Origin: an uncultured Pseudomonadota bacterium
GTDB lineage: Bacteria > Pseudomonadota > Alphaproteobacteria > Rs-D84
Length of the DNA stretch: 64,000 bases
Assembly (NCBI GenBank): GCA_937885575.1
Contig: CALABO010000014.1
Coordinates: 84,726 to 148,725, forward strand
Direction of reading: 5' to 3'
Position numbers and translations under genes: made by a program. Under the pieces are notes generated by a model, which made no database searches, was not told the DNA's origin, and worked only from the letters and a program-made list of their open reading frames with translations. How positions within the stretch are numbered: the stretch's first letter is position 1; each line of letters starts with the position of its first letter. This document shows, one piece after another, positions 1 through 64,000 of this stretch.

Positions 1-251
1 TACTGATTTTGTTGATCGGGTGTGCCCGTGCGTTTACGTTCAACGAATGTAATGCGGCCCTTGGCCAAATCGTATGGTGTCATTTCAACGCGAACACGTT
101 CGCCCACGTTGACCCAGATGCGCGCCTTGCGCATTTTGCCACAAACAGTTGCCAAAATTTCATGGTCGTTATCAAGCCGCACGCGAAACATTGTGTTCGG
201 TAATTTTTCGGTAACGGTTCCTTCGAAAACGACGACATCATCTTTTGCCAT
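1..251 (-). CDS. infA: translation initiation factor IF-1 (3-prime end reaches the window edge)
   Basis: Absent from the ORF track because it is open at the window edge. Reverse translation from the ATG at 251-249 gives [73 protein letters not shown]. This carries the canonical IF-1 S1-fold signatures LPNxMFRV, GKMRK and TPYDLxKGRI. Confidence 0.9.
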
Positions 252-377
252 ATTTATCCCTTTGATAAAACGGTATCAATTTTATGCCATGGCGTTTCAA
301 AAATCAAGAATTTTTTATTTGCGAATGGGCCGATGTTCTGATAAAATTATAGATAAGTATTGTAGGAAGGAAAAGTC

Positions 378-2585
378 ATGAACATCAAAATACTATCCGT
401 TATTTTGGCGGTTTTGCCGTGCGTTGGTTTTGCCGAAACGCGTGATAATGGTGCGGCCGGTGCGGGGCGGTTTGGAATTCGTGCGCCGTCGCTTTCCATT
501 GGGCCGGCGGTAAAATCAAAGAATATAAATGCGGTGGCCAAGCCCGCAACGAATACAACGAATACGGCGAATGTGGCAAATGAAACGCCGGCGGAAACCG
601 CGGCGGATGCGGACGAAGAGCCGGTCGCGAGTGAATCGGCGGAGGCGATAGTCAGTGCAAATGTTGGGCCCGATGAATGTCGCGCGGCGTATCGTGAATG
701 TATGGACGATTTCTGCTTGCTGGATGAATCCGAAGGTGGGCGTTGTTCGTGTTCCAACAACATAAAGCAATCGAAAAGTTTAATTCAAGAAATTCAGGAA
801 ATCGAACTTGCCGCGGAAAAACAATTTACCGAAGGTGTTGAGCGCGAACGCCTGGGGGCCAAGGCAAAGTTTGTGCGGTTTGGTGAAAGTGAGCAGGCGC
901 AAAAATCTTCGCGGCGCACCGGAATTGATTTGGTTGCGTGGATAAACGGTGGTTCTTCGGCGGCAAGTTTGGATGCGGACGATGATATTGGCGATAACCT
1001 TTACGATATGGCGGCGGATTCGTGCAGTTTTATTTTGGATATGTGTGAAAAACCGCGCGCGGAAATGGAAGAAAAACTTTATCAACGCGAAGTTGTAAAA
1101 GATTGTAAAACATTTAGTACTTATCTCGCGGAACAAAAGCGTGCGGCGGAATCAAACCGGCGGACGGCGGATGCCGCGGTGCGTGCAGCTGTTGTTGAAA
1201 TGTGGTCAACGACCAATAAGTATAATCGTGGTGAGTGTAGGCAAGCTTTGCGTGCGTGTGTGGCAGATAAAGGCGGATGTGGGGTAGGTTTTGAAAACTG
1301 TTTAGATGCTAAACTTTTGGAACGACGGACACTATCTTGCGAAAACGTTTTGGATCAATGCATGAATGTTCGGGATTATGTTTTAGAGGATTGGAAAGAC
1401 GAATCAAAGGAAATTCTTAAGCAAGCAGCAATTGATGCGGATAAAAACATGCGCCAAACTTGTTTCACAAAAATTCGCGCATGTTTGGAAGAAGGCTGTT
1501 CTGTGTCCATAGACTTTGGCAAAAGTGATGGACTTGCAACGAATTCGGGCTGTTTGAACAATGTGAATATTGCGGCGGGTGTATGTCCGATTATTGACGA
1601 ATGCAATCAAAAAATTCCGGGAATAAAGGCAAGTGTGAACGAACTTTTGGCATCACTGCGGACTGATTTTTGCCAAAATGATGTCGATAGGTGTTTGCGT
1701 GAAAAGTGTGGTGAAAATTTCACGGGCCCACAATGTGTTGGCAAAAGTTCGGCGGAAATTGTCGAACTGTGCCCAAAGAAAATGTTTTCGGCATGTAAGG
1801 ATGAAAAGTTCTATGACATTATTGTAAGTTCGGTTTTGTTGCAGATGAATTATCAAATGATGCAAGGGTGTATCAATTATTATGCCGATGCGTTAGGGAA
1901 AGTTTGTGGAACCGATATGAATTGTTTGCCATCCAGTTATATAGTTGCAGGATTAAAGAAAACCCCAAGTGATATTGGTGAAATAAAGAAAGAGGTTGCG
2001 GCGGAAAGTAAGGCGGCAGTTGATGAGTTCTTTAAAAGGTTTGAAACAGAAGCGACAGTTGCGGCGTGCAAGAGTGCGCAACAACCCGCAAATTCCGGAC
2101 GCAAGAGTTTAAGAGATTCTATATTTGCGGATACAAAGCAAGCAGCAGAATTTGCTGCCCAGATTAGGTATCAAAAGGATCTTGATTCAAAACTTGATGA
2201 ATTATCGCGTAAGGAAGATGTGACCAAAGCGGAACAAAATTGTTATGCCCGTTATCAGGTTGAAAAGAAAACATCAACGGATGAAAAAGGCACGTATTCG
2301 TATATAAAAAGTGTTTCGTTTGAACCATCATTGCGTAATTGTCATGTGTGTCGTATGCAACGTGTTTGTGAAACAGGTGGAGAAAGCAAGTCGTCGTCGG
2401 CATTAAAGGCGGGTGCGGGTGGCTTGACGGCGGGTGCATCCATGGGCACAATGGTAAATGCCGGATGGGGAACGCTTATTGGTGCGGTCGTTGGTGGGGC
2501 GGCCGGTGCGGTTGGCGGTGCATTATCTGGTGGTGAACAGACATTCTGTCAGGAAATCGAATCTTGCGAAGATATAAATATGTAG
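378..2585 (+). CDS. large cysteine-rich secreted protein, paralog family subtype A, copy 1 (735 aa)
   Basis: Sec-type signal peptide MNIKILSVILAVLPCVGFA. N-terminal signature ECRAAYRECMDDFCLLDESEGGRCSCSNN. Internal motif SCENVLDQCMNVRDYV. Glycine-rich hydrophobic C-terminal segment. RBS-like AGGAAGGAAAAG lies upstream. No family recognised. Confidence 0.85.
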   Translation: MNIKILSVILAVLPCVGFAETRDNGAAGAGRFGIRAPSLSIGPAVKSKNINAVAKPATNTTNTANVANETPAETAADADEEPVASESAEAIVSANVGPDECRAAYRECMDDFCLLDESEGGRCSCSNNIKQSKSLIQEIQEIELAAEKQFTEGVERERLGAKAKFVRFGESEQAQKSSRRTGIDLVAWINGGSSAASLDADDDIGDNLYDMAADSCSFILDMCEKPRAEMEEKLYQREVVKDCKTFSTYLAEQKRAAESNRRTADAAVRAAVVEMWSTTNKYNRGECRQALRACVADKGGCGVGFENCLDAKLLERRTLSCENVLDQCMNVRDYVLEDWKDESKEILKQAAIDADKNMRQTCFTKIRACLEEGCSVSIDFGKSDGLATNSGCLNNVNIAAGVCPIIDECNQKIPGIKASVNELLASLRTDFCQNDVDRCLREKCGENFTGPQCVGKSSAEIVELCPKKMFSACKDEKFYDIIVSSVLLQMNYQMMQGCINYYADALGKVCGTDMNCLPSSYIVAGLKKTPSDIGEIKKEVAAESKAAVDEFFKRFETEATVAACKSAQQPANSGRKSLRDSIFADTKQAAEFAAQIRYQKDLDSKLDELSRKEDVTKAEQNCYARYQVEKKTSTDEKGTYSYIKSVSFEPSLRNCHVCRMQRVCETGGESKSSSALKAGAGGLTAGASMGTMVNAGWGTLIGAVVGGAAGAVGGALSGGEQTFCQEIESCEDINM

Positions 2586-2592
2586 GGAACAT

Positions 2593-5283
2593 ATGAAAAA
2601 ATTTACCGTTCTATCATTGTTGTTTATTGTGCCGATTGTTGCGGTGGCAGCGACGGCGAAAAAACAATCGGCAATTCAAAACGGAACAAATGTTCGCGCG
2701 CGTGTTGCGGCGACCGGTGTTTATTCGCAAGAATGCTATGACGAATACTATGGTTGCATGGATCAATTTTGCATATCCGAAAACATAAATGGTGGCAGTT
2801 GTTTATGCAGTAACAATAATGAAAAATACGAATCCGAATTAGAAGAAATAAATGAAATTTTGGCAGAGGCCGACCGAATAAAAACCGTAGAGGTTGAAAG
2901 AATAAAACTGGGGGCCGATGCGGATATTGTCTTTACCGGCGAACGTAAATATGATGCGAACGGAAATGTGATACAATATTCGTCTGTGCAGAAAAAAGAT
3001 ACCACGCCGAAGATAAATAAAAAGCAGGAAGCATTAAAACTGTTTGAAGTCAATTTGTTCGAAGATGACGAAGACGATGATGATGTGATGCATAAAACCG
3101 GTGCCGCGCTGTTTGCCGCCGCCGATGAAACGTGTCGCGCGCAGTTGGGGAATTCGTGTGCCAAAGATATAAAATTGCTTAAACAAATTTATCAGCGTCA
3201 AATTGAATCCGATTGTCGTGGGTTTGCGAACGCAATCGCGCAACAGCGCACGGCGGCGGTCGCCGCGATGAATTCGGCGGAATCCGATGTGCGCAATGCA
3301 CTCAAAGAAAGTTTTGATTCCGCCAATAAATTTAACCAGGGCGAATGCATGGTTGAACTTAAAAAATGTATGTTGGGGGCGGATGCGTGCGGTGATGATT
3401 GGGCGAATTGTGTTTCGATAATTGCAAATGAAAATATGCAAAAGCCGGTTGCGAACCTTACGCCGGTTAAAACCACGATTAAATATAATATTACGCCGTC
3501 TGTTTTGGAACGACTTGAATCGAAACGCACGATTTGTGAACGCGTGTTGGATCAATGTATGGCGGTGCGCGATAATGTTTGGACGGCGTTTCTGCGTGAG
3601 GTTGCACCAAACCTTAAACTTGCGGAATTGCGGGCGGAATCGAATTTTCGGCAATCGTGTTTGACCGAAATTACGAACTGTATTCACACCGCGTGCAAAG
3701 ATGACATCGCGGGCAAGGGGACGGCGACAATGGATTCGTGTTTGTCGCGGCCCGATATGGCGCGGTCTTTTTGCAAAGTGCAACTTGACCCGTGCGAACG
3801 GATGGAACCACTGATTTGGGGATATGTTGTTGATAAACTTGCCGCGATGCGTGTTGACGCGTGTACAGCGGAGGTTAAAGATTGCATTTATTCGCCCGAC
3901 CGGTGTGGGCCGGACTTTATGAACTGTATCGGTATGGATTGGGAATTTGTGCATGGGCTGTGCCCGTTGGATAAATTGGTCGTGTGCAAGAAAAATAATC
4001 CGAACTTTAAAATGGAAGATATTGATTCAATGATAATGGGGCTTTACCTGAATATGGATAACAAGTCATTGGATAACTGTCAAAAATTGGTCGAAGATAA
4101 AATGATGGAAATTTGTGGTTCGACAACCGATTGCAACAAATTTGCAACGGATGATACAATTGGTACCGGGTCGTTGCAATATCAGAAAGATAGTGCAGGT
4201 ATTCATCGGTTGTCTGGGATGATTTCTTTTGGTCAAATCAAGGTTGGTTCGGGTAAAGATGATGCAGGGTTGATTGATATTTCCGATTATGCGTGGTATT
4301 TGTTAGAAAATGGTTATGTGTATGAAACAAATTTACCGTATGCGGATGCGGTTATGTATGAATTGGAAAATATCCAAGGAACCATAAATCGCGTTGTGAC
4401 GATGATTGAACAAGACCAAAAAATTCAATACTGTGTGACTGGACGTGATTTAACACAGATTACTGGGGCGGACAATGCACGAACGACAAAGGCACGTTTT
4501 CCGAATTTGCTGAACCAGGTGAAAATGCAAATTGCGATTGCGGCGTTGCACCAGGCCCAGGATAATTATAATAAAAAATATAATGAATATTTATCCAAAG
4601 CCATGCGTGAGGCATCGGTGGATATGGCAAATTTGATGTGTAATAAATTGCCGGCGGCGGATGGAACAGCCCAAGGAATTTCAGCGACAGATTTAAATGT
4701 TGATTTGATAAAACCGGGGACATTAGTTGTGGAATTTGGTGGTGTTTCGAATGCCGCAATTGCCGCGGGTGGAACGCATTCAACAATGAAGGTTGGTGGC
4801 ACGGCAAGTGTGGAACACAAAAGTGGTAATGCCGCCGGTGGTAATGATGGTGGTGTGGCTGGTACGGTTGGGGCAACACTTGGTACACTTGGGGCAGAGG
4901 CAGGCGCGGCACTTTTGAAATATGCGGCACAAAAGGGGGCAGAGGCGATTGCGGGAAAGAGTGCAGAAGTGGCACAATCTTTGATACAAAGTGCGGCATC
5001 GTTTAATCCGGTGGCTTTGGCGACAACAACGATTGCAGATATGACGGTCAAGGCGATTGGTATATTGGCTTCGGATCATTACAAGGCCGAATTTGATGGT
5101 GGAATACGTGAAATGTGGTCTGTGTTTAATCGTGACACGCGTGTCTGCCATTTATGCACTTCGACAATTACCAAGGATTGCAAGTCAACGTATAAACATG
5201 GTGTCTTTGGCATTGGACGTAGGAATGAAATGGATTGTACGGTGTCTGAACCGATTGAAAAGTGCGATGATATTCAAATGTAG
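2593..5283 (+). CDS. large cysteine-rich secreted protein, paralog family subtype A, copy 2 (896 aa)
   Basis: Signal peptide MKKFTVLSLLFIVPIVAVAA. Signature ECYDEYYGCMDQFCISENINGGSCLCSNN and ICERVLDQCMAVRDNV, colinear with copy 1. Only a 7-nt gap separates it from copy 1. Confidence 0.85.
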   Translation: MKKFTVLSLLFIVPIVAVAATAKKQSAIQNGTNVRARVAATGVYSQECYDEYYGCMDQFCISENINGGSCLCSNNNEKYESELEEINEILAEADRIKTVEVERIKLGADADIVFTGERKYDANGNVIQYSSVQKKDTTPKINKKQEALKLFEVNLFEDDEDDDDVMHKTGAALFAAADETCRAQLGNSCAKDIKLLKQIYQRQIESDCRGFANAIAQQRTAAVAAMNSAESDVRNALKESFDSANKFNQGECMVELKKCMLGADACGDDWANCVSIIANENMQKPVANLTPVKTTIKYNITPSVLERLESKRTICERVLDQCMAVRDNVWTAFLREVAPNLKLAELRAESNFRQSCLTEITNCIHTACKDDIAGKGTATMDSCLSRPDMARSFCKVQLDPCERMEPLIWGYVVDKLAAMRVDACTAEVKDCIYSPDRCGPDFMNCIGMDWEFVHGLCPLDKLVVCKKNNPNFKMEDIDSMIMGLYLNMDNKSLDNCQKLVEDKMMEICGSTTDCNKFATDDTIGTGSLQYQKDSAGIHRLSGMISFGQIKVGSGKDDAGLIDISDYAWYLLENGYVYETNLPYADAVMYELENIQGTINRVVTMIEQDQKIQYCVTGRDLTQITGADNARTTKARFPNLLNQVKMQIAIAALHQAQDNYNKKYNEYLSKAMREASVDMANLMCNKLPAADGTAQGISATDLNVDLIKPGTLVVEFGGVSNAAIAAGGTHSTMKVGGTASVEHKSGNAAGGNDGGVAGTVGATLGTLGAEAGAALLKYAAQKGAEAIAGKSAEVAQSLIQSAASFNPVALATTTIADMTVKAIGILASDHYKAEFDGGIREMWSVFNRDTRVCHLCTSTITKDCKSTYKHGVFGIGRRNEMDCTVSEPIEKCDDIQM

Positions 5284-5297
5284 CAAAGGGAAAGAAA

Positions 5298-6197
5298 ATG
5301 GAAAATGTAGAAATTGTTGATGGTGTTTTTGGTGATGCGGTAGAAGCGGTTCAATCTGTGCCTGAAAAAGTGCAGGCCAGTGCGGAAGAGTTGAAAACTT
5401 TGATTTCATCGCTGACCGGGATGGCGGTTGATTTTGGTTTGAAATTGCTTGCGGCGCTTGTTGTTTTAATGGGCGGTATGTGGATTGCAAAACGTCTTGC
5501 CCGTGCGTTCAAGCGCACTTTGGAACGTCGTAATGCGGACCCATCGCTTGTTTCGTTTTTGGGTTCGTTTATGAATATACTTTTGCGGATATTTGTAATC
5601 ATTATATCTCTTGCGACCGTAGGGGTTCAAATGACATCGATTGTTGCGGTTTTGGGTGCGGCGTCTTTGGCGGTTGGTATGGCGTTGTCTGGAACTATGC
5701 AGAATTTTGCCGGTGGCATTATCATCATGTTCCTTAAACCGTTCAAGGTTGGCGATATTATTTCGACGGCGGACGGTAAAACCGGAACGGTTAAAAAGAT
5801 TATGATTTTCACAACCGAAATACATACTTTTGATAACCAGGTTGTATTGTTGCCCAATGGGGCGTTGTCCAACAGTCAGATAACAAACCTTTCGGGTAAT
5901 GAAACGCGGCGCGCGGAACTGAACGTTGCTATTTCATATGGCGATAGCGTTGACGCGGCGCGCAAAGAAATTTTGGCGATAATCAAAGCGGACAAGCGTG
6001 TTTTGAAAGACCCGGCACCAAATGTCTTTGTTTCAGATTTGGGCGATAGCGCGGTTATATTGACCGTGCGTTATTGGACGTCGGCGGCCGATATGATTCC
6101 AAGTCGCGGTGATATGTTAGAGGCGATTTATAACAAATTGCCGAAAAAGAAAATACACTTCCCGTTCCCGCAAATGGATGTGCATGTGAAAAAGTGA
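5298..6197 (+). CDS. mscS: small-conductance mechanosensitive channel, MscS family
   Basis: Three N-terminal TM helices followed by the MscS beta-domain pattern FKVGDIISTADGKTGTVKKIMIFTTEIHTFDNQVVLLPNGALSNSQITNLS. RBS AAAGGGAAAG. Confidence 0.85.
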   Translation: MENVEIVDGVFGDAVEAVQSVPEKVQASAEELKTLISSLTGMAVDFGLKLLAALVVLMGGMWIAKRLARAFKRTLERRNADPSLVSFLGSFMNILLRIFVIIISLATVGVQMTSIVAVLGAASLAVGMALSGTMQNFAGGIIIMFLKPFKVGDIISTADGKTGTVKKIMIFTTEIHTFDNQVVLLPNGALSNSQITNLSGNETRRAELNVAISYGDSVDAARKEILAIIKADKRVLKDPAPNVFVSDLGDSAVILTVRYWTSAADMIPSRGDMLEAIYNKLPKKKIHFPFPQMDVHVKK

Positions 6198-6222
6198 TTA
6201 GTGTAAGTGTTAGTGGTTAGTG
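6194..6222. repeat. TAGTG-unit repeat arm (left arm), overlapping the mscS stop codon
   Basis: GTGATTAGTGTAAGTGTTAGTGGTTAGTG is a degenerate tandem run of TTAGTG/TAAGTG/GTTAGTG units. The same arm type occurs at six other loci in the window. Confidence 0.85.
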
Positions 6223-6248
6223 AAACCGGTTGCGATTGCAACCGGTTT
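6223..6248 (+). terminator. hairpin terminator after mscS
   Basis: Perfect 11-bp stem AAACCGGTTGC / GCAACCGGTTT with loop GATT, followed by TTTGAATTTCTT. Confidence 0.6.
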
Positions 6249-6289
6249 GAATTTCTTACTAATCGCGGCTTTACGCCAGTAAAGACGGA

Positions 6290-6366
6290 TGGCGTGCCCA
6301 GCAGGACTCGAACCTGCAACCTATTGCTTAGAAGGCAATTGCTCTATCCAATTGAGCCATGGGCAC
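6290..6366 (-). tRNA. tRNA-Arg (anticodon TCT)
   Basis: Hand fold of the reverse complement: GTGCCCA TG GCTC AATTGGATA GAGC A ATTGC CTTCTAA GCAAT AGGTT GCAGG TTCGAGT CCTGC TGGGCAC G CCA. Anticodon loop CT-TCT-AA. CCA is encoded. Confidence 0.9.
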
Positions 6367-6380
6367 ACAACACGGGATAT

Positions 6381-6408
6381 ATTATAACGCCTTTTTTCCA
6401 AAAAACAA
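6381..6408 (-). promoter_or_regulatory. sigma70-like promoter for tRNA-Arg
   Basis: The minus strand reads TTGTTT-N16-TATAAT. The -10 element ends about 14 nt upstream of the tRNA 5-prime end. Confidence 0.5.
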
Positions 6409-6426
6409 GGGCGCAATTGTGTTCGG

Positions 6427-6456
6427 CCACTAACCACTTACACTACCACCATCCAC
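6427..6456. repeat. TAGTG-unit repeat arm (right arm, inverted)
   Basis: CCACTAACCACTTACACTACCACCATCCAC is the reverse-complement type of the arm at 6194-6222. Confidence 0.8.
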
Positions 6457-6532
6457 TTTCAGCCGTTTTTCTTCCTATTTTTTGTTGGGTGCGAATATGA
6501 TACAATCAAATCAACCAAACAAAGGGGATAAT

Positions 6533-7006
6533 ATGAAACGGTTGATTCAATTTTGTGTCGCAATGGTAATTTCTTTTTTGCCGGGGATTTTTGGGGTGTT
6601 CTTTACGCCGCACGGTGATTCAGATATATGGTATATGGCGCTTAACAAATCGGGGCTTACTCCGCCAGGCGCGGTGTTTGGTGCCGCGTGGACGATTTTG
6701 TATGCGCTGCTTGGGTTCGCATTGTATTTGATTATCAAAAGTGCGCGCGGGAAATCTGAAAAAGTGATGGCCTATGTTTTATTCGTGGCGCAGATGTTGC
6801 TAAATGCCGGTTGGACATATTTGTTCTTTGGTTTGCATCTGACCGGGTTTGCGCTTGTGGTGTTATTGGGTCTGTTCATTGTTTCGATATGGATGGCGCG
6901 CGTGTTCGATGGAATTGACAGAAAAGCAATGTTGTTGGTTATACCGTATTTGCTGTGGATGATGTTTGCATTCTACCTGAACGCGTATATTGTTTTGATG
7001 AATTAA
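6533..7006 (+). CDS. tspO: TspO/MBR tryptophan-rich sensory protein family
   Basis: Five-TM protein with TspO motifs GAVFGAAWTILYALLG, NAGWTYLFFGLH and PYLLWMMFAFYLN. I chose the start at ATG 6533, behind AAAGGGGA, rather than the track start at 6482. Confidence 0.85.
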   Translation: MKRLIQFCVAMVISFLPGIFGVFFTPHGDSDIWYMALNKSGLTPPGAVFGAAWTILYALLGFALYLIIKSARGKSEKVMAYVLFVAQMLLNAGWTYLFFGLHLTGFALVVLLGLFIVSIWMARVFDGIDRKAMLLVIPYLLWMMFAFYLNAYIVLMN

Positions 7007-7338
7007 ATCTTAAGGATTTTGAATTCGGGATCGCCGACATTAAGATAACGCAGCCCCAGTTCACTCACATAATCGGGGCTGTAACTTTTTAGTAATTGTA
7101 TGTGGTGGCGGATGGTGCTAAGTTTCTTTTCCGCCGCCGCAAGTTCTGCGTGTTCTGCGTCCAGGTGCCATATGTTCGTCACAAACCGGCCGACGTTTAC
7201 TTCGCCAAAGAAAATTCGTACGAACGCGAGTAGGGCGAATGCCGCAAAGAATACGCCGAATTTGCCACGAATACCGCCACGCCATGCGCGACCGATAAAT
7301 CCAAATAAATTTTTGATTTTGTCTTTCATACGTGCCAT
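7003..7338 (-). CDS. ftsB: septum formation initiator family protein (FtsB/DivIC-like)
   Basis: 111 aa with an N-terminal TM (FGVFFAAFALLAFVRIFF), then a coiled coil (LDAEHAELAAAEKKLSTIRHHIQLL) and the tail DYVSELGLRYLNVGDPEF typical of the family. Confidence 0.7.
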   Translation of the reverse strand: MARMKDKIKNLFGFIGRAWRGGIRGKFGVFFAAFALLAFVRIFFGEVNVGRFVTNIWHLDAEHAELAAAEKKLSTIRHHIQLLKSYSPDYVSELGLRYLNVGDPEFKILKI

Positions 7339-7348
7339 TATATCACAA

Positions 7349-8272
7349 ATGATATCTAATAATCAAATTTTTGCTGCACCGATGGCGGGGATTTCTGATT
7401 ACCCGTTTCGGCGCATTATACGCGAATTCGCGCCGGACGTGCCAGTGGTGACGGAAATGATTTCTTGCCATTCGTTGATAGAGCAACATAAAAACTGTCC
7501 ACGGAATTTTGATAACTATGGGGCGGAGGGTAATGTAGGAACCCAGATTTTTGGCGCGGTTCCTGATTTAATGGCTGATGCCGCACGGATTCTGGAAGAT
7601 TCTGGGGCAACGTGGATTGATATAAATATGGGATGCCCAGTGCCAAAGGTTGCAACACGTGCGAATGCGGGGGCCTTTTTGATGCGTGACCATAAATTGG
7701 CGGGGCGTATTGTTGCGGCGGTTGCGCGTGCGGTCAAAATTCCGGTGTCGGTTAAAACGCGGCTTGGGTGGGATACGGATAATATGGACTGGGCCGATTT
7801 GGTGCATGTGGCGGCGGATTCGGGCGCGAAATTTTTGACACTGCACGGGCGGACGCGGGCCCAGGGCTATGCCGGTGTGGCTGTGCATCCGAAAATCGAA
7901 AATATGCCGATCCCAATTATTGCAAATGGCGATATTGTGGATGCCGTCGGCGTGCAAGGTGCGATTGACAGCGGCTATGCCGGCGCAATGATTGGGCGTG
8001 CGATGATGGGGCGGCCATGGGTCTTTGGGGAAATTTTGGGAACGGGTAAAAAGCCGGAAAATATTGGGGAACTGGTAATTCGGCATTTGAATTTGGTGTT
8101 GGAATACTATGGTGCGCGCGCCGGGGTGCCGATGTTTAGAAAACACCTTGCGTGGTATTCGGCCGGTATGCCGAATTCAAGTGATTTTCGGGTTAAAATC
8201 AACCAAATAACCGACGAAAAGGAAATGAAACGCGAAATTTTGCAATTTTGGGGTTGCGTTGCGGAAAGATAG
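7349..8272 (+). CDS. dusB: tRNA-dihydrouridine synthase (NifR3/DusB-like)
   Basis: IFAAPMAGISDYPFRRIIREF, DINMGCPVPKV and VSVKTRLGWD are Dus TIM-barrel motifs. The in-frame ATG at 7349 removes a track extension that overlaps ftsB. Confidence 0.8.
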   Translation: MISNNQIFAAPMAGISDYPFRRIIREFAPDVPVVTEMISCHSLIEQHKNCPRNFDNYGAEGNVGTQIFGAVPDLMADAARILEDSGATWIDINMGCPVPKVATRANAGAFLMRDHKLAGRIVAAVARAVKIPVSVKTRLGWDTDNMDWADLVHVAADSGAKFLTLHGRTRAQGYAGVAVHPKIENMPIPIIANGDIVDAVGVQGAIDSGYAGAMIGRAMMGRPWVFGEILGTGKKPENIGELVIRHLNLVLEYYGARAGVPMFRKHLAWYSAGMPNSSDFRVKINQITDEKEMKREILQFWGCVAER

Positions 8273-8309
8273 GTCTATGATAGGGTATAACAAACGAAAG
8301 GTTCACACC

Positions 8310-9218
8310 ATGGCAGAAGAATTTACAGATTTACAAATGAATCCCGAAATGACCGCGGGTGAAATGTTGCGCGCGGCGCGCACTACCGGTCGGCGCAAGC
8401 GTGAGATTCAAACGATTTCAAAGCAACTTTGCATACGCGAAGAATTCCTACAGGCATTGGAAGACGGCGATTATACGGTTTTGCCGGAAACGGTTTACAT
8501 TTTGGGTTTTGCGCGGAACTATGCGATGGAATTGGGCTTGGACCCGGATTTGATTGTCGCAAAAATTAAACGGGAACTGGGGATAATGAAGTTGGCAGAG
8601 GCGATGGTTGCGCATGAAAAACCGGAACAGCCAAAGCCCGCGGCCACAGAAAAAGTCGAAAAAATCGAAAAAACTGAAAAAATCGAAAGAATTGAAAAGA
8701 AAAGCGTCATCGGTGAAAAAAAGTCAAAGGTTTTGGCTTATGTGAAAAAGCATTGGATGTGGTTCGCCGGGGGCGCGCTTGGGCTGATTGTTATTTTGGT
8801 TGCTCTGGTTTTGATTTTGCCGTCCGCCGATGAAGAAGTGCGTCCGACACATATGGTTGTTCAGGTTTCTGCGCCGCAACAGGTTATTGTGACTGAACCG
8901 AAATATACATTAGATGTGCGCGAAAAATTTGGAACCGAAAATGCGGACAATGCGGAAATAGTTATTCAGGCGGTCAAGGAATCCTGGGTAAAAATCGAAG
9001 ATGCACGTGGCAAGACGGTGTTTAGTCGTGTGCTGGTGCCGGGTGATGTTTACTATGTGCCGGCGGGGAACAAGCATAAGGGAACATTTGGCAACGCCGG
9101 CGCGATAGAGGTTTGGGTTAATAAAGAACTGGTTGGTAAAATCGGTGATGATAATGTGCGCAAAACCGGTGTCGCGTTGGATGCGGAAAAATTGGCCAAG
9201 AAAAAGTCGGACAAATAG
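8310..9218 (+). CDS. RodZ-like protein (N-terminal HTH, TM segment, C-terminal DUF4115-like domain)
   Basis: XRE-type HTH GEMLRAARTTGRRKREIQTISKQLCIREEFLQALEDGDY. EK-rich linker. TM segment WMWFAGGALGLIVILVALVLIL. C-terminal beta domain WVKIEDARGKTVFSRVLVPGDVYYVP. Confidence 0.7.
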   Translation: MAEEFTDLQMNPEMTAGEMLRAARTTGRRKREIQTISKQLCIREEFLQALEDGDYTVLPETVYILGFARNYAMELGLDPDLIVAKIKRELGIMKLAEAMVAHEKPEQPKPAATEKVEKIEKTEKIERIEKKSVIGEKKSKVLAYVKKHWMWFAGGALGLIVILVALVLILPSADEEVRPTHMVVQVSAPQQVIVTEPKYTLDVREKFGTENADNAEIVIQAVKESWVKIEDARGKTVFSRVLVPGDVYYVPAGNKHKGTFGNAGAIEVWVNKELVGKIGDDNVRKTGVALDAEKLAKKKSDK

Positions 9219-9276
9219 TGCGTTTTTTGTTCAGACCGTGGTTGAAAACTGATAAAAAAGTTCTATATTTAGTGCC

Positions 9277-12120
9277 ATGAGTGGCGTTATAAAAATTCGC
9301 GGTGCGCGCGAAAATAATCTTAAAAATATCGATTTGGACATACCAAAGAACAAATTGGTGGTCGTGACCGGTGTATCCGGGTCGGGGAAATCGTCGCTTG
9401 CGTTTAATACGATTTATGCCGAAGGTCAACGGCGTTATGTTGAATCGCTGTCCAGTTATGCGCGGCAATTTTTGGATATGCAAAAAAAGCCTGATGTCGA
9501 TTTAATAGAAGGTTTGGCGCCGGCGATATCGATTGAGCAAAAAACTACATCGAAAAATCCACGTTCGACCGTTGGAACGGTGACGGAAATTTATGATTAT
9601 TTGCGATTGCTGTGGGCGCGAATTGGTGTGCCATATTCGCCGGTGACGGGGTTGCCCATAAAATCGCAAACTATTTCCGAAATGGTCGATTTGACGATGG
9701 ACATTCCGGCCGGGACGCGCGCGTTTATTATGGCACCATTGGTTCGGTCGCGTAAGGGTGAATACAAAAAGGAAATTGCGTTTTTGGTAAAGCAAGGGTA
9801 CCAACGTGTAATTATTGACGGTGAACTTTATGATTTGACGGCGGTGCCACCACTTGATAAAAATAAAAAGCATGACATTTTCGTTATAATTGACCGGATT
9901 CAAATGCCGGCGGCGGACGCGACGGATTCGGAACGTGAAGATTTTCGTTCGCGCATTTATTCTTCGTTCGAAGGGGCGTTGCGCCTGGTGCCGGGGTCGG
10001 TGATTTTGCGGCGGTTGGATACGAACGAAGATGTTCTTTATTCGCAAAATTACGCATGCCCAGTTAGTGGCTTTGCGGTGCCGAAGATTGAACCGCGACT
10101 TTTTTCCTTTAATGCGCCGATTGGCGCGTGCAGTGCGTGCGATGGTTTGGGGGTGCAGTTAAATATGTCGCCGGATTTGGTTATTCCCGACCCGTCAAAA
10201 TCGATTTTGGATGGTGCGATTGCACCATGGTCGCGGGGTGGAATGCTGTCGCAATTTGAACATCTGATAAATGCGTTGCACAAACAATATAAAATTCCAC
10301 TTGGCAAGCCGTGGCATACGCTTAGCGAAGAACACAAAAATATTATTCTATATGGAACGGGTGATACACCGATAAAGATAAATTGGAATGGGTTCGTTTA
10401 TGAAAAACCGTTCGAAGGGGTGATACCAAACATTGAACGGCGGTGGCGCGAATCCGAATCCGACGCAATGCGGGCGGAATTGGCAAAGTATCAATCGGAA
10501 AAACCGTGCCCGGTGTGTCACGGAAAACGTCTTAATATTCAGGCGTTGTGCATAAAGATAAATGGGGCGGATATTATTGATGTTTGCGATATGCCGATCG
10601 ATGATTCGTATACATGGTTTATGGATTTGCCGAATCATTTAAGCAAACAAGAAAACGATATCGCGAAAATGGTTCTGCGCGAAATAACAAGTCGTTTGTT
10701 TTTCCTTAAAAATGTTGGACTTGGGTATTTAACAATGTCGCGGATGGCGGGAACACTTTCGGGGGGCGAAGCGCAACGTATTCGTCTTGCGTCACAGATT
10801 GGCAGTGGCCTTTCCGGCGTTCTTTATGTTTTGGATGAACCGTCGATTGGGTTGCATCAAAGTGATAATGACAAACTGCTTGAAACACTAAAAATGCTGC
10901 GCGATAAAGACAACAGTGTGATTGTCGTTGAACATGACGAAGACGCAATGCGGGCGGCGGATTACCTTATTGATATTGGTCGTGGTGCGGGTGTGAACGG
11001 TGGAAATGTTATTGCCGCCGGAACCCCGGCCCAGGTTATAAAAAATAAAAATTCCCTGACCGGTCAATATTTGTCGGGTGCAAAAAAAATTCCGGTGCCG
11101 AAAAAGCGCCGCGCCGGAAACGGAAAATCCATTACCGTATATGGTGCGCGGGCAAATAATCTGAAAAATATCGATGTGGAATTTCCGCTTGGGAAATTTA
11201 TTGCGCTGACGGGTGTGTCGGGTTCGGGAAAGTCAACATTGTTGTTGAATACGTTGTATCCGGCATTGATGCGCGCGCTGTATGGGTCAAAAATTGAATC
11301 GGGTGCGCATGATGTTATTCGCGGTATGGAAAATATAGACAAGGTTGTTGATATCGACCAATCGCCCATCGGGCGCAGTCCGCGCAGCAACCCCGCGACC
11401 TATACCGGTGTGTTTTCGAATATACGCGACTTTTTTGCCGAATTGCCAGAGGCCAAGACGCGCGGTTACGGTCCGGGACGGTTTTCATTTAATGTGCGTG
11501 GTGGTCGGTGCGAAGCATGTCAGGGTGATGGCCAGATAAAGATAGAAATGAATTTCTTGGCCGATGTATATGTGGAATGCGACAAGTGCCATGGTACGCG
11601 GTATAACGAAGAAACTTTGGCGGTTAAGTACAAGGGTAAATCGATTGCCGATGTTTTGGATATGACCGTGGACGAAGCGTATCGTTTCTTTATCAATCAT
11701 CCACAGATTAGTCGTAAATTGGAATTGTTAAAGCGCGTTGGTTTGGATTATATAAAACTGGGGCAAAGTTCGCTTGATTTATCGGGGGGCGAAGCACAAC
11801 GGATAAAACTATCCAAAGAATTGTCCGCGCGTGGAACGGGGCAAACACTTTATATCTTGGACGAACCGACAACGGGTTTGCATTTTGAAGATATTAAACA
11901 ACTGCTCGCCGTCCTGCATGAATTTGTAGAGCAGGGCAATACGGTTATTGTTATCGAGCATAATCTGGAAGTCATCAAAACCGCGGATTGGATAATCGAC
12001 CTGGGGCCTGGGGGTGGTGCGGGCGGTGGTCGCGTGATCGCAACGGGGACGCCCGAAGATGTCGCAAAAAATCCGGGGTCACTGACCGGAAAATATTTGG
12101 CGAAGTATCTGGACAAATAG
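9277..12120 (+). CDS. uvrA: excinuclease ABC subunit A
   Basis: 947 aa with two ABC modules (GVSGSGKSS twice, LSGGEAQR twice) and zinc-finger Cys pairs, colinear with UvrA. Confidence 0.97.
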
Positions 12121-12165
12121 GGTTTCGTGAAATAAAATCAAACAGAAAAACATAAGGAGAATAAA

Positions 12166-12648
12166 ATGTTTGGATTCGGTAAAAAGAAAAAAGAAGAAAA
12201 TGTTAGTGTGGAAGAACCGCACGTGCCAAAGGGCATGAAGGAAACCGCCGAACGCATGATGGCGGGCGTGTTCGATATGAACGATATGCTTGCGCAATTG
12301 AAACAGATTAAGAAAATGAGTAATTTTAGTGGTTTGCTTAAAATGGTGCCGGGAATGTCGGGCGCGGTGTCGGCGATGAAAGAAAAGATAAAGGACGGAA
12401 GTGTCGATGCCCAGATTAAAATACTGGAAGCGATGACCGCCGCCGAACGCGCGGAACCGGAAAAAATCTTTGCTAATGCCAAGGCACGTATTGCGGAAAC
12501 GGCGGGCGTGACGGTGCGTGATGTGGAACACATTATTAAACAATACACAAAAATGAAACAGCAAATGTCGATGATTCAGCGCATGGGCGGCATGGAGGCC
12601 GTTATGCAAAAAATGCAACAGGGTGGCACGCCGGACGGCGCAAAATAA
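12166..12648 (+). CDS. stand-alone SRP54/Ffh M-domain-like protein (no NG GTPase domain)
   Basis: FDMNDMLAQLKQIKKMSNFSGLLKMVPGM...ILEAMTAAERAEPEKIF..AKARIAETAGVTVRDVEHIIKQYTKMKQQM is colinear with the E. coli Ffh M domain (FDLNDFLEQLRQMKNMGGMASLMGKLPGM...INSMTMKERAKPEII.GSRKRRIAAGSGMQVQDVNRLLKQFDDMQRMM). Strong RBS TAAGGAG. Only 45 nt separate it from the uvrA stop. Confidence 0.75.
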   Translation: MFGFGKKKKEENVSVEEPHVPKGMKETAERMMAGVFDMNDMLAQLKQIKKMSNFSGLLKMVPGMSGAVSAMKEKIKDGSVDAQIKILEAMTAAERAEPEKIFANAKARIAETAGVTVRDVEHIIKQYTKMKQQMSMIQRMGGMEAVMQKMQQGGTPDGAK

Positions 12649-12660
12649 AAGGGTAATATT

Positions 12661-12891
12661 ATGGATGGATATGTTAAGGATATAAGAAGTAAACCGTTAT
12701 ATGATTCAATCACTGGGAAGTTGCGCGGGTGGAAATTGAGTTGGAATTATGCTGAACCCGAATTCGGTTGTCTCTCGAGTGTCACACCAGTTTCGCGTTT
12801 CTTTGAAGAAAGGTGGTACAGGAATAGTTACAAGGCGATGTGTCGATTTACGAATGGTTTGTTAGCAAAACAAAATGAAAATAACAAATAA
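12661..12891 (+). CDS. hypothetical protein (76 aa), AT-rich
   Basis: The ORF lies 12 nt after the M-domain gene, behind AAAGGG. No recognisable motif. Visually lower GC than its neighbours. Confidence 0.4.
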   Translation: MDGYVKDIRSKPLYDSITGKLRGWKLSWNYAEPEFGCLSSVTPVSRFFEERWYRNSYKAMCRFTNGLLAKQNENNK

Positions 12892-12895
12892 AAAA
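12874..12895 (+). repeat. 22-bp direct repeat, copy 1 (duplicate of the rlmE start)
   Basis: AATGAAAATAACAAATAAAAAA is identical to 13270-13291. Confidence 0.9.
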
Positions 12896-12902
12896 GAGGT
12901 CT

Positions 12903-13271
12903 GTGATGCGTATTTTTGGACATGAAATTAAAAGACAAATCTCGGGCATAGACGATATTAACCCGATTAGTGTTGGTGGAATTTTCCCAGTTCAAGAAGA
13001 TGAGAGAGATATTCTTGGATGGGCTTTTATGGTTGTGTACCCCGGCAACCTTACGCAAAATCTAACCCCAAAATTAATATTGAATCCACAAAGTCTTGGT
13101 TATAAATCTCGTGATATTATTTTGCATTCTTTAATGGACGGAAATACAAAAGTTACGTATTATTACAGCAGGCACAAAAGCGTTGATCCCGAAGATGCGT
13201 ATCATCGGGCTTCTATGGCGCATAGTGTATTGACTTGCGCGGTAATGAACAACGAAAAACACATTGCATAA
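12903..13271 (+). CDS. hypothetical protein (122 aa), AT-rich, bounded by the 22-bp direct repeats
   Basis: The ORF sits behind AAAAGAGG. Its stop overlaps the rlmE ATG (TAATG). No recognisable motif. Confidence 0.5.
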   Translation: MMRIFGHEIKRQISGIDDINPISVGGIFPVQEDERDILGWAFMVVYPGNLTQNLTPKLILNPQSLGYKSRDIILHSLMDGNTKVTYYYSRHKSVDPEDAYHRASMAHSVLTCAVMNNEKHIA

Positions 13272-13291
13272 TGAAAATAACAAATAAAAAA
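13270..13291 (+). repeat. 22-bp direct repeat, copy 2 (the real rlmE start codon and first 7 codons)
   Basis: AATGAAAATAACAAATAAAAAA is identical to 12874-12895. Confidence 0.9.
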
Positions 13292-13930
13292 ATTGCAAAG
13301 CATAAATCTTCGGTGGCGTGGTTAACGCGCCAGGCCGCCGACCCCTATGTTGCACGGGCGCGGCGTGATGGTTATCGGGCGCGGGCGGCGTATAAACTGA
13401 TTGAAATAAATGAAAAATATAAATTTTTGAAAAACGGGCAAACGGTTGTGGACTTGGGCGCGGCGCCGGGTTCGTGGTCACAATTTATTGCGCGCAACTA
13501 TCCAAAGACAAAAATCTTTGCGATGGATTTATTGGAAATAACGCCAATCAACAATGTTGAATTTTATCAGGGTGATTTTACAACGGATGCGGCGCTAAAA
13601 TGGTTAGAAGAAAAACTAAAATTGGATGACAATGCAAATGGGGTTGTTGATGTTGTTGTGTCAGATATGGCACCGAATACCGTTGGACATCAAAAGACCG
13701 ATCACCTGCGTCAAATGGTGTTGTTGGAATATGCGTTCGATTTTGCGTGTCGTGCGTTGCGGCCCGGGGGAACATTTGTTGCAAAATCTTTTACGGGCGG
13801 AACAACGAATGAGTTATTGAAGCAAATAAAACAGAAATTCGAATCGGTTCATCATGTGAAACCGGCCGCATCGCGCAAGGATTCGGTCGAAATGTTTATT
13901 GTTGGACTTGGGTTCAAAAATAATGTATAA
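13271..13930 (+). CDS. rlmE: 23S rRNA (uridine2552-2'-O)-methyltransferase RlmE/FtsJ
   Basis: WLTRQAADPYVARARRDGYRARAAYKL, VVDLGAAPGSWSQ (SAM-binding motif), VVSDMAPNTVGH and VKPAASRKDSVEMFIV. I chose the start at the internal ATG 13271. Confidence 0.92.
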   Translation: MKITNKKIAKHKSSVAWLTRQAADPYVARARRDGYRARAAYKLIEINEKYKFLKNGQTVVDLGAAPGSWSQFIARNYPKTKIFAMDLLEITPINNVEFYQGDFTTDAALKWLEEKLKLDDNANGVVDVVVSDMAPNTVGHQKTDHLRQMVLLEYAFDFACRALRPGGTFVAKSFTGGTTNELLKQIKQKFESVHHVKPAASRKDSVEMFIVGLGFKNNV

Positions 13931-13956
13931 TGTGTCATATGAAAAAAGGAGAGAAT

Positions 13957-14469
13957 ATGCCAGTTGCAAAAAAGAAAACAACAACCGCAAAGAAATCTGT
14001 GAAACGTGCGCCGGCGCGTCGCGCGCCCGTGCGTGAGGTTCCGGTTCAAACACCGCGTCGCCGTATGGTTGGGCCGCTTTCCGCGATTGTCGGGTTTTGG
14101 CGGCGGTATTTTGATTTCGTTGGGCGTTCAACGCGCGCGGAATTTTGGTTTGGATATTTGTTTGCGTTCTTGGTGAATTGGTGCTTTGCGTATTTTGTTG
14201 GCGGAACAATTTCTTTGGTGGTTAGTGCGATTTTGTTCATCCCGGTGATGGCGCTTTCGGTTCGCCGTTTCCGTGACGCGGGGATTTCGGTTTGGCTGTA
14301 TCTGGTGCCGGTGCTGTTTGTGTATTTGATACCGGTGATTCGCGGTTCGGCATGGTATTCAATGATGGCGTTCGGATATGTGTCGTCTGGTATGGCGTTG
14401 TATGCGTTGTTCTTTATTGTCGATACCATATTCAATTTTGTTGTCGCATGCCTACCAAGCAAGAGATAA
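13957..14469 (+). CDS. DUF805 family inner-membrane protein
   Basis: GRSTRAEFWFGYLFAFLV and LSVRRFRDAGISVWLY match the DUF805 (YhaH/YhaI-like) pattern. Basic N-terminal tail. I chose the ATG at 13957 behind AAAGGAGAG. Confidence 0.7.
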   Translation: MPVAKKKTTTAKKSVKRAPARRAPVREVPVQTPRRRMVGPLSAIVGFWRRYFDFVGRSTRAEFWFGYLFAFLVNWCFAYFVGGTISLVVSAILFIPVMALSVRRFRDAGISVWLYLVPVLFVYLIPVIRGSAWYSMMAFGYVSSGMALYALFFIVDTIFNFVVACLPSKR

Positions 14470-14560
14470 GTTTAGTGGTTAGTGTAAGTGGTTAGTGTTA
14501 GTGAACCGGCGCGTTGCGCCGGTTTCATTATTTGTTTTATTTGTTTACACTACCCACTAC
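14467..14560. repeat. TAGTG-unit inverted-repeat element between convergent genes
   Basis: Left arm TAAGTTTAGTGGTTAGTGTAAGTGGTTAGTGTTAGTG (14467-14503), a central hairpin, then right arm CACTACCCACTAC (14548-14560). The arms contain the stop codons of both flanking genes. Confidence 0.8.
14504..14524. terminator. hairpin terminator shared by convergent genes
   Basis: Stem AACCGGCGC / GCGCCGGTT with loop GTT, followed by a T-rich tract to about 14546. Confidence 0.6.
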
Positions 14561-15246
14561 TTCGGGAAATGGATTGAACGCTGGGTTGCGGCGGATGTTT
14601 GCATCGCACCGAAACGCGCATTGATTACAAACGGTGTGATAAAGTTATTTATGTCTGGATTATACTGTGCGCCATTAAGGACGATGATTACAGGATTTTC
14701 CCCATCGCAATCGATACTGTATTTTGATGGATCGTATCTTTTTCCATAGCAATTACCGCTTAATGTCGCGACATAGTTCATATCGGCCAGTTCGCGGCAT
14801 GTTGGCGCGGGCCCGATTTCCCCGTTGGCAACCGTTTCTGTTGGGTTGGATAAAATTCCGTTGCACCAAACGCGCACATATTCGCCGTTCATCATAACCA
14901 GTGCGCCGTTTTGAGATGTCTTGCGCGCGCCATAGCAATCTTCGGCGGCGACATAAACGCCGGTATCAAAATCAGAATTTATTCCGTTGCCACTGATAAT
15001 TTTGTCACGGTTCATCGCAATTGGCTCAGATGCATTACCACTAAGTGCCGCCGCACATATAAACTTTCGGCCACGGCAATTGCCAGTTTCGTCCCATTCG
15101 TCATCCACGCCACGTGTATTTTTTGCATAGCACATCGCGTCACTGATGGTGCAAATTGTCGGTCGTAACCACCAATCAAGTGTTGCACCGAACGCGGTTC
15201 CGCACGCGGTACATCCAACGAATAAAATTGCAAATTGTTTTTTCAT
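14557..15246 (-). CDS. small cysteine-rich secreted protein or possible lipoprotein (229 aa)
   Basis: Internal start MKKQFAILFVGCTACGTAFG (signal peptide, possible lipobox FVGC) behind GGAAAGGAAA. Cys residues recur throughout. It lies 50 nt downstream of the 745-aa Cys-rich gene on the same strand. Confidence 0.7.
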   Translation of the reverse strand: MKKQFAILFVGCTACGTAFGATLDWWLRPTICTISDAMCYAKNTRGVDDEWDETGNCRGRKFICAAALSGNASEPIAMNRDKIISGNGINSDFDTGVYVAAEDCYGARKTSQNGALVMMNGEYVRVWCNGILSNPTETVANGEIGPAPTCRELADMNYVATLSGNCYGKRYDPSKYSIDCDGENPVIIVLNGAQYNPDINNFITPFVINARFGAMQTSAATQRSIHFPK

Positions 15247-15296
15247 TTTTCCTTTCCCCCGTATTATATCAGTTTTTTGTGTGTCGTGCAAGTTAT

Positions 15297-17534
15297 CTAT
15301 GGGGTGCGACAAATGCCCCATTTTTCATTTGCGTTTGTTTCGTTATAGAAATCGATGTACTTTGGCGCGGATGTATCGTTTGTCCATGTGCCGCCCATAT
15401 CGGTGCATTCGCGTGCAAGTATCGTTGCCATGTCGGCACGCACCGAATCCATAAGCGTATTTACATCGGCCAAGACCGATATCGGCAAAACCGCGTTTGG
15501 TTGTGCTGCGTCAGATGGACGCATGCAATACTGCATCGCATAGTTCACCATTTTCTGATACAAACTGCCCGCGTAGTCGCCACAATCAATGCCAACCTTG
15601 TGCGGGCCGTTGTCGTCGCATTCCCATCCATCCTCGGTCGGGCACGCAAAGCATTTGTGTTTGCCATCGGTCCATGTCCCAAGGTAAAATCCATGTTTGC
15701 ATGATTGATATTCGCGATTTTCCCAACACATGTATTCCGATTGTGGGTTGCCGACAATATTATTTATTAAACTATTGGCTGGTTGCACCAGGGTTCCGGT
15801 GTATGTTCCGGGTTGGACATAATTGCAGTCGGGATTGTTCGCATAGGCAATATCGCCGGGGGTATAGACGCGGCAACCGTATGGATATTCGTGTGTGGTA
15901 TCACTTGTTGGGACGCGACACAATTTTTTTGCATAGTCGCGCAGAGTGCCAAGGCAATTTTGTGCGATTTTCTGATTCACAATGTTGCGCATTTCCGTGA
16001 CCAATCGATCAAGGCCGTTCGGGCCACCACCGTAAAGGTTGCTGCACGTTTCCATTTTTTCCGAACATTGCTCTTCGGACAGTTCAAGGCGCGTGCCAAG
16101 CAACATTTGCTCTTCGATATTACTGTAATCGCGCAGGCGTTCCGTTTTCGTGTCATAGCATGTGTTCACGACATCCATACATTCGTTTTTAACCTGTTGA
16201 ATTCGTAACTGTTGCCCTTGGTATATTTCGGTTATCGCCTGGCGCAGGTATTCGTCCCAAACCGTGTCCGCAATGTCGCGACATGTTTCAAGTGTGTGTT
16301 CGGCGAATTTCCTTTTTGCGTTTAATTCGGTGACGAGTTTTGCGTTTATGCTGTTGGTTAAAATGTTGCCCGACAGTGAAATCTGGTCATTCAATTTATA
16401 GAAATTTTTTGAATATATCGGGTTGCCGGTTGCGCGTTCAATGTAAAGGCCGGTCAGATCCAAACAGTGAATATAGTTCGCCCCGCATGCCGTGTCCGCG
16501 GTTATGTTCGCACGCACGCCGGCGATACATTCATTTATTGCGGTTGAATTGTGCGCGTCATAGTTTTCAAGTCGCGCCGCGTTCATTTCCCGATTCGTTT
16601 CACGGATTGCGGCGTTTGCACTTATCGATTGTTTTTCAAGCGCGGTTAGTAATATCGAACAATCGTTTTCAATATACATTCCATATGCCGATGCAACCAT
16701 ATTTAGCGTTGTCATTGATGTGCAAGTTGGCATAACAAGTTCGGCGCACTGGGCATGCACGGCGTTATATAACGGTTCGCCCGTAAGGTTTGCGATGTTC
16801 GCGCCAGATACAATATCGGTCGTGTTCCATATTTGCCCAATGTCGCCGGCAATATCCAAAGTTCCCGCGGTCGATAGTGAATTTGTCTTTGCCTTTTTTA
16901 ATACATCGCCGATGGCGGTCAGTTTTTTTGACGATGCGGAATTGTCGCGTGTGCCGGCAAGTTTTTTTTCGCCTTCACTTGCGGTCAGCATGGCCTTGAC
17001 CTCCGCCGGGGTTTTAAGGATTGCGTCAATGTTCAAATCTTTGAAATCTTGCAATTGTGTTGATGTTTGGCTAAGTGCGTTTTCGCGCGTTTTAACTGTG
17101 TCCAGTTTTGATGAGCATATACAGCGACGATAGTGGTCGTCAATTGTTGCGCAAAACTGATCCATGCACGAAAAATACGCCGCATAGCAATTGTGATATT
17201 TTTCATCAAATGTATTTGTTGAAATTGTTTGCGCGGTTGTCGCGCGTACGGTTGCCGCGCGGTTCGGTGTCGTGCGCGTGGTTGTGCGGCCCATCGCCGC
17301 CGTTATCGCACCACGCGGGTTTGCGGCGACGCGGCCCGCACGTGCCACACGCGCAACCCCGGTTCGTGCGTTTGCCGTGCGGGTATTTGTTGTGGTGCGT
17401 GCGGCAACATTTTGACCGTCGCGGTTCGTTTCGGTTGGTGTTGCGCGCGTTGGTGAATTTTGGGTGCGAACCGCCGCCAACGCCGACATGGCGCATAACG
17501 CGCATATTGCAAAAGAAAGTATTTTTCCTTTCAT
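15297..17534 (-). CDS. large cysteine-rich secreted protein, paralog family subtype B, copy 1 (745 aa)
   Basis: Signal peptide MKGKILSFAICALCAMSALA, then a Thr/Arg/Ala/Asn-rich spacer. Family signature NCYAAYFSCMDQFCATIDDHYRRCICSS and ETCRDIADTVWDEYLRQA. Confidence 0.85.
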   Translation of the reverse strand: MKGKILSFAICALCAMSALAAVRTQNSPTRATPTETNRDGQNVAARTTTNTRTANARTGVARVARAGRVAANPRGAITAAMGRTTTRTTPNRAATVRATTAQTISTNTFDEKYHNCYAAYFSCMDQFCATIDDHYRRCICSSKLDTVKTRENALSQTSTQLQDFKDLNIDAILKTPAEVKAMLTASEGEKKLAGTRDNSASSKKLTAIGDVLKKAKTNSLSTAGTLDIAGDIGQIWNTTDIVSGANIANLTGEPLYNAVHAQCAELVMPTCTSMTTLNMVASAYGMYIENDCSILLTALEKQSISANAAIRETNREMNAARLENYDAHNSTAINECIAGVRANITADTACGANYIHCLDLTGLYIERATGNPIYSKNFYKLNDQISLSGNILTNSINAKLVTELNAKRKFAEHTLETCRDIADTVWDEYLRQAITEIYQGQQLRIQQVKNECMDVVNTCYDTKTERLRDYSNIEEQMLLGTRLELSEEQCSEKMETCSNLYGGGPNGLDRLVTEMRNIVNQKIAQNCLGTLRDYAKKLCRVPTSDTTHEYPYGCRVYTPGDIAYANNPDCNYVQPGTYTGTLVQPANSLINNIVGNPQSEYMCWENREYQSCKHGFYLGTWTDGKHKCFACPTEDGWECDDNGPHKVGIDCGDYAGSLYQKMVNYAMQYCMRPSDAAQPNAVLPISVLADVNTLMDSVRADMATILARECTDMGGTWTNDTSAPKYIDFYNETNANEKWGICRTP

Positions 17535-17653
17535 TCCTTGGTAATGTTATGCTAGCAAAAAAATAAAAATCCCCGCAAGTGGTTTTTGGAATTTTTAATT
17601 GCGGAATTTGTATGTTGTGATACAATCGTCATGTTACAAAATGGAGTTTTGAA

Positions 17654-18040
17654 ATGTATGATTCAAATAATGTCTTTGCAAAAATAATTCGTGGCGAAAT
17701 ACCGTCGAAAAAGGTTGTCGAAAACGAATATGCGATGTCTTTTTATGATGTGAACCCGATGTGTGAAAAGCATGTGTTGGTCGTGCCAAAGGGCGAATAT
17801 GAAAATATCCTTGATTTTGCGCGGCGTGCACCCGCGGTGGAACAGGCGGGATTTTGGGATTGCTTTGTCAAAACCGCGGACGCGATTGGCGTGGACAGCC
17901 AATTTAATGTCTTTGCAAATGCGGGATTGGATGCGCCGCTCTTTAACCAAAGCGTGTTTCATTTTCATTTGCATTTGCTTGCGGGTGAAAAAACAGATGC
18001 GTGTTTGGATATTATGAAGTGTATGTTATGCAAAAAGTAA
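17654..18040 (+). CDS. HIT (histidine triad) family nucleotide hydrolase
   Basis: 128 aa with IFAKIIRGEIPSKKV and the histidine triad HFHLHLL. Confidence 0.9.
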   Translation: MYDSNNVFAKIIRGEIPSKKVVENEYAMSFYDVNPMCEKHVLVVPKGEYENILDFARRAPAVEQAGFWDCFVKTADAIGVDSQFNVFANAGLDAPLFNQSVFHFHLHLLAGEKTDACLDIMKCMLCKK

Positions 18041-18258
18041 AACTGCGTGTGATTCCGCGTGCGCGACAAAATAAAATTACCACCGATGCGGATGGGACAC
18101 TGCGTGTGCATATAACCGCCGCACCGGTTGATGGCGCGGCGAATGACGCGGTTATTCGCGCACTGGCCGATTTTTTTGATGTGCCGAAATCACAAATTAA
18201 AATTGTTCGTGGCCCCACATCGCGGGACAAGGTGGTGGAAATTTCTAATAAGTATTGA
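18028..18258 (+). CDS. yggU: DUF167 (YggU) family protein
   Basis: LRVIPRARQNKI....LRVHITAAPVDGAANDAVIRALADFFDVPKSQIKIVRGPTSRDKVVEI matches the YggU pattern. The start overlaps the end of the HIT gene by 13 nt. Confidence 0.8.
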   Translation: MQKVKLRVIPRARQNKITTDADGTLRVHITAAPVDGAANDAVIRALADFFDVPKSQIKIVRGPTSRDKVVEISNKY

Positions 18259-18327
18259 CTTTTATATTGTTTTGTGTACAGTGTTTATGATAATGAATAG
18301 TTTGTAACAAAAAAAGAGGTTGTAATT

Positions 18328-19380
18328 ATGCCGTTTGCTCCACAGCGCCAGAATCCCGTGACAGAAGCAATATATGCCAAGATAAAAGAAGAGGGCTATA
18401 CATCCAGACCTGCACCCATTTTTTTAGAAGCTCCATCAATTCGTAATGCGTTTGCCGAAAATGAGGAACTATATAAAAGATATAGATTTTATCAACTGTA
18501 TGTAGAATATTTACAGCAGAGTGCAAAAGACATTAGACCACAAAAAATGCAATCGTCTGATTTATTCGTTTTGGATGGGGCGGATCGAATCCGTTACCTT
18601 GCCAATGTTGAAGAAATGCTGTCAAAATTGTTAAATGGTAAGTGTGAAGATGATTTTAGCAGTAAAAAAGCATTTGTTGAACTTGATACATTTTTGGTTA
18701 TGGTTTTTCTGTCATTCTTTTTTGGGGTTTCCAAATATTTGACGGTTTTGCAATCTAGAAAGGAATTTACAGAAAAACAGAAGGTTGCCATAAGCACACT
18801 TTGTAAGGATGCAAATTATATGAAGGCATGGTCTGGTTGTGTTTTGAAAGCGTTATCAGAGGCGAATAAAGATAATTATGAACAAGTATACCATAATAAG
18901 ATTGAGTGTCCCATAGCCCAGATGTTTAGCAGTCGAGATACTACGTTGCATAAATATGCATATGATGAAAACGGTGCGTTGCGTACAGTGTTAAATCGTA
19001 ACGGGTTGACCGGGAAAAATTTTGATGATTTCTGGTCTTGGACTGGTTGGGACAAGAGGAATTTTATTTATAATTGGGCATGGCAGTTAGACCGTGTTAG
19101 TACCCTTGATAATGATACCTTGTCACGTATTGAGGATAATTATTACGATGCTGATATAATCATACCACTTGTTAAAGATATGTATGCTTTAGGGGGGGAT
19201 TATGTGTGTTGGCCGTTGGTAAATACGTATTATAAATTAACTGGTAAGATAACACAAAATCGTTTGAATCGTGAAGGGAACACATTAAAAGAACATGAAG
19301 CCAGTATAGAAAAGACTTGTCAAAATGCCTTGGTTTGGGCGCGAAAAGTAGCCAAACAAATGCCGGAAGAATCAAAATAA
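18328..19380 (+). CDS. hypothetical protein (350 aa), AT-rich orphan
   Basis: Long ORF behind AAAGAGG. Trp-rich segment FDDFWSWTGWDKRNFIYNWAWQLD. Uses AGA/AGG Arg codons, unlike its neighbours. No signal peptide and no recognised domain. Confidence 0.6.
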   Translation: MPFAPQRQNPVTEAIYAKIKEEGYTSRPAPIFLEAPSIRNAFAENEELYKRYRFYQLYVEYLQQSAKDIRPQKMQSSDLFVLDGADRIRYLANVEEMLSKLLNGKCEDDFSSKKAFVELDTFLVMVFLSFFFGVSKYLTVLQSRKEFTEKQKVAISTLCKDANYMKAWSGCVLKALSEANKDNYEQVYHNKIECPIAQMFSSRDTTLHKYAYDENGALRTVLNRNGLTGKNFDDFWSWTGWDKRNFIYNWAWQLDRVSTLDNDTLSRIEDNYYDADIIIPLVKDMYALGGDYVCWPLVNTYYKLTGKITQNRLNREGNTLKEHEASIEKTCQNALVWARKVAKQMPEESK

Positions 19381-19399
19381 CAAATCGGATTAAATTGCC

Positions 19400-19957
19400 T
19401 TAGTCCCGATATTTCAAAACCGCGTCCATAAGTTCGTTTGGTGTGCCACAGATATTGACCTTGTAATCGTCCAATGTTTCAATAAATTTATTGTTTAACA
19501 TATCGACAATCAAATTATGGAACGATGCCCAAAATCGGCAAGTATTCAAAAAGAATATCGGTTTGCATGTTTCGCCAATTTGTTGCATGGTTAAAATATC
19601 CGTAACTTCGTTCAATGTTCCAATGCCGCCGGGCAGTATGATAAATGCATCGGCCAATTCAAACATTTTTTGTTTTCGTTCGTTCACGCCACCGACAATT
19701 TCGACCTTTATGTGTTTATGGACAGGTTCTTGGAGTGCGATAACATGTTCGGTTGAAATGCCGGTCACGTGCGCGCCGTTTTTAAGTGCGGCACTGGCCA
19801 CCGTGCCCATCAATCCGACATTTCCGCCACCAAATACCATGTTAAGGCCATTTTTTGCAATAAGTTCACCCACCAAATCGGCGTCGTGCATAAATTCAGG
19901 GTATAATCCAAATGTATGACTGCAATAAACCGCAACAGTTTTGATTTTATGTTTCAT
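19400..19957 (-). CDS. LOG family protein (TIGR00730 / cytokinin riboside 5'-monophosphate phosphoribohydrolase-like)
   Basis: VAVYCSH, MVFGGGNVGLMG and the PGGIGTLNEV motif. I chose the start MKHKIK at 19957 behind AAAGGAAAAA. Confidence 0.85.
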   Translation of the reverse strand: MKHKIKTVAVYCSHTFGLYPEFMHDADLVGELIAKNGLNMVFGGGNVGLMGTVASAALKNGAHVTGISTEHVIALQEPVHKHIKVEIVGGVNERKQKMFELADAFIILPGGIGTLNEVTDILTMQQIGETCKPIFFLNTCRFWASFHNLIVDMLNNKFIETLDDYKVNICGTPNELMDAVLKYRD

Positions 19958-20006
19958 ATCTTTTTTTCCTTTATTTTTCGGGATTATAGCATAGAATATA
20001 ACGGTT

Positions 20007-20993
20007 ATGAACAAAAATTTTGTAAATTTTATGAGAAAATATGCCGGCCATAAAATCGCCGTCGCCGTTAGTGGTGGGGTCGATTCGGTTGCGTTGCTGT
20101 ATTGGATGGCGGAAACCGCACGTGGGGATATTGTGTGTTTGCACGTGAATCACGGCCTGCGTGCCGCCGCGGAAACCGAAACGCAATATGTGCAGGATTT
20201 GTGTCGGAAACTAAATGTTCCGTGTCATATTTTCTATTGGGACGGCGAAAAGCCGGAAACCGGAATCGAAGATGCCGCGCGCCTTGCGCGGTATAAAATG
20301 ATGACGGATTTTTGCCACGAAAACGGAATTGAATTTATCGCCACCGCGCACCAGGCGGACGACCAAATCGAAACTTTTTTGATGAACCTTGGGCGGGGCA
20401 GTGGGGTTTATGGCCTGGCGGCGATGCGGGGCGAAGGTTTAATGAACGGAATTAAAATTATTCGGCCACTGCTCTGGGTGTTTCGGCGGGAATTGCGTGA
20501 GTATTGTGATTCGCGCGGAATTAAATATTTTTCCGATGAAATGAACGATGACCCGCACTATACACGCGTTCGTATTCGGCAAAACCGGCATTTGTTGTCT
20601 GAAAAACTTGGCATTTCTGATGAGCGTATTTTAAAGGCAATTCAAAACTTGGGGCGCGTGCGGGGCGAACGCGAATTAAACCTTGGGGCTTTGGTGCGGC
20701 GTGTGGTGCGTGGAAATCGCGCGATGTTTGATGAAACTTTTCTATTTGACCTGGGCGATGATATTAGGTTAAAGTTTATCGGAACAATTATTCGCCGAAT
20801 TGGGGGGGACAGGTATTTACCACGGTTGGATTCGTTGCTGCGTGCCACGGAAATGTTGCGTGCGGATTGTAAATTCACACTGGGGCATTGTACGGTGCGA
20901 CGGTTGCGCGGTCAAATCTTGGTCGTTCCCGAAGGCGAAAAAACAAGCTTTAGGAAAAAACATGGAAAAAAATATATTCAAAAATTCAAATAG
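20007..20993 (+). CDS. tilS: tRNA(Ile)-lysidine synthase
   Basis: PP-loop VAVSGGVDS, HVNHGLR and ATAHQADDQIETFLMNLGRG. Confidence 0.9.
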   Translation: MNKNFVNFMRKYAGHKIAVAVSGGVDSVALLYWMAETARGDIVCLHVNHGLRAAAETETQYVQDLCRKLNVPCHIFYWDGEKPETGIEDAARLARYKMMTDFCHENGIEFIATAHQADDQIETFLMNLGRGSGVYGLAAMRGEGLMNGIKIIRPLLWVFRRELREYCDSRGIKYFSDEMNDDPHYTRVRIRQNRHLLSEKLGISDERILKAIQNLGRVRGERELNLGALVRRVVRGNRAMFDETFLFDLGDDIRLKFIGTIIRRIGGDRYLPRLDSLLRATEMLRADCKFTLGHCTVRRLRGQILVVPEGEKTSFRKKHGKKYIQKFK

Positions 20994-22842
20994 GTCCCGC
21001 TTTGGCATATCGTCAATTTTCTTTGGTATTTTTGTCGCGCTGTTCTTGGCGGTGGTTGTAAATTCGTTTATGTCAGGGGAAAATAATCAAGGCGGTGTCG
21101 TGCGGGCCGAACCGGTGGAGTTATCTTTTTCCGATGTTCTGCGGCGCGCGGGCGAAATTCAAACGATGAAGATTCGTGGCGATACGGCGACTGGGAAACT
21201 TTCCGATGGTACCGAATATCGCGCGACGGTCGCGTATAGTCCCGAAATGCTTGAAAAATTCGCGGATCGTGGCACGGCGGTTTCGATTGACACGTCCAAG
21301 GGTTGGGTGGACTATCTTGGGGTATGGGTGCCGATTATTATGGGCGTGCTGTTTATATGGTGGTTGTTCCGCGGTATGCGTGGCGGTGCGGGGGGATTGG
21401 GGCGCGCGCTTGTCGGGCAAAATCCGACCAAGGTTGTGACCGGCAAGCCAAAAACAACCTTTAAGGATGTCGCCGGAATCGATTCGGAAAAACAAGAATT
21501 GGCGGAGGTTGTAGATTTCCTGCGCGATAAATCAAAGTTCGCGGCCGTTGGTGCGCGCGTGCCGCGTGGCGTGTTGCTTTCGGGCGAACCGGGAACAGGA
21601 AAAACGTTGCTTGCGCGGGCGATTGCGGGCGAAGCGAATGTTCCGTTCTTTGCCACATCGGGCAGTGATTTTTCCGGAATCATCGTCGGGCTTGGGGTTG
21701 CGAAGATTAAAGATATTTTTGAAATGGCAAAGCGGAATGCGCCGTGTTTGCTGTTTATTGATGAAATCGATGCGATAGGTCAACGGCGCAGTCAAAATTC
21801 GTTCAATGACCAAGACCGCGAACAGACGTTGAATCAATTACTGATTGAGATGGACGGGTTTTCAAATGAAACCGGAATTATTGTGATTGGCGCGACGAAT
21901 CGACCGGATATGTTGGACCCTGCGCTGTTGCGGCCGGGTCGGTTTGATCGCCAGGTGCATATTGATTTGCCGGATATGGCGGGACGCGAAGAAATTTTGA
22001 AACTGCATGCGAAAAAAATCAAAATGCACGAAGGCGTTGACCTTGGGAAACTTGCGCGCGGGACAACCGGGTTTTCGGGCGCGGACCTTGAAAATTTGTT
22101 GAACGAGGCCGCATTGCACGCCGTACGTTCGGGGCGCAAACTGGTCGCGGATGAAGATATAGAAGAAGCGCGCGATAAATCATTGATGGGGCCGCGTAAA
22201 ATTCGCAAGATGCGTCCCGAAGATATCAAACTGACCGCGTATCACGAGGCCGGACATGCATTCGCCAGTACCGCGTTCGCCGGCATCGCAGACCCGATAC
22301 ACAAGGCGACGATTATTCCGCGCGGGCGGGCACTGGGGATGGTGCAACATTTGCCGATTGATGACAAAGTGTCCATGAGTTTGGCCGAAGTTAGGGCGAA
22401 TTTGGTAATCGACCTTGCCGGGCGGGCGGCCGAAGAAATTTTCTTTGGTGCGGATAAAATCACGACCGGGGCGGAATCGGATATCGCGGCGGCGACGGCA
22501 TTGGCGCGGCGTTCGATAACTATGTCGGGACTTTCCAGTAAAATCGGTATGGTTTCCGTGAACCAGGCGCAAACGTTCGGTGCACGCGTTCCGCTGGAGG
22601 CCGCGTCTGAAAAAACCGCCGAAATGGTTGATGCGGAAATACGCGCGTGGACCGATGCGGCGTATAAAGACGCAGTTAAAATATTGACCAAAAATAAAGC
22701 GACCGTTGAAAAATTGGCCAATGAATTGTTGACCCGTGAAACACTGACCGGGGACGAAATTATGGAAATTGTTTCGGGGAAAAAGGCGACCGCAAAAAAA
22801 GTTGTGGCAAAGTCAAAAAAGGCGCGCGTTGCAAAAAAATAA
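20962..22842 (+). CDS. ftsH: ATP-dependent zinc metalloprotease FtsH
   Basis: Walker A GEPGTGKT, Walker B LLFIDEIDA, SRH GATNRPDMLDPALLRPGRFD and zinc site HEAGHA. The start MEKNIF at 20962 overlaps the tilS end by 32 nt. The track start at 20800 is a spurious extension. Confidence 0.95.
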   Translation: MEKNIFKNSNRSRFGISSIFFGIFVALFLAVVVNSFMSGENNQGGVVRAEPVELSFSDVLRRAGEIQTMKIRGDTATGKLSDGTEYRATVAYSPEMLEKFADRGTAVSIDTSKGWVDYLGVWVPIIMGVLFIWWLFRGMRGGAGGLGRALVGQNPTKVVTGKPKTTFKDVAGIDSEKQELAEVVDFLRDKSKFAAVGARVPRGVLLSGEPGTGKTLLARAIAGEANVPFFATSGSDFSGIIVGLGVAKIKDIFEMAKRNAPCLLFIDEIDAIGQRRSQNSFNDQDREQTLNQLLIEMDGFSNETGIIVIGATNRPDMLDPALLRPGRFDRQVHIDLPDMAGREEILKLHAKKIKMHEGVDLGKLARGTTGFSGADLENLLNEAALHAVRSGRKLVADEDIEEARDKSLMGPRKIRKMRPEDIKLTAYHEAGHAFASTAFAGIADPIHKATIIPRGRALGMVQHLPIDDKVSMSLAEVRANLVIDLAGRAAEEIFFGADKITTGAESDIAAATALARRSITMSGLSSKIGMVSVNQAQTFGARVPLEAASEKTAEMVDAEIRAWTDAAYKDAVKILTKNKATVEKLANELLTRETLTGDEIMEIVSGKKATAKKVVAKSKKARVAKK

Positions 22843-22858
22843 ATTTGAAGTTTTGCAG

Positions 22859-23467
22859 ATGGAACCCAAATTTACCAATTCTGTGTTGGTGACATCGGGC
22901 GCGGATGCGGTAATCTTTGATGCGTGGGGGCGGGGCGATGCGTGGGAAAAGTTGTTGGATACGCGAAAATTAAACCTGCGCGCGATTTACGCAACCCATG
23001 GACACAGCGACCATATTAGTGCCGCGCCGGAACTTGCCAAAATTTATAATGTGCCGTGGTTTTTGAATTCGGCGGATGTTCCGTTGATTTTGTGGGGGAA
23101 CCAGATTTTGGATTTTTGGGAATTGCCACGGATTCCGGATGATTTTGTAAAACCAAATGATTTGCGTGCCGGGAAAACGAAAATCCTTGGTGATATAGAT
23201 ATGGAAATAATCGCGGCGCCGGGGCATTCGGCGGGCGGTGTTATGTTTTACTTTCCGGAATATAAAATTTTACTAAGTGGTGATACGATTTTTCGCGATG
23301 GGGTTGGGCGAACCGATTTGCCCGGTGGCAACGCTGATGAATTACAAAAAACGATTTCCGAACTTGTTGCGCACAATTTGCCCGACGATACATATGTTGT
23401 CCACGGCCACGGCACGGATTCCATGATGCGTGATATCAAGGCGCGGTTTTCCCATCGTGGTTTATAG
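22859..23467 (+). CDS. MBL-fold metallo-hydrolase (glyoxalase II-like)
   Basis: THGHSDH (HxHxDH), APGHSAGG, and GDTIFRDGVGRTDLPGG. Start at the internal ATG 22859. Confidence 0.85.
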   Translation: MEPKFTNSVLVTSGADAVIFDAWGRGDAWEKLLDTRKLNLRAIYATHGHSDHISAAPELAKIYNVPWFLNSADVPLILWGNQILDFWELPRIPDDFVKPNDLRAGKTKILGDIDMEIIAAPGHSAGGVMFYFPEYKILLSGDTIFRDGVGRTDLPGGNADELQKTISELVAHNLPDDTYVVHGHGTDSMMRDIKARFSHRGL

Positions 23468-23594
23468 AGTGTGACGGCTCTCTGGAAAAATTTTTTCATC
23501 ATCGAATTTATAACATTTGCGTTATGATAAAATTTGACATCGTTATAAATTGTGCTATCCTTGCTGGCGGTAATTGTAGCAAAAGGATAAAAAA

Positions 23595-24395
23595 ATGAAT
23601 CAAACCGTGGATGAAAAAATACTTGAACAAATTCGGCCGATTATTGCTAAGAAATTGAGGTTTGATCCGGAGGAAGTGACGATGGAGGCGGTTTTACAAT
23701 ATGATTTGGGCGCGGATTCATTGGATATAATAGAAATTTTTATGGGCGCAGAAGAAAAATTTGATTGTAAAATCCCCGATAAGGAACTAGAGGAAATTCG
23801 TACAATCGGTGATTTGATAAGTGTCGTAAAAGAAACAAGCAGATTGGAGTGGATACGCAATGGCCAGGTACAGTCGACCGCAACGGTTGCGAAACCGGCC
23901 GCAGAACCGGAACAAAAACCGGCCGTTTTGAATAGTGGAAAATTTGTGATGGTTCAAAACTTTACTTATGACCCCAATACCCCGGATTACTCGGGTCGGG
24001 CGACACAAATAAATGTGGGGGTGATGTCTGAAGAAGTTCGGAAAAATTTTATTGAATGTATTCGTAATTGCAAACCCATAGATGGAAATGAATTCCATTG
24101 TGGGTTCGATGTCTATTGTGATGACAAGACGGGATTCGAAGTAAGACCAAATCGTAAACAACCGGCGGTGGATTGGAATGTGTCGGATTGCCTTAATCGT
24201 GCTGGCAAAAATGAAATGGTTATTGAAATGCAACCAGGAAAATTGAAAGAAACCGATTGTCCTGTGTCGCGCAGCCACGATTGTCCGTTGTGCATTGCAT
24301 CGGGGAAATGTTCATCACCATTTATACGAAAATATATCGGTAAAGTTTTCTTTCCCAACCAATATGGAAAACAAAATGGTGGAAAACAAAGATAA
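23595..24395 (+). CDS. acyl carrier protein domain fused to an unknown Cys-containing C-terminal domain (266 aa)
   Basis: The N-terminal 80 aa look like ACP, with the phosphopantetheine-site motif LGADSLDIIEI. The C-terminal ~180 aa have no recognised family and contain the cluster C-x7-C-x2-C-x5-C (CPVSRSHDCPLCIASGKC). Confidence 0.7.
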   Translation: MNQTVDEKILEQIRPIIAKKLRFDPEEVTMEAVLQYDLGADSLDIIEIFMGAEEKFDCKIPDKELEEIRTIGDLISVVKETSRLEWIRNGQVQSTATVAKPAAEPEQKPAVLNSGKFVMVQNFTYDPNTPDYSGRATQINVGVMSEEVRKNFIECIRNCKPIDGNEFHCGFDVYCDDKTGFEVRPNRKQPAVDWNVSDCLNRAGKNEMVIEMQPGKLKETDCPVSRSHDCPLCIASGKCSSPFIRKYIGKVFFPNQYGKQNGGKQR

Positions 24396-24398
24396 AAT

Positions 24399-24428
24399 TA
24401 AAAAAACCGAAGCAATTCGGTTTTTTTT
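24399..24428. terminator. bidirectional hairpin terminator
   Basis: A-run, stem CCGAA / TTCGG with loop GCAA, then a T8 run. Confidence 0.6.
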
Positions 24429-24446
24429 GTTAAAACACAAAAACCA

Positions 24447-24623
24447 ACACGCGTGTGATGCCGCAATTCCCCTTCTTTTCAAGAAGGGGCGAAGTCGCGC
24501 CGTAGCCTTTGGCGCAGGCGGATGGCACACGAAGTGTGACGGGGTGGTTTTGGACGTATAGTGCTAATTTATCCATACCCCACCGGCTTTCGCCGGTCCC
24601 CCCCCCTTTCCCATGGAAAGGGG
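24447..24623. repeat. cluster of short GC-rich palindromic hairpins (CCCCT..AGGGG type and others)
   Basis: ACACGCGTGT (24447-24456). CCCCTTCTT-TTC-AAGAAGGGG (24469-24489). CACAC-GAA-GTGTG. ACCGGC-TTTC-GCCGGT. CCCCTTTCC-CAT-GGAAAGGGG (24603-24623). Confidence 0.7.
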
Positions 24624-24624
24624 A

Positions 24625-25389
24625 TTACCCCCCAAACACCAAAACCCGCGTGATGCCGGACAAATCTTTTTCGGCGCGAACGAATTCCCAGCCCGCGGAT
24701 TCAAAAATTTTCCGAACCGATACTTCCGCACCTGCGCCGATTTCGATATATAATTTTCCGCTTTCCGCAATCCAGTTTTTTGCATTTTTTGCAATTTGTT
24801 CGTATGCCGCCATGCCGCGGTTTTTCGCATAAAGTGCAATGCGTGGGTCGTGCGTTGCACCCGCGTCCACGCGCGGGTCGCCAATTTCGATATACGGCGG
24901 GTTTGAAACAATTATATCAAATTTTTCGCGCGTCATTTTGTGGTTTGCAAATGAACCGTGCTTTATTTTAATTTTGTCGCGCAGGTTTAGGTTTTTTATG
25001 TTCCGGCGTGCCACACGCAGTGCGCCACGTGATATATCGACCGCCATGCCGGTTGCAGAATCGATATTTTTAACCAGTGCGGCAATTATGCAACCCGTGC
25101 CCGTTCCCAAATCTAAAATTCTTGGGGCGCGCCACCCGTCCGATAAAACAGATTCAACCAATGTTTCGGTGTCGGGGCGTGGGTCCAGTGTTTTGCGGTT
25201 CGTATAAAATTCCAAACCATAGAACCATTTTTTATGTATGATTTTTGCGACAGGCATGCCGCTACGCAACCGGTGCGCGATTATATGCGCGCGAAACCAC
25301 GAAATTTTTGGCATGTTGTCCGTGATAATTCGGGCCGCGCGAATGCCGCCGGCATCTTTCAAAAGTTCAAAGGCTTGATTTATTGTCAT
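24625..25389 (-). CDS. prmC: peptide chain release factor N(5)-glutamine methyltransferase (HemK/PrmC)
   Basis: PRPDTETLVE, ILDLGTGTGCI and the NPPY catalytic motif (IVSNPPYI). Start MTINQAF at 25389. Confidence 0.88.
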   Translation of the reverse strand: MTINQAFELLKDAGGIRAARIITDNMPKISWFRAHIIAHRLRSGMPVAKIIHKKWFYGLEFYTNRKTLDPRPDTETLVESVLSDGWRAPRILDLGTGTGCIIAALVKNIDSATGMAVDISRGALRVARRNIKNLNLRDKIKIKHGSFANHKMTREKFDIIVSNPPYIEIGDPRVDAGATHDPRIALYAKNRGMAAYEQIAKNAKNWIAESGKLYIEIGAGAEVSVRKIFESAGWEFVRAEKDLSGITRVLVFGG

Positions 25390-25401
25390 AAAACTATTAT
25401 A

Positions 25402-26712
25402 ATGGACGCCATGGAAAAAGCAAAAAATATTATAACTTCTAAGAAATTTGTTCACGCGGTTTTATGGGTCGCCGGAATTGTTGCCGTGATGGCGATTGTC
25501 GTTGTTTTGTGGTCGGTTTTGCGCGGGCGGACGGTGGACGATGTTCCGGGAACGGCGGACTTTGTGACGGAAACGATTGCGCCGGTGGATAATAAAACGA
25601 CGGTCATAAATGTTGTCGCGGGCGATACACTTTCAAAGATTTTGTCGGCAAATGGTGTCGGGGGCAAGGATATAAATTCTATCGCCGGTGTTTTAAAGGC
25701 CAAAGCGGGCATAACGGGACTTCGCGCGGACAAGGATAAAATTGAAATCGTGCGTGACGGTGGGCCCGATACGCCGATAACAAAAATTGTTGTGTTGCCG
25801 GGGCCGTGGCGACGTGTGGAATTGACCTGTGACGATGCGGGTGTGTGGAATTGCAATGCGATTGATATTGAACGCGATACGCGCCTGGTCTATCGCCAGG
25901 GGGAAATTTTGGACGGCGATAGTTTTTACCTTGCCGGGATGCGGGCGAATATTCCGGCGGGAATTTTGGCGGACGTTTATGATTTGCTGGCCTTTGAAAT
26001 GGACTTTGAACGCGATGTGCGCGCGGGGCAAAAGTTTTCCGTGTTGTATGAAGAAAACTATCATGACAATGTGCATGTTGATAATGGCGCTGTGTCGGTT
26101 GTGTCCTTTGATGCGCTGCGCGGGAATGTGAAAATGTATCGGTTCAAAAAGGCCGATAAAACGGTCGGATACTATGACCCAAATGGGAACGGCGCGATTA
26201 AATCACTGAAACGCACGCCGATAAATAATGCGAAAGTGACAAGCAGTTTTTCAACGCGGCGTAAGCATCCCGTGTTGGGATTTACGCGTGCGCACAAGGG
26301 TGTCGATTTTCGTGCACCGACCGGAACGCCGATTCCCGCCGCCGGTGCGGGGCGTGTCGTTGCACGTGGATATAATCGCGGGCATGGAAACTTTGTGCGG
26401 ATTCGTCATAATGGTTCGTTTGAAACGCTCTATGCACACATGTCAAAATTTGCAAAAAATGTAAAGGTTGGCACCACGGTAAAGCAGGGTCAGATTATCG
26501 GATATTCTGGTTCAACCGGGCTTTCGACGGGGCCGCATTTGCACTATGAAATTATCAAGGACGGCAAGCATGTAAACCCGATGACCGTGAAATTGCCGGC
26601 GATAAATAATTTAGATGCGGAAAATAAAAAGAAATTCTTGGAATATCGCGAAACATTGGACAAGGCCATCGAAGATTTGGAAAATAATCCAAAAGGGTTT
26701 ATTCAGTTATAG
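25402..26712 (+). CDS. membrane-anchored M23 family metallopeptidase
   Basis: N-terminal TM VLWVAGIVAVMAIVVVLW. Intact catalytic motifs HKGVD (HxxxD) and GPHLHYE (HxH). Confidence 0.9.
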   Translation: MDAMEKAKNIITSKKFVHAVLWVAGIVAVMAIVVVLWSVLRGRTVDDVPGTADFVTETIAPVDNKTTVINVVAGDTLSKILSANGVGGKDINSIAGVLKAKAGITGLRADKDKIEIVRDGGPDTPITKIVVLPGPWRRVELTCDDAGVWNCNAIDIERDTRLVYRQGEILDGDSFYLAGMRANIPAGILADVYDLLAFEMDFERDVRAGQKFSVLYEENYHDNVHVDNGAVSVVSFDALRGNVKMYRFKKADKTVGYYDPNGNGAIKSLKRTPINNAKVTSSFSTRRKHPVLGFTRAHKGVDFRAPTGTPIPAAGAGRVVARGYNRGHGNFVRIRHNGSFETLYAHMSKFAKNVKVGTTVKQGQIIGYSGSTGLSTGPHLHYEIIKDGKHVNPMTVKLPAINNLDAENKKKFLEYRETLDKAIEDLENNPKGFIQL

Positions 26713-26714
26713 TT

Positions 26715-29531
26715 TTACTTTCCCCAAAATGGTGCGATTACATAGTCGGCGCGAAGTGGCACGGATATTTTCGTAACATTTTCCATAATGTTTTTGATTT
26801 TTTTGGCAAATTTTTCGGCAAGTTTTTCGTCGCATTCAAAGACCATTTCGTCGTGAACCTGCATAATAAGTTTTATTTTGTCGTTATTCGGAACAACAAT
26901 TTTGTTATAAACATCCACCATTGCGCGACGCATTAAATCGGCCTCGTACCCCTGAATGGGGGCGTTGATTGCGGCACGCATTGCGTATGCGCGCAGACGG
27001 GAATTTCGGACCTCTGGTAATTCTATTCTGCGGCCCCATGGGGTATAAACGCATGCGTTTTCGCGCGCGAATTCCTTGGTATCGTCAATATATTTTTTTA
27101 TTTCCGGTAATCCCGCCATGTATGAATTTATTATTTCCGCCGCGCGCGCCCGCGAAACATTTAATTGGGCCGCAAGGCCGATTGATGAAATTCCGTATAT
27201 GATGGAAAAGTTCACGGTTTTGGCCGCACGGCGCAAATCGCGCGGCACAATCGTGGTTGGCGGAATATTAAAGATTTTTCGCGCGGTTTGTTCGTGAATG
27301 TCCGCGCCCGCGATAAATGTATCCTTGAATGTTTTAATGTCTGCAACATCCGCCAGCAGGCGAAGTTGAATTTGTGAATAATCGACCGCAATAAGTTTAT
27401 TCCCTGGCGCGGCGACAAAACACTTCCGGATTTCTTCGCCAAGTTCGGTTTTAACCGGAATGTTTTGCAGGTTCGGGTCGCGACTTGAAAGGCGGCCGGT
27501 ATTCGTACTCGTTTGCATATAGGTTGTGTGAATGCGCCCGTCGTCACCGATTTGGCGGGGCAGGGCGTCCGCATATGTTCCCGCAAGTTTCGCAATTGAA
27601 CGCCAATTCAAAATCTTTTCTATAATTTCATGGTGTTCGATTAAATCGTTTAGTGAATCCGCATCGGTGGAACGCCGTTTGTTTTCGGGCAAATGCAATT
27701 CATCAAACAGAACGGTTGCAAGTTGCTTTGGACTTGCGATATTAAATTCGTGTCCGGCAAGGTCGAAGATTTCGTTGCTGATTTTCGTAAGTTGTTCATG
27801 AAACACACCCGAAAGTTGTAATAATTTATTTTTGTTCACCAACACGCCGGCGCGTTCCATCATTGTCAAAACCATTAGCAACGGTCGGTCACATTTTTCA
27901 TACAATTTATGAAGTTTTTCGTTCGCATCGATTTGCGGCCGCATAAGTTTATATAGTGCCATTGTGACGGCGGCATCTTCGGCGGCGTACGGATACGCGG
28001 TATCGATTGGCAATTCATCAAAGTGCATATCCGCGTCGCGTGTCTTGGGCGGAAACAGTGACGCAAAAGTTATATTTTGATGATTCAGGTATTTTAACGC
28101 CAATTCGTCCATGCCGTGCGAATGCAATGTTCCGTGCAGCGCATACGATAACAACATTGTATCATCAATCGGTGAAATTTTTTCAATGTCCCACCCTTCG
28201 TTCGCCATGATGTGCAGGTCGAATTTTAGGTTGTGGCCAACCTTGGTAATTTTTTTATCCGTCAAAATTGGCCAGATTTTTTTATACAAATCTTTGATTG
28301 AAATCTGTCCCGGGGCAATAGGGTCACCACCAAATAAATCGCCCGCCGCCGCGCGATGACGCAATGGAATATAAACGCCGTGTGATGGGTCAATGGCAAG
28401 TGACATACCGACCATTTTTGCGGTCATTTGGTCCAGGCCGGTTGTTTCGGTATCAAGTGCGATAACATCACGGACACCCGACAAAAATTTTTCCAATTCC
28501 GCAACGGTCGTTATTTTTGCAAAGGTCATTGCGGGTTCGGTTCCCCTCTGGCTAGAGGGGTGCCCGCAGGGCGGGGTGTCGCAGAAAAACGATGAAGTAT
28601 TTTTGTTGTTGGGTGCGGGCGCATCGACGGGGCAGGCGGAATTTGGAAATTCGAACTTTGTTGGTGTGGTAGCGCGCTCCGGAAACAATTTTGAAATTTT
28701 TTCATACAGTGAATTGCTTTCGATTTCTTTTTGAACAAATTCCAATGCGGCGGCGCGGTTGAAGTGCAATGGCCCAAGTTTTAATCCCGACAAATCGACA
28801 TCGCGTTTAAGTGTGACGAGTTTTCTTGATATGTATGCCGCATCGCGTGATTCGGTAAGGATTTTTCGTGTGCGTTCATTTTTTATGTCGCCTAAATGCG
28901 CGTAAAGTTCGTCAAGCGTTCCGAATTCGTTGATAAGTTCCGCCGCTTTTTTCGGGCCAATTCCGTGAACACCCGGAACATTGTCAGACGAATCGCCCAT
29001 CAGTGATTGAACATCGACGACACGTTCGGGTGGCACACCAAATTTTTCAATGACTTCGGCGCGTTCTATGCGCTTTTGTTTCATACCGTCGTAAAGGAAA
29101 ATACAATCAGACACCAGTTGCATTAAATCTTTGTCGCCGGTCATAATGCGCGTTTTGTCGGCGACAGCACAATTTTTTGTTGCAAGTGTCGCGATAACAT
29201 CGTCGGCCTCTACGCCGGGGACGCAAAGAACCGGCACGCCCATATCGGCAAGGCCGCGACGAATCAATGCGCCCTGGGAAATTAAATCGGCGGGCGTCTC
29301 AAGGCGGTTAGCCTTGTATTCCGGGTATATTTCTTGACGGAAAGTTTGGCGCGACGCGTCAAACACGCATACAAAAATGTCGTCAGGTTTGGCGGCGGCA
29401 AACACCGGCAACATCATATTGAAAAAGGCAAATGCCGCGCCGGTTGGTGTGCCGTCGTTTCGCGTAAGGCGGCTGTGCACACCATAATATGCGCGAAATA
29501 AAATCGAATTTCCGTCAATCAGTGTCAGCAT
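26715..29531 (-). CDS. polA: DNA polymerase I
   Basis: 5'-nuclease domain (LIDGNSILFRAYY, GVPGIGPKKA), 3'-5' exonuclease domain (ALDTETTGLD) and polymerase motifs (RRAAKTVNFSIIYG, QVHDEMVFE). Start MLTLIDG at 29531 behind GGGGGAAAT. Confidence 0.97.
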   Translation of the reverse strand: MLTLIDGNSILFRAYYGVHSRLTRNDGTPTGAAFAFFNMMLPVFAAAKPDDIFVCVFDASRQTFRQEIYPEYKANRLETPADLISQGALIRRGLADMGVPVLCVPGVEADDVIATLATKNCAVADKTRIMTGDKDLMQLVSDCIFLYDGMKQKRIERAEVIEKFGVPPERVVDVQSLMGDSSDNVPGVHGIGPKKAAELINEFGTLDELYAHLGDIKNERTRKILTESRDAAYISRKLVTLKRDVDLSGLKLGPLHFNRAAALEFVQKEIESNSLYEKISKLFPERATTPTKFEFPNSACPVDAPAPNNKNTSSFFCDTPPCGHPSSQRGTEPAMTFAKITTVAELEKFLSGVRDVIALDTETTGLDQMTAKMVGMSLAIDPSHGVYIPLRHRAAAGDLFGGDPIAPGQISIKDLYKKIWPILTDKKITKVGHNLKFDLHIMANEGWDIEKISPIDDTMLLSYALHGTLHSHGMDELALKYLNHQNITFASLFPPKTRDADMHFDELPIDTAYPYAAEDAAVTMALYKLMRPQIDANEKLHKLYEKCDRPLLMVLTMMERAGVLVNKNKLLQLSGVFHEQLTKISNEIFDLAGHEFNIASPKQLATVLFDELHLPENKRRSTDADSLNDLIEHHEIIEKILNWRSIAKLAGTYADALPRQIGDDGRIHTTYMQTSTNTGRLSSRDPNLQNIPVKTELGEEIRKCFVAAPGNKLIAVDYSQIQLRLLADVADIKTFKDTFIAGADIHEQTARKIFNIPPTTIVPRDLRRAAKTVNFSIIYGISSIGLAAQLNVSRARAAEIINSYMAGLPEIKKYIDDTKEFARENACVYTPWGRRIELPEVRNSRLRAYAMRAAINAPIQGYEADLMRRAMVDVYNKIVVPNNDKIKLIMQVHDEMVFECDEKLAEKFAKKIKNIMENVTKISVPLRADYVIAPFWGK
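28535..28575. repeat. GC-rich palindromic repeat copy embedded in-frame in the polA inter-domain linker
   Basis: GTTCGGTtCCCCTCTGGCTAGAGGGG plus CCCGCAGGGCGGG. The first part closely matches the intergenic copy GTTCGGTcggaCCCCTCTGGCCAGAGGGG at 52144-52172. Confidence 0.65.
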
Positions 29532-29579
29532 ATTTCCCCCGTTATTATAAATGCGGGGCACGCGGCCCCGCTTTGATTA

Positions 29580-30122
29580 TTAGAATAGATAGCGAAGTTT
29601 GATCTTTGCTTCGTAATGAAATATATCGGGTCTTTCGCCACCGAATCGTAGGACATCTGGGATATAAATTGCGTGCGCTTCGACATCAAACTTGAACGGC
29701 AATTTTGGAACGTCAATCGTCACCCCAAGCATACCTTGGTACGCAGGTTTTGTGTCGAATTTTTTGTTATATCTTTCGGTTTCTTCGCCGGCAAACATTA
29801 ATCCAACCCCCAGCCCAAGGTAAGGGCGTATTACGGTTGATGGCATTTTGAAATAAGCGTTCACGAAACCGATGCTTGCATGTGAATCCGATGTGCCGAT
29901 GTATGTATATTCAACTTCACCGCGGAACACCGGAACATCAAGGCCGAACATTGCGCCAAAGGACTGTGCGGTGTTTGTTTCATTTCTGCCATCGCCAAAC
30001 AGAGTTTGCGCGCCAACACCAACCGAAACACCGGCATAAAGATCAAATGCAGAATCCGCGACCGCGGGCATTGTTGTGGCGGCGATTACGGAACATAAAA
30101 TAATTGATGTTTTTAACTTCAT
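29580..30122 (-). CDS. small outer-membrane beta-barrel protein (OmpA-barrel/OmpW-like, 180 aa)
   Basis: Signal peptide MKLKTSIILCSVIAATTMPAVA, alternating beta-strand pattern, C-terminal KIKLRYLF. Confidence 0.75.
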   Translation of the reverse strand: MKLKTSIILCSVIAATTMPAVADSAFDLYAGVSVGVGAQTLFGDGRNETNTAQSFGAMFGLDVPVFRGEVEYTYIGTSDSHASIGFVNAYFKMPSTVIRPYLGLGVGLMFAGEETERYNKKFDTKPAYQGMLGVTIDVPKLPFKFDVEAHAIYIPDVLRFGGERPDIFHYEAKIKLRYLF

Positions 30123-30171
30123 CTTTCGCTCCTTTTTGTGATAATATAATAATAGAAAAAGAGTTTGTTAT

Positions 30172-30693
30172 ATGCAAGGAAATAAACCTGTTTTTTTAGT
30201 GGTCGGTCTTGGGAATCCCGGCCCAGAATATGTTGGCACTCGGCACAACGTTGGATTTATGGCGGTGCAATATTTTGCGGGGGCGGATGCGACTTGGAAA
30301 AATGAACTGTTTGCCAAGACAAACAAAGTCGATATTGACGGCGTGCGCATAATCTTTGCAATGCCACAAACATTTATGAACGACAGCGGGCGTGCCGTGC
30401 GGGCGATTGTTGATTACTATAAAATCCCAATTGAAAATGTGACGGTGATTCATGACGATATGGATTTGAAATTGGGCGACACGCGAACCAAGGTTGGCGG
30501 ATCCAGTGCGGGGCATAATGGCATAAAGTCAATCGATTCGGCGATTGGTCGCGAATATAGGCGCATAAGAATTGGAATTGGGCATCCACGTGATTTGGGC
30601 TTGCCGATTGATGCGGCGGATTGGGTTTTGGGTAAATTCACGCCCGCGCAACTATCCGAAATTCAAAGTGTGATTGAAAAAATTGAATTATAA
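30172..30693 (+). CDS. pth: peptidyl-tRNA hydrolase
   Basis: LVVGLGNPGPEYVGTRHNVGF, MNDSGRAV and GHNGIKSI. Confidence 0.95.
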   Translation: MQGNKPVFLVVGLGNPGPEYVGTRHNVGFMAVQYFAGADATWKNELFAKTNKVDIDGVRIIFAMPQTFMNDSGRAVRAIVDYYKIPIENVTVIHDDMDLKLGDTRTKVGGSSAGHNGIKSIDSAIGREYRRIRIGIGHPRDLGLPIDAADWVLGKFTPAQLSEIQSVIEKIEL

Positions 30694-31683
30694 ATCGGTC
30701 CAACTTTCCGGGTCGCTAAGATTTACACAACCCGCACTATCGCATAGTTGTGTTTCGGAACCATAGTGGCAATAATCTGAACCTATGGTTCCGGTGCTCG
30801 TTGTCGTTTTACCGGCACCGCAAGCACTTGGTGGGCATATGTCTTGAGTATAGTTGTTGACAGGCGGTTCCAGAGATTGCGTGCAGGCGTGTTCAAGATA
30901 TTTCCCTTTTGGAATCAAGGTGCATTTGCAAACAGCATGATTTTCACAATCGTCATCATCAGTATTGTCTTCCATATCTGTCAAGTGATTTACATAATAT
31001 CCGGTGTTACATTGTGTACAATAATATAAACCATAAGTCCCTGTGTAAGAGATTTCTTGTACATAATCAAGCCAACGAGGACCGCCGTATTTTACATTTT
31101 TTATAATTCCACTGCAAAATTTATCTGTTGAATCCGCAAAGGACAATTCGTCACATCTACAATTGTCAATGTCCCATTCTTCTTCACTTGAGAACCAGCT
31201 GGCGCTTCCAGAAATTTTGTCATTTGGACAATTACTAGAACCGAAAATCTTACAATCAAGATATTCTGCATAACATTGTGCATTGTTGGTGTCTATGTGA
31301 TAGTTTGTGCTATTATATTCACCGTCATTATTCCAACATTTTATAGCACTATTTGGGTAAAAGGAACCGCAATTATGATTTAATGTTCCATCTGGTTCTA
31401 TGCACTCGCCGCTATTTATAGATTTGTAGCATTCGTTGATAGATTTTGCGCCTTCTGCAGATTTTGGGAATTCGCCGTTTGTTTTGATATTACAGCAAAA
31501 AGCGAAATGACCACCAGGGCAATAATATCCTTCTGGACATTCCAGGCATTCTTCTTGTTCCATGTCAGGATACGTTCTTGGAGGACAATTATAAACATTG
31601 CTCCCAAGATTTTGGGTGCACACTGAACTGTAAACACTATTTGTAAGAAGTGTACATAGTAAAAACATTAATAACATTCTCAT
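30688..31683 (-). CDS. cysteine-rich secreted protein with eukaryote-like CxxCPxGYYC repeats (about 331 aa), AT-rich
   Basis: Signal peptide MRMLLMFLLCTLLTNSVYS. Motifs ECLECPEGYYCPGG and YYCTQCNTGYYV resemble GCC2/GCC3 or furin-like Cys-rich repeats. Start at the internal ATG 31683. Confidence 0.7.
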   Translation of the reverse strand: MRMLLMFLLCTLLTNSVYSSVCTQNLGSNVYNCPPRTYPDMEQEECLECPEGYYCPGGHFAFCCNIKTNGEFPKSAEGAKSINECYKSINSGECIEPDGTLNHNCGSFYPNSAIKCWNNDGEYNSTNYHIDTNNAQCYAEYLDCKIFGSSNCPNDKISGSASWFSSEEEWDIDNCRCDELSFADSTDKFCSGIIKNVKYGGPRWLDYVQEISYTGTYGLYYCTQCNTGYYVNHLTDMEDNTDDDDCENHAVCKCTLIPKGKYLEHACTQSLEPPVNNYTQDICPPSACGAGKTTTSTGTIGSDYCHYGSETQLCDSAGCVNLSDPESWTDL

Positions 31684-31734
31684 ACCGGGTATGATAAGCA
31701 ATATATTTCATATTTCAATAAAAATTATTGTTAC

Positions 31735-32196
31735 CTAAAAAAAACGCCCGATATGCCAGCCATTTTTTGCAAACCACAAGCTGTCCGATTGCCACATACC
31801 ATGTTTTTTCGTTAGGGTATCTGAATGTATGTGTGCACCGTCACGACCGACTTTGATAATACCTTTGCCACGAACTTTGTCTGGATTTATATCTATGCGC
31901 GTTTGTAAACTATCGCGTGCTTTTTTAAAGTGTCTCGGTTCCCATGTACTACCCATCGTGTTTACTTGCATAATATGAATATAAACATATTTGATAGTTG
32001 GATCATTCGTATAAAATGCGATGGTGTCTTTTGGGGGAACTAGCCCGTCACCTGCGCCCCACATCCATGGAACCACCGCTTCACGCCATGGTTCCGGTTC
32101 GGGTTCCGGGGTTGGGTCTTTTTTGCATGCGGTGGCGATTGCCATCAATGCCGCAAGTGTTAAAATGTGGTTCATTTTTACTTTCTTCATATTCAA
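31735..32196 (-). CDS. probable lipoprotein of unknown function (153 aa), AT-rich
   Basis: LTLAALMAIATAC lipobox-like signal, followed by KKDPTPEPEPEP. No recognised domain. Confidence 0.6.
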   Translation of the reverse strand: MNMKKVKMNHILTLAALMAIATACKKDPTPEPEPEPWREAVVPWMWGAGDGLVPPKDTIAFYTNDPTIKYVYIHIMQVNTMGSTWEPRHFKKARDSLQTRIDINPDKVRGKGIIKVGRDGAHIHSDTLTKKHGMWQSDSLWFAKNGWHIGRFF

Positions 32197-32275
32197 CCCC
32201 TTTGGTTTTGTCTAATTTTAATAAAAATTTTCTGTATTGTCAAGGTGTTGTATCGGCCTTTTGCGGGAAATGGTA

Positions 32276-35086
32276 TTATTGACCGTAGTGTATAAACCAA
32301 TTTTGGTGGGTGGAATCAGAAATTGGGCTTTCGTGTTGGTTGTCATCGTAATATACCATTGAAACATTGTATTGTGAATTTCCCAGTATTGGGTTTGTAT
32401 AGGTATTTGTATTTGGTTCAATCATAACAAGTCGACCGTTACAGGTAATTTTTGTGCCGTTTGGATATTCCGTTGTTGGATTCGCGCCGGTAATCGATGC
32501 AGACGTGCTGTGCACACATACAATATATTTCGTGCCGTCTGTGGTTTTAAGTGCACCGACAACATTTGCGTTTCGTGGTATGCAAACATTTTTATTGTCT
32601 ATTGTTTCAATTTTGCCTTCACAACATGGATCATCGACGCCACCCATTGGCGTTGTGTTAAAAGCATTTTGACCACTAAAGCAACAATTTTTTAAATCAT
32701 CATTGATTTGTATTTGAACATGTGGGGCCGGACAATACATACCTTCGCCCGTGATATTGCCGGCGGCGGCGTCATCAGGCAGGCATATTTGTTGCCCCAT
32801 GTAATTTGTATATGTTGTATCGGCGGTGCAACGGGTGTTCACGCAACTGCGTGCGTCACCTTGGTACCCGCCACCGGCCATTTGCCTTGCGGTGCCGGTG
32901 TTTATCGCAAACCAAGATAGCAAGGTGCTTTGGCCATTTTGTGGCATATATATGCGATTGTGTTGTTCGTCGCCGGTGCCGATAACCACAGATGGATATT
33001 CTTCGCAATTGCCCCAGATGCGTTCCGCAATTCGGCATGTGGCGCATTCGGTATCATAATCAGATGAAGATAAACATTTTTCGGACGTGGTGCAGATATC
33101 TTCGATTGGGGAAATGTTCGCGTTGCCGTATAATTCACGATAAAACGCGTATTTGCGATTGCCGGTTGCGGTTTTGCCGAACCTTTCCATTATCGCCATA
33201 ATTGCATCATCGCCCGCCGACGCAACACAGTTCAATACTTCGCCCCAGCATGCCGTGCGTTCAAGTATTGCGTGGCGGTTCGGTGAAAAATCTATGTCAT
33301 CGCACAGGTCAAAGTTGCCGGAAATCGACTTGCATGATTGGATGATACAATTTTGGCCAACCTGGGTGCAACTTGATATAATCGCGTCATATGTTTTATC
33401 GGTGGCGATTTCATAAACGCCCGTTTCCCATGTTTCACCGCCCGTCGCGTTCAGCAAGGTTGCACAGGAATTTTTGACCTCTGCACACATAACATTTGCG
33501 GTTTTGTCCGCCATGATGCCGAACACGGAAAGTGCCCGCGCATCAAAATTCTCAATCGAATCCGTCGCAGAATCCAAACATTCGGCGGTTAGTTTTGTGC
33601 ATGCCTGGCGTATTTCTTCGAGTTTAGCGGTTTGCGCAAGTTTGATTTGTGCCAATGCATCTTCGACAAAGGCGTTCCAAACGGTGTCGGCGATATTTTC
33701 GCAATGTTCGGTTGCGGTGTTAAGGTATTTTTTGCGGTCGTTTAAAAATGTGATGAATTTTCCGGAACTGTTTGCCGATGTCCATGTTTGGTTTACCCCC
33801 GGACGCGTAATCATGTTATCCAAATCCGCCAAGTTCACACTAAGGAACGCGGCCCCCGTTGTCGGGTCGATATAGCGGCCGGTCATATCAAGGCACTTTT
33901 CCATTTTGGCACCGCAAACCGTTGTGTCGGTAAGCATTTCCAACATCTTGCGCTTGCAGGTCAACAGGTCATCGGAATTTCGTGTTTGGTATGCATCAAG
34001 TCGCGACATGTCAAGCAGTGCGCCACTTTCAAATACCTTGGCACGGGCCTGATCTACCTGGGATTGGTATGCCTTTTTTACCGTGTTGCAATCCTGTTCG
34101 ATTTGCATTTGGTATCCGCTTTGTGCAAGTGATATTTCTTCATCTGTGCAAACCTCACGCGCGATGTCGTGACAGATGGGCAGGGCGGAATTGTAAAGCG
34201 CAACGCCGGACTTGGTCGTTGTGTCGATGCCCATAAACGAATCGACCGTGTCGAACGCCGCATCAACATTTAATGTCAATGATATCGCGCCCAGACCCCC
34301 GCCGATGTTTGAATCCGTATCGCCGAACTTTGCATTTAACTTTTTGGCGATGTCGTCCAGCGCGCGTTTTGATGTTGTTGTGTCGCGCGTGGAATAAAAT
34401 GCGTCTTCGCCTTCGGTTGCGGTGTTTATGGCGTTCACATCTTCGGCGTCCATGTTCACAAGCAACAGGCGCTGATTAAAATCGAGCATTTTATTTTCAA
34501 CGTCCGTCATTTGTTTTTTTACTTCGTTGAATTCGTTCGAACGTGATGAGCACGCACATCGGCGCAGGTTTGCATCCTTGTTAGCGCAGAATTCGTCCAT
34601 GCATTCATAAAATATTTCGCGGCATTTTGTATAGTTTGTGACGATTGCGCCCGCGGTGTTTGTAGTGGCGCGTGCGGTTGTGGCCGTTCGCGCGTTTGTG
34701 CGCGGTGTGCGTGCGGTGCGTGACGCGGTTGCACCGCGCGCGGTTGTTGCGCGGCGCGCGGTTGTCGTGGTTGGTCGGTTTTGAACGGTTGGACGTGTTG
34801 TCGGCGTTGAACGCGCAGACACCGTTCGTGGTGCAGTGGTTGGGGTTTGAACTGCACCACGCGATTCGGTTGTGGGTGTGCGTTGTGTGGTTGTGGTATT
34901 ACGTGCGGTTGCATTTTGTGTCGGGCTTGCCGCCGGTGGTGTGGCACGTGTTGTGGATGTCAAGGGGCCGGATGAAGTCGCGCGACGTGTGGCGGCACGT
35001 GCGGTGTCGTCACCGTCAATGGCCACCGCATGCCCAAAGGCAAGCATGCCAAGGCATACATAAAAAAGTAATCTAAATCCTTTCAT
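32276..35086 (-). CDS. large cysteine-rich secreted protein, paralog family subtype B, copy 2 (about 936 aa)
   Basis: Start at the internal ATG 35086 (signal peptide MKGFRLLFYVCLGMLAFGHAVA); the track start at 35197 overlaps tRNA-Leu. A Thr/Arg/Ala-rich spacer of about 124 aa follows. Signature KCREIFYECMDEFCANKDANLRRCACSS and EHCENIADTVWNAFVEDA. Confidence 0.85.
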   Translation of the reverse strand: MKGFRLLFYVCLGMLAFGHAVAIDGDDTARAATRRATSSGPLTSTTRATPPAASPTQNATARNTTTTQRTPTTESRGAVQTPTTAPRTVSARSTPTTRPTVQNRPTTTTARRATTARGATASRTARTPRTNARTATTARATTNTAGAIVTNYTKCREIFYECMDEFCANKDANLRRCACSSRSNEFNEVKKQMTDVENKMLDFNQRLLLVNMDAEDVNAINTATEGEDAFYSTRDTTTSKRALDDIAKKLNAKFGDTDSNIGGGLGAISLTLNVDAAFDTVDSFMGIDTTTKSGVALYNSALPICHDIAREVCTDEEISLAQSGYQMQIEQDCNTVKKAYQSQVDQARAKVFESGALLDMSRLDAYQTRNSDDLLTCKRKMLEMLTDTTVCGAKMEKCLDMTGRYIDPTTGAAFLSVNLADLDNMITRPGVNQTWTSANSSGKFITFLNDRKKYLNTATEHCENIADTVWNAFVEDALAQIKLAQTAKLEEIRQACTKLTAECLDSATDSIENFDARALSVFGIMADKTANVMCAEVKNSCATLLNATGGETWETGVYEIATDKTYDAIISSCTQVGQNCIIQSCKSISGNFDLCDDIDFSPNRHAILERTACWGEVLNCVASAGDDAIMAIMERFGKTATGNRKYAFYRELYGNANISPIEDICTTSEKCLSSSDYDTECATCRIAERIWGNCEEYPSVVIGTGDEQHNRIYMPQNGQSTLLSWFAINTGTARQMAGGGYQGDARSCVNTRCTADTTYTNYMGQQICLPDDAAAGNITGEGMYCPAPHVQIQINDDLKNCCFSGQNAFNTTPMGGVDDPCCEGKIETIDNKNVCIPRNANVVGALKTTDGTKYIVCVHSTSASITGANPTTEYPNGTKITCNGRLVMIEPNTNTYTNPILGNSQYNVSMVYYDDNQHESPISDSTHQNWFIHYGQ

Positions 35087-35155
35087 CCCTTGGGCAGATT
35101 TTAGCAAAATTATGATTTTTCGGGCAAGTGGAAAATGCGCAATAAAAATAAATTC

Positions 35156-35240
35156 TGGTGCGGATAGGGGGACTTGAACCCCCACGGATTTCTCCACAGC
35201 ATCCTTAGTGCTGAGCGTCTACCAATTCCGCCATATCCGC
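35156..35240 (-). tRNA. tRNA-Leu (class II, long variable arm); hand-folded anticodon AAG
   Basis: Reverse complement: GCGGATA TG GCGG AATTGGTAGA CGC T CAGCA CTAAGGA TGCTG TGGAGAAATCCGT GGGGG TTCAAGT CCCCC TATCCGC A CCA. Colinear with E. coli tRNA-Leu. Anticodon loop C-T-AAG-G-A. Confidence 0.85.
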
Positions 35241-35337
35241 ACGGTGTGATATTAAAACGGTTGCTATTTTACATAATAATGTTTTTTTTTCAATCTTTTT
35301 GTGATAAAATATATTTGATAAAGGAATAGGAGTTTTT

Positions 35338-36882
35338 ATGAATACGATTATGCGCAGGGCCCTTTTGGGGTGTTCGTTGGGTGCATTGGTGGTTGGATAT
35401 GCGGGTGCCGCGGGGACATATTACACCGGGAACTATCGGTCGCCACAGCAAAATTATGCCAAAACATCGTATGCCGCACGTCAGCAACAGCAGCAAACAA
35501 GTTACGCCCAAGATACGATGTACACACGGACGCGAACCGTTTCGCCGAACAGTAATGCCTATATCAGTGCACCATATCAAGATTACACGCGTGTGGTTGG
35601 CACCGGTGACCAGCAGGTGACGAATCAAACAAAAATTGTGGATAATAAAAACAAGGTCGAAAAAGGTTTTTTTATGAACCTGGGGCTGGCGCATGAATTT
35701 GCAAATTGGAACTTTGATATGCAGAGCGCCGGCAGTAAGTTGCACTATGACAATATTCGATGGAACGTGATAGAAGGCGATATGAAATATGTGTTCGGTG
35801 GCGATAAAACACCGTTGCAGATAGAGGCCGGCGCAAAGTATGGTATGCAATTTGGTGATTCCACCATGGTCGATGATGATATTACAAGTGGTGGATATTT
35901 TATTACCGAATGGTGGAAAGATAATGATGGTAATGGAACGGCGGATGAATTGCTTGGGCAACAGATGGGGCATTCGCTGTCCATCGGGTCCAGCAGCAGT
36001 GGCAACATGCTCGGTCTTTATGCCGGGTTCGGGTTGCCGGATACATTTCGGATTGGTGTTGCGCGCGTGACGCCGTCAATTGGGTACCGGTATTTGAAAT
36101 ATAAATTGGAAACCAAGGATGACTATGGATTGACGGTTGATACCGGGTATTGCACGAATGTGAACGGTGGTGACGAAGTGCAATGCGATCCAATTGTTAT
36201 TATCAAATATAACAATACGCAACAGGTTTTATGGAATCCAGAGGTTGATCAATACGGTTTTTGGACAATTGCAAATGGGGCGACGGGTGTAAGTACCGGT
36301 GGAACATATATGTTCCATTTGCCAAGTGTAAGTCATTCGTATGAAACAACATGGATGGGGCCATATTTGGCGCTTGATTTGGATTATGATGTAAATGTTT
36401 ATAATAAATTTAATGCGCGTTTTGAATTGGGATTGCCGATGTATACTTCGACCGGGGACCAACCGTATCGTATTGATTGGCAGCATCCAAAAAGTGTCGA
36501 AGACAAGGGCGGATTTGGTGATGCGTGGCATATTGGATTGGGCGCGAATTATATGACGGCGTTGACCGAAAGTGTGTTTTTCTCGCTTGGGTTCACATTT
36601 GATTACTACACTATGTCCGGGGGCGAGGCGAATACGTACCTAAACAGTGGGTATTATGCGGATATTTATAATGATTTGTACACTTATTATGCGGGGCTAT
36701 CGGTAAATGCGGGCAAGACCCAGGCGGAAATACAGCAATATATGTTGGACAACGATGCGACCGTTCAAAACATTGCACAGATAGAGGCAGAATGTCCGGG
36801 TTGGGTTTGCAAGGTTGACAATGAAATCGAATCGATTTATAAATCTATGGGAATCCATGTTGGAATTCAGGCAAAGTTTTAG
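35338..36882 (+). CDS. large outer-membrane beta-barrel protein of unknown family (514 aa)
   Basis: Signal peptide MNTIMRRALLGCSLGALVVGYAGAAG. Q/Y-rich N-terminal region. Amphipathic beta-strand pattern. C-terminal HVGIQAKF (terminal Phe). Confidence 0.7.
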   Translation: MNTIMRRALLGCSLGALVVGYAGAAGTYYTGNYRSPQQNYAKTSYAARQQQQQTSYAQDTMYTRTRTVSPNSNAYISAPYQDYTRVVGTGDQQVTNQTKIVDNKNKVEKGFFMNLGLAHEFANWNFDMQSAGSKLHYDNIRWNVIEGDMKYVFGGDKTPLQIEAGAKYGMQFGDSTMVDDDITSGGYFITEWWKDNDGNGTADELLGQQMGHSLSIGSSSSGNMLGLYAGFGLPDTFRIGVARVTPSIGYRYLKYKLETKDDYGLTVDTGYCTNVNGGDEVQCDPIVIIKYNNTQQVLWNPEVDQYGFWTIANGATGVSTGGTYMFHLPSVSHSYETTWMGPYLALDLDYDVNVYNKFNARFELGLPMYTSTGDQPYRIDWQHPKSVEDKGGFGDAWHIGLGANYMTALTESVFFSLGFTFDYYTMSGGEANTYLNSGYYADIYNDLYTYYAGLSVNAGKTQAEIQQYMLDNDATVQNIAQIEAECPGWVCKVDNEIESIYKSMGIHVGIQAKF

Positions 36883-36906
36883 GGCATTTATAAAGGTATG
36901 ACAAGT

Positions 36907-37515
36907 ATGAAAAAATTTTTATTGATTGCGGTTTTATACTTTACACCGGTGGTTGCGATGGCGGCGGGGCTTTCTGGCACGGCGCATGTGAATATGACAA
37001 GTGACACTGCCGCAACGGCGAAAAAAATGGCGTTTGATGATGCGCGGCGGCAAATTATTGTTGATGTATTGTCGCCTTATTCCGATGCGGCGGCGTTACG
37101 CACGGCGGTCGCAAACGAAAAAAACGCAGTGCTGACTACGCTTATTGAAAGTTCGGGAATTTCGGGCGAAAAACTTTCGGACACGACGTATTCGGCGAAT
37201 ATAAAGATGACCGTGAATCGGGTTGCTGCAAAAAATTGGCTTGCCGGACAAGACGTTCGTAATTGGCTTTCAACCGAAGAAGAAACGGGCGGAAAATTCA
37301 CAATTGTCGCGACATTAAATGATAAATTCGCGGACTGGGGGCAAATTCAGCGCGTGGCAAATGGTGCGGGTGTCGATTTGGAAACTGAATCTATAAACGG
37401 GAAGCAAATCGTCTTTCGGGCAAATGCCGGTCGGCGCGGGGCGCTAACGGCGGCGCTGCGTGAAAATGGTTGGCGGTACCAAGATAGGGATGGACTTTTA
37501 CATATCTTTAAGTAA
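36907..37515 (+). CDS. secreted or periplasmic protein of unknown function (about 202 aa)
   Basis: Signal peptide MKKFLLIAVLYFTPVVAMAA. No recognised motif. It sits between two beta-barrel genes. Confidence 0.6.
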   Translation: MKKFLLIAVLYFTPVVAMAAGLSGTAHVNMTSDTAATAKKMAFDDARRQIIVDVLSPYSDAAALRTAVANEKNAVLTTLIESSGISGEKLSDTTYSANIKMTVNRVAAKNWLAGQDVRNWLSTEEETGGKFTIVATLNDKFADWGQIQRVANGAGVDLETESINGKQIVFRANAGRRGALTAALRENGWRYQDRDGLLHIFK

Positions 37516-37550
37516 TAATTTCGTCGGGAATAAAATCAAAGGATTTACTG

Positions 37551-38414
37551 ATGAAAAAAATTTCTGTGGCTTTGTGCGCGGCGGCTATGCCTTTTGCGGT
37601 GTTCGCGTCGGATGTTGATTTAGAAGGTAAAGAACTGATTTTGAACATTCGGCGAATCGGACTTGATTTGTCCAAGACCACGGTTCGGCATTCTGATGAA
37701 TATTATAATTCGCCGATTTCCGCACTAAGTGCCGATAGCCAAGAATTTATCAAGGGTGTGTTTGATACGGCGTTGGAATATACACATGGACGTTTGAATT
37801 GGGACAACAGTTTGTTTATGGAATACGGGCGGACGGAATTGCAACCGTATAATGAACCCAAAACCGTGAACGAAAGTGCGGATAAAATTTTATTGTCTTC
37901 TAATTTGAATTATGCGTGTTGGGATTTTGATTCGTTCAAACTTGGGCCAATGGCGCGGGCGGCGTATGAAACGGAATTTGTCCCGGCGAATGATACGGAC
38001 AATCGGTTAAAGGTTTTGCGTTCTATGGCGGGTTTTGCGGTGTTCGATTCGCCGATAATCAAAGATTTGCATATTGCGGGCGTGTATGAATATGACTTTA
38101 CATATGGGCATAGGCAAGTCAGCAAACTTGCCGCGGAAATTGGTTGGCGACTTGAATACGAATTGCGCGAAGGTGTGAAATTTGCGACCGATGGATATTA
38201 TCGTGAATACCTTGATTATTCGCAATATGTCGGAACGGATTTGGAACGCGATTTAAGTGTCGTTGCGCGTATGGATACGAACCTTTGGGGTGATTTCACA
38301 TTGGGACCATATTTGCAATACCGCCGTGCCAAGGCGCGCGATGCTGAAAGTTATGGCAGCAATTTTATCATCGGCCTGTCGTTTAATTATATAACCAAGT
38401 TTGGGTTGTATTAG
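37551..38414 (+). CDS. outer-membrane beta-barrel protein of unknown family (287 aa)
   Basis: Signal peptide MKKISVALCAAAMPFAVFA. Alternating strand pattern. C-terminal LSFNYITKFGLY. Confidence 0.65.
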   Translation: MKKISVALCAAAMPFAVFASDVDLEGKELILNIRRIGLDLSKTTVRHSDEYYNSPISALSADSQEFIKGVFDTALEYTHGRLNWDNSLFMEYGRTELQPYNEPKTVNESADKILLSSNLNYACWDFDSFKLGPMARAAYETEFVPANDTDNRLKVLRSMAGFAVFDSPIIKDLHIAGVYEYDFTYGHRQVSKLAAEIGWRLEYELREGVKFATDGYYREYLDYSQYVGTDLERDLSVVARMDTNLWGDFTLGPYLQYRRAKARDAESYGSNFIIGLSFNYITKFGLY

Positions 38415-38495
38415 TGGAAAGTGTAAGCGAAACCGGCGCATTATTGCGCCGGTTTTTTGTTAAATAATACCACTTTCCACTATTTCACCACGCTA
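38411..38495. repeat. TAGTG-unit inverted-repeat element between convergent genes
   Basis: Left arm TTAGTGGAAAGTGTAAG, a central terminator hairpin, then right arm CCACTTTCCACTATTTCACCACGCTA. The arms contain the stop codons of both flanking genes. Confidence 0.75.
38430..38458. terminator. bidirectional hairpin terminator
   Basis: 11-bp stem AAACCGGCGCA / TGCGCCGGTTT with loop TTAT, followed by a T-run. Confidence 0.7.
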
Positions 38496-40825
38496 AAACT
38501 CATCTCGCTTGTGGTGCCGGCGGGGTCGGTGACGCGCAATATGTGTTCGCCCATGGGGACGTTGTATTGTAATGTTTCGCCGCTTTTGGTTGAACCTAAG
38601 GTTTTGTCGTCCAAGAACCAGAATAACTTTGCATCCGCGTCCGCACCGAATGCCATAAATCCAATCGGCTCAAAATCGCGGTTTGCGGTTATTACAATTT
38701 TTGTGTCGGGAATTGGTGACACAATTATTGGCGCATCCCAATCTTCGTTTGTTTCCATGGCTTTGCATCCGGGCATAAGCGCCGGCACGGTCTTTCGCCG
38801 GATACCCGCGCGCCGAAACATATCGATATATTCCGAATCCCAAAATTCAAAGATTTCATTGTGTGTGGTTTTTTGGTCGGCACCACACGCGCGCAGGCCG
38901 GTTTTATTATCAATTGCAATCGAACGGTGCACGGTGTTTCGGGTAAGTGGTGATTTGCCAGGAATAAAATAAGACGCGACTTTTTTCGGGCAATATGGGC
39001 CGGCGATGTTGCCGCCGATTTCGCACATATCGACGGTTATTACGTTTAATTCGGGGCGCATAAAGTTGTTGTCCCTGATTGGTGTGCCGATTGATGCATA
39101 GTGGTTTGCAACCGTTTGGGCAAGTGCAAAATATATTGGTGCGGCGGCACGTGCGCCACTAAATTCATTGTTCGGGGTGCCGTCAAAATTGCCGACCCAC
39201 ACGACCAAAACAAAGTCGCCGAAAATTCCCGCCGTCCATGCGTCGCGATACGATGACGATGTGCCGGTTTTCCAATAGTGTTTTATCGGGCTTTGCGTGT
39301 TTTTTGCAAATGGAATTTTTTTCGTCGGTGCTGATTGGTGCCCCAACATGTCGATGGTTAGAAAAAATGCCTCGGGCGATAAAATTTGTGTGATGGTTTC
39401 GTCGGGTGCATCGGTGGTTGTGCGTATTGCGCGCCGCGTGCCAAGGTTCGCCATTGTTGCGTATATGTCCGCAAGTTCGAACATTGAAACCTCCGCCCCG
39501 CCAAGCGCAACGGATATGCCGTAATGTTCCGCCGGGCGCAGGTTTGCAACGCCGGAATCAGACAGAATTTTATGAAAATTTTTTGCACCGATTTTGCGGA
39601 CAAGGTTTATTGCCGGGATATTTCGCGAATGCGTCAATGCGTCGTGCGCAAGGATGGGACCGTAAAAATCGTTGTCTGAATTTTCCGGCGCATAAACGCC
39701 AAAGTTCACCCGCGCATCGCGCAGTAATGTCATGCCGTGTATCAATCCCATGTCGGTCGCGGTTGCGTAAATAAGGGGCTTTAGTGTGGAACCGGGGCTG
39801 CGCCGGGCGCGAACGCCATCGTTTTCACCGTATATTTCGCGGTCAAAATAATTTGCCGAACCAATATACGCAACGGTTTCCATTGTTTTATAATTCACCA
39901 AAATCGCCGCCGCATTTGTGACACCGTGCGACCGGCGTGTGGCGATTTCGCGCGCGATTGTTTTTTCCATTTTGGTTTGAAGATTTAAATCCAATGTTGT
40001 CGTGATTTCAGATTTCTTTATTTTTTGCGTGTTCAAAAAATCCGTAAAATGTGGCGCCAAAAAGGGCAGATCGCGCGGCGATTTTTTTTCAATTGGCATA
40101 TCGGCAAAGGTCAAAAGGTTTGTGTCGGTTGGATATTCGGCGACCCATCGTTCAATCAAATTTTTACGCATAGATTCAAGGTTTTTTATGCCGGTGGTTG
40201 TGTTTAATCCGCGCTTTACAGGGTTTTGCGGCACGGTCGCCAGTGTGATTGATTCTATTTTTGTTAAATCGCGCGCGGGTTTGCCAAAATATATTGTTGA
40301 TGCGGCGCCGATGCCTTCGATATTGCCACCGTACGGCGCAAGGTTCAGGTATGCTTCGATAATTTCATCTTTGGAATGAAACAGGTCTATGTAAATTGCC
40401 AATGCGATTTGTTGCATTTTGCCAAGAAAAGTTTTGCTGTTTATGTCGTATTTTAATCGTGCAACCTGCATGGTGATGGTTGATGCGCCAACTGGGTGCG
40501 GGGTGTTGGACGCGTATTGCTTTATCGCGCGAAAAAGTGAAATTGGATTTATGCCGATATGATTATAAAAATGTTTGTCTTCGTATAAAATAATCGCATC
40601 AACTATGTATGGGCTTATTTTCGAAAGCGGGGTGTAAACGCGATACTTGTCATCGGCGGCAAGTGTTAGGCGCAATAACTTTCCATCGCGATCGTAATAT
40701 GCGCGCGAAAAAGAAATGTCGTTCAAAATCGGTGCGGTAAAAAAGAACCTGATAATCGCCCATATGACAACAAGCGCGCCAATGATAATTCCGAAACGGA
40801 TGAAGATTTTTTTAATTCGCTTCAT
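38480..40825 (-). CDS. pbpC: penicillin-binding protein 1C (bifunctional glycosyltransferase/transpeptidase-like)
   Basis: GT51 motifs (ILYEDKHFYNHIGINP, GASTITMQ), transpeptidase SxxK (GSTLKP) and a PBP1C-type C-terminal beta domain. It lies immediately downstream of the alpha-2-macroglobulin gene. The start MKRIKK at 40825 overlaps that gene by 14 nt. Confidence 0.9.
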   Translation of the reverse strand: MKRIKKIFIRFGIIIGALVVIWAIIRFFFTAPILNDISFSRAYYDRDGKLLRLTLAADDKYRVYTPLSKISPYIVDAIILYEDKHFYNHIGINPISLFRAIKQYASNTPHPVGASTITMQVARLKYDINSKTFLGKMQQIALAIYIDLFHSKDEIIEAYLNLAPYGGNIEGIGAASTIYFGKPARDLTKIESITLATVPQNPVKRGLNTTTGIKNLESMRKNLIERWVAEYPTDTNLLTFADMPIEKKSPRDLPFLAPHFTDFLNTQKIKKSEITTTLDLNLQTKMEKTIAREIATRRSHGVTNAAAILVNYKTMETVAYIGSANYFDREIYGENDGVRARRSPGSTLKPLIYATATDMGLIHGMTLLRDARVNFGVYAPENSDNDFYGPILAHDALTHSRNIPAINLVRKIGAKNFHKILSDSGVANLRPAEHYGISVALGGAEVSMFELADIYATMANLGTRRAIRTTTDAPDETITQILSPEAFFLTIDMLGHQSAPTKKIPFAKNTQSPIKHYWKTGTSSSYRDAWTAGIFGDFVLVVWVGNFDGTPNNEFSGARAAAPIYFALAQTVANHYASIGTPIRDNNFMRPELNVITVDMCEIGGNIAGPYCPKKVASYFIPGKSPLTRNTVHRSIAIDNKTGLRACGADQKTTHNEIFEFWDSEYIDMFRRAGIRRKTVPALMPGCKAMETNEDWDAPIIVSPIPDTKIVITANRDFEPIGFMAFGADADAKLFWFLDDKTLGSTKSGETLQYNVPMGEHILRVTDPAGTTSEMSFSVVK

Positions 40826-43800
40826 TTGATACGGTGAATTTGTCCCCATCGCCAACGGCGCGAATGGCCGAATTATACATCGCCGCCGCGGTTATGGGCG
40901 GAACCGTAAATTCGCCGGCGACCGATAGTTGCGCGCGATATGAAAACACCAGTGGTGTGCGACCAATGTTCGCGTATACCAGCACGCGGTCTTCGCGAAT
41001 TTCACTGAAATCCATATCGCCCGTAAGCGAGTCGGTTATCGGTGCAAATCCGCCCGGTAATAAATCCGATATCACCGCGTTCTGGACATAGTCCGTGTCG
41101 CCACGCGCACGCACCGATATTTTTACATCGACAATATCACCGATTTTTCCAGAATGAATTTCGTTGCCGTCCGCGTCATAGTATTTGCGTGTGACTTCCA
41201 ATCCGTGGGATGTGTTTGACACGGATTTCGGAAAACCTTGTTGCAACATTGTATAGAAAAGCGGTTCTTTACAATTCTTGCAACCGATATTCAATTTTGT
41301 TAAATCGCGTGGCAAGTTTGCATATACTGCGCCCGATTCAAATTGCGGTTTAACCTGTTTTCCGTCGGCAAGTATGGATATACTATCGACATCGCCAAGG
41401 GTCAGGTTTTCGCTTGCGCCGGATTCGGACATAACAATCGCCGCCGCGACAAAAGAATCATAATTCCCGGCGTTTATGTATTCCGCGATACTTTGTTCCA
41501 AATCGTTCTTTGCCGTATCAAAATAACGCCGCATGATAAATGTATAATTTGCATCGTTTGCCACAACGTTATCGAATATGTTATCAATGTGCTTTGGTGA
41601 CGGCTTATTTGGTTGATATTTTGAAATCAGATTAAACGCCTTGTCCGTTTGTTTAAGCATTTTGTAAGACGCGGCAATATATGCACCGATTGGACCGGTT
41701 TCCCAATCCTTTATCATTTCGTTTGTGTATTCTTCGAGTGAGTCAATATAACTTGTCGTCACATAATCGTTTAACGAAAGGACGTATATTGCGAACGCCT
41801 TGGCAAATGCGTCGGTCTTGGTCGTTGTGTTTTGCGCCGCGTATTCGCGCAGGAAATCAATCCCGCGTGCAAACATCGATTGGGGCACAGTAAAACCACC
41901 TTGGCGTGCAAGGGTTAAAAAGTTCATAACATACGCGGTGACATATGGTGTTGTGTCACTTTTCAAACTTTCAATATAATCGGAACCGTTGGCCCATAGT
42001 GTAAATGAACCATCATTATTTTGCCGATTGCCAAGGGTTTGAATTGTTTTCGCAATCTTTTCGGCAGAATCTTTGTATTCGGTGCCAAGCAATTTATTTT
42101 CCGGCATCAAAACGTATGGCAATGTTTTGGACACCATTTGTTCCGTGCATGTGTAATCGTAATTTTTAAGATACATAAACAGCGGACGAACAAGGACAGA
42201 CGGCGAACGGGAAATGTAAATTGTTCGCGCGAATTTTTCATCGTACATATCGTTTTCAAAATGCCGCAGTGTGGTGTTTGTGTCTTTTAATATTCCTGTT
42301 TTTATATCCGTTAAAAATGTTGTTGCGGGTCTTATTGATAAACTGCTTGAAGTGCGGCGCGATGCGATGGCGGTATTTTTGTCATCAAACAATGTTGTTG
42401 AAACATTTATGTCGCCGGTTCCAAGCGTGCCATTTGCCGTCACATCAAACGCCCAAAGTTTTTCCGTATTTTCTGGAACAGTCATAGTATTAGAATCATT
42501 TGCAATGGTTACCAATTTGTTTGCAGATATTGCGTCCGTGCGTGCGGTTGCATTTTCGCCGGATTCCGGGGTCAGGTTTGATATAATTGTGTTCACGGTG
42601 AATTTATCGTTTGGCGCAACAAATAACGGCGCGGATACCGATATAATAACCGGTGATTGAACGGTTGTAGATGTGTGTGCGGAACCAATTGCACCGTCTG
42701 ATGCCGCGACGGCATAAACACTGATTGAACCGTTAAAGTATTCTGGAATTTCGAAACTTATATTTTTCTTTTCGTTTGCGGTTGTTTTCAATATGCCCGA
42801 ATAAAATGCGATAGACGGCAAGTTCTTGCGTGCGAACGGATTGACCAGGGCCGATTTTTCGTTTGCGAAATCCGCAAGTACATCATCACTGCCGCCGGTT
42901 TTGGCGACTTCGCGTAAAATGTTATATTCGGGCAGCAACAATGATAATATTTGTGTGGTTTCCACTTGAAGTGCGGCCTTTTGAAAGAAGTGTTTGATTG
43001 GGTTCGGTAATTCATATCCCGCAACTTGCAAAATTCCAGTGTTTACCGCAAAAATCATCAAGTCAGAATCTTTGTTGGTTGAATATTCAATGTCTAATTT
43101 GCTGTCGCGAATAACGGGTTCAGTGTTTAATTCGACTTTTATTTTATGTTTGTCGATATTCGTTGAAAACGGTGCAACCCCATAGGTGTAAGGACTGGTA
43201 AAGACATCGCGGCTGTTGATGTTGCGGACAAAGGAAACATTGACATAACCCGTGCCTTCGAAATTGTCGGGCAGGGTGATTTTCTGGGTCGATGCGGTGG
43301 TGGTCGCATTAAACCACGTGTGCGCATAAACTTTGTCACGTTCGATTGTGATGAGGCCGGTTCCGGTATATGGTGCAACGATACCGATGTTTATCGTTTC
43401 GCCGGGTTTGTATTCATCTTTATCAAGTTTGATTTGCAATTCGGCATTTGCATCACCACCAAGTTCCGCATCTTCATCTGATGCAACAAAGTATTCAATG
43501 TTTGCCAAAATATTTTCATCGGTGTCCGTTATCTGAACATAATATGTTCCGCCATTTTTCGTGTTTAATTCAATTTCGGTTCCACTTTCAGGTATCGTCA
43601 ATTGTGTCACAGAAATGACAGTGTCGCGTGCAACGGTTTTATATTTGTAATTGTTCGAATAATCTTTGATAAGTGTTGTTAAATTTTCGCGTTTGACCAA
43701 CTTTATATTAAGGTTTTCGGCGTTTGTTGCCTTTGCATTGTTGTCCAGTGCAATAAGTTTGATTTTGTGTTCTGAATTGCGTGCAACATAGGATAAATCG

Positions 43801-46544
43801 GAATCCGCATGAAAACCAACAAGGTGCGTCAGGTTTGAAACGCGTGATGCAATGGCGGTTTGGACGCTTTTTCCATCGCCGGCTTCGAATCCGCGGATTT
43901 CAAGGTTTAACATATATGTTCCGGTTGGAATTTCGCGGTTAAAATCTACGTCTAGTTTTGCAACGCCATTTTCATCGGTTCGCGTGTCGGGTAAATCAAT
44001 ACTAAATGTTTGACCGGTGCGGGCAAGACCACGCGACATAGCCCCATCGGATGTGAAATTACCGGTGAATTTATACCCGCGGTATTCGTCAAATGTAAAG
44101 TCAAACGGGCGCAATGTCGCATGTGCCGAAATCCGCCTATCGGTTGCGGGCGTTCCGTAAAGGTTGTTTAAAAACACGGTCGCCCCGATGTTTTCAGGCG
44201 AAATCCAACCTGTTGTTTTTGAATCATCAATGTGGGCATTGATTTTCATTGTGTCGGGAACAAATTCTTGGACGGTGAAATAACTGTTTCCAATAGAATC
44301 TTGGATTCGGCCGCGATTGTTTAGTGAATAAATATTCACATCGTACCGGCCAATGGTTGCATCGGTTGATAGTTGCGCGGCAATGTCAAACATTCCGTCA
44401 GAATTCAATGAAATCTTTTTTTCGGTGACCGTGCGACCACGCGGGTCGGTAATTTCAATCTTTACAGGAATTTCCGCAACAGATGAAAAATTCTGATTTT
44501 CGACAATTGCGCCGATCGTCACCGTTTCGCCCGGGCGATAAATTCCGCGGTCCGAAAATACAAATGACCGCAGTGGCGTTGTGTTTGACGCATACGTCCC
44601 ACCGATATCGAATTTTGAAAATTCGGTTGTTTGTTCACCTTCGGCACTATATGGGATAAATGACACGTCGTTGTCGTGTCGCGCAACAATGGCAATTGGT
44701 TCTTTTTCATTTCTGTATTCATCATGTGAAAAGTGCGGAATATCGACAACGCCGTCCGAATTTGTGACGCCCGACCAAATTGGTTGACCGTTGCGACCAA
44801 GAACCGTGATATCAATGTCCTTGGCGGGTTTACCACTGGACAAATATGAAACGAACACGACCGAAGACCTATCAAGATTTATTTTGCGGATAATTCCAAG
44901 GTCAGTTAGCAATATCAGTCGTGCATCGCCGTATTCAGCATCGTTTTGTGTTGCACCGGCCTTTATAACAAATATGCCGGTTTGGTCATTATATGTTCGG
45001 TCAAGGTATTCGCCAAGGTTGATAGATGTATAATTCACGTGGTCGCGTGCGGTGTTCGCGAACGGTATTTTCTTTTGAAAAACGACGGACATATCGTACG
45101 CATCGAAAACCCAAGGTGCGCGGAATTCAAGGTTAGAAAAAAGATTATAAGTTTGTGTAATAAGGTGATTTATTTCGCGCGATTCTATTTTATATATGTC
45201 CACGTGCGCCGTATCAACACCGCCGCGTGCAACAAGTCCCAATTTTTTATCACCGGCAAGTGAGAGCAATGCACCGCGACCAACAATCTTTACACTGCGT
45301 TCTGGGAATGCGACGGGCATAACGGTGTTCATGCCGGTCTTCATCGTAAATCCGTTTTCCGATTGCATATCGGGCGCGATATCGACATAGATATACCTTG
45401 CCACATCGTCCGAAACATCATAAGAAAATGCGTATTGATATGTGCCCGCCGGATTTACAAAATCAACATGTTTAAGGGCAAGTTTTTCAGATTTACCGAT
45501 GATTTCAGGGGTGATTTCATCCCGCGCCCATGTATGAACATCTTCGTCGGGTTCGGATGGATTTTTCTTTGGCAACAAATACGCATTGATATATTTTGAC
45601 CAATTTGTATTTTCTTTTGCCGCCGCGGTTGTGTTTAACAGTAATAATTGCTGTGGTGCGCCGAACCGGTCATCCGCGGTTATTGTCGAAACATCCGCGA
45701 TTTTAAAGAAATCCTCTGCGGAATTTATAATTGTTTTGGCGGTGATTTTTTCCGTGCGCGATTTTTCATCGGCATCAGATATACGATTCAACTTGAAACG
45801 CAAAGTTTGCGGTTCATCTGTGATTTTGATTGGTGCCGTTTGTATCATTGCGGTGCGCATGTATCGGTCGAATTTAACGGTAAAATCAATGTGGCGCCCG
45901 TCAAGTTTCATTGAAACCTTGTCCGCAAAGTCGCGCGTTTGAATCGGATAATTAAAAGATATTATTGCAACGCCGGTGACCGAATTCTTTTCGCCCGGTG
46001 TCGCATAGGTATTAAATATATCGGTTGTGGCAACAATCGGTTCTGTTTTGAATGATACGGTTGAACGGTTGGGTCGAACATCGCGCGTGAACAGTTTGTT
46101 ATTGATTTTCACGGTGAACTTGGTTCCGGCCGGCCAATCTTGTTCGGGGGTAAATATTATTTCGTTCGGATTCGGCATTTTCCATGTGCCACGAATTGCG
46201 GGCGAAATCTTTATGTTTTGTGCAATCGACGCATCAGACGAATCGTATTTAAACGCTGGATTATTTGGGCCGGACACCGCATCGTATGATATGCGCAGTG
46301 TCCGCGGTCGCGATAAATCCCGATTATTGTTTATATCGGGGAAATTATTCGAAAGCACCGTGGACATATCATCGGTAAAATTCGTTGGGTTAGGTGCAAC
46401 GACATAGACATCCATCCTTGTGGTATGCGCGCCACGGTGCCCAAGCCAATAAAGCCCAGATGCCGCAACGACTCCGGCGGAAATTGCAATGACAAACGCG
46501 GTGCGTATCCGCCCGCCCACAGATTTTTTATTCTTTGTTTTCAT
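40812..46544 (-). CDS. bacterial alpha-2-macroglobulin family protein (YfhM-like, 1910 aa)
   Basis: Thioester motif CTEQ (YDYTCTEQMV, nt 42138-42149). Repeated MG beta-sandwich-like architecture. N-terminal TM anchor AFVIAISAGVVAASGLYWL. Operon partner pbpC. Confidence 0.9.
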   Translation of the reverse strand: MKTKNKKSVGGRIRTAFVIAISAGVVAASGLYWLGHRGAHTTRMDVYVVAPNPTNFTDDMSTVLSNNFPDINNNRDLSRPRTLRISYDAVSGPNNPAFKYDSSDASIAQNIKISPAIRGTWKMPNPNEIIFTPEQDWPAGTKFTVKINNKLFTRDVRPNRSTVSFKTEPIVATTDIFNTYATPGEKNSVTGVAIISFNYPIQTRDFADKVSMKLDGRHIDFTVKFDRYMRTAMIQTAPIKITDEPQTLRFKLNRISDADEKSRTEKITAKTIINSAEDFFKIADVSTITADDRFGAPQQLLLLNTTAAAKENTNWSKYINAYLLPKKNPSEPDEDVHTWARDEITPEIIGKSEKLALKHVDFVNPAGTYQYAFSYDVSDDVARYIYVDIAPDMQSENGFTMKTGMNTVMPVAFPERSVKIVGRGALLSLAGDKKLGLVARGGVDTAHVDIYKIESREINHLITQTYNLFSNLEFRAPWVFDAYDMSVVFQKKIPFANTARDHVNYTSINLGEYLDRTYNDQTGIFVIKAGATQNDAEYGDARLILLTDLGIIRKINLDRSSVVFVSYLSSGKPAKDIDITVLGRNGQPIWSGVTNSDGVVDIPHFSHDEYRNEKEPIAIVARHDNDVSFIPYSAEGEQTTEFSKFDIGGTYASNTTPLRSFVFSDRGIYRPGETVTIGAIVENQNFSSVAEIPVKIEITDPRGRTVTEKKISLNSDGMFDIAAQLSTDATIGRYDVNIYSLNNRGRIQDSIGNSYFTVQEFVPDTMKINAHIDDSKTTGWISPENIGATVFLNNLYGTPATDRRISAHATLRPFDFTFDEYRGYKFTGNFTSDGAMSRGLARTGQTFSIDLPDTRTDENGVAKLDVDFNREIPTGTYMLNLEIRGFEAGDGKSVQTAIASRVSNLTHLVGFHADSDLSYVARNSEHKIKLIALDNNAKATNAENLNIKLVKRENLTTLIKDYSNNYKYKTVARDTVISVTQLTIPESGTEIELNTKNGGTYYVQITDTDENILANIEYFVASDEDAELGGDANAELQIKLDKDEYKPGETINIGIVAPYTGTGLITIERDKVYAHTWFNATTTASTQKITLPDNFEGTGYVNVSFVRNINSRDVFTSPYTYGVAPFSTNIDKHKIKVELNTEPVIRDSKLDIEYSTNKDSDLMIFAVNTGILQVAGYELPNPIKHFFQKAALQVETTQILSLLLPEYNILREVAKTGGSDDVLADFANEKSALVNPFARKNLPSIAFYSGILKTTANEKKNISFEIPEYFNGSISVYAVAASDGAIGSAHTSTTVQSPVIISVSAPLFVAPNDKFTVNTIISNLTPESGENATARTDAISANKLVTIANDSNTMTVPENTEKLWAFDVTANGTLGTGDINVSTTLFDDKNTAIASRRTSSSLSIRPATTFLTDIKTGILKDTNTTLRHFENDMYDEKFARTIYISRSPSVLVRPLFMYLKNYDYTCTEQMVSKTLPYVLMPENKLLGTEYKDSAEKIAKTIQTLGNRQNNDGSFTLWANGSDYIESLKSDTTPYVTAYVMNFLTLARQGGFTVPQSMFARGIDFLREYAAQNTTTKTDAFAKAFAIYVLSLNDYVTTSYIDSLEEYTNEMIKDWETGPIGAYIAASYKMLKQTDKAFNLISKYQPNKPSPKHIDNIFDNVVANDANYTFIMRRYFDTAKNDLEQSIAEYINAGNYDSFVAAAIVMSESGASENLTLGDVDSISILADGKQVKPQFESGAVYANLPRDLTKLNIGCKNCKEPLFYTMLQQGFPKSVSNTSHGLEVTRKYYDADGNEIHSGKIGDIVDVKISVRARGDTDYVQNAVISDLLPGGFAPITDSLTGDMDFSEIREDRVLVYANIGRTPLVFSYRAQLSVAGEFTVPPITAAAMYNSAIRAVGDGDKFTVSNEAN

Positions 46545-46612
46545 CGATTTTTCCCCAATCCTAATAGTTCACAACTACATATTAGAATATAAATATCAAA
46601 ACACAAGTAAAA

Positions 46613-46700
46613 AGTGTTAGTGTAAGTGGTTAGTGTTAGGGGGGGCCGTGGAACGGGGCAGGGTATGTTTCACTAACCACTAATCACTAACACTAACACT
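46613..46700. repeat. TAGTG-unit long imperfect palindrome in a divergent promoter region
   Basis: Left arm AGTGTTAGTGTAAGTGGTTAGTGTTAG, a 31-nt G-rich centre, then right arm CACTAACCACTAATCACTAACACTAACACT. The arms are near-complementary over about 24 nt. Confidence 0.85.
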
Positions 46701-46711
46701 GTAAAAAATAC

Positions 46712-46740
46712 TTGCTTTTTTTGAAATTTTGTCATATTAT
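46712..46740 (+). promoter_or_regulatory. sigma70-like promoter upstream of rpsB
   Basis: TTGCTT-N17-TATTAT, about 120 nt upstream of the rpsB ATG. The leader contains several short hairpins. Confidence 0.5.
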
Positions 46741-46861
46741 GCGGGCACGTGCCAAAAAATTGGTGCGAAGAACACAGCCGTTGTGTGGGGTTTCTGTCCG
46801 GGCTTTCCGGTTTGTATTTCCCACCGTGGCGAGGATTTAACAGAAACAAAAAGGATAAATC

Positions 46862-47731
46862 ATGGCATTGCCAAAATTTTCTATGCAACAATTGATGGAG
46901 GCCGGCGTTCATTTCGGACACCACACCCGTCGTTGGAATCCGTTGATGACACCGTATGTTTATGGGGTCAAAGACAAAATTCATATTATCAATTTGAATA
47001 AAACCGCACCGCTGTTGCATCGCGCGCTGGTCGCGTTGGAGGCGATTACCGCCGCCGGTGGCAAGGTTTTGTTCGTTGCGACCAAGCACCAGGCCAAAGA
47101 TATTGTCAAAGATGCGGCGGAACGCACCGGACAATTTTATGTGAATAATCGTTGGTTGGGCGGTATGCTTACCAATTGGACAACCGTGTCGCAATCGATT
47201 CGCCGTTTGAAAAAGATGGAATCTGATATTGAAAATGCCGAAAAATTGGGCCTTACCAAGAAAGAAGTCGGCGTTATGACCAAAGAAGTCGCAAAATTGC
47301 GCGATGTATTTGGTGGTATTTTGGATATGCACGGTATCCCGCAGGTTATGATTGTTATTGATGTGCCACGCGAAATGAACGCGGTACGCGAAGCGAAAAA
47401 TTTGGATATTCCGACAATTGCAATCTGTGATACGAACGCGAATCCGGAAATGGTTGACTATCCGGTGCCGGGAAATGACGATGCGTCACGCGCGATTCAA
47501 CTTTATTGCGATTTGTGTGTTGATGCGATTTTGTCCGGTATTGAAAAGCGCCTTGGCGGTGCGGCCGGCAAGAAAGTAGAGGCATCTATGGCCGACGATG
47601 CGAACGATGCGTTGGAAGATGAAATGAAAGACAAAGAAATGAAACAGAAATCCAAGGTGTCGGGTGCGCGCGAAATTCGCCGCAGCAAATTAGCGGACAA
47701 AGCCGAAAAGGCAGAAAAAACCGACAAATAA
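46862..47731 (+). CDS. rpsB: 30S ribosomal protein S2
   Basis: MQQLMEAGVHFGHHTRRWNPLM and NRWLGGMLTN, with an acidic/basic C-terminal extension. Confidence 0.97.
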   Translation: MALPKFSMQQLMEAGVHFGHHTRRWNPLMTPYVYGVKDKIHIINLNKTAPLLHRALVALEAITAAGGKVLFVATKHQAKDIVKDAAERTGQFYVNNRWLGGMLTNWTTVSQSIRRLKKMESDIENAEKLGLTKKEVGVMTKEVAKLRDVFGGILDMHGIPQVMIVIDVPREMNAVREAKNLDIPTIAICDTNANPEMVDYPVPGNDDASRAIQLYCDLCVDAILSGIEKRLGGAAGKKVEASMADDANDALEDEMKDKEMKQKSKVSGAREIRRSKLADKAEKAEKTDK

Positions 47732-47805
47732 TTAAAGTGTGTGTTGCCCGGTGTGAAAAAATCGGGCAACAAAATCAATCTTTATTAAAAAAAGGGGGAA
47801 AAGAA

Positions 47806-48675
47806 ATGGCGGAAGTGACAGCAAAACTTATTCAGCAATTACGTGAAAAAACATCCGCGGGGATGCTTGATTGCAAAAAGGCATTGATTGAAAATAATGG
47901 CGATATTGATGCGGCGGCCGATTGGTTGCGCCAAAAAGGTATTGTCAAGGCGGCATCCAAGGCCGGTCGTGTGGCGGCTTCGGGCTTGGTTACCGTTGTA
48001 AAATGCGACAATATGGGTTGCGTTGTGGAATTGAACGCGGAAACCGACTTTGTTGCGAAAAATGAAAAGTTCCAAAAATTGGTTGCGGATGTTGCAAACA
48101 AAGCATTGGAATTGTCGGGCGATTTTGATGCGACACTTGCCGCGGTGCATGATGATATTGCGGCGACAATCGCGACAATTGGTGAAAATATGAACCTGCG
48201 CCGTATTTCCAAGGTTTCCGGTGACCATATTTTCAGTTATATTCATAATGCACTGGTTCCGGGTATGGGACAGATTGGTGTTGTGGTTGCGATAAATGGT
48301 GACGGCGATAAAATTGCCGAAGTTGGTCCAAAAATCGCGATGCACATCGCCGCGAACAAGCCGGAATTTATGACGATTGCCGATGTTGATCCGGCGGCGG
48401 TCGAACGCGAAAAGAAGGTCTTTATTGAATCCGGCGCGACGGCGGGCAAACCGGAAAACATCGTTGAAAAGATGGTCGAAGGTCGCATGAAAAAATACTA
48501 TGCCGAATCCGTTTTGGAAGAACAGCCGTTCGTTATGGACGCGTCCAAGACCGTGAAACAGGTGCTGGACGAAGCGGGCGGTAAATTGGCGGGCTTTGCG
48601 TATTTTGTGCTGGGCGAAGGTATTGAAAAACGCGAAGACAATTTGGCCGACGAAGTAGCAAAAATGTTACACTAG
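47806..48675 (+). CDS. tsf: translation elongation factor Ts
   Basis: LIQQLREKTSAGMLDCKKALIENNGDIDAAADWLRQKG and ETDFVAKNEKF. Start MAEVTA at 47806 behind AAAGGGGGAA. Confidence 0.97.
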   Translation: MAEVTAKLIQQLREKTSAGMLDCKKALIENNGDIDAAADWLRQKGIVKAASKAGRVAASGLVTVVKCDNMGCVVELNAETDFVAKNEKFQKLVADVANKALELSGDFDATLAAVHDDIAATIATIGENMNLRRISKVSGDHIFSYIHNALVPGMGQIGVVVAINGDGDKIAEVGPKIAMHIAANKPEFMTIADVDPAAVEREKKVFIESGATAGKPENIVEKMVEGRMKKYYAESVLEEQPFVMDASKTVKQVLDEAGGKLAGFAYFVLGEGIEKREDNLADEVAKMLH

Positions 48676-48727
48676 TGTAAGTGTTAGTCCCGCTTTCGCT
48701 GTCGCTACAGCGAGGCAGGGGTTAGTG
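48670..48727 (+). repeat. TAGTG-unit repeat (single orientation) overlapping the tsf stop codon
   Basis: CACTAGTGTAAGTGTTAGT, then the hairpin CGCTGT-CGCT-ACAGCG, then GTTAGTG. No inverted partner was found downstream. Confidence 0.7.
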
Positions 48728-48752
48728 CGCGGGGCAAAAGCCCCGCGTTTTT
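48728..48752 (+). terminator. rho-independent terminator after tsf
   Basis: Stem CGCGGGGC / GCCCCGCG with loop AAAA, followed by TTTTT. Confidence 0.8.
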
Positions 48753-48968
48753 ATGTAATCCCAGAGAATCGTCATACCGCGGTATCGGGCCCCGTAAAAA
48801 ATGAGCAACATTTTTTGTGGGTGATTTCACGCGGTATCTCTGCGGGGTTGCAGTGAATAAAATTCACGACTTGTATGACGAGACCCCGCGTCAAGCGCGG
48901 GGTGACGAGTTTTTTTATGGCGGGGAAAAAACACGATTGCGCCCGTGTTTTTTGAATTGTTATTGTTT

Positions 48969-49676
48969 TTATTTTTTTACATTTGCAGACATACGCGATA
49001 CTATCGTTTTGCATAAATTCAGAACATTATCGGGGTCGGTGCCGACGGCGTTGCGTATATCGTCATCGGTCACAATGGGTCTATATCCGTAAAATAACTC
49101 TGGCTCTCTGCAATCGGATAGCGCCCATACCAGTGTATAAAAATTACTGGCTATGCCGTTTTGTTTAACCTGTTCTTTATACTGAGTGGCATAGTCGGGT
49201 ATGTCAACATGGTTTATTTGTTCCAGAATTATATGTGCAAAATCAAGACCTGTTAAAGAATAAAAAAGTAATTGAACTGGTAAATGTGTGTCTGTCATGT
49301 ACCTAAGATTATTAGGCAGTACACATTTGCCAAGAATTTCGTTTACGAATTGTTTTCTATCCAATATTTGGCCGTCATTATTCATTATATTATTGTCTAT
49401 CGCGGAACGTAATAAGTCATATAGTTCGTATTGATAACTGCTATGAAAATTTCTTGTTTTATTATACAATTGTTCAAATACGGGCTCTATAAAACGTTTG
49501 GCCGCTTTCCGTGCGTCTGACATGGTTCCATGCTTACATCTTTCACTTGCGGACGCACCAAGTCTAAATTCCGGTTCTGATTTTGTTTTCATCCAGATGA
49601 GATAGGCGTCCAACAAATCACGCTTAGTCAGTTTTGTTGCATACAGTTCAATCAATAAATTACATGCATTTTTCAT
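48969..49676 (-). CDS. hypothetical protein (235 aa), AT-rich orphan
   Basis: Long ORF with no signal peptide and no recognised motif. Visually low GC relative to the tsf and tyrS flanks. Confidence 0.55.
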   Translation of the reverse strand: MKNACNLLIELYATKLTKRDLLDAYLIWMKTKSEPEFRLGASASERCKHGTMSDARKAAKRFIEPVFEQLYNKTRNFHSSYQYELYDLLRSAIDNNIMNNDGQILDRKQFVNEILGKCVLPNNLRYMTDTHLPVQLLFYSLTGLDFAHIILEQINHVDIPDYATQYKEQVKQNGIASNFYTLVWALSDCREPELFYGYRPIVTDDDIRNAVGTDPDNVLNLCKTIVSRMSANVKK

Positions 49677-49815
49677 TTTTTGCCTCTTTTACTTGCATTG
49701 TTGCATATATAAACTTTTTGTCAAATTGTTTTTACGAAAAAAGTTTGGTTGAATTTTGTTAGGGGTTCGGTTAGAATTGGCATAATCAATGGTTGAATTT
49801 TAGTTGAGGTATATT

Positions 49816-51030
49816 ATGCAAAATGACTTATTACATGAATTGGAATTGCGCGGGTTTATAAACCAGTGTTCTGATATGGGCGCGTTGAACGATGCACTAA
49901 ATAATGGCAAAATCACCGCGTATTTGGGGTCGGATCCAACGGCGGATTCGTTGCATGTGGGGCACCTTGTCCCCGTTATGATGATGCGATGGTTGCAAAA
50001 ATATGGCCATCGGCCATTGATGTTGGTTGGGGGGGCAACCGGGCGCATTGGTGACCCGTCGGGGCGTGATACGGGCCGGCCGATGATGACCGAAGAAACA
50101 CTTGCCAAAAATATCGCGGGGCTTAAGAAATCTTATTCCAAGTTTTTGAATTTTGGCGATGGTGCATCGGATGCGATTATTGTTGATAACTATGATTGGA
50201 TGAAAAATTATGGGCATATTGATTTTTTGGCGCAGTTTGGAACGGACTTTACCGTGCCGCGTATGTTATCCATGGAAAGTGTAAAACGCCGCTTGGAAAA
50301 CGGTATGACATTTTTGGAATTTAATTATATGACTTTCCAGGCGGTTGACTTTTTGACACTTTATAAAAAATATGGTTGTGTGTTGCAACTTTGCGGTGCG
50401 GACCAGTGGGGCAACGCCGTTATGGGAATCGAACTTATACGCAAAAAGTTGGGCAAGGAAGCGTATGTTTTGTCCACCGCACTGATTACCGATGCGGCCG
50501 GGAATAAGATTGGTAAATCCGCGGGCAATGCGGTTTGGGTAAATGAAGACAAATTATCGCCGTATGATTATTGGCAATACTTTCGTAATACGCCCGATGA
50601 ATTGGTGGAAAAGTTCCTTAAAATCTTCACCGAAATTCCGATGGATGAAATTGAAAAACTTTCCAAATTGCAGGGTTCGGAATTGAACGATGCAAAAAAG
50701 ATTCTGGCCCGTGCGGCGACGACGATTGCGCATGGTGCGGCGGCGGCGGATGATGCGGAACGCACGGCGGCGGCGCTGTTTGGTGGCGGGGGTGATATGC
50801 AAAATGTGCCGAGTGTCCAAATCGAAATGCCGGAACAAATGGGCGCGCTTGATTTCCTGTGTGCGGCGGGGCTGTTTGATACGAAATCTGATGCGCGCCG
50901 TATGATAGAGCAAGGCGGCGTTCAGATTGATGGCGAAAAACTTACCGATTGGCGCGCGGTTGTTGCGAAAAAGCCGGAATTTATGGTGCAACGTGGCAAA
51001 AAAACACACTTAAAGGTGATTGTGAAATAA
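49816..51030 (+). CDS. tyrS: tyrosine--tRNA ligase
   Basis: HIGH motif (SLHVGHLV), KMSKS-like KIGKS, C-terminal S4 domain. Start MQNDLL at 49816. Confidence 0.95.
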   Translation: MQNDLLHELELRGFINQCSDMGALNDALNNGKITAYLGSDPTADSLHVGHLVPVMMMRWLQKYGHRPLMLVGGATGRIGDPSGRDTGRPMMTEETLAKNIAGLKKSYSKFLNFGDGASDAIIVDNYDWMKNYGHIDFLAQFGTDFTVPRMLSMESVKRRLENGMTFLEFNYMTFQAVDFLTLYKKYGCVLQLCGADQWGNAVMGIELIRKKLGKEAYVLSTALITDAAGNKIGKSAGNAVWVNEDKLSPYDYWQYFRNTPDELVEKFLKIFTEIPMDEIEKLSKLQGSELNDAKKILARAATTIAHGAAAADDAERTAAALFGGGGDMQNVPSVQIEMPEQMGALDFLCAAGLFDTKSDARRMIEQGGVQIDGEKLTDWRAVVAKKPEFMVQRGKKTHLKVIVK

Positions 51031-52107
51031 ATGTTTCGCGCGGTTGTTGCTTTGGTGGTTTTGTTGGGGGGGGCAAGTGTTTCGGTGGCCGCCCCTTCGG
51101 AACTTGATAAAATTCAACAGCAAATTCGCCAAACGGAACAGAAAAACAAGCAACTTGAACAGCAGGTTAAAACATCGGACCGTGATGTGGAAAAGACCAA
51201 AAAGCAACTTGTGACCGCGGCGGACAAGGTTTCGTCACTCGAAGAATTGCGGGCGGAATTGGCCAAGAAAATTGCGGAATTGGACGCGCGGCGCGAAGTG
51301 ATTTCGGCAGAGTTGGAAAAAAATCGTGAACGGGTGGCGGATGCGGCGGCGACGGTTTTGTTCTTTGCCGCGAACCCAAGTTTCGATACCGAAGATATGC
51401 ACAATTTCGTTCTGACTTCGGCGGTGATGACGGGGATGGCCGATAATTTGGAGGAACATATTAGGGACGCGGCAAAAAAAATCGATGAACTTGATAAAAT
51501 CCGCGAAGCGCGCGCGATTGAAAAAGAAAAACTTGATAGAACCGCGAAAAAATATGCCGATGAAAAAAGTTTGCTTGATAAATTATTGCGGCGGCGGTCG
51601 GCACAAAACGAAAAGTTGCGGGGCGAACATGCGGCATTGCAAAAAAAATTGCGCGAATTGTCGGCGCGCGCAAAAAGTATTTCTGAATTGTCCGCCGGCG
51701 TGGGGAGTTCCGAAATGTCCGCAGATGCGCGTTTTTCAATTCGAAAGCTGAATCAGCCCGTGCGCGGGCGCGTTGTCGTTCGCTTTGGGGAAAAGACGGC
51801 GCTGGGGTTAAAGTCCGACGGGTGGCGGATTCATACGCGTTCGGATGCACTGGTGTCCGCGCCCGCCGATGGTGTTGTGAAATTTGCCGACAGTTTCAAG
51901 GGTTTTGGCCGCGTTATAATTATTTCGCATAAAAATGGGTATAATACGGTTATGACAAACCTTGGGACCATTGATGTTATAGTGGGCCAGGAAGTCCTTG
52001 GTGGCGAACCCGTTGGGCGTATGAATCCGGACAAGCCAGAGATGTATTTAGAGGTGCGGCGTGGCGACAAGGCCGTTGACCCCGCAAGGATTTTTAAGGA
52101 AGAGTGA
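51031..52107 (+). CDS. envC: EnvC-like murein hydrolase activator (coiled coil plus degenerate LytM domain)
   Basis: Signal peptide, long coiled coil (QQIRQTEQKNKQLEQQVK...), and a C-terminal LytM fold that lacks the HxxxD and HxH zinc ligands (PEMYLEVRR replaces PHLHFE). It lies adjacent to ctpA. Confidence 0.75.
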   Translation: MFRAVVALVVLLGGASVSVAAPSELDKIQQQIRQTEQKNKQLEQQVKTSDRDVEKTKKQLVTAADKVSSLEELRAELAKKIAELDARREVISAELEKNRERVADAAATVLFFAANPSFDTEDMHNFVLTSAVMTGMADNLEEHIRDAAKKIDELDKIREARAIEKEKLDRTAKKYADEKSLLDKLLRRRSAQNEKLRGEHAALQKKLRELSARAKSISELSAGVGSSEMSADARFSIRKLNQPVRGRVVVRFGEKTALGLKSDGWRIHTRSDALVSAPADGVVKFADSFKGFGRVIIISHKNGYNTVMTNLGTIDVIVGQEVLGGEPVGRMNPDKPEMYLEVRRGDKAVDPARIFKEE

Positions 52108-52263
52108 TTAGTGTAAGTGGGTAGTGGGCGACATCCCCCGACCGTTCGGTCGGACCCCTCTGGCCAGAGGGGAACTTTGTATTCTGGAAAAAAAACCTAA
52201 TCACGAACCGATTCCAGAGACTACTAACCACTAGCACTAACCACTTACACTTCCCACTAACAC
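52103..52263. repeat. composite repeat: TAGTG-unit arms enclosing GC-rich hairpins
   Basis: Left arm AGTGATTAGTGTAAGTGGGTAGTGGG. Hairpins CCGACC-GTTC-GGTCGG and CCCCTCTGGCCAGAGGGG (52155-52172), plus TCTGGAA..TTCCAGA. Right arm CTACTAACCACTAGCACTAACCACTTACACTTCCCACTAACAC. Confidence 0.85.
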
Positions 52264-52318
52264 TTTTTGTTGCGGACGGGATTTTTTTATTATAAACTTT
52301 GCGCAAAAGGATTTTACT

Positions 52319-53728
52319 ATGCTTAAAAAAATTTTCGTTTTGATTGCCTTGTGTGTGCCAACGGTTGTTTGTGCGGCACCGGAAAAGAAAAAAGAACCAA
52401 TCGTTCATATGACGGATGAAGAAATATATTCTGAACTTAAAAAACTTGCCATGGTGTTTGAGGTTTCGCGTGAAAACTTTGTCGAAGAAGCCGACGAACG
52501 CAAAATGTTGGAAGGCGCGATGAACGGTATGTTGGAAGCGCTGGACCCGCATTCGTCGTATTTGTCCAAAGATGATTTCAAAGATTTTAATGATAAATCC
52601 AGTGGTTCTTTTGGTGGGCTTGGAATACAAATTACGTCCGACCGTGGGGCGGTGCGTGTGATTTCGCCGATTGATGATACGCCGGCGGCCAAGGCGGGGA
52701 TAAAGGCCGGTGACTATATCACGCATATTGATGATGAACCGGTGTTCGATTTGACATTGAACCAGGCGGTAAAAAAAATGAAGGGAAAACCCGGAACCAA
52801 GGTGAAACTTACCATTGTGTCTGGAACAAATGAACCAAAAACTTTGACGCTTAAACGTGCGATTATCAAGGTGCAATCGGTTAAGTTCAGTGAAAAAACA
52901 CTGGCCGATGCGGACGAAGATACGCCAAAGATTGGGTATATTCGTATTTCTGATTTCGGTGCGACAACGGCCAAGGATTTGCGCGATGCGATAACTAAAC
53001 TTGAAAAGAAAGATGTGGTGGGATATGTGCTGGATGTGCGCAATAATCCGGGCGGATATTTAACCGCGGCGATTGATGTGTCGGATGCTTTTTTGGATGG
53101 TGGCGAAATCGTTTCCACGCGCGGAAAAGATAAAACCGACATAGAACGGAGTATGGCAACGCCCGGCGATATGATAAATGGCAAACCTTTGGTGGTGCTT
53201 ATCAATCATGGGTCGGCGTCCGCGTCGGAAATTGTTGCGGGCGCGATTCAAGATAACGGGCGCGGTGTGATTATGGGATCGCAGAGTTTCGGCAAGGGTA
53301 GTGTGCAACAACAAAAGCCCTTTGGCGATGGCACGGCGATTCATTTGACGATTGCGCGGTACTATACACCCAGTGGCCGTTCAATTCAAAATACGGGGAT
53401 TACCCCAGATGTAGAGGTTCTGCAAAGCAAGGTTGAAAAGATTGAAAAACGTGAAAGTTTTTATTCCGAAGCGTCTTTCCGTAATGCACTAAAAAATGAA
53501 GAGGCCGAAAAGAAAGCAAAGAAAAAGTCCGATGATACCAAGAAAAAAGACGAAGACGATGACGACCGCGAATTGACCGATGAAGAAAAAGATGCACGGG
53601 ATTATCAGTTGCAACGCGGTATGGAAATGGTAATTGCATTGTCGAAAATGGCGGAACATGCGCGGACCGCGGCGGAACCAAAGTCCGATTCGGATGAAGA
53701 TGACGATAAACAATCCGACAAAAAATAA
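52319..53728 (+). CDS. ctpA: carboxy-terminal processing protease (S41 family)
   Basis: PDZ domain (GIKAGDYITHIDDEPV), S41 catalytic region (GSASASEIVAGAIQDN, SFGKGSVQ), and an acidic/lysine-rich C-terminal tail. Confidence 0.93.
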   Translation: MLKKIFVLIALCVPTVVCAAPEKKKEPIVHMTDEEIYSELKKLAMVFEVSRENFVEEADERKMLEGAMNGMLEALDPHSSYLSKDDFKDFNDKSSGSFGGLGIQITSDRGAVRVISPIDDTPAAKAGIKAGDYITHIDDEPVFDLTLNQAVKKMKGKPGTKVKLTIVSGTNEPKTLTLKRAIIKVQSVKFSEKTLADADEDTPKIGYIRISDFGATTAKDLRDAITKLEKKDVVGYVLDVRNNPGGYLTAAIDVSDAFLDGGEIVSTRGKDKTDIERSMATPGDMINGKPLVVLINHGSASASEIVAGAIQDNGRGVIMGSQSFGKGSVQQQKPFGDGTAIHLTIARYYTPSGRSIQNTGITPDVEVLQSKVEKIEKRESFYSEASFRNALKNEEAEKKAKKKSDDTKKKDEDDDDRELTDEEKDARDYQLQRGMEMVIALSKMAEHARTAAEPKSDSDEDDDKQSDKK

Positions 53729-53749
53729 TTTGTTTTAGGTACAAAAATT

Positions 53750-53776
53750 ACGGGCGCGTTCGCGCCCGTTTCTTGT
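53750..53776. terminator. hairpin terminator between convergent genes
   Basis: Stem ACGGGCGC / GCGCCCGT with a small loop, followed by TTTCTTGTT. Confidence 0.55.
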
Positions 53777-53783
53777 TAAGTTT

Positions 53784-54047
53784 TTATTTCTTTTTATTCG
53801 GCTTTGTTGTCTTGGCCGGTGTTTTCTTGAATTCGCGGTGAAGTGCAACAATGCATGCGTATGCGATTAATGCCGACAGTGCGGTTATTGCACCACTGAT
53901 TAAACCATCAGAAAATATTGCGAATAATATTATCGCCAAAACCAGGACAATCGTATAGCCCAAATTTTTTACCAATGTTGATAAAATCTTTTCAAGTGTT
54001 TTCATAATAATTCCTTTTGTTATGTGTGCACGCGTATTATACCACAT
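53784..54047 (-). CDS. small membrane protein of unknown function (73-87 aa)
   Basis: Two predicted TM helices (YTIVLVLAIILFAIF and AITALSALIAYACIVAL) and a Lys-rich tail. An alternative start MKTLEK lies at 54005. Confidence 0.5.
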   Translation of the reverse strand: MWYNTRAHITKGIIMKTLEKILSTLVKNLGYTIVLVLAIILFAIFSDGLISGAITALSALIAYACIVALHREFKKTPAKTTKPNKKK

Positions 54048-54066
54048 TTTTGATTTTTTTGGTAGT

Positions 54067-54093
54067 AAAAAAAACGCCAGTCGGCGTTTTTTT
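54067..54093. terminator. bidirectional hairpin terminator
   Basis: A8 run, stem ACGCC / GGCGT with loop AGTC, then a T7 run. Confidence 0.6.
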
Positions 54094-54256
54094 ACCGATG
54101 TTTCCGACCATGTTCTGATTTTTTGAATCGTAATTGCAGATATCTAATCAATGCTTCGGCCGCGCTTTGATAATGTTCAGATATACGACCGTTCCAAGAT
54201 GGGTATGAAACCCGCCATTCTGAACCTTGTGTTTTACTAAGTTTAACTTTTTTCAT
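54092..54256 (-). CDS. small ORF (54 aa) missed by the ORF track
   Basis: MKKVKLSKTQGSEWRVSYPSWNGRISEHYQSAAEALIRYLQLRFKKSEHGRKHR. Strong RBS AAAGGGGAACAAAT-ATG. It lies 14 nt downstream of the preceding gene and is followed by a terminator. Confidence 0.5.
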   Translation of the reverse strand: MKKVKLSKTQGSEWRVSYPSWNGRISEHYQSAAEALIRYLQLRFKKSEHGRKHR

Positions 54257-54270
54257 ATTTGTTCCCCTTT

Positions 54271-55059
54271 TTACAAAATTATCTGTCCGCCAAGGTATGC
54301 GTTCTTTGGAATCGGACCAAATGATGAACTTGGTGTGACGTATATGTTCCCAGTGATATCAAAACGCCCGCAAAAATGCAAGATGCCCAAATCGCGCAGG
54401 AATAAATTACCTTCGATTTTGATGTCGCACGGCAACACGTATTTATACATGTGTTGCAGGTAAAGGTTCCCGCGAATATGCGCGCCGTTTTTCAAAACAA
54501 TCGCCTCTTCGCGTGATTCGATTATAACATCGCCATAGATTTTCCCATCGCCTTGTGGACGCAGTGTTGGGTCATCAGACGGTTTCGTTTCAACAACATT
54601 GATTGTCGTTTCCATGTTGCCTGTTTTCGCATCGCGTTTTACCGGTATGGTTTTTGATATAACACGCGAACCACGTTTTGCCTCTATGGTCACGGTCTTT
54701 TCGGTTGCATTAACAACAACCGGCGCGTGGCGGCAATTCACGATATTGATTATCAGCATAGAAAATAGAACGATAATCGCAACCAACAAAGTCAGGTTGA
54801 TAAGGCCGACTAAATTTATGCCACATAGCCATTTCCAAATTTTCTTGGCGACCCAAACAATGCCGTCCCAAATCCACGAACAAAACGCGCAAACCGTGTC
54901 AAAAATCCACCGCAACGCGCGCGCAATTAAACGGAAAGGAAACAGCACCGCGCGTTCAAAGCCCGTTTCTGTTTGGCGAATGCGCTTGCTCGCCGCCGCA
55001 TATTCGGCTTCGCGCCGCATGCGTTTCGCATTCATTTTCATCTTTAATTTCTTAAACAT
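54271..55059 (-). CDS. membrane-anchored protein of unknown function with a possible beta-helical C-terminal domain
   Basis: Basic N-terminus, hydrophobic segments (WIFDTVCAFCSWIW and LVGLINLTLLVAIIVLFSMLIINIV), and C-terminal repeats of the G-x-I/L-x-G type (GDVII...GAHIRGNLYL...IEGNLFL...ITGNIYV). Confidence 0.55.
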   Translation of the reverse strand: MFKKLKMKMNAKRMRREAEYAAASKRIRQTETGFERAVLFPFRLIARALRWIFDTVCAFCSWIWDGIVWVAKKIWKWLCGINLVGLINLTLLVAIIVLFSMLIINIVNCRHAPVVVNATEKTVTIEAKRGSRVISKTIPVKRDAKTGNMETTINVVETKPSDDPTLRPQGDGKIYGDVIIESREEAIVLKNGAHIRGNLYLQHMYKYVLPCDIKIEGNLFLRDLGILHFCGRFDITGNIYVTPSSSFGPIPKNAYLGGQIIL

Positions 55060-55167
55060 ATTTTGCCTTTTTTTGATTATTGTGCTATAAATATAGTATA
55101 AAAAAATCATTTGTCAAATAATTTTATTGTTTTTGGTGAAATTTTATTTTGGGTGTATAATTGTCTT

Positions 55168-55893
55168 ATGCGGGGGATATTTTTTGCTTTTTTACTGTGT
55201 TCTTGTGCGGTGACGTGGCGGCCGGCGGATGATTTTGCGCCGGTCACGGTGCACACGGGCAAGTTTGATATTTTGACATACCAAAAAAACACCGACACAC
55301 GCGCGCCGGTGCATATTTATATAGAGGGCGACGGCCATTCGTTTGATGCCTATGGCGCACCGACGGGCGACCCGACACCGCGCGACACAATGGTGCGCGA
55401 TTTGGCGATGCGCGATACCGCCCCAAATGTTGTTTATATGGCGCGCCCGTGCCAGTATATAATGTCCGAAAAATGCGACGAAAAATACTGGACCGATGGG
55501 CGTTTCGCGCCGGCGGTGATAAATGCGATGAGTATGGCCGTGACCCAGGTTGCATCCGGCCGGCCAATTGTTTTGATTGGATATTCCGGCGGTGCGATGG
55601 TCGGCGGTTTGATTATAAAGCGCAACCCGGCGTTGCCGATTAAAAAGTGGATTACGATTGCGGGCGTGCTGAATCATGCGGATTGGACGGCGTATTTTGG
55701 GGACACACCGTTGCGGCAATCGTTGAACCTGAAACGGTTGCCGGACGTGCGTGCGTTGCACTATGTTGGCGCGGACGATGATGTCGTGCCGATGGAACTT
55801 TCGCAGAAATGGATTGGCGATAACGACAAAATAATCATCGTCCCCGACGCCGACCACGACGATTTCACAGATTTAGATATTGATTTTGAATAA
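55168..55893 (+). CDS. alpha/beta hydrolase-fold protein, possible lipoprotein
   Basis: Signal peptide with possible lipobox MRGIFFAFLLCSC. Nucleophile elbow GYSGG (GxSxG). C-terminal D..H (PDADHDDF). Confidence 0.65.
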   Translation: MRGIFFAFLLCSCAVTWRPADDFAPVTVHTGKFDILTYQKNTDTRAPVHIYIEGDGHSFDAYGAPTGDPTPRDTMVRDLAMRDTAPNVVYMARPCQYIMSEKCDEKYWTDGRFAPAVINAMSMAVTQVASGRPIVLIGYSGGAMVGGLIIKRNPALPIKKWITIAGVLNHADWTAYFGDTPLRQSLNLKRLPDVRALHYVGADDDVVPMELSQKWIGDNDKIIIVPDADHDDFTDLDIDFE

Positions 55894-55919
55894 AAAAAAG
55901 CCCCGTATGGGGCTTTTTT
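55892..55919. terminator. bidirectional hairpin terminator (hydrolase gene / groEL)
   Basis: A8 run, stem GCCCC / GGGGC with loop GTAT, then a T6 run. Confidence 0.75.
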
Positions 55920-57534
55920 ACATCATGCCTGGCATGCCGGCGGGCATTTGCGATGCGGGTTTTTCTTCGGGAATTTCAACCATCACCGCACCGGTCGTCA
56001 ATAATACGCCAGCGGTTGAAGATGCCGCCATGATTGCGGTTTTTACAACCTTGGCCGGGTCGATAATTCCCGCCTTCATCATATCGACATATTCGCCGGT
56101 TTGCGCGTTGTATCCAAAGTTGTAATCTTTGCCTTCGGACACTTTGCCGACAACTATTTCGCCCGACACGCCGGCGTTTTCGGCAATCTGCGCGCATGGT
56201 GCAACGATTGCGCGGCGAACAATATCGATACCGACATTTTGATCGGCGTTTTCGCCCTTGGCCTTGGCCAATGCCGCACCCGCACGCAACAGTGCAACGC
56301 CACCGCCCGCGACAATTCCGTCCGCCACCGCGGCACGTGTCGCCGCCAGTGCGTCGTCAACGCGGTCTTTCTTTTCTTTGACCTCTACTTCGGTCATGCC
56401 GCCAACCTTGATAACCGCGACACCACCAACGATTTTGGCAAGGCGTTCCGACAATTTTTCACGGTCATAGTCACTGGTGCTTGTCTTTATATTCGCACGA
56501 ATTTCGTCCGCACGTGCGGCGATCGCCTTTTTATCGCCCGCGCCACCAACAATAAGTGTTGTTGATTTATCGACAACAACACGCTTTGCCGCGCCCAACA
56601 CCGCCGGCGTCAGGTTTTCGAACGTCATACCCATATCGTCCGACACAACCGTCGCACCCGTCACAATCGCAATATCGCGCAACATTTCTTTGCGGCGGTC
56701 GCCAAAACCCGGTGCCTTGACCGCGCAAACCTTTAATCCGCCGCGCAGACGGTTCAACACCAATGTCGCCAGTGCTTCGGATTCGACATCTTCGGCGATA
56801 ATAAGCAACGGTTTGCCCTGTTGTGCGATTGGTTCCAGTATTGGCAACAACGCCTGAATCCCCGTGATTTTCTTTTCGGAAACAAGTATTTGCGCGCCGT
56901 CAAGTTCCGCAATCATTTTCTCGCTATTGCTGACAAAGTATGGCGACATAAAACCTTGGTCGAATTGCATGCCTTCGACGACATCGATTTCAGTGTCCAA
57001 TCCTTTGGCTTCTTCAACCGTGATAACGCCTTCTTTGCCGACGCGTTCCATCGCATCAGCGATTTTTTTACCAATGTCCGCATCGCCGTTCGCAGAAATT
57101 GTTGCGACCTGGGCGATTTCAGAACTGTTTTTAACGGGGCGCGCATGCGATTCAATGTCCGCCACGACCGCGGCGGTTGCGATGTCAATTCCGCGCTTTA
57201 TGTCCATCGGGTTCATGCCCGCGGCGATAACGCGGCGACCTTCGCGAAAGATTTTCTGCGCCAACACCGTTGCCGTTGTTGTTCCGTCACCGGCATCATC
57301 GCCCGCCTTTTTCGCGACTTCCTGAATCATCCTTGCACCGATGTTTTCCGCCGGTTCTTTTAGCGATACCGCCTTGGCGACCGTAACACCGTCCTTGGTT
57401 GCGACCGGCGCGCCATATGATTTATCGATGACGACCGTGCGACCCTTTGGGCCCATAGTAATCTTTACCGCATCGGCAAGTTTATCAACACCCGCCGCGA
57501 TTTTATCAGTATTAAAAATAATATCTTTTGCCAT
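55918..57534 (-). CDS. groL: chaperonin GroEL
   Basis: 538 aa with [19 protein letters not shown] and the C-terminal GMPGMM tail. Confidence 0.98.
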
Positions 57535-57545
57535 AACTTTCCCCC

Positions 57546-57833
57546 TTATTTAATTATTCCCAAAATATCGGATTCTTTGACAAGAACATATTCCTTGCCG
57601 TCAATTTTAACCTCGTTCGCAGATGCCGCCCATTTTGCGACCAGGACAATATCCTTTGGCTTTACGGTCATCGCCATGCGCGTGCCGTTTTGAAATTCGC
57701 CGTCGCCGACCGCGATTACTTCGCCCCGCGCGGGCTTTTCACGGGCGGCGTCCGGAATAATGATTCCGCCGGCGGTTTTATTGTCTTCGTCAATTCGCTT
57801 GATTAGCACATAGTTATTTAATGGTTTGAACAT
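57546..57833 (-). CDS. groS: co-chaperonin GroES
   Basis: [13 protein letters not shown]....[10 protein letters not shown] with a mobile loop. 95 aa. Confidence 0.97.
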
Positions 57834-57877
57834 AAAAAACTCCTTTTGTTATTTCCTGTGCGCTTTCGATGCCGAAA

Positions 57878-57907
57878 ATATAGTTATAAAAATCAGGGTT
57901 TCAAGGG
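57878..57907 (-). promoter_or_regulatory. RpoH (sigma32)-type heat-shock promoter upstream of groES
   Basis: The minus strand reads CCCTTGAA, with N17 after the CTTG core, then aCTATAT. This matches the alphaproteobacterial consensus CTTG-N17-CYTATNT at 6 of 7 positions in the -10 element. Confidence 0.5.
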
Positions 57908-58002
57908 TTCGGGAAATGAATCTTGGTAATTTTAATCCCTTGCCTTTGGTTTGAAATGGGGGTATGATTTGGCGAAATAAAAAAATCACAGGGGATAAAG
58001 AT

Positions 58003-61000
58003 ATGGCAAATTTAATTGTTGACGGAAACTGGGCGGCGGCGGATGTTGCGTATCGCTGTGTGGACTTTGCGGCGATTTACCCGATTACCCCAAGCAGTAC
58101 GATGGGTGAACTGACCGATGAATGGTCGTTTCAGCACAAGAAAAATATATGGGGTGCAATTCCGCAAATAATCGAAATGGAATCCGAAGGTGGCGCGGCC
58201 GGCGCGATGCATGGCGCGTTGCAAATGGGGACACTTGCCACGACTTTTACCGCGTCGCAGGGGCTTTTGCTTATGATTCCGAATATGTATAAAATCGCGG
58301 GCGAACAGACGCCGTTTGTTATGCATGTGGCGGCGCGCGCACTTGCCACGCATGCGCTATCGATTTTCGGCGACCACAGTGATGTTATGGCGGTGCGTTC
58401 GACTGGCTTTGCATTGTTGTCATCGCATAATGTGCAACAGGCACACGATATGGCGGCGATTGCGCATGCGGCAACACTGCGCGCACGCGTGCCGTTTTTG
58501 CATTTCTTTGACGGTTTCCGCACAAGTCACGAAGAATCGCGCTTGGCGCGTATCGATGACGAAGTTTTACGCAAATTGATTCCCGAAGATTTGGTTGCGC
58601 GCTATCACGCGATGGGTATGAATCCGGATAATCCAACAATTCGTGGCACCGCGCAAAACCCCGATGTTTATTTTCAGGGGCGCGAGGCCGCAAATGAACT
58701 TTACGCCGCGACACCGAAAATTGTGGCGGAATGTATGGATGAATTCGCGCGACTTACGGGGCGCCGGTATAACCTGGTTGAATATGTCGGCGATAAAAAG
58801 GCGGAAAATGTTATTGTTGCGCTTGGGTCCGCATGTGAAACTATTGAAGAAACAATCGCACATTTGCCGGCCGGATTTGGCCTGATTAAGATTCATCTTT
58901 ATCGGCCGTTCCCGGTGGATGCGTTTTTGGCGGCGTTGCCAAAGGGTGTAAAACAAATTGCGGTACTTGATCGGACAAAGGAACCGGGCGCGGTTGGTGA
59001 ACCACTTTATGTGGATGTGAAATCCGTTGTTGGTGATCGGGCACGTGTGTGTGGTGGGCGCTATGGTTTGGGGTCCAAAGAATTCAAACCGCGTGATGTT
59101 GCCGCCATATTTGAAAATATGAAACGCGGGACATTGCATCATAATTTCACGGTTGGAATTGATGATGATTTGACGGGGCTGTCGCTTAAAACCGATCCGG
59201 CGTTTTCGGTTGAAGACCCGAATATAAAAACCGCGATTTTATATGGTATCGGCAGTGACGGAACCGTTGGCGCGGTGAAAAATATCGTGAAAATTGTTGG
59301 GGAAAATTCCGAACTGTATCCGCAATCTTATGCGGTGTATGATTCGAAAAAATCCGGTGGGCTTACCGCGTCGCATATTCGGTTTTCAGATAAACCTATT
59401 CAAAGTCAGTATTTGGTAGAGGTTGCAGATTTCATAAGTGTTTCGAACTTTATGATTGCACAAAGGTTTGATGTGTTTCGATCCTTGCGCGCCGGTGGAA
59501 CGGTTATGATAAATACACCGCTTGCGCCGGATGTGGCGTTTGCAAATTTGCCCAGAACTGTGCAGGAACACCTTATGCGGTTGCGCGCGAATGTGTATTT
59601 TTTGGACGCGAACGGCGCGGCGGCGGAATTGGGATTGGGGAACCGTATCAATACATTTATAATGCTAAATTTCTTTAATTTAACGCGGGTTATTGACCCC
59701 GCCGTTGCCGCAAAATCCGCCAAGGCCGCGATTGAAAAGACGTATAAGAAAAAAGGTATGGATGTGGTTGCCGCGAACTGGGCGGCGGTGGATAGGGCGG
59801 CGGGATATTTGAAACACTTTGATATGCCGTCGTCGGTGTCGAACTTTGCACCGGATTTTGTGCCGGCGATGACGGTGGATGCGCCAAATATAATTGCGGG
59901 GACGCTTGGCGAAATGGCGGCGGGGCGCGGGGACGCAATTCCGGTGTCGCGGTTTCGTGTTGGCGGCGAATTCGGCGCGGGGCAATATCCGGTTGGAACA
60001 TCAAAGTACGAAAAGCGTGCGGTCGCATCGCGCGTGGCAAAGTGCGATTTGGAAAAGTGTATTCAGTGCGGGCGGTGTTCAATGCTCTGTCCACATGCGG
60101 CGATTCGTATCAAGGCACTGACGGCAGAGCAGGCGGATGAGGCACGTGCCAAGGGTGTTATTGTCGTTCCTATGAAAACGCCGGAATTGGGTGCGAATAT
60201 GTATTTCACAATCGCGATTTCGCCGGCGGATTGTACGGGGTGTGGGCTGTGCGTGAAAAATTGTCCGGTTTCTGCGCTTTCGATGGTTGATGCGAATTCT
60301 GATGACCAGCGGGCGTTTGATGAAACGGTAAAGTTGCCGGACGTGCCGCGCGAAAAACTGAACCTTAATATGCCAAAGCATATCGAACTGTTGCCACATT
60401 ATTTTGAATTCCCTGGTGCGTGTGCGGGCTGTGGCGAAACGCCCTATATTAAAATGATGGCGCATTTGTTTGGTGACCATATGGTGGTTGCAAATGCGAC
60501 GGGGTGTTCTTCGATTTATGGGGCGAATTTGCCGACAACGCCGTGGACATGTGACGCAAACGGGCGCGGGCCGGCGTGGTCGAATTCGTTGTTCGAAGAT
60601 AACGCGGAATACGGTTTGGGCATGCGGGTTGCGCTGAATCAGCGGCGCGATATGCTGCGCGGGTTGCTGTTTGAGTTGGGTATAGAAAATGTTGAAGAAA
60701 TCTTTGCGGAAACCGATATTGAAAAACAGCGCGCAATCAAAGAAGATTTAGCAAAGAAATTGGAAAAAATTGATTCGCCTGATGCACGTTTGGCTGAAAG
60801 TATGTTGGGTGATGTTGTGCAGAAATCCGTGTGGATTGTTGGTGGCGACGGTTGGGCGTATGATATTGGATATGGCGGACTGGATCATGTTTTGCACAGT
60901 GGTGAAAATGTGAATATCTTGGTCCTTGATACCGAAGGGTATTCGAATACCGGGGGTCAGCAATCCAAGGCGACACCATTCGGCGCAAGTATGAAATTCG

Positions 61001-61503
61001 CGATTGGTGGAAAAAATCACGCAAAGAAGGATTTGGGCATGATTGCGATGATGTCGGGTGCGTATGTTGCGCAAATTGCATTGGGGGCGAATCCGGTTCA
61101 GGCGATAAAGGCCTTTCGCGAGGCGGAAAGTTTCAATGGCCCGTCAATAATCTTGGCCTATGCGCCGTGTATTGCGCATGGGTTCGCGTTGCAAAATGGG
61201 CCGGAACATCAAATGCAAATGGTGAACACGGGTGCGTGGCCGCTTTATCGGTTTGACCCGCGCCTGATTGTTGAAGGGCACAATCCATTGGTGATGGATT
61301 CAAATGTGGATAATTTGGCGCCGTTGGAAGATTTCCTTAAGACCGAAACGCGGTTCGGTGCGGCGCGTGCGGCGAATCCGAACTTTGATAAATTGGTCGA
61401 ATATGCCAAGGAAAATAACGAGTATCGGACGCAACTTAAAAAATACATCGCGCATTTTGCGATGATGCAGGCAAACACAGTCAAAGAAAATGGTGAGGGA
61501 TAG
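58003..61503 (+). CDS. nifJ: pyruvate:ferredoxin (flavodoxin) oxidoreductase
   Basis: About 1166 aa, single-chain PFOR. Two 4Fe-4S motifs (CIQCGRCSMLCP and CTGCGLCVKNCP). TPP-binding motif GGDGWAYDIGYGGLDH. Start MANLIVDGNWAAA at 58003. Confidence 0.95.
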   Translation: MANLIVDGNWAAADVAYRCVDFAAIYPITPSSTMGELTDEWSFQHKKNIWGAIPQIIEMESEGGAAGAMHGALQMGTLATTFTASQGLLLMIPNMYKIAGEQTPFVMHVAARALATHALSIFGDHSDVMAVRSTGFALLSSHNVQQAHDMAAIAHAATLRARVPFLHFFDGFRTSHEESRLARIDDEVLRKLIPEDLVARYHAMGMNPDNPTIRGTAQNPDVYFQGREAANELYAATPKIVAECMDEFARLTGRRYNLVEYVGDKKAENVIVALGSACETIEETIAHLPAGFGLIKIHLYRPFPVDAFLAALPKGVKQIAVLDRTKEPGAVGEPLYVDVKSVVGDRARVCGGRYGLGSKEFKPRDVAAIFENMKRGTLHHNFTVGIDDDLTGLSLKTDPAFSVEDPNIKTAILYGIGSDGTVGAVKNIVKIVGENSELYPQSYAVYDSKKSGGLTASHIRFSDKPIQSQYLVEVADFISVSNFMIAQRFDVFRSLRAGGTVMINTPLAPDVAFANLPRTVQEHLMRLRANVYFLDANGAAAELGLGNRINTFIMLNFFNLTRVIDPAVAAKSAKAAIEKTYKKKGMDVVAANWAAVDRAAGYLKHFDMPSSVSNFAPDFVPAMTVDAPNIIAGTLGEMAAGRGDAIPVSRFRVGGEFGAGQYPVGTSKYEKRAVASRVAKCDLEKCIQCGRCSMLCPHAAIRIKALTAEQADEARAKGVIVVPMKTPELGANMYFTIAISPADCTGCGLCVKNCPVSALSMVDANSDDQRAFDETVKLPDVPREKLNLNMPKHIELLPHYFEFPGACAGCGETPYIKMMAHLFGDHMVVANATGCSSIYGANLPTTPWTCDANGRGPAWSNSLFEDNAEYGLGMRVALNQRRDMLRGLLFELGIENVEEIFAETDIEKQRAIKEDLAKKLEKIDSPDARLAESMLGDVVQKSVWIVGGDGWAYDIGYGGLDHVLHSGENVNILVLDTEGYSNTGGQQSKATPFGASMKFAIGGKNHAKKDLGMIAMMSGAYVAQIALGANPVQAIKAFREAESFNGPSIILAYAPCIAHGFALQNGPEHQMQMVNTGAWPLYRFDPRLIVEGHNPLVMDSNVDNLAPLEDFLKTETRFGAARAANPNFDKLVEYAKENNEYRTQLKKYIAHFAMMQANTVKENGEG

Positions 61504-61506
61504 TAT

Positions 61507-62379
61507 ATGGTTTGGTCGGCCATACAAGATTTTGTGAAAGAATCCGAGATGCGCATTGTAAATGACAATTTGCATGTCCGTATGTTGCCAGATGTTGCAA
61601 AAAATTATGACCTTGGTCTTTATACTAAAGCGGTGGATATGTGGTCGGATTTAGTGAGAGAAATAAGCCAGATTAAAATCGATTATCCAGATAATAAAAA
61701 AAGTGTTTTTTATATTTATTTTGTTCCAGATGATTTTTACAGGGGTACAGAGTATGAAGGGGCTAGTGGTAGACCGGAGTTTTGCCTTGATGAAGACGGT
61801 TTTCCAAAAGCGGTGTGTCAGTTACAGCAAAAATTACATGTGAAAGTAAGTAATTTATTTGGTCGGGTATCTAAGTTGCATGAATTAGCACATTGCATTC
61901 ATAGCAAATTTGGTCTACAGGCCAGGCTTTTTGGCGAAGGGTTTGCTGAAATTATTCCGTGGTATGTGTTGGGATATGAACGTCGGCTTCCTTCTCATTT
62001 GGAATGGATGTGTACATTGCCGCAGATATACACTATACAGGATTATTACGATGACAAAGTGCCACATACAGAAAAGAATAGGGAAAAAATAGCTTCCTTT
62101 CGGTCTGGTTATGTATCGGCATATTTGTTGGTGCGGTCAATAGTTTCTAGTATTGAGGAGAGATTTAAAATATCGCCTTGTTCTGCAGTGCAAAAATTTC
62201 TAGAATTGTGGGGTGATCTTGGGTATGTTGATGCCAAAGAATTTGCCAGTTGGTGTGCGAATTTCGCCGGGATGGATCCTGAGAAATTGATTTATACTTG
62301 TGAATACCAAAAAGAAGTGTTGCAAAAAATGAAGCCAACGGGCAAAATAAATGTACCACCAAGGGAAATAATAAGATGA
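61507..62379 (+). CDS. hypothetical protein with an HExxH zinc-metallopeptidase-like motif (290 aa), AT-rich
   Basis: KLHELAHCIH, followed 13 residues later by GEGFAE, which is a gluzincin-like third-ligand context. No signal peptide. RBS GGTGAGGGA. AGA/AGG Arg codons. The stop overlaps the bamE start (ATGA). Confidence 0.6.
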   Translation: MVWSAIQDFVKESEMRIVNDNLHVRMLPDVAKNYDLGLYTKAVDMWSDLVREISQIKIDYPDNKKSVFYIYFVPDDFYRGTEYEGASGRPEFCLDEDGFPKAVCQLQQKLHVKVSNLFGRVSKLHELAHCIHSKFGLQARLFGEGFAEIIPWYVLGYERRLPSHLEWMCTLPQIYTIQDYYDDKVPHTEKNREKIASFRSGYVSAYLLVRSIVSSIEERFKISPCSAVQKFLELWGDLGYVDAKEFASWCANFAGMDPEKLIYTCEYQKEVLQKMKPTGKINVPPREIIR

Positions 62380-62804
62380 AAAAAATAATTTTAATTTTGT
62401 CATTGGCACTTGCGGCTTGCACTTTTCAGACGAAACATCGCGGATATGTTTTTCCGAAGGATTTGGACACCCAGGTTGCCAATATAAAAACTACAAAACA
62501 GCTAGAGGATTTAATCGGTTCGCCCCAGGTAAAGACAATTTATGGGGACGAGGTTTGGATTTATTTCGGCGAAGATGAAAACTATCATGGGCCGTTTCCA
62601 CTTACCTATGATAACAAAACAATTTTGCTTGCGTGGGTCAATGGCGCGCGTGTAACCAAGACGCAGATTTTGCACGATGATGATTTGCCGGATGTGTGTA
62701 TTGATTCGGACGAAACCGAAATCCCGGCGGCAATTGAACTGAACGCGATTCAAGAATTGTTTAATAATATTGGCCGGTTTAGTCCGGGTGCACTTGGGCA
62801 ATAA
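62376..62804 (+). CDS. bamE: outer membrane protein assembly factor BamE (SmpA/OmlA family lipoprotein)
   Basis: Lipobox LALAAC. The GYVFPKDLDTQVANIKTTKQLEDLIGSPQVK...VWIYF pattern is typical of alphaproteobacterial BamE. Confidence 0.7.
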   Translation: MKKIILILSLALAACTFQTKHRGYVFPKDLDTQVANIKTTKQLEDLIGSPQVKTIYGDEVWIYFGEDENYHGPFPLTYDNKTILLAWVNGARVTKTQILHDDDLPDVCIDSDETEIPAAIELNAIQELFNNIGRFSPGALGQ

Positions 62805-62860
62805 AAAACATGTTTGCAAAATGTACCAAAAAAGTGTAAAATTGTCACAAAGGAAGGAAT

Positions 62861-63391
62861 ATGAAGAAAATTTTATTTGCTCTTTTGATTTGTGGCAACG
62901 CGTTTGCGGGCGATTGCGGGCCGGGTTATGTCTTGGTGGAACGGGGCAAGATTGACGGTATCGCGGCCCGGGAATGCCAGAAGTTATGGTGTGTTGATTT
63001 GGAAACTGGGCGTGAAATGGGCTCTGGGGACCGTGCGGCAACCGGTTATGTCGCGACGGCCGCACCGGTGGAGTTGTGTGATACGACCGGCGAATGTGTT
63101 GAATGCTTTGGTGATCGCAAGTGGTGCACCGGTGTGCCAAAGGGTGTGTGGAACGCGGAATATGGTTCTTATACCCGTGGTGGTGTGGATTCGGCGACAT
63201 ACACGTCATCGCAAAAGGGCGGATGTTTTAGTTGGAATCTGGAAAAACCGGTATGTCCTGCGGGTGAAGATGCGATTTTGCAAGATGGCGAATGGGTTTG
63301 CGCAATCCGGGTCGAAGGTTCCGGAAATACCGGTCGCGCGCCGGCGGTGCGGCGGACGGGGACTCGTCTGCGTGGAACATTGCGTAAATAA
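62861..63391 (+). CDS. small cysteine-rich secreted protein (176 aa)
   Basis: Signal peptide MKKILFALLICGNAFA. Twelve Cys in the mature part by hand count. Arg-rich C-terminal tail RAPAVRRTGTRLRGTLRK. Confidence 0.7.
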   Translation: MKKILFALLICGNAFAGDCGPGYVLVERGKIDGIAARECQKLWCVDLETGREMGSGDRAATGYVATAAPVELCDTTGECVECFGDRKWCTGVPKGVWNAEYGSYTRGGVDSATYTSSQKGGCFSWNLEKPVCPAGEDAILQDGEWVCAIRVEGSGNTGRAPAVRRTGTRLRGTLRK

Positions 63392-63415
63392 TCCGATTTT
63401 TAGACAAGAATCTTT

Positions 63416-63449
63416 TCGGGCGATTTTTTCGCCCGATTGATTTGTTTTT
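63416..63449 (+). terminator. rho-independent terminator
   Basis: Stem TCGGGCGA / TCGCCCGA with loop TTTTT, followed by TTGATTTGTTTTT. Confidence 0.7.
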
Positions 63450-63509
63450 CAAATATTTTTATGTTATAATGGTCGCGACAGGGAGAATGGCAATAGAAAG
63501 AGTGATATT

Positions 63510-64000
63510 ATGCCAAGTAAAAAGTTAGAATTTAAAAATGGTCAGTATGTCGTTTATCCAACCCAGGGTGTTGGTAAACTTGTGCGCACCGAAGAGCAGG
63601 TTATCGGCGGACAGAAAATAAAAATGCTGGTTATCGATTTTGAAAAAAGTCGCATGACATTGCGTGTGCCGTTGGAACGTGCGGAGATTTCCGGACTGCG
63701 GCCGCTTTCGTCCGCGCGCAAGATGGACGAGGCGATTGCCGCCGCCAAGGGCAAGGCGGGGGCCAAGCGTATGATTTGGGCGCGGCGTGCGGCGCAATAC
63801 GAAGAAAACATAAATTCGGGCGACCCAATGAAGTTGGCAGAGGTTGTGCGTGACCTGCAACGGCGGAATCCGACCGATACGATCCCTTTTTCGGCGCGGC
63901 GACTTTATATGCGTGCACTTGAACGTATGGCCCAGGAATTTGCCGTTCTGCACAAAATGGATGTAGAGGCCGCATCTGAAAAAATTGAGGATATTATCGG
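63510..64000 (+). CDS. carD: CarD/CdnL family RNA-polymerase-binding transcription regulator (3-prime end beyond the window)
   Basis: Absent from the ORF track because it is open at the window edge. The translation MPSKKLEFKNGQYVVYPTQGVGKLVRTEEQVIGGQKIKMLVIDFEKSRMTLRVPLERAE...RRAAQYEENINSGDPMKLAEVVRDL matches CarD_CdnL_TRCF. Confidence 0.85.
   Translation, partial: MPSKKLEFKNGQYVVYPTQGVGKLVRTEEQVIGGQKIKMLVIDFEKSRMTLRVPLERAEISGLRPLSSARKMDEAIAAAKGKAGAKRMIWARRAAQYEENINSGDPMKLAEVVRDLQRRNPTDTIPFSARRLYMRALERMAQEFAVLHKMDVEAASEKIEDII

Follow-up and report, generated by a model that had tools for sequence, protein, structure and literature searches.

The 64-kb stretch of DNA analyzed herein (the window), which derives from an uncultured alphaproteobacterium of the Rs-D84/Ca. 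Enterousia lineage, raises the question of what four very large, cysteine-rich proteins encoded in it (designated A to D), together with a smaller one (E), do for their host. Ca. Enterousia and the order are prevalent gut bacteria of ruminants, equines, birds, rodents, and humans; they have never been cultured, and their way of life is an open question (PMC12306168). The Ca. Enterousia lineage has a genome of ~0.75-1 Mb with ~900 genes, lives as a strict fermenter without respiratory chains, retains MreB, RodA, and MrdA, lacks lipid, amino-acid, and nucleotide biosynthesis as well as standard uptake transporters, and has been proposed to depend on partner cells, with its many hypothetical envelope proteins as possible mediators of the interaction (PMC12306168). 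No account of the A to E proteins or of the cell biology of these bacteria was found in the literature on Rs-D84 and Enterousia.

Four paralogous exported proteins without a known family

As summarized in Table 1, the two adjacent ORFs and the two further copies on the opposite strand that an earlier note on this DNA had reported were all found where it had placed them; the four genes sum to 9,948 nt, in agreement with its ~9.9 kb, and carry the Cys motifs that it had quoted. BLASTP related A to B (30% over 484 aa, E=4e-51) and C to D (27.6% over 399 aa, E=5e-48); E values for the cross-pairs ran from 7e-9 to 2e-19. A to D are thus one family with two subfamilies, A/B and C/D. An HMM built from the four proteins recovered precisely those four among all window ORFs, which bore out the four-member paralogy and ruled out a hidden fifth member. 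Sixteen Cys columns were invariant across the paralogs, as was the N-terminal five-Cys motif, which was 95-98% conserved over 168 diverse family members, and the Cys residues specific to A/B came as matched sets of six. The conserved core of A to D is acidic and predicted to be mostly alpha-helical, with Cys residues often spaced i/i+7 on the helices. Apart from these genes, the window could not be called housekeeping, as had been supposed, for many of its genes concern the envelope, and it encodes two additional exported Cys-rich proteins that the earlier note had passed over, E and a nearby one named F, the latter having furin/VSP-like motifs.

Table 1. Positions of the genes and features discussed in the text.
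Feature	Position	Strand	Description and basis
Promoter-like site upstream of A	319..347	+	TTGCGA-17-TAAAAT with TG; consensus scan only
Gene A	378..2585	+	ORF; 735 aa exported protein (predicted), 36 mature Cys; A/B subfamily
A signal peptide, ~aa 1-20	378..437	+	MNIKILSVILAVLPCVGFA then E; hydrophobic core and AxA conserved in orthologs
A family-defining N-terminal five-Cys motif	678..761	+	C-x6-C-M-D-x-F-C-x9-C-x-C-S; paralog/family conservation
A Gly/Ala-rich hydrophobic stretch, aa 676-719	2403..2534	+	Glycine-zipper-like; hydrophobicity
A C-terminal end	2547..2582	+	FCQEIESCEDINM; conserved in orthologs
Gene B	2593..5283	+	ORF; 896 aa exported protein (predicted), 36 Cys; 7-nt gap after A
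First copy of the internal repeat of B (aa 251-275)	3343..3417	+	C-x6-C-x6-C-G-x-D-W-x-N-C; hhalign
Second copy of the internal repeat of B (aa 423-447)	3859..3933	+	hhalign
Beta domain with five Cys at the C-terminus of B (aa 829-896)	5077..5280	+	Has CHLC, ends CDDIQM; AF2 and conservation
First strong terminator-like hairpin after A-B-mscS	6223..6248	+	11-bp stem, 6 GC pairs
Gene E	14557..15246	-	229-aa exported small Cys protein (predicted), internal Met start; conserved downstream partner of C
Gene C	15297..17534	-	ORF; 745 aa exported protein (predicted), 29 mature Cys (odd); C/D subfamily
C variable Cys-containing module, aa 571-660	15555..15824	-	Conservation profile
C Arg-rich low-complexity N-terminal tail, aa 22-112	17199..17471	-	Net charge +11, 14 Arg; composition
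Gene D	32276..35086	-	ORF from ATG at 35086; 936 aa exported protein (predicted), 38 mature Cys; C/D subfamily
C-terminal domain of D (aa 730-936), beta-rich, framed by Cys, and variable in sequence	32279..32899	-	AF2 and conservation
D Arg/Thr-rich disordered tail, aa 24-150	34637..35017	-	Net charge +15, 19 Arg, 0 Lys; AF2 and composition
Pom-family outer-membrane porin-like gene, divergent from D	35338..36882	+	Pfam Pom

Each of A to E begins with a predicted type-I signal peptide composed of a basic n-region, a hydrophobic core, and an AxA site (heuristic prediction), the last being followed in the family by A-[TV]-R, and these signals were kept in orthologs from ~80 species. Judged from these features, A to E are exported through Sec with a predicted cleavable signal peptide, as the earlier note had maintained for A and B. 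Of the 37 Cys residues in A, one (Cys15) lies inside the signal peptide, which leaves the 36 that had been counted by hand. Since Cys15 was retained in only 20% of orthologs, A has no lipobox, and its anchoring as a lipoprotein was rejected.

No significant match for A to D was obtained in Pfam (hmmscan, E<=1), NCBIfam, or PHROGs, and hmmsearch against PDB sequences gave 0 matches for the A1 and A3 profiles. Likewise, Foldseek found no match at E<=1e-3 in PDB or BFVD; the best E values were 1.1 (B, PDB), 0.55 (D, PDB), and 0.46 (D, BFVD), obtained with AlphaFold models of only moderate quality (pLDDT 64-66, pTM 0.42-0.44). The model of B (pLDDT 66) consists of long helices and a small C-terminal beta domain, and in the helical models of both B and D (pLDDT 64 for the latter) the Cys residues were placed in helices. 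The longest distant homologs contained no fused known domains (8 sampled proteins; Pfam columns of 360 hits). The family is therefore uncharacterized and matches no known family or fold, just as had been noted at first sight.

The family comprised 920 clusters at 50% identity, every named member of which falls in the Rs-D84/Ca. Enterousia lineage, so that the former designation of A and B as its founders is baseless. Full-length orthologs with kept synteny occurred in ~80 species, and identities among orthologs (A 66%, B 60%, C 58%) were comparable to those of RodZ (56%), TspO (66%), and DusB (70%), indicating that the family evolves at the rate of ordinary envelope genes. These conservation data refute the idea that A to D are annotation artefacts, pseudogenes, or recent mobile or phage cargo, to which we accord next to no probability: residues were invariant along the proteins, the base composition of the genes was like that of their surroundings, no mobile-element genes were seen near them in the window, and BFVD gave no structural match. 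The sole hint in that direction, a weak match of D to a PHROG 'tape measure' protein (E=5e-4), was dismissed because it was confined to the low-complexity N-terminal region.

Cysteine conservation and predicted disulfides

Alignment of homologs revealed that the Cys positions are kept almost without exception: in A, all 36 mature Cys residues were 99-100% conserved (80 species-level orthologs, 53-82% identity), and all 36 of B (64 orthologs) and all 38 mature ones of D (65 orthologs) were invariant or at least 90% conserved. An even mature Cys count was found in 96% of the orthologs of A, 90-97% of those of B, and 89% of those of D, the last forming a 38/40/42/44 series, which upheld the remark that an even number fits complete disulfide pairing. 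Among diverse family representatives, 77% had even counts (p=9e-10), parity within one ortholog group being largely inherited and reflecting few independent events. The even bias, the changes in steps of two, and the invariance indicate, at the sequence level, that the Cys residues form structural intramolecular disulfides.

A recurrent arrangement was the twin C-x6-C pattern, the inner Cys pair of which was lost jointly in C and D. From the sequence pattern and this joint loss only, the pairs C252-C322 and C259-C315 were predicted in B. The four-Cys motif of B containing such spacing was found duplicated, with the two copies in Table 1 aligning at 83% probability (E=8.8e-6, hhalign of sub-alignments). 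A similar principle operates in the twin-CX9C and twin-CX3C (CHCH) proteins, in which two Cys residues lining one side of a helix bond with two others on the antiparallel helix, in the mitochondrial intermembrane space, a compartment topologically equivalent to the periplasm. In A to D, a CHCH-like pairing would be realized with C-x6-C spacing, as its sequence pattern suggests; the CHCH proteins, however, are small, consist of a single hairpin, and are imported and oxidized by Mia40, and no homology to them was detected.

It is very improbable that the conserved Cys residues, rather than forming structural disulfides, are metal ligands in Zn or Fe-S sites, a buffer for metals or sulfide, or redox-active thiols of a thiol-disulfide relay acting through the CH[VL]C motif of A and B. 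Even parity and changes by two fit pairs and not three- or four-ligand sites, and the prevailing spacing is i/i+7 on helices rather than CXXC or CXXCH, the latter motif being absent from A to E. What speaks for such a role is the single conserved CXXC in the C-terminal domain of A (CHVC) and B (CHLC), the N-terminal cluster of five Cys within 25 residues, the anaerobic habitat, and the lack of any Dsb or VKOR disulfide-forming system within the 64-kb window. Nevertheless, export is by the Sec route, and the twin-arginine signal to be expected in proteins exported with their cofactor is missing (no RR occurs in the n-regions of A to E); neither His/Cys metal-site signatures nor Pfam matches were found in A to D.

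The A-B pair

A and B were conserved over almost their entire length. A Shine-Dalgarno sequence, AGGAAGGA, precedes the ATG of A, and promoter-like sites such as the one upstream of it were no more numerous than in shuffled sequences. No terminator was found between A, B, and the following mscS gene, which are separated by gaps of 7 and 14 nt. As MscS follows B in only 39/80 loci, a universal A-B-mscS operon with an osmotic role was rejected.

The C-terminal ends of both proteins share the pattern C-x(5,8)-C-[ED]-D-I-x-M, and M896 of B was invariant. In the model of B, strands span residues 829-895 (pLDDT ~68-85) in a domain whose Cys residues are invariant, and A holds a homologous module that is split by the Gly/Ala-rich stretch, the sole hydrophobic peak of A apart from the signal peptide. 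This stretch is rich in GxxxG and in this respect recalls SlyB/Pcp and the Rickettsia 17-kDa antigen, and the best weak Pfam matches were Gly-zipper_Omp, Gly-zipper_YMGG, and Rick_17kDa_Anti. All glycine-zipper matches of the stretch were sub-threshold (E=0.046-0.8), the C-terminal 85 aa of A scoring 13.9 bits (cutoff 28.9), 12.9 bits (cutoff 25), and 10.1 bits (cutoff 24.2), a likeness of composition only. In contrast to the glycine-zipper outer-membrane proteins, A and B have no lipobox, and the counterpart of the stretch in B is variable and gave no glycine-zipper match.

C and its small partner E

The C-type gene lies just upstream of A-B in 64/81 related loci, and an E-like gene lies downstream of it on the same strand in 57/81, the usual and conserved layout being E<-C<-infA|A->B. 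On this gene order, E is a fifth partner of the family, first recognized here and predicted to be co-transcribed with C. All nine mature Cys residues of E were 100% conserved, and 54/56 orthologs had exactly nine. Its N-terminal Cys residues were conserved in only 7-12% of orthologs, which instead keep an AxA-type cleavage site, and a lipoprotein nature (lipobox, lipidated Cys) was accordingly rejected; E gave no Pfam, PDB, or PHROG match.

Like E, C has an odd number of Cys residues (29/31/33/35 in its orthologs), and the two genes were adjacent in 47/55 loci. The odd, invariant Cys complement of both proteins suggests a putative intermolecular C-E disulfide. C was also odd in the 5 loci where a downstream E gene would have fitted but did not adjoin it, so that parity does not discriminate in regard to this link. 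Comparison of the 29-Cys orthologs with 28-Cys relatives did not locate the unpaired residue of C, because the latter constitute a distinct C-like subfamily with a different C-terminal module.

In the variable module of C, non-Cys identity was 0.19-0.46 as against 0.62-0.78 in the core, and its Cys residues were missing from distant C-like representatives. The Arg-rich N-terminal tail was likewise poorly conserved (0.27-0.39).

D, its neighborhood, and the terminal regions of C and D

For D, the ATG at 35086 is the sensible start, since a longer ORF beginning with GTG overlaps tRNA-Leu (35156-35240). Residues 15-149 had pLDDT values below 50, and the consensus of this low-complexity tail contains recurring Arg residues, several of which were invariant or at least 90% conserved. 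The C-terminal domain was modeled as strands (pLDDT ~75-90), with invariant Cys residues and a non-Cys identity of 0.18-0.35 compared with 0.6-0.85 in the core. Its resemblance to ChlamPMP_M was sub-threshold (best E=0.008, 14.5-16.7 bits, cutoff 25). The idea that D arose by fusing a C-like with an E-like protein, which the Cys numbers (29+9=38) would allow, was rejected because E orthologs, compared with the D alignment by hhalign, gave a probability of ~0. The divergent neighbor of D was assigned to the Pom family (E=1.7e-8, 34.6 bits, cutoff 22.4), and the order D|Pom-205aa-DUF3078 was kept in locus L083, whose D ortholog shares 46% identity.

The terminal regions of C and D bear on the possibility that A to D act mainly as adhesins, displayed on the surface or released, or in the interaction with a partner on which the bacterium obligately depends, with the stapled helical core as a protease-resistant stalk and the modules and Arg tails of C and D binding a host or partner, for example through polyanionic glycans. 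We consider this unlikely, though several points speak in its favor: the C-terminal modules are variable with the Cys alone fixed, the tails are strongly basic, F is encoded nearby, partner dependence and many hypothetical envelope proteins have been proposed for the lineage (PMC12306168), and the chlamydial OmcB provides a precedent of a Cys-rich envelope protein with an adhesin role, its basic N-terminus binding the GAG heparan sulfate (PMC2229832). On the other hand, no signal for an autotransporter, T1SS, T2SS, or T9SS route and neither a lipobox nor a beta-barrel was detectable in A to D, leaving the crossing of the outer membrane unexplained; A and B, conserved as described above, and a family changing no faster than RodZ, TspO, and DusB are unlike typical exposed adhesins or antigens; and the four ancient paralogs are each single orthologs without lineage-specific expansions.

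A further alternative is that A to D are soluble periplasmic binders, carriers, or chaperones, e.g., for lipids or hydrophobic metabolites scavenged by an auxotroph. Albumin, saposins, and plant nsLTPs exemplify how commonly all-alpha folds stapled by disulfides serve as carriers, and the core modeled here appears to be all-alpha and disulfide-rich; yet no structural likeness to any carrier fold was found. A Sec signal without any other sorting signal defaults to the periplasm, and the biosynthetic and uptake deficits of the lineage (PMC12306168) would make scavenging useful. Against this stand the very large size of the proteins (735-936 aa), disordered charged tails and variable heads that would be superfluous for a carrier, the lack of transporter genes linked to them, either in the window or in loci L001, L083, L084, and L085, and the odd-Cys C/E pair, which suggests covalent assembly rather than a soluble monomer; we thus regard a carrier role as improbable. 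In addition, no recognizable secretion, Dsb, or transport system adjoins the distant loci L084 and L085.

Proposed function and comparison with known systems

With a probability of about one half, we propose that A to E are subunits of a lineage-specific, disulfide-stabilized extracytoplasmic envelope scaffold of the order Rs-D84/Ca. Enterousia. After export, the helices would be locked into hairpins by 'twin C-x6-C' ladders. A and B would be made from one transcript and form the conserved base, which may associate with the membrane through the Gly/Ala-rich hydrophobic stretch and the small five-Cys beta domain ending in I-x-M-COOH, while C and E, predicted to be co-transcribed and to have one unpaired Cys apiece, would be linked to each other by a disulfide. 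C and D would contribute the polycationic Arg-rich tails and the variable Cys-framed C-terminal modules, oriented to the outside, to the outer membrane, or to a partner. Such a scaffold would confer mechanical and protease resistance or provide an attachment surface, working in a manner analogous to the chlamydial OmcA/OmcB complex but unrelated to it by descent. Points that speak against the scaffold are the lack of a Dsb or VKOR gene in the 64-kb window, in a lineage devoid of respiratory chains, and the sub-threshold glycine-zipper likeness of A.

The likeness to that complex is one of design. The chlamydial outer membrane complex is stabilized by disulfides, the principle proposed here, and OmcB and OmcA are likewise a large (4-5% Cys) and a small Cys-rich exported protein encoded side by side, as C and E are (PMC6752827, PMC3561449). 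In addition, the Pom family, to which Protochlamydia porins belong, is represented next to D, the basic N-terminal region of OmcB may be compared with the Arg-rich tails of C and D, and Chlamydia resembles the present host in its reduced genome and presumed partner dependence. A to D show no sequence or fold likeness to OmcB/OmcA, with no Chlam_OMP6 match in Pfam (E<=1) or NCBIfam and none to any other chlamydial family that exceeded its threshold, and their core is, according to the models, helical. OmcA is a lipoprotein, and E lacks a conserved lipobox. In regard to the chlamydial Pmp proteins and autotransporters, the Pmp middle domain remained sub-threshold in D, and no autotransporter domain occurs in A to D. 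Unlike Chlamydiaceae as traditionally described, Enterousia has retained peptidoglycan genes (in the window, PBP1C and M23 peptidases), and a wall-replacing role of A to D is thus not needed; moreover, no developmental cycle is known. The chlamydial analogy drawn in the earlier note was strengthened circumstantially (E with C, the odd Cys counts, and D beside Pom), and homology to OmcB/OmcA was not found.

Other systems share single traits with the family. The Helicobacter Hcp/Sel1-like proteins, secreted in host-associated Proteobacteria, are built of alpha-helical hairpins, each disulfide-stapled; A to D gave no Sel1 (PF08238) match at E<=1, have no regular 36-aa repeat but just one duplicated 25-aa four-Cys motif, and are far larger, with non-repeat terminal domains. 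The Planctomycete YTV-domain proteins are Cys-rich, disulfide-linked envelope components in a lineage with an unusual envelope; no YTV (PF07639) match was obtained for A to D, which differ in composition and predicted fold.

We advance only tentatively the bolder view, doubtful in its full extent, that A to E form a new covalently disulfide-linked envelope or attachment apparatus in Rs-D84/Enterousia, having a new 'twin C-x6-C helical-hairpin ladder' fold, convergent with the chlamydial complex, and perhaps serving to attach to and exploit a partner. If true, the envelope design of a large and a small Cys-rich protein with a porin, known from Chlamydiae, would have arisen here a second time and independently. 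To structural biology the family probably offers, as far as the models tell, a new fold, and it poses the question of how a non-respiring anaerobe oxidizes ~150 cysteines per protein set. It also offers a handle on these bacteria, as antibodies or tags could serve for locating cells and contact sites, and a redox-sensitive envelope would be usable for enrichment or lysis. With the A to D genes taking up ~1% of the host DNA (genome of ~900 genes, PMC12306168) and every Cys fixed, A to E are very likely central to the envelope of this reduced bacterium or to its interaction with a partner.

Four paralogous genes for cysteine-rich proteins

As summarized in the table below, the four ORFs A-D for Cys-rich exported proteins were found exactly at the coordinates and with the lengths that the earlier note had assigned to them. 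For D, an alternative GTG start was also considered, by which the longer ORF would overlap tRNA-Leu at 35156-35240. The proteins contained 37 (A), 36 (B), 31 (C) and 39 (D) Cys residues in total, corresponding to 4.0-5.0% of their residues, and the previous count of 36 mature Cys (those left after signal peptide removal) in A was right, as the 37th is located in the signal peptide. The claimed four-member paralog family was also borne out by BLASTP and was divided into two subfamilies, in which A and B aligned over 484 aa with 30% identity (E=4e-51), C and D over 399 aa with 27.6% identity (E=5e-48), and the A/B versus C/D cross-pairs gave E values of 7e-9 to 2e-19. Sixteen Cys columns were invariant in the four-way alignment, and an HMM built from it matched A, B, C and D only among all ORFs in the window.

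Features of the window discussed in the text
Feature	Position	Strand	Size	Remarks
infA	about 1-251	-		between C-type gene and A-B
Promoter-like site	319-347			A-B-mscS
A	378-2585	+	735 aa	ORF
C-terminus of A	2547-2582	+		D-I-N-M
B	2593-5283	+	896 aa	ORF, starts 7 nt past A
C-terminus of B	5245-5280	+		D-I-Q-M
Terminator hairpin	6223-6248			first strong one, A-B-mscS
E	14557-15246	-	229 aa	small ORF directly downstream of C; start is an internal Met
C	15297-17534	-	745 aa	ORF
F	30688-31683	-	~331 aa	signal peptide; 29 Cys (8.6%); unrelated to A-D
Predicted lipoprotein	31735-32196	-	153 aa	between D and F; lipobox-like IATAC, Pro/Glu-rich linker; no Pfam match
D	32276-35086	-	936 aa	ORF, counted from ATG
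Pom-family porin-like gene	35338-36882	+	514 aa	divergent from D; Pfam Pom, 34.6 bits (cutoff 22.4)
Pom homolog, exported protein without Cys (205 aa), DUF3078 protein	35338-38414	+		
Bacterial alpha-2-macroglobulin, paired with PBP1C	38480-46544	-	1910 aa	Pfam MG2, bMG3, bMG5, bMG6, bMG10, bait region, A2M
CtpA	52319-53728	+		PDZ-containing S41 protease

Distribution and host lineage

Close homologs were unnamed proteins in 'MAG: Alphaproteobacteria bacterium' records, and an NCBI contig of 184.5 kb encoded a protein 100% identical to D. When GTDB species representatives were scanned, 309 coding stretches were obtained. The top 80 were A orthologs, one each from 80 assemblies labeled Candidatus Enterousia, uncultured Alphaproteobacteria or 'Rickettsiales' and originating from rumen, faeces or other gut samples. 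An exhaustive profile search covering 1.84 billion representatives yielded 920 family clusters (50% identity) at a threshold of E<=1e-3, and a threshold of E<=1e-30 left 520; the distant members that bear names were again Alphaproteobacteria or Rickettsiales MAGs. That the ORFs are artefactual is extremely improbable.

Enterousia, placed in the order Rs-D84, has genomes of ~0.75-1.0 Mb with ~820-1,200 genes, lacks the respiratory chain, the TCA cycle, flagella and amino-acid, nucleotide and lipid biosynthesis, and keeps the genes for rod shape and peptidoglycan; an obligate partner-dependent lifestyle has been proposed for it (PMC12306168). In a genome of such a size, the 9,948 nt of A-D would account for ~1%.

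Conservation and probable pairing of the Cys residues

The Cys positions, whose conservation across homologs was at issue in the earlier note, turned out to be kept for all mature Cys of A, B and D. In A, 36/36 mature Cys were 99-100% conserved among 80 species-level orthologs (53-82% identity), of which just 20% retained the signal-peptide Cys. All 36 Cys of B were invariant or at least 90% conserved (64 orthologs, 56-96% identity), as were conserved all 38 mature Cys of D (65 orthologs, 48-87% identity). Among 168 diverse family members, 20 core Cys columns were at least 95% conserved, and the A/B-specific Cys formed a matched set of six, two of which, A294 and A321, were both missing in C and D.

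The mature Cys count was even in 96% of the A, 90-97% of the B and 89% of the D orthologs, and in 77% of the diverse representatives (p=9e-10). D-type sequences with 38, 40, 42 or 44 Cys numbered 41, 11, 12 and 6, versus only 4, 2 and 3 with 39, 41 or 43, and the close C-type proteins had 29, 31, 33 or 35 Cys, thus also differing in steps of two. Many Cys were spaced i/i+7 inside predicted helices, and B contained two copies of a 25-residue motif, C-x6-C-x6-C-G-x-D-[WF]-x-N-C (hhalign probability 83%, E=9e-6). Judged from these sequence patterns, the Cys residues of the family behave as disulfides; because their arrangement is nested and the inner pair is lost jointly, we infer that 'twin C-x6-C' staples bridge antiparallel helical hairpins. 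Neither a CXXCH motif nor a twin-arginine signal was present, and it is very unlikely that the Cys serve metal or redox chemistry. No Dsb, thioredoxin or secretion genes were found within the 64-kb window.

Relation to known families and folds

Searches of Pfam and NCBIfam with A-D at E<=1 gave nothing meaningful, the sole PHROGs match was a low-complexity artefact on D, and profiles built from aligned orthologs of B and of D had zero matches among PDB sequences at E<=1. AlphaFold2 models of B (pLDDT 66.3, pTM 0.42) and D (pLDDT 64.2, pTM 0.44), built on 65-66-sequence alignments and of moderate quality, predicted a core of long helices of up to ~58 residues. In the B model a small beta domain was formed by C-terminal residues 829-895, and in that of D, residues 15-149 appeared as a disordered tail and a beta-rich C-terminal domain (~730-936) was predicted better than the rest. 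By Foldseek, the best hit of B in PDB had E=1.1, and those of D had E=0.55 in PDB and 0.46 in BFVD; the previously claimed lack of a recognisable fold thus holds within these searches, with models of only moderate confidence. Our literature search found no publication mentioning A-E. The family is new and its modeled fold probably so, and Cys-rich, disulfide-stabilised envelope proteins are as a general kind already known. A function of A-D as a periplasmic carrier is improbable.

Regional conservation and rate of evolution

Compared with L001, a MAG locus with conserved synteny, A, B and C were 66, 60 and 58% identical, versus 56% for RodZ, 66% for TspO, 70% for DusB, 83% for MscS and 91% for UvrA. 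Since these values are comparable to those of RodZ, TspO and DusB, the family by this measure evolves like ordinary envelope genes, unlike hypervariable antigens. A was conserved from end to end, and B was so except for a Gly/Ala-rich stretch at residues 751-810; each of the two has one such moderately hydrophobic stretch, that of A giving sub-threshold matches only to glycine-zipper families. In C and D, a helical core was conserved (0.6-0.85), and the C-terminal modules (C 571-660, D 750-936) were variable (0.18-0.46) with the Cys alone fixed. Both also carry Arg-rich low-complexity N-terminal tails almost devoid of Lys, with net charges of +11 (C) and +15 (D), and are otherwise acidic. That A-D are mainly adhesins or partner-binding proteins we regard as rather unlikely.

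A C-terminal five-Cys module with the invariant end ...C-[ED]-D-I-x-M is common to A and B. Their C-termini resemble class-II PDZ ligands, with an invariant hydrophobic-x-hydrophobic pattern, and that CtpA could recognise or process them is speculative.

Gene E and the C-A-B cluster

A C-type gene was located immediately upstream of A-B in 64/81 related loci, divergently in 60 of the 64, and infA usually lay between them, as in the window. In 57/81 loci, a homolog of E, which encodes a small Cys-rich protein, occupied the matching position downstream of the C-type gene. E has a predicted type-I signal peptide, its orthologs had no conserved lipobox, and its nine mature Cys were 100% conserved, with exactly nine in 54/56 orthologs. 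C and E adjoin on one strand, each with an odd number of fixed Cys. The simplest reading would be that a single intermolecular disulfide joins C to E, or that covalent homodimers form; C was odd in 47/55 loci with adjacent E, and because it was odd as well in five loci where an E gene would have fitted downstream of C but none was adjacent, the C-E disulfide is not discriminated.

Neighbourhood of A-B and D

The A-B-mscS gaps in the window were 7 and 14 nt, and mscS followed B in only 39/80 loci. The arrangement of D, divergent from Pom-205aa-DUF3078, was kept in the related locus L083 despite a D ortholog only 46% identical and different other neighbours. In Protochlamydia, PomS has been shown by experiment to be an outer-membrane porin (PMC3561449). 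Pom homologs in an alphaproteobacterium are unusual in themselves. Further envelope genes in the window encode two M23 peptidases, CtpA and FtsH. The alpha-2-macroglobulin, matched by Pfam and without an NCBIfam match, forms with PBP1C a periplasmic anti-protease module kept in a genome of <1 Mb.

F, another Cys-rich exported protein encoded two genes downstream of D, has furin/VSP-like C-x2-C-P-x-G-Y-Y-C motifs, had no Pfam, PDB or PHROG match, and was missing at that position in L083. In the distant relative L085 (15072-17462, +), two unannotated proteins of 530 and 796 aa come after a family member, the larger of the two with faint Ephrin_rec_like/TNFR Cys-rich and Flg_new matches. Cys-rich exported proteins seem to cluster in this lineage.

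ORFs of 230-350 aa at 18328-19380 (+), 48969-49676 (-), 54271-55893 and 61507-63209 had no Pfam/NCBIfam match; that at 62511-63209 (-), with 11 Cys and no signal peptide, may not be a real gene. The GC skew of the window (1-64000) was strongly positive almost throughout, its cumulative curve rising monotonically save for a dip near 56-58 kb, and the majority of long genes lay on the + strand, which together suggests a position on one replichore.

A putative envelope scaffold

Sequence comparison showed the family to be real, ancient and lineage-wide, its members being predicted to be exported and held by many structural disulfides. With a probability of about 0.5, A-E would constitute a multi-subunit envelope or surface scaffold working like the chlamydial OmcB/OmcA complex (PMC6752827, PMC3561449), to which the earlier note had likened the family, and standing outside that family. 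A and B would form its conserved base, C and E would be covalently joined within it, and C and D would display polycationic tails and variable Cys-framed heads. In contrast to OmcB/OmcA, A-E do not belong to the OmcB family by sequence, E is without a lipobox, and the core of the A-D family is helical. For the biology of a prevalent gut lineage that is uncultured, the family is a strong lead with good support.

Follow-up and report, generated by a model that had tools for sequence, protein, structure and literature searches.

Arrays of TAGTG units at six intergenic loci

The window, by which we mean the whole 64,000-nucleotide stretch of DNA analysed, contains 11 arrays of T(T/A)AGTG units at six intergenic loci. 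The units have a period of 6 or 7 nt and C is almost absent from them. All of the arrays are intergenic or overlap a stop codon only, none lies inside a gene, and their density is roughly one per 6 kb. A first-pass annotation of this DNA had described a family of intergenic inverted repeats; the arrays are where it placed them, at the six loci it listed rather than the seven it announced. Relatives' metagenome-assembled genomes (MAGs) were searched with an exact-pattern scan, and the loci are labelled L001 etc.

At the mscS-tRNA-Arg-tspO locus, a plus-strand sense arm of four to five units (6194-6222, GTGATTAGTGTAAGTGTTAGTGGTTAGTG) includes the TGA stop codon of mscS (6195-6197) and is followed by an intrinsic terminator hairpin (6223-6248, AAACCGGTTGCGATTGCAACCGGTTT) and by the tRNA-Arg(TCT) gene on the minus strand (6290-6366), with its promoter at about 6375-6410. 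The minus-strand partner arm (6427-6456, CACTAACCACTTACACTACCACCATCCACTT) has no gene reading into it. The terminator, the tRNA gene and its promoter all lie between the two arms, as had been claimed. The second element begins at the TAA stop codon (14467-14469) of a DUF805 gene (13930-14469) with a plus-strand sense arm of five units (14467-14503), followed by a terminator hairpin (GAACCGGCGCGTTGCGCCGGTTT, 14503-14525) and a short minus-strand partner arm of two units (14548-14560), which overlaps the TAG stop codon (14557-14559) of a minus-strand gene (14557-15321). In the third, a short plus-strand sense arm (38411-38427, TTAGTGGAAAGTGTAAG) includes the TAG stop codon (38412-38414) of the gene at 37551-38414, the core is a terminator hairpin (AAACCGGCGCATTATTGCGCCGGTTTTTT, 38430-38458), and the minus-strand partner arm (38470-38495) includes the TAG stop codon (38480-38482) of pbpC (38480-40855, minus strand). 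Both short arms, 14548-14560 and 38411-38427, are present as annotated but consist of only 2-3 units.

The fourth element lies upstream of rpsB, between the divergent promoters of a gene encoding 1910 aa (minus strand) and of rpsB (plus strand). Its left arm (46613-46639, plus strand) and right arm (46671-46700, minus strand) enclose a G-rich core without a terminator (46640-46670, GGGGGGCCGTGGAACGGGGCAGGGTATGTTT), and GTAAAAA is found on both sides of the element (46609-46698). Downstream of tsf there is an unpaired plus-strand sense array (48673-48688, TAGTGTAAGTGTTAGT) whose TAG at 48673-48675 is the tsf stop codon. The array, initially delimited as 48670-48727, does run in one orientation and lacks a partner arm, but it is split by a small hairpin module of 33 nt (48689-48721, CCCGCTTTCGCTGTCGCTACAGCGAGGCAGGGG; a similar copy occurs in L007), after which the last TTAGTG unit is followed by the tsf terminator hairpin GCGCGGGGCAAAAGCCCCGCGTTTTT (48722-48753, plus strand). 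The sixth element consists of a plus-strand sense arm (52103-52128) that includes the TGA stop codon (52105-52107) of an M23 peptidase gene, a mosaic core (52129-52220) composed of a CCCC..GGTCGG hairpin, a CCCCTCT..AGAGGGGAACTTTG module and a TCTGGAA..TTCCAGA..CTACTAAC module, and a minus-strand partner arm of six units (52221-52263) that ends in CACTTTTT.

Composition of the arrays

With one mismatch allowed, TTAGTGNTAAGTG has 6 matches in the window where shuffled sequences give an expectation of 0.14, and an independent repeat finder recovered the arrays as the top real direct and inverted families of the window (D2, D5, D6, I1, I2, I5 and I6). The TAGTG-repeat elements therefore form a real inverted-repeat family, which is apparently undescribed: a full-text literature search with the array sequences returned unrelated primers only, and the Candidatus Enterousia literature does not mention repeats. 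Among 14-mers of the window, CACTAACCACTTAC and AGTGTAAGTGGTTA are the most frequent, with four copies each, about one per 16 kb.

TRF and chain analysis resolved the arrays into tandem direct repeats of 3-11 units with a period of 6 or 7. The units are not homogeneous; GTTAGTG, TAAGTG, TTAGTG and ATTAGTG are mixed in a recurring order, the commonest higher-order arm core being TAGTG-TAAGTG-GTTAGTG, and this same mixed core is found at many unlinked loci in at least 45 species. C accounts for 1.2% of the sequence and 93% of units carry TAG or TAA, and these unit statistics bear out the earlier description of the arms as micro-tandem arrays of 6-7 bp units. The arms are direct repeats and are not individually palindromic, and GTAG is seen only in minority GGTAGTG units.

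The arrangement of units affects the reading frames in which stop codons occur. After TAAGTG the next unit has 7 nt in 102 instances and 6 nt in 14, and the commonest core, TAGTGTAAGTGGTTAG, has one stop codon per frame, covering all three frames within 16 nt. In TAAGTG-type units the T is kept in 91% of cases, compared with 84% at the equivalent xTAGTG position. This preservation of the stop codon, together with the three-frame core, hints at selection on function. Three-frame stop coverage in all arrays is 77% against a null of 61%, a comparison biased by the search pattern itself, and in pattern-unselected arrays it is 49% against 43% (p=0.12).

Cores, terminators and folding

The cores are often ordinary bidirectional intrinsic terminators, with at least two other recurring modules in addition, and the elements are mosaics in the manner of BIMEs. 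Core length varies between 23 nt and more than 200 nt, and the content is unrelated from copy to copy (terminators, a tRNA gene, assorted modules), so that neither a conserved interior nor a uniform length is found; this agrees with the earlier claim of a variable core, be it a terminator, hairpin modules of the CCCC..GGGG type or a tRNA gene. There is also a longer palindromic form, present in 12 copies, in which the central hairpin TCTGGAAT..GTAATTAC..ATTCCAGA is conserved and flanked by GTTAGTAG/CTACTAAC. An Rfam scan of the whole window at the gathering threshold returned two tRNAs and no other family.

The combination of a G+C-rich hairpin and a U tract is found in the core and not in the arms. 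Among terminator-like sites in the first 20 kb, those at 6223-6248 and 14503-14525 are the two best. Of 169 arrays, 49 have a strict terminator at their inner flank, and in 34 cases the inner-flank terminator begins at offset 0. About half of the window's terminators have no arrays and still serve as gene ends, which indicates that the arrays are not obligatory. Two other roles for the arms were considered. The first was that the arrays contain promoter-like -10 hexamers, but a promoter scan did not flag the arrays. The second, that Rho loads on the antisense arm (a rut site), is weakly supported, as this arm is G-free yet provides a pyrimidine-C dinucleotide only about once per unit.

Whole elements have folding z-scores between -5 and -10.6, and their arms are mutually complementary. 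The arm score within elements (0.476) does not exceed that between elements (0.498; permutation p=0.95), which argues against a locus-tuned structure and agrees with an identity at the level of the unit. Since any (TWAGTG)n can pair with any (CACTWA)n in any register, this lack of co-variation is compatible with a function of the stem. The arms at 38411 and 38470 share a GGAAAGTG unit, an observation that is anecdotal because there is no co-variation of arms overall.

Polarity of the arrays and their association with gene ends

The five paired loci of the window all have the same polarity, 5'-(TWAGTG)n-core-(CACTWA)n-3', and overall 36 array pairs face inward and 1 faces outward. A gene reads into the array in the sense direction in 41% of the 189 arrays, compared with 7% for the antisense control; the first unit of the sense arm usually provides the stop codon through its TAG. 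About half of the arms have no partner, and these typically lie between a stop codon and a terminator. In 15 of 57 pairs neither arm has a gene reading in, which indicates that marking a gene end is not the whole story. The first-pass annotation located the arms correctly and missed their inward polarity, the stop codon that the sense arm supplies or abuts, the clade-wide spread of the family, and the fact that about half of the arms are unpaired.

These observations raise the possibility that the arrays are dedicated cis-acting punctuation, in which (UWAGUG)n would act as a multi-frame ribosome trap and/or, in line with the protein-binding array suggested at first, as a putative binding site for a lineage-specific RNA- or DNA-binding factor, uncoupling translation from transcription just before the terminator and insulating neighbouring units in a compact genome. 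The frequency with which the sense arm abuts or supplies a stop codon, the TAG or TAA kept in nearly every unit, the three-frame core with its preference for a 7-nt unit after TAAGTG, and the terminators at offset 0 are all in favour of such a role, as is the retention of arrays in diverged genomes of less than 1 Mb that is described below. However, three-frame coverage in pattern-unselected arrays does not exceed the null, for many arms there is no gene reading in, roughly half of the window terminators do without arrays, the family is confined to one subclade, and at two loci the element is missing in close relatives. We regard dedicated punctuation as possible but unlikely. A more elaborate version, which we consider improbable, is that (UWAGUG)n is a purpose-built gene-end signal of this clade, recognised by ribosomes with release factor RF1 and perhaps also by a putative lineage-specific binding protein, that would strip ribosomes before a bidirectional terminator, with the inverted copy doing the same from the other side so that the element would constitute a portable two-way insulator of translation and transcription, with which a genome of less than 1 Mb would separate adjacent units.

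Abundance, clade specificity and the arrangement in inverted pairs around terminators would also suit DNA-uptake-signal-like marks of self DNA for natural transformation, a role that had been suggested for this family. The inverted DUS/USS pairs found at terminators in Neisseriaceae and Pasteurellaceae, such as those of Neisseria and Haemophilus, are likewise clade-specific, inward-facing and located at gene ends. However, each DUS or USS is a fixed 10-12-mer that itself makes up the terminator stem, and copies are found within genes too, whereas the window arrays are degenerate, flank a separate hairpin and have no copy inside a gene. Uptake signals have an invariant core of 9-12 nt at about one copy per kb; in the window no fixed 9-12-mer is found, units and spacing vary, the top 14-mer occurs only four times in 64 kb, and orientation is locked to gene ends. 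This makes an uptake role very improbable.

Distribution among related genomes

The motif is present in at least 45 species-level MAGs, which are labelled as Candidatus Enterousia or as rumen or gut Alphaproteobacteria of the order Rs-D84 with genomes of less than 1 Mb; the reduced genomes of this host group have been described previously (PMC12306168). Arrays are absent at 71 rpsB loci of more distant relatives. The search of related genomes, which had been proposed when the family was first noted, thus showed that copies are numerous, that their orientation is fixed and that they are polymorphic for presence.

Sister lineages carry degenerate proto-arrays, such as TAGTTGTTAGTTGTTATTGGTTAGT in L125, and comparable hexamer or octamer arrays arranged as inverted pairs also occur in unrelated bacteria (L001 and L194). 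In L194 a gene for a 23S-IVS protein (PF05635) is flanked by inverted 8-mer arrays; a link to elements of this kind was considered and rejected, as the array-bearing loci contain no homologue of this gene.

Gain, loss and retention of elements

At the mscS-tRNA-Arg-tspO locus both arrays are kept down to about 77% nucleotide identity (L107). Unconstrained intergenic DNA should be randomised at this level of divergence, and the retention therefore counts against reading the arrays as repeats alone. In L029 the tRNA gene is inverted relative to mscS, as if the core had been inverted between the arms, but synteny breaks there and the right arm is absent, and recombination between arms is thus not demonstrated.

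Other elements have been gained or lost, as two window elements are missing from genomes that are about 88% identical. The rpsB-upstream element is found whole only in the window and in L117, and L022 and L118-L125 have an empty site, indicating that both arms and the core were gained at once. The empty sites contain at least 11 nt that the filled site lacks. The element at 52103-52263 is absent from L022, where about 860 bp of other DNA is found instead. No clean target-site duplication was detected, and none recurs across elements.

The number of units varies between orthologous arrays. L122 and L124 are 96-98% identical and their flanks are 100% identical, while the array differs by five substitutions and two indels, all confined to it; this looks like a rewriting event. 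Such a localised burst of change was seen in the L122/L124 pair only. Differences between the arrays of the window and L117 were also considered as evidence of hypervariability, but they are unremarkable given that these genomes are only about 88% identical overall.

The presence/absence polymorphism, the inverted terminal arrays, the 12 copies of the longer palindromic form and the GTAAAAA on both sides of the rpsB-upstream element are consistent with classical MITEs, or with REPINs that a transposase or RAYT encoded elsewhere in the genome would move in trans. The MITE-like role suggested at first fits these gains and losses, and other observations speak against it: the empty sites carry no clean target-site duplication and an 11-nt stretch has been replaced, copies do not share a conserved interior, half of the arms lack a partner, and no transposase was found. 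When all ORFs of 70 aa or more in the window and in 196 loci (about 1.4 Mb, a sample of the genomes) were compared with E. coli RayT by phmmer, the one match was spurious, a shadow ORF (E=0.0096). The Correia/NEMIS elements of Neisseria and other MITEs resemble the window elements in being small, intergenic, inverted-repeat and polymorphic for presence, and they can act as terminators and are RNase III substrates when transcribed. Correia elements, however, have a conserved body of about 100-150 bp, terminal inverted repeats of 26 bp and a TA target duplication, none of which is found in the window elements. Taken together, we find mobilisation as MITEs or REPINs quite unlikely.

The arrays could instead be ordinary long simple-sequence repeats that grew in situ by replication slippage, their inverted partners being derived by template switching at the terminator hairpin, with no identity as elements and no function. 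The parallels would be the heptamer repeats of Burkholderia and cyanobacteria and the TAACTGA repeats of Beggiatoaceae. Heptamer repeats are the commonest class of long simple-sequence repeat (PMC4679880; on such repeats in general, Mrazek 2007 as cited there). TAACTGA direct repeats, which are known from marine Beggiatoaceae, cyanobacteria and Bacteroidetes (MacGregor 2015, PMC4679880), resemble the window arrays in that they are intergenic tandem units of 6-7 nt bearing stop codons, which prevents forward extension into genes, and in that there are many sets per genome with a patchy phylogenetic distribution and no known mechanism. Slippage would also account for the micro-tandem structure, for variable unit number, and for the proto-arrays of sister lineages and the inverted pairs of unrelated bacteria mentioned above. 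TAACTGA sets, however, are homogeneous and lie mostly just upstream of start codons, with one inverted case reported, while the window arrays have mixed units, lie downstream of stop codons and form inward-facing inverted pairs around terminators. Pure slippage would yield homogeneous units, but the same mixed core recurs at unlinked loci across the clade. In addition, the rpsB-upstream site acquired arms and core together, and the arms of one element are no more alike than those of different elements, which is evidence against recent template switching. Slippage as the sole origin is thus unlikely.

Dispersed palindromic repeats as the favoured explanation

The reading that we favour, which in our estimation is about evenly balanced between being right and wrong, is that the elements are lineage-specific dispersed extragenic palindromic repeats of Candidatus Enterousia-type Alphaproteobacteria, REP/BIME- or REPIN-like but with differently built arms. 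The REP/BIME and REPIN repeats of Enterobacteria and Pseudomonas are similarly short, abundant and strictly extragenic, are often located after gene ends or between convergent genes, form inverted pairs able to fold into a long hairpin, are mosaics with other short motifs, and are lineage-specific repeats that can persist at orthologous sites. The 11 arrays of the window, all intergenic, and the excess of inward-facing pairs correspond to the high-copy extragenic inverted doublets of REPs and REPINs. There are also differences. REP units are imperfect palindromes with a conserved 5' GTAG head, whereas the arms of the window family are stop-bearing micro-tandem arrays; its pairs bracket a separate terminator rather than forming the stem themselves, and half of its arms are single. 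REPs usually flank a cognate RAYT (Y1/HUH), and none is found for the window family in the sampled sequence. Rickettsia palindromic elements (RPEs) are also dispersed palindromic repeats of a reduced alphaproteobacterial genome, and the in-frame position of RPEs within genes has a parallel in one core module, CCCC..CCCCTCT..AGAGGGG, which is found in frame within polA. However, RPEs are in-frame gene insertions of 100-150 bp, while the TAGTG arrays are untranslatable in the sense direction and strictly intergenic. The structural difference from classical REP, ERIC, RPE and Correia elements that had been proposed at first is upheld.

If the elements are palindromic repeats of this kind, their association with gene ends may follow from their composition. 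With UAG or UAA in about 93% of units, no reading frame would run far into the sense arm, so that genes would stop at the first unit and the array would become the gene end in a compact genome. The sense arm would then provide back-up stop codons and an unstructured spacer of 20-40 nt before the terminator hairpin. Pairing of the arms in any register, in read-through RNA or single-stranded DNA, could give a stem of 20-30 bp that might strengthen termination or insulation in both directions; a putative insulator role, as suggested at first, is plausible. Spread and homogenisation would most likely have involved slippage together with recombination or gene conversion between copies, seeded on microhomology such as AAGT...ACTT, rather than a dedicated transposase.

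Reduced genomes usually lose selfish repeats and dispersed intergenic repeats. The hosts of the TAGTG arrays, at less than 1 Mb, would be expected to shed them, and this counts against the repeat reading. In addition, no transposase, RAYT or target duplication was found in the sampled sequence, and the means of spread given above is therefore a proposal. The best reading is nevertheless that the repeats spread by recombination-like events and in effect mark gene ends, and the arrays may in addition have a dedicated function.

Implications

The TAGTG elements are abundant, clade-wide mosaic repeats in uncultured gut Alphaproteobacteria with genomes of less than 1 Mb, where such repeats would usually have been lost. 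Their arms define where many genes stop, and annotators should be aware that the stop codons and 3' ends of such genes are set by a repeat. The arrays also provide a ready marker for the clade. The family is a natural setting in which to ask whether termination or insulation in very compact genomes benefits from multi-frame stop arrays and register-free stems. If the arrays are functionless, they would be a clear case of a palindromic repeat that spreads without a visible transposase.

Arrays of TAGTG units in the window

The arrays of T(T/A)AGTG units reported in the first-pass annotation are present in the sequence, and every pair has the same polarity, 5'-(TWAGTG)n-core-(CACTWA)n-3', the core being the DNA between paired arms. 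Of the eleven arms, seven overlap a stop codon, that of a gene entering them in the sense direction: on the plus strand those at 6194-6222 (mscS stop TGA 6195), 14467-14503 (DUF805 gene stop TAA 14467), 38411-38427 (gene stop TAG 38412), 48673-48688 plus 48722-48727 (downstream of tsf, stop TAG 48673) and 52103-52128 (M23 peptidase stop TGA 52105), and on the minus strand those at 14548-14560 (stop TAG 14557(-) of a minus-strand gene) and 38470-38495 (pbpC stop TAG 38480(-)). The other four face no gene: the right arms at 6427-6456 (-), upstream of the tRNA-Arg promoter, and 52221-52263 (-), ahead of the S41 peptidase gene, and the left and right arms at 46613-46639 (+) and 46671-46700 (-), between the divergent promoters of a 1910-aa gene and rpsB. 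Six loci are listed, not the seven originally claimed. Two of the arms are very short, and the array downstream of tsf has no partner and is interrupted by 33 inserted nt.

With one mismatch allowed, a pattern of two units matches the window 6 times against 0.14 expected. Stretches with at least four AGTG per 30 nt are confined to the array loci, and among the real repeat families that an independent repeat finder picked out in the window, the arrays are the main ones. By rough gene calls, window stop codons are TAA 27, TAG 14 and TGA 6, TGA being remarkably scarce for an alphaproteobacterium with 46% G+C; arrays supply four of the TAG stops.

The cores are as variable as first described. What they contain is a terminator-like hairpin (the best two in the first 20 kb lie in cores), a tRNA gene or small hairpin modules. 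Terminators free of arrays also exist in the window (e.g. after 24395, after 53728 and at 7050), so the arms are not required for a gene end.

Distribution across genomes

Scanning one genome per species for exact matches to the pattern TAGTGTAAGTG(N0-1)TTAGTG gave at least 116 stretches. Among the matches listed, 93 are from at least 45 rumen and gut assemblies that carry the label Candidatus Enterousia, Alphaproteobacteria or uncultured proteobacterium, and the remainder are single, chance-level matches in unrelated taxa. One of the array-bearing assemblies, JBKSMR, is a 0.87-Mb Enterousia MAG; genomes of the order Rs-D84 clade have been described as under 1 Mb (PMC12306168). In a set of 80 metagenomic rpsB loci, arrays are limited to relatives whose RpsB identity is at least 91%, and the 71 more distant loci have none, save an unrelated 8-mer array in locus L194. 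This confines the family to one subclade, which covers roughly 77-89% nucleotide identity to the window.

In the distant relative L194 (RpsB 81% identical, 52% G+C; 628-1115), inverted arrays of an 8-nt unit, (AGTGACAG)n ... (CTGTCACT)n, with the polarity of the window elements, lie on either side of a small gene whose product belongs to the 23S rRNA-intervening-sequence proteins (PF05635, E=5e-12); the array-bearing loci have no homologue of PF05635. In a Flavobacteriales MAG, an unrelated phylum (L001 1920-2290), long, pure 6-nt arrays, (CACTTA/CACTAA)x12 and (GTTTGA)n(GTGTAA/GTGTTA)x7, lie inverted to each other beside a tRNA gene, the antisense array first, opposite to Enterousia elements. 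The rpsB leaders of distant lineages (L192 237-317, L194 3455-3477, L140 616-645) carry other heptamer arrays (ATTTCTG x3, AAATCGT x3, CTAGTCC x3, CGAATCA x4) between conserved leader and start codon, recalling the TAACTGA repeats that MacGregor (2015) reported upstream of ribosomal-protein genes (PMC4679880).

Array structure and association with gene ends

Statistics were compiled over 189 arrays from the window and collected loci. The commonest units are GTTAGTG (189), TAAGTG (132), TTAGTG (96) and ATTAGTG (50), besides some minor xTAGTG variants; only 1.2% of array bases are C, and about 93% of units contain TAG or TAA, making the arms stop-codon-bearing micro-tandem arrays. Periods of 6 (258 cases) and 7 nt (329) tend to alternate, TAAGTG being followed by a 7-nt unit 102 times versus a 6-nt unit 14 times. 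Neighbors within 500 bp face inward in 36 cases versus outward in one, with a spacer typically of 23-120 bp.

A sense open frame of at least 100 codons enters 41% of arrays versus 7% in the antisense control. Such frames stop at TAG (57), TAA (15) or TGA (6), most often the first unit's TAG. Genes read into both arms of 15 of 57 pairs, one arm of 26 and neither arm of 15 (one pair was unscorable on one arm), and into 37 of 76 single arms. Since a sense arm would be untranslatable, genes would terminate at its edge, and the arm may provide back-up stops and a C-free spacer ahead of the terminator. The main rival to a REP/BIME-like reading, that selection maintains the arrays as a punctuation or binding signal, gains from the preserved stop codons, the retention of arrays at 77% identity and the reduced host genomes, but three-frame stops showed no significant enrichment in arrays outside search-pattern selection, many arms lack a gene and close relatives dispense with arrays; we consider it rather unlikely.

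The inner (core-side) flank is more structured than the outer (-10.1 vs -6.5 kcal/mol, p=4e-7) and carries a strict terminator in 49 of 169 arrays, 34 of them starting at offset 0. Whole elements fold into long hairpins (z-scores -5 to -10.6). Complementarity of arms within one element does not exceed that with arms of other elements; arm pairing is a by-product of shared units and, because arms are tandem in structure, tolerates any register. In read-through RNA or single-stranded DNA the arms could zip together, whatever the register, to form a stem of 20-30 bp.

Mosaic cores

In several species, at least two repeat modules besides generic terminators recur between the arms: an almost perfect palindrome, GTTAGTAG-TCTGGAAT..GTAATTAC..ATTCCAGA-CTACTAAC (12 copies), and CCCCGGCC..GGCCACCCCTCT..AGAGGGGAACTT (13 copies), often adjacent. 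This layering resembles BIMEs. A third, small hairpin module (e.g. CCCGCTTTCGCTGTCGCTACAGCGAGGCAGGGG) breaks arrays at TTAG/TAG sites or lies beside them (window 48689-48721, L007 about 6790-6830, L120 and L022, where one copy sits within a terminator loop); its TAG/TTAG flanks suggest a second tiny mobile module targeting TTAG-like sites. Within polA (ORF 26715-29561), a CCCCGCCC..GGGCACCCCTCTAGCCAGAGGGGAAC module copy at 28530-28590 (minus strand) lies in frame, reading ...CDTPPCGHPSSQRGTEP..., within the linker that joins the 5'-nuclease portion of DNA polymerase I to the Klenow portion, similar to in-frame insertions of Rickettsia palindromic elements.

Persistence, gain and loss at orthologous sites

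Some elements have persisted for long. Between mscS, tRNA-Arg and tspO, both arms are found in L053 and L100 (MscS 93% amino-acid identity) and in L107 (MscS 83%, about 77% nucleotide identity), differing in unit number, unit order and terminator; L029 has an inverted tRNA gene, and synteny stops there. Beside this tRNA gene, L100 (about 4880-5010) and L003 (about 7370-7500), both orthologous here to window 6250-6290, have about 150 nt of extra DNA that opens with a duplicated tRNA 3' end (tggtgtgcccagcagga), in which ARAGORN called no second tRNA; it looks like the scar of an element integrated at the tRNA.

Elements are also gained, lost and rewritten between relatives. The element upstream of rpsB occurs only in the window and L117; the empty sites (L022, L118, L119-L125) hold 11 or more other nucleotides, indicating gain without a clean target duplication. 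That arrays are classical MITEs or REPINs with a transposase is improbable, as MITE-like target duplication and a conserved body were not found. No RAYT turned up in the sampled DNA. In L022, about 860 bp with an unrelated ORF replaces the 52103-52263 element, and the M23 gene has a TAA stop of its own. Extra ORFs without Pfam matches (117 aa, L007 6443-6796; 223 aa, L022 4843-5514) sit exactly at array-bracketed intergenic sites whose window counterparts are simple (38415-38479 and 52108-52318), and new DNA seems to land preferentially within such brackets.

Downstream of tsf, a lone sense array separates stop codon and terminator in all close relatives; in sister lineages it is degenerate or missing. 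L122 and L124 (96-98% identical, flanks 100%) differ by five substitutions and two indels, all inside the array, a pattern that fits templated rewriting better than point mutation. In-situ simple-sequence growth of the arrays is only a slight prospect. Copies probably spread via recombination or gene conversion together with slippage.

Relationship to known repeats

The feature is real and apparently undescribed: no Rfam family matches the arrays and their sequence was not found in the published literature. The nearest published stop-bearing 6-7 nt intergenic tandem arrays are the TAACTGA repeats of Beggiatoaceae, cyanobacteria and Bacteroidetes, which, unlike TAGTG arrays, are homogeneous, upstream of start codons and almost never inverted (PMC4679880). 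An uptake signal, also raised initially, is highly improbable, the arrays not conforming to DUS/USS. TAGTG elements behave as REP/BIME/REPIN elements, but their arms lack REP's defining GTAG-headed palindromic unit, and the structural distinction from classical REP proposed at the outset holds; we give a REP/BIME-like reading roughly even chances. The family is clade-wide, strictly intergenic, polar, mosaic and palindromic. TAGTG elements fall among the dispersed extragenic palindromic repeats, set apart by arms of unusual architecture and by their association with gene ends, and in these compact genomes an array may turn into a gene end.
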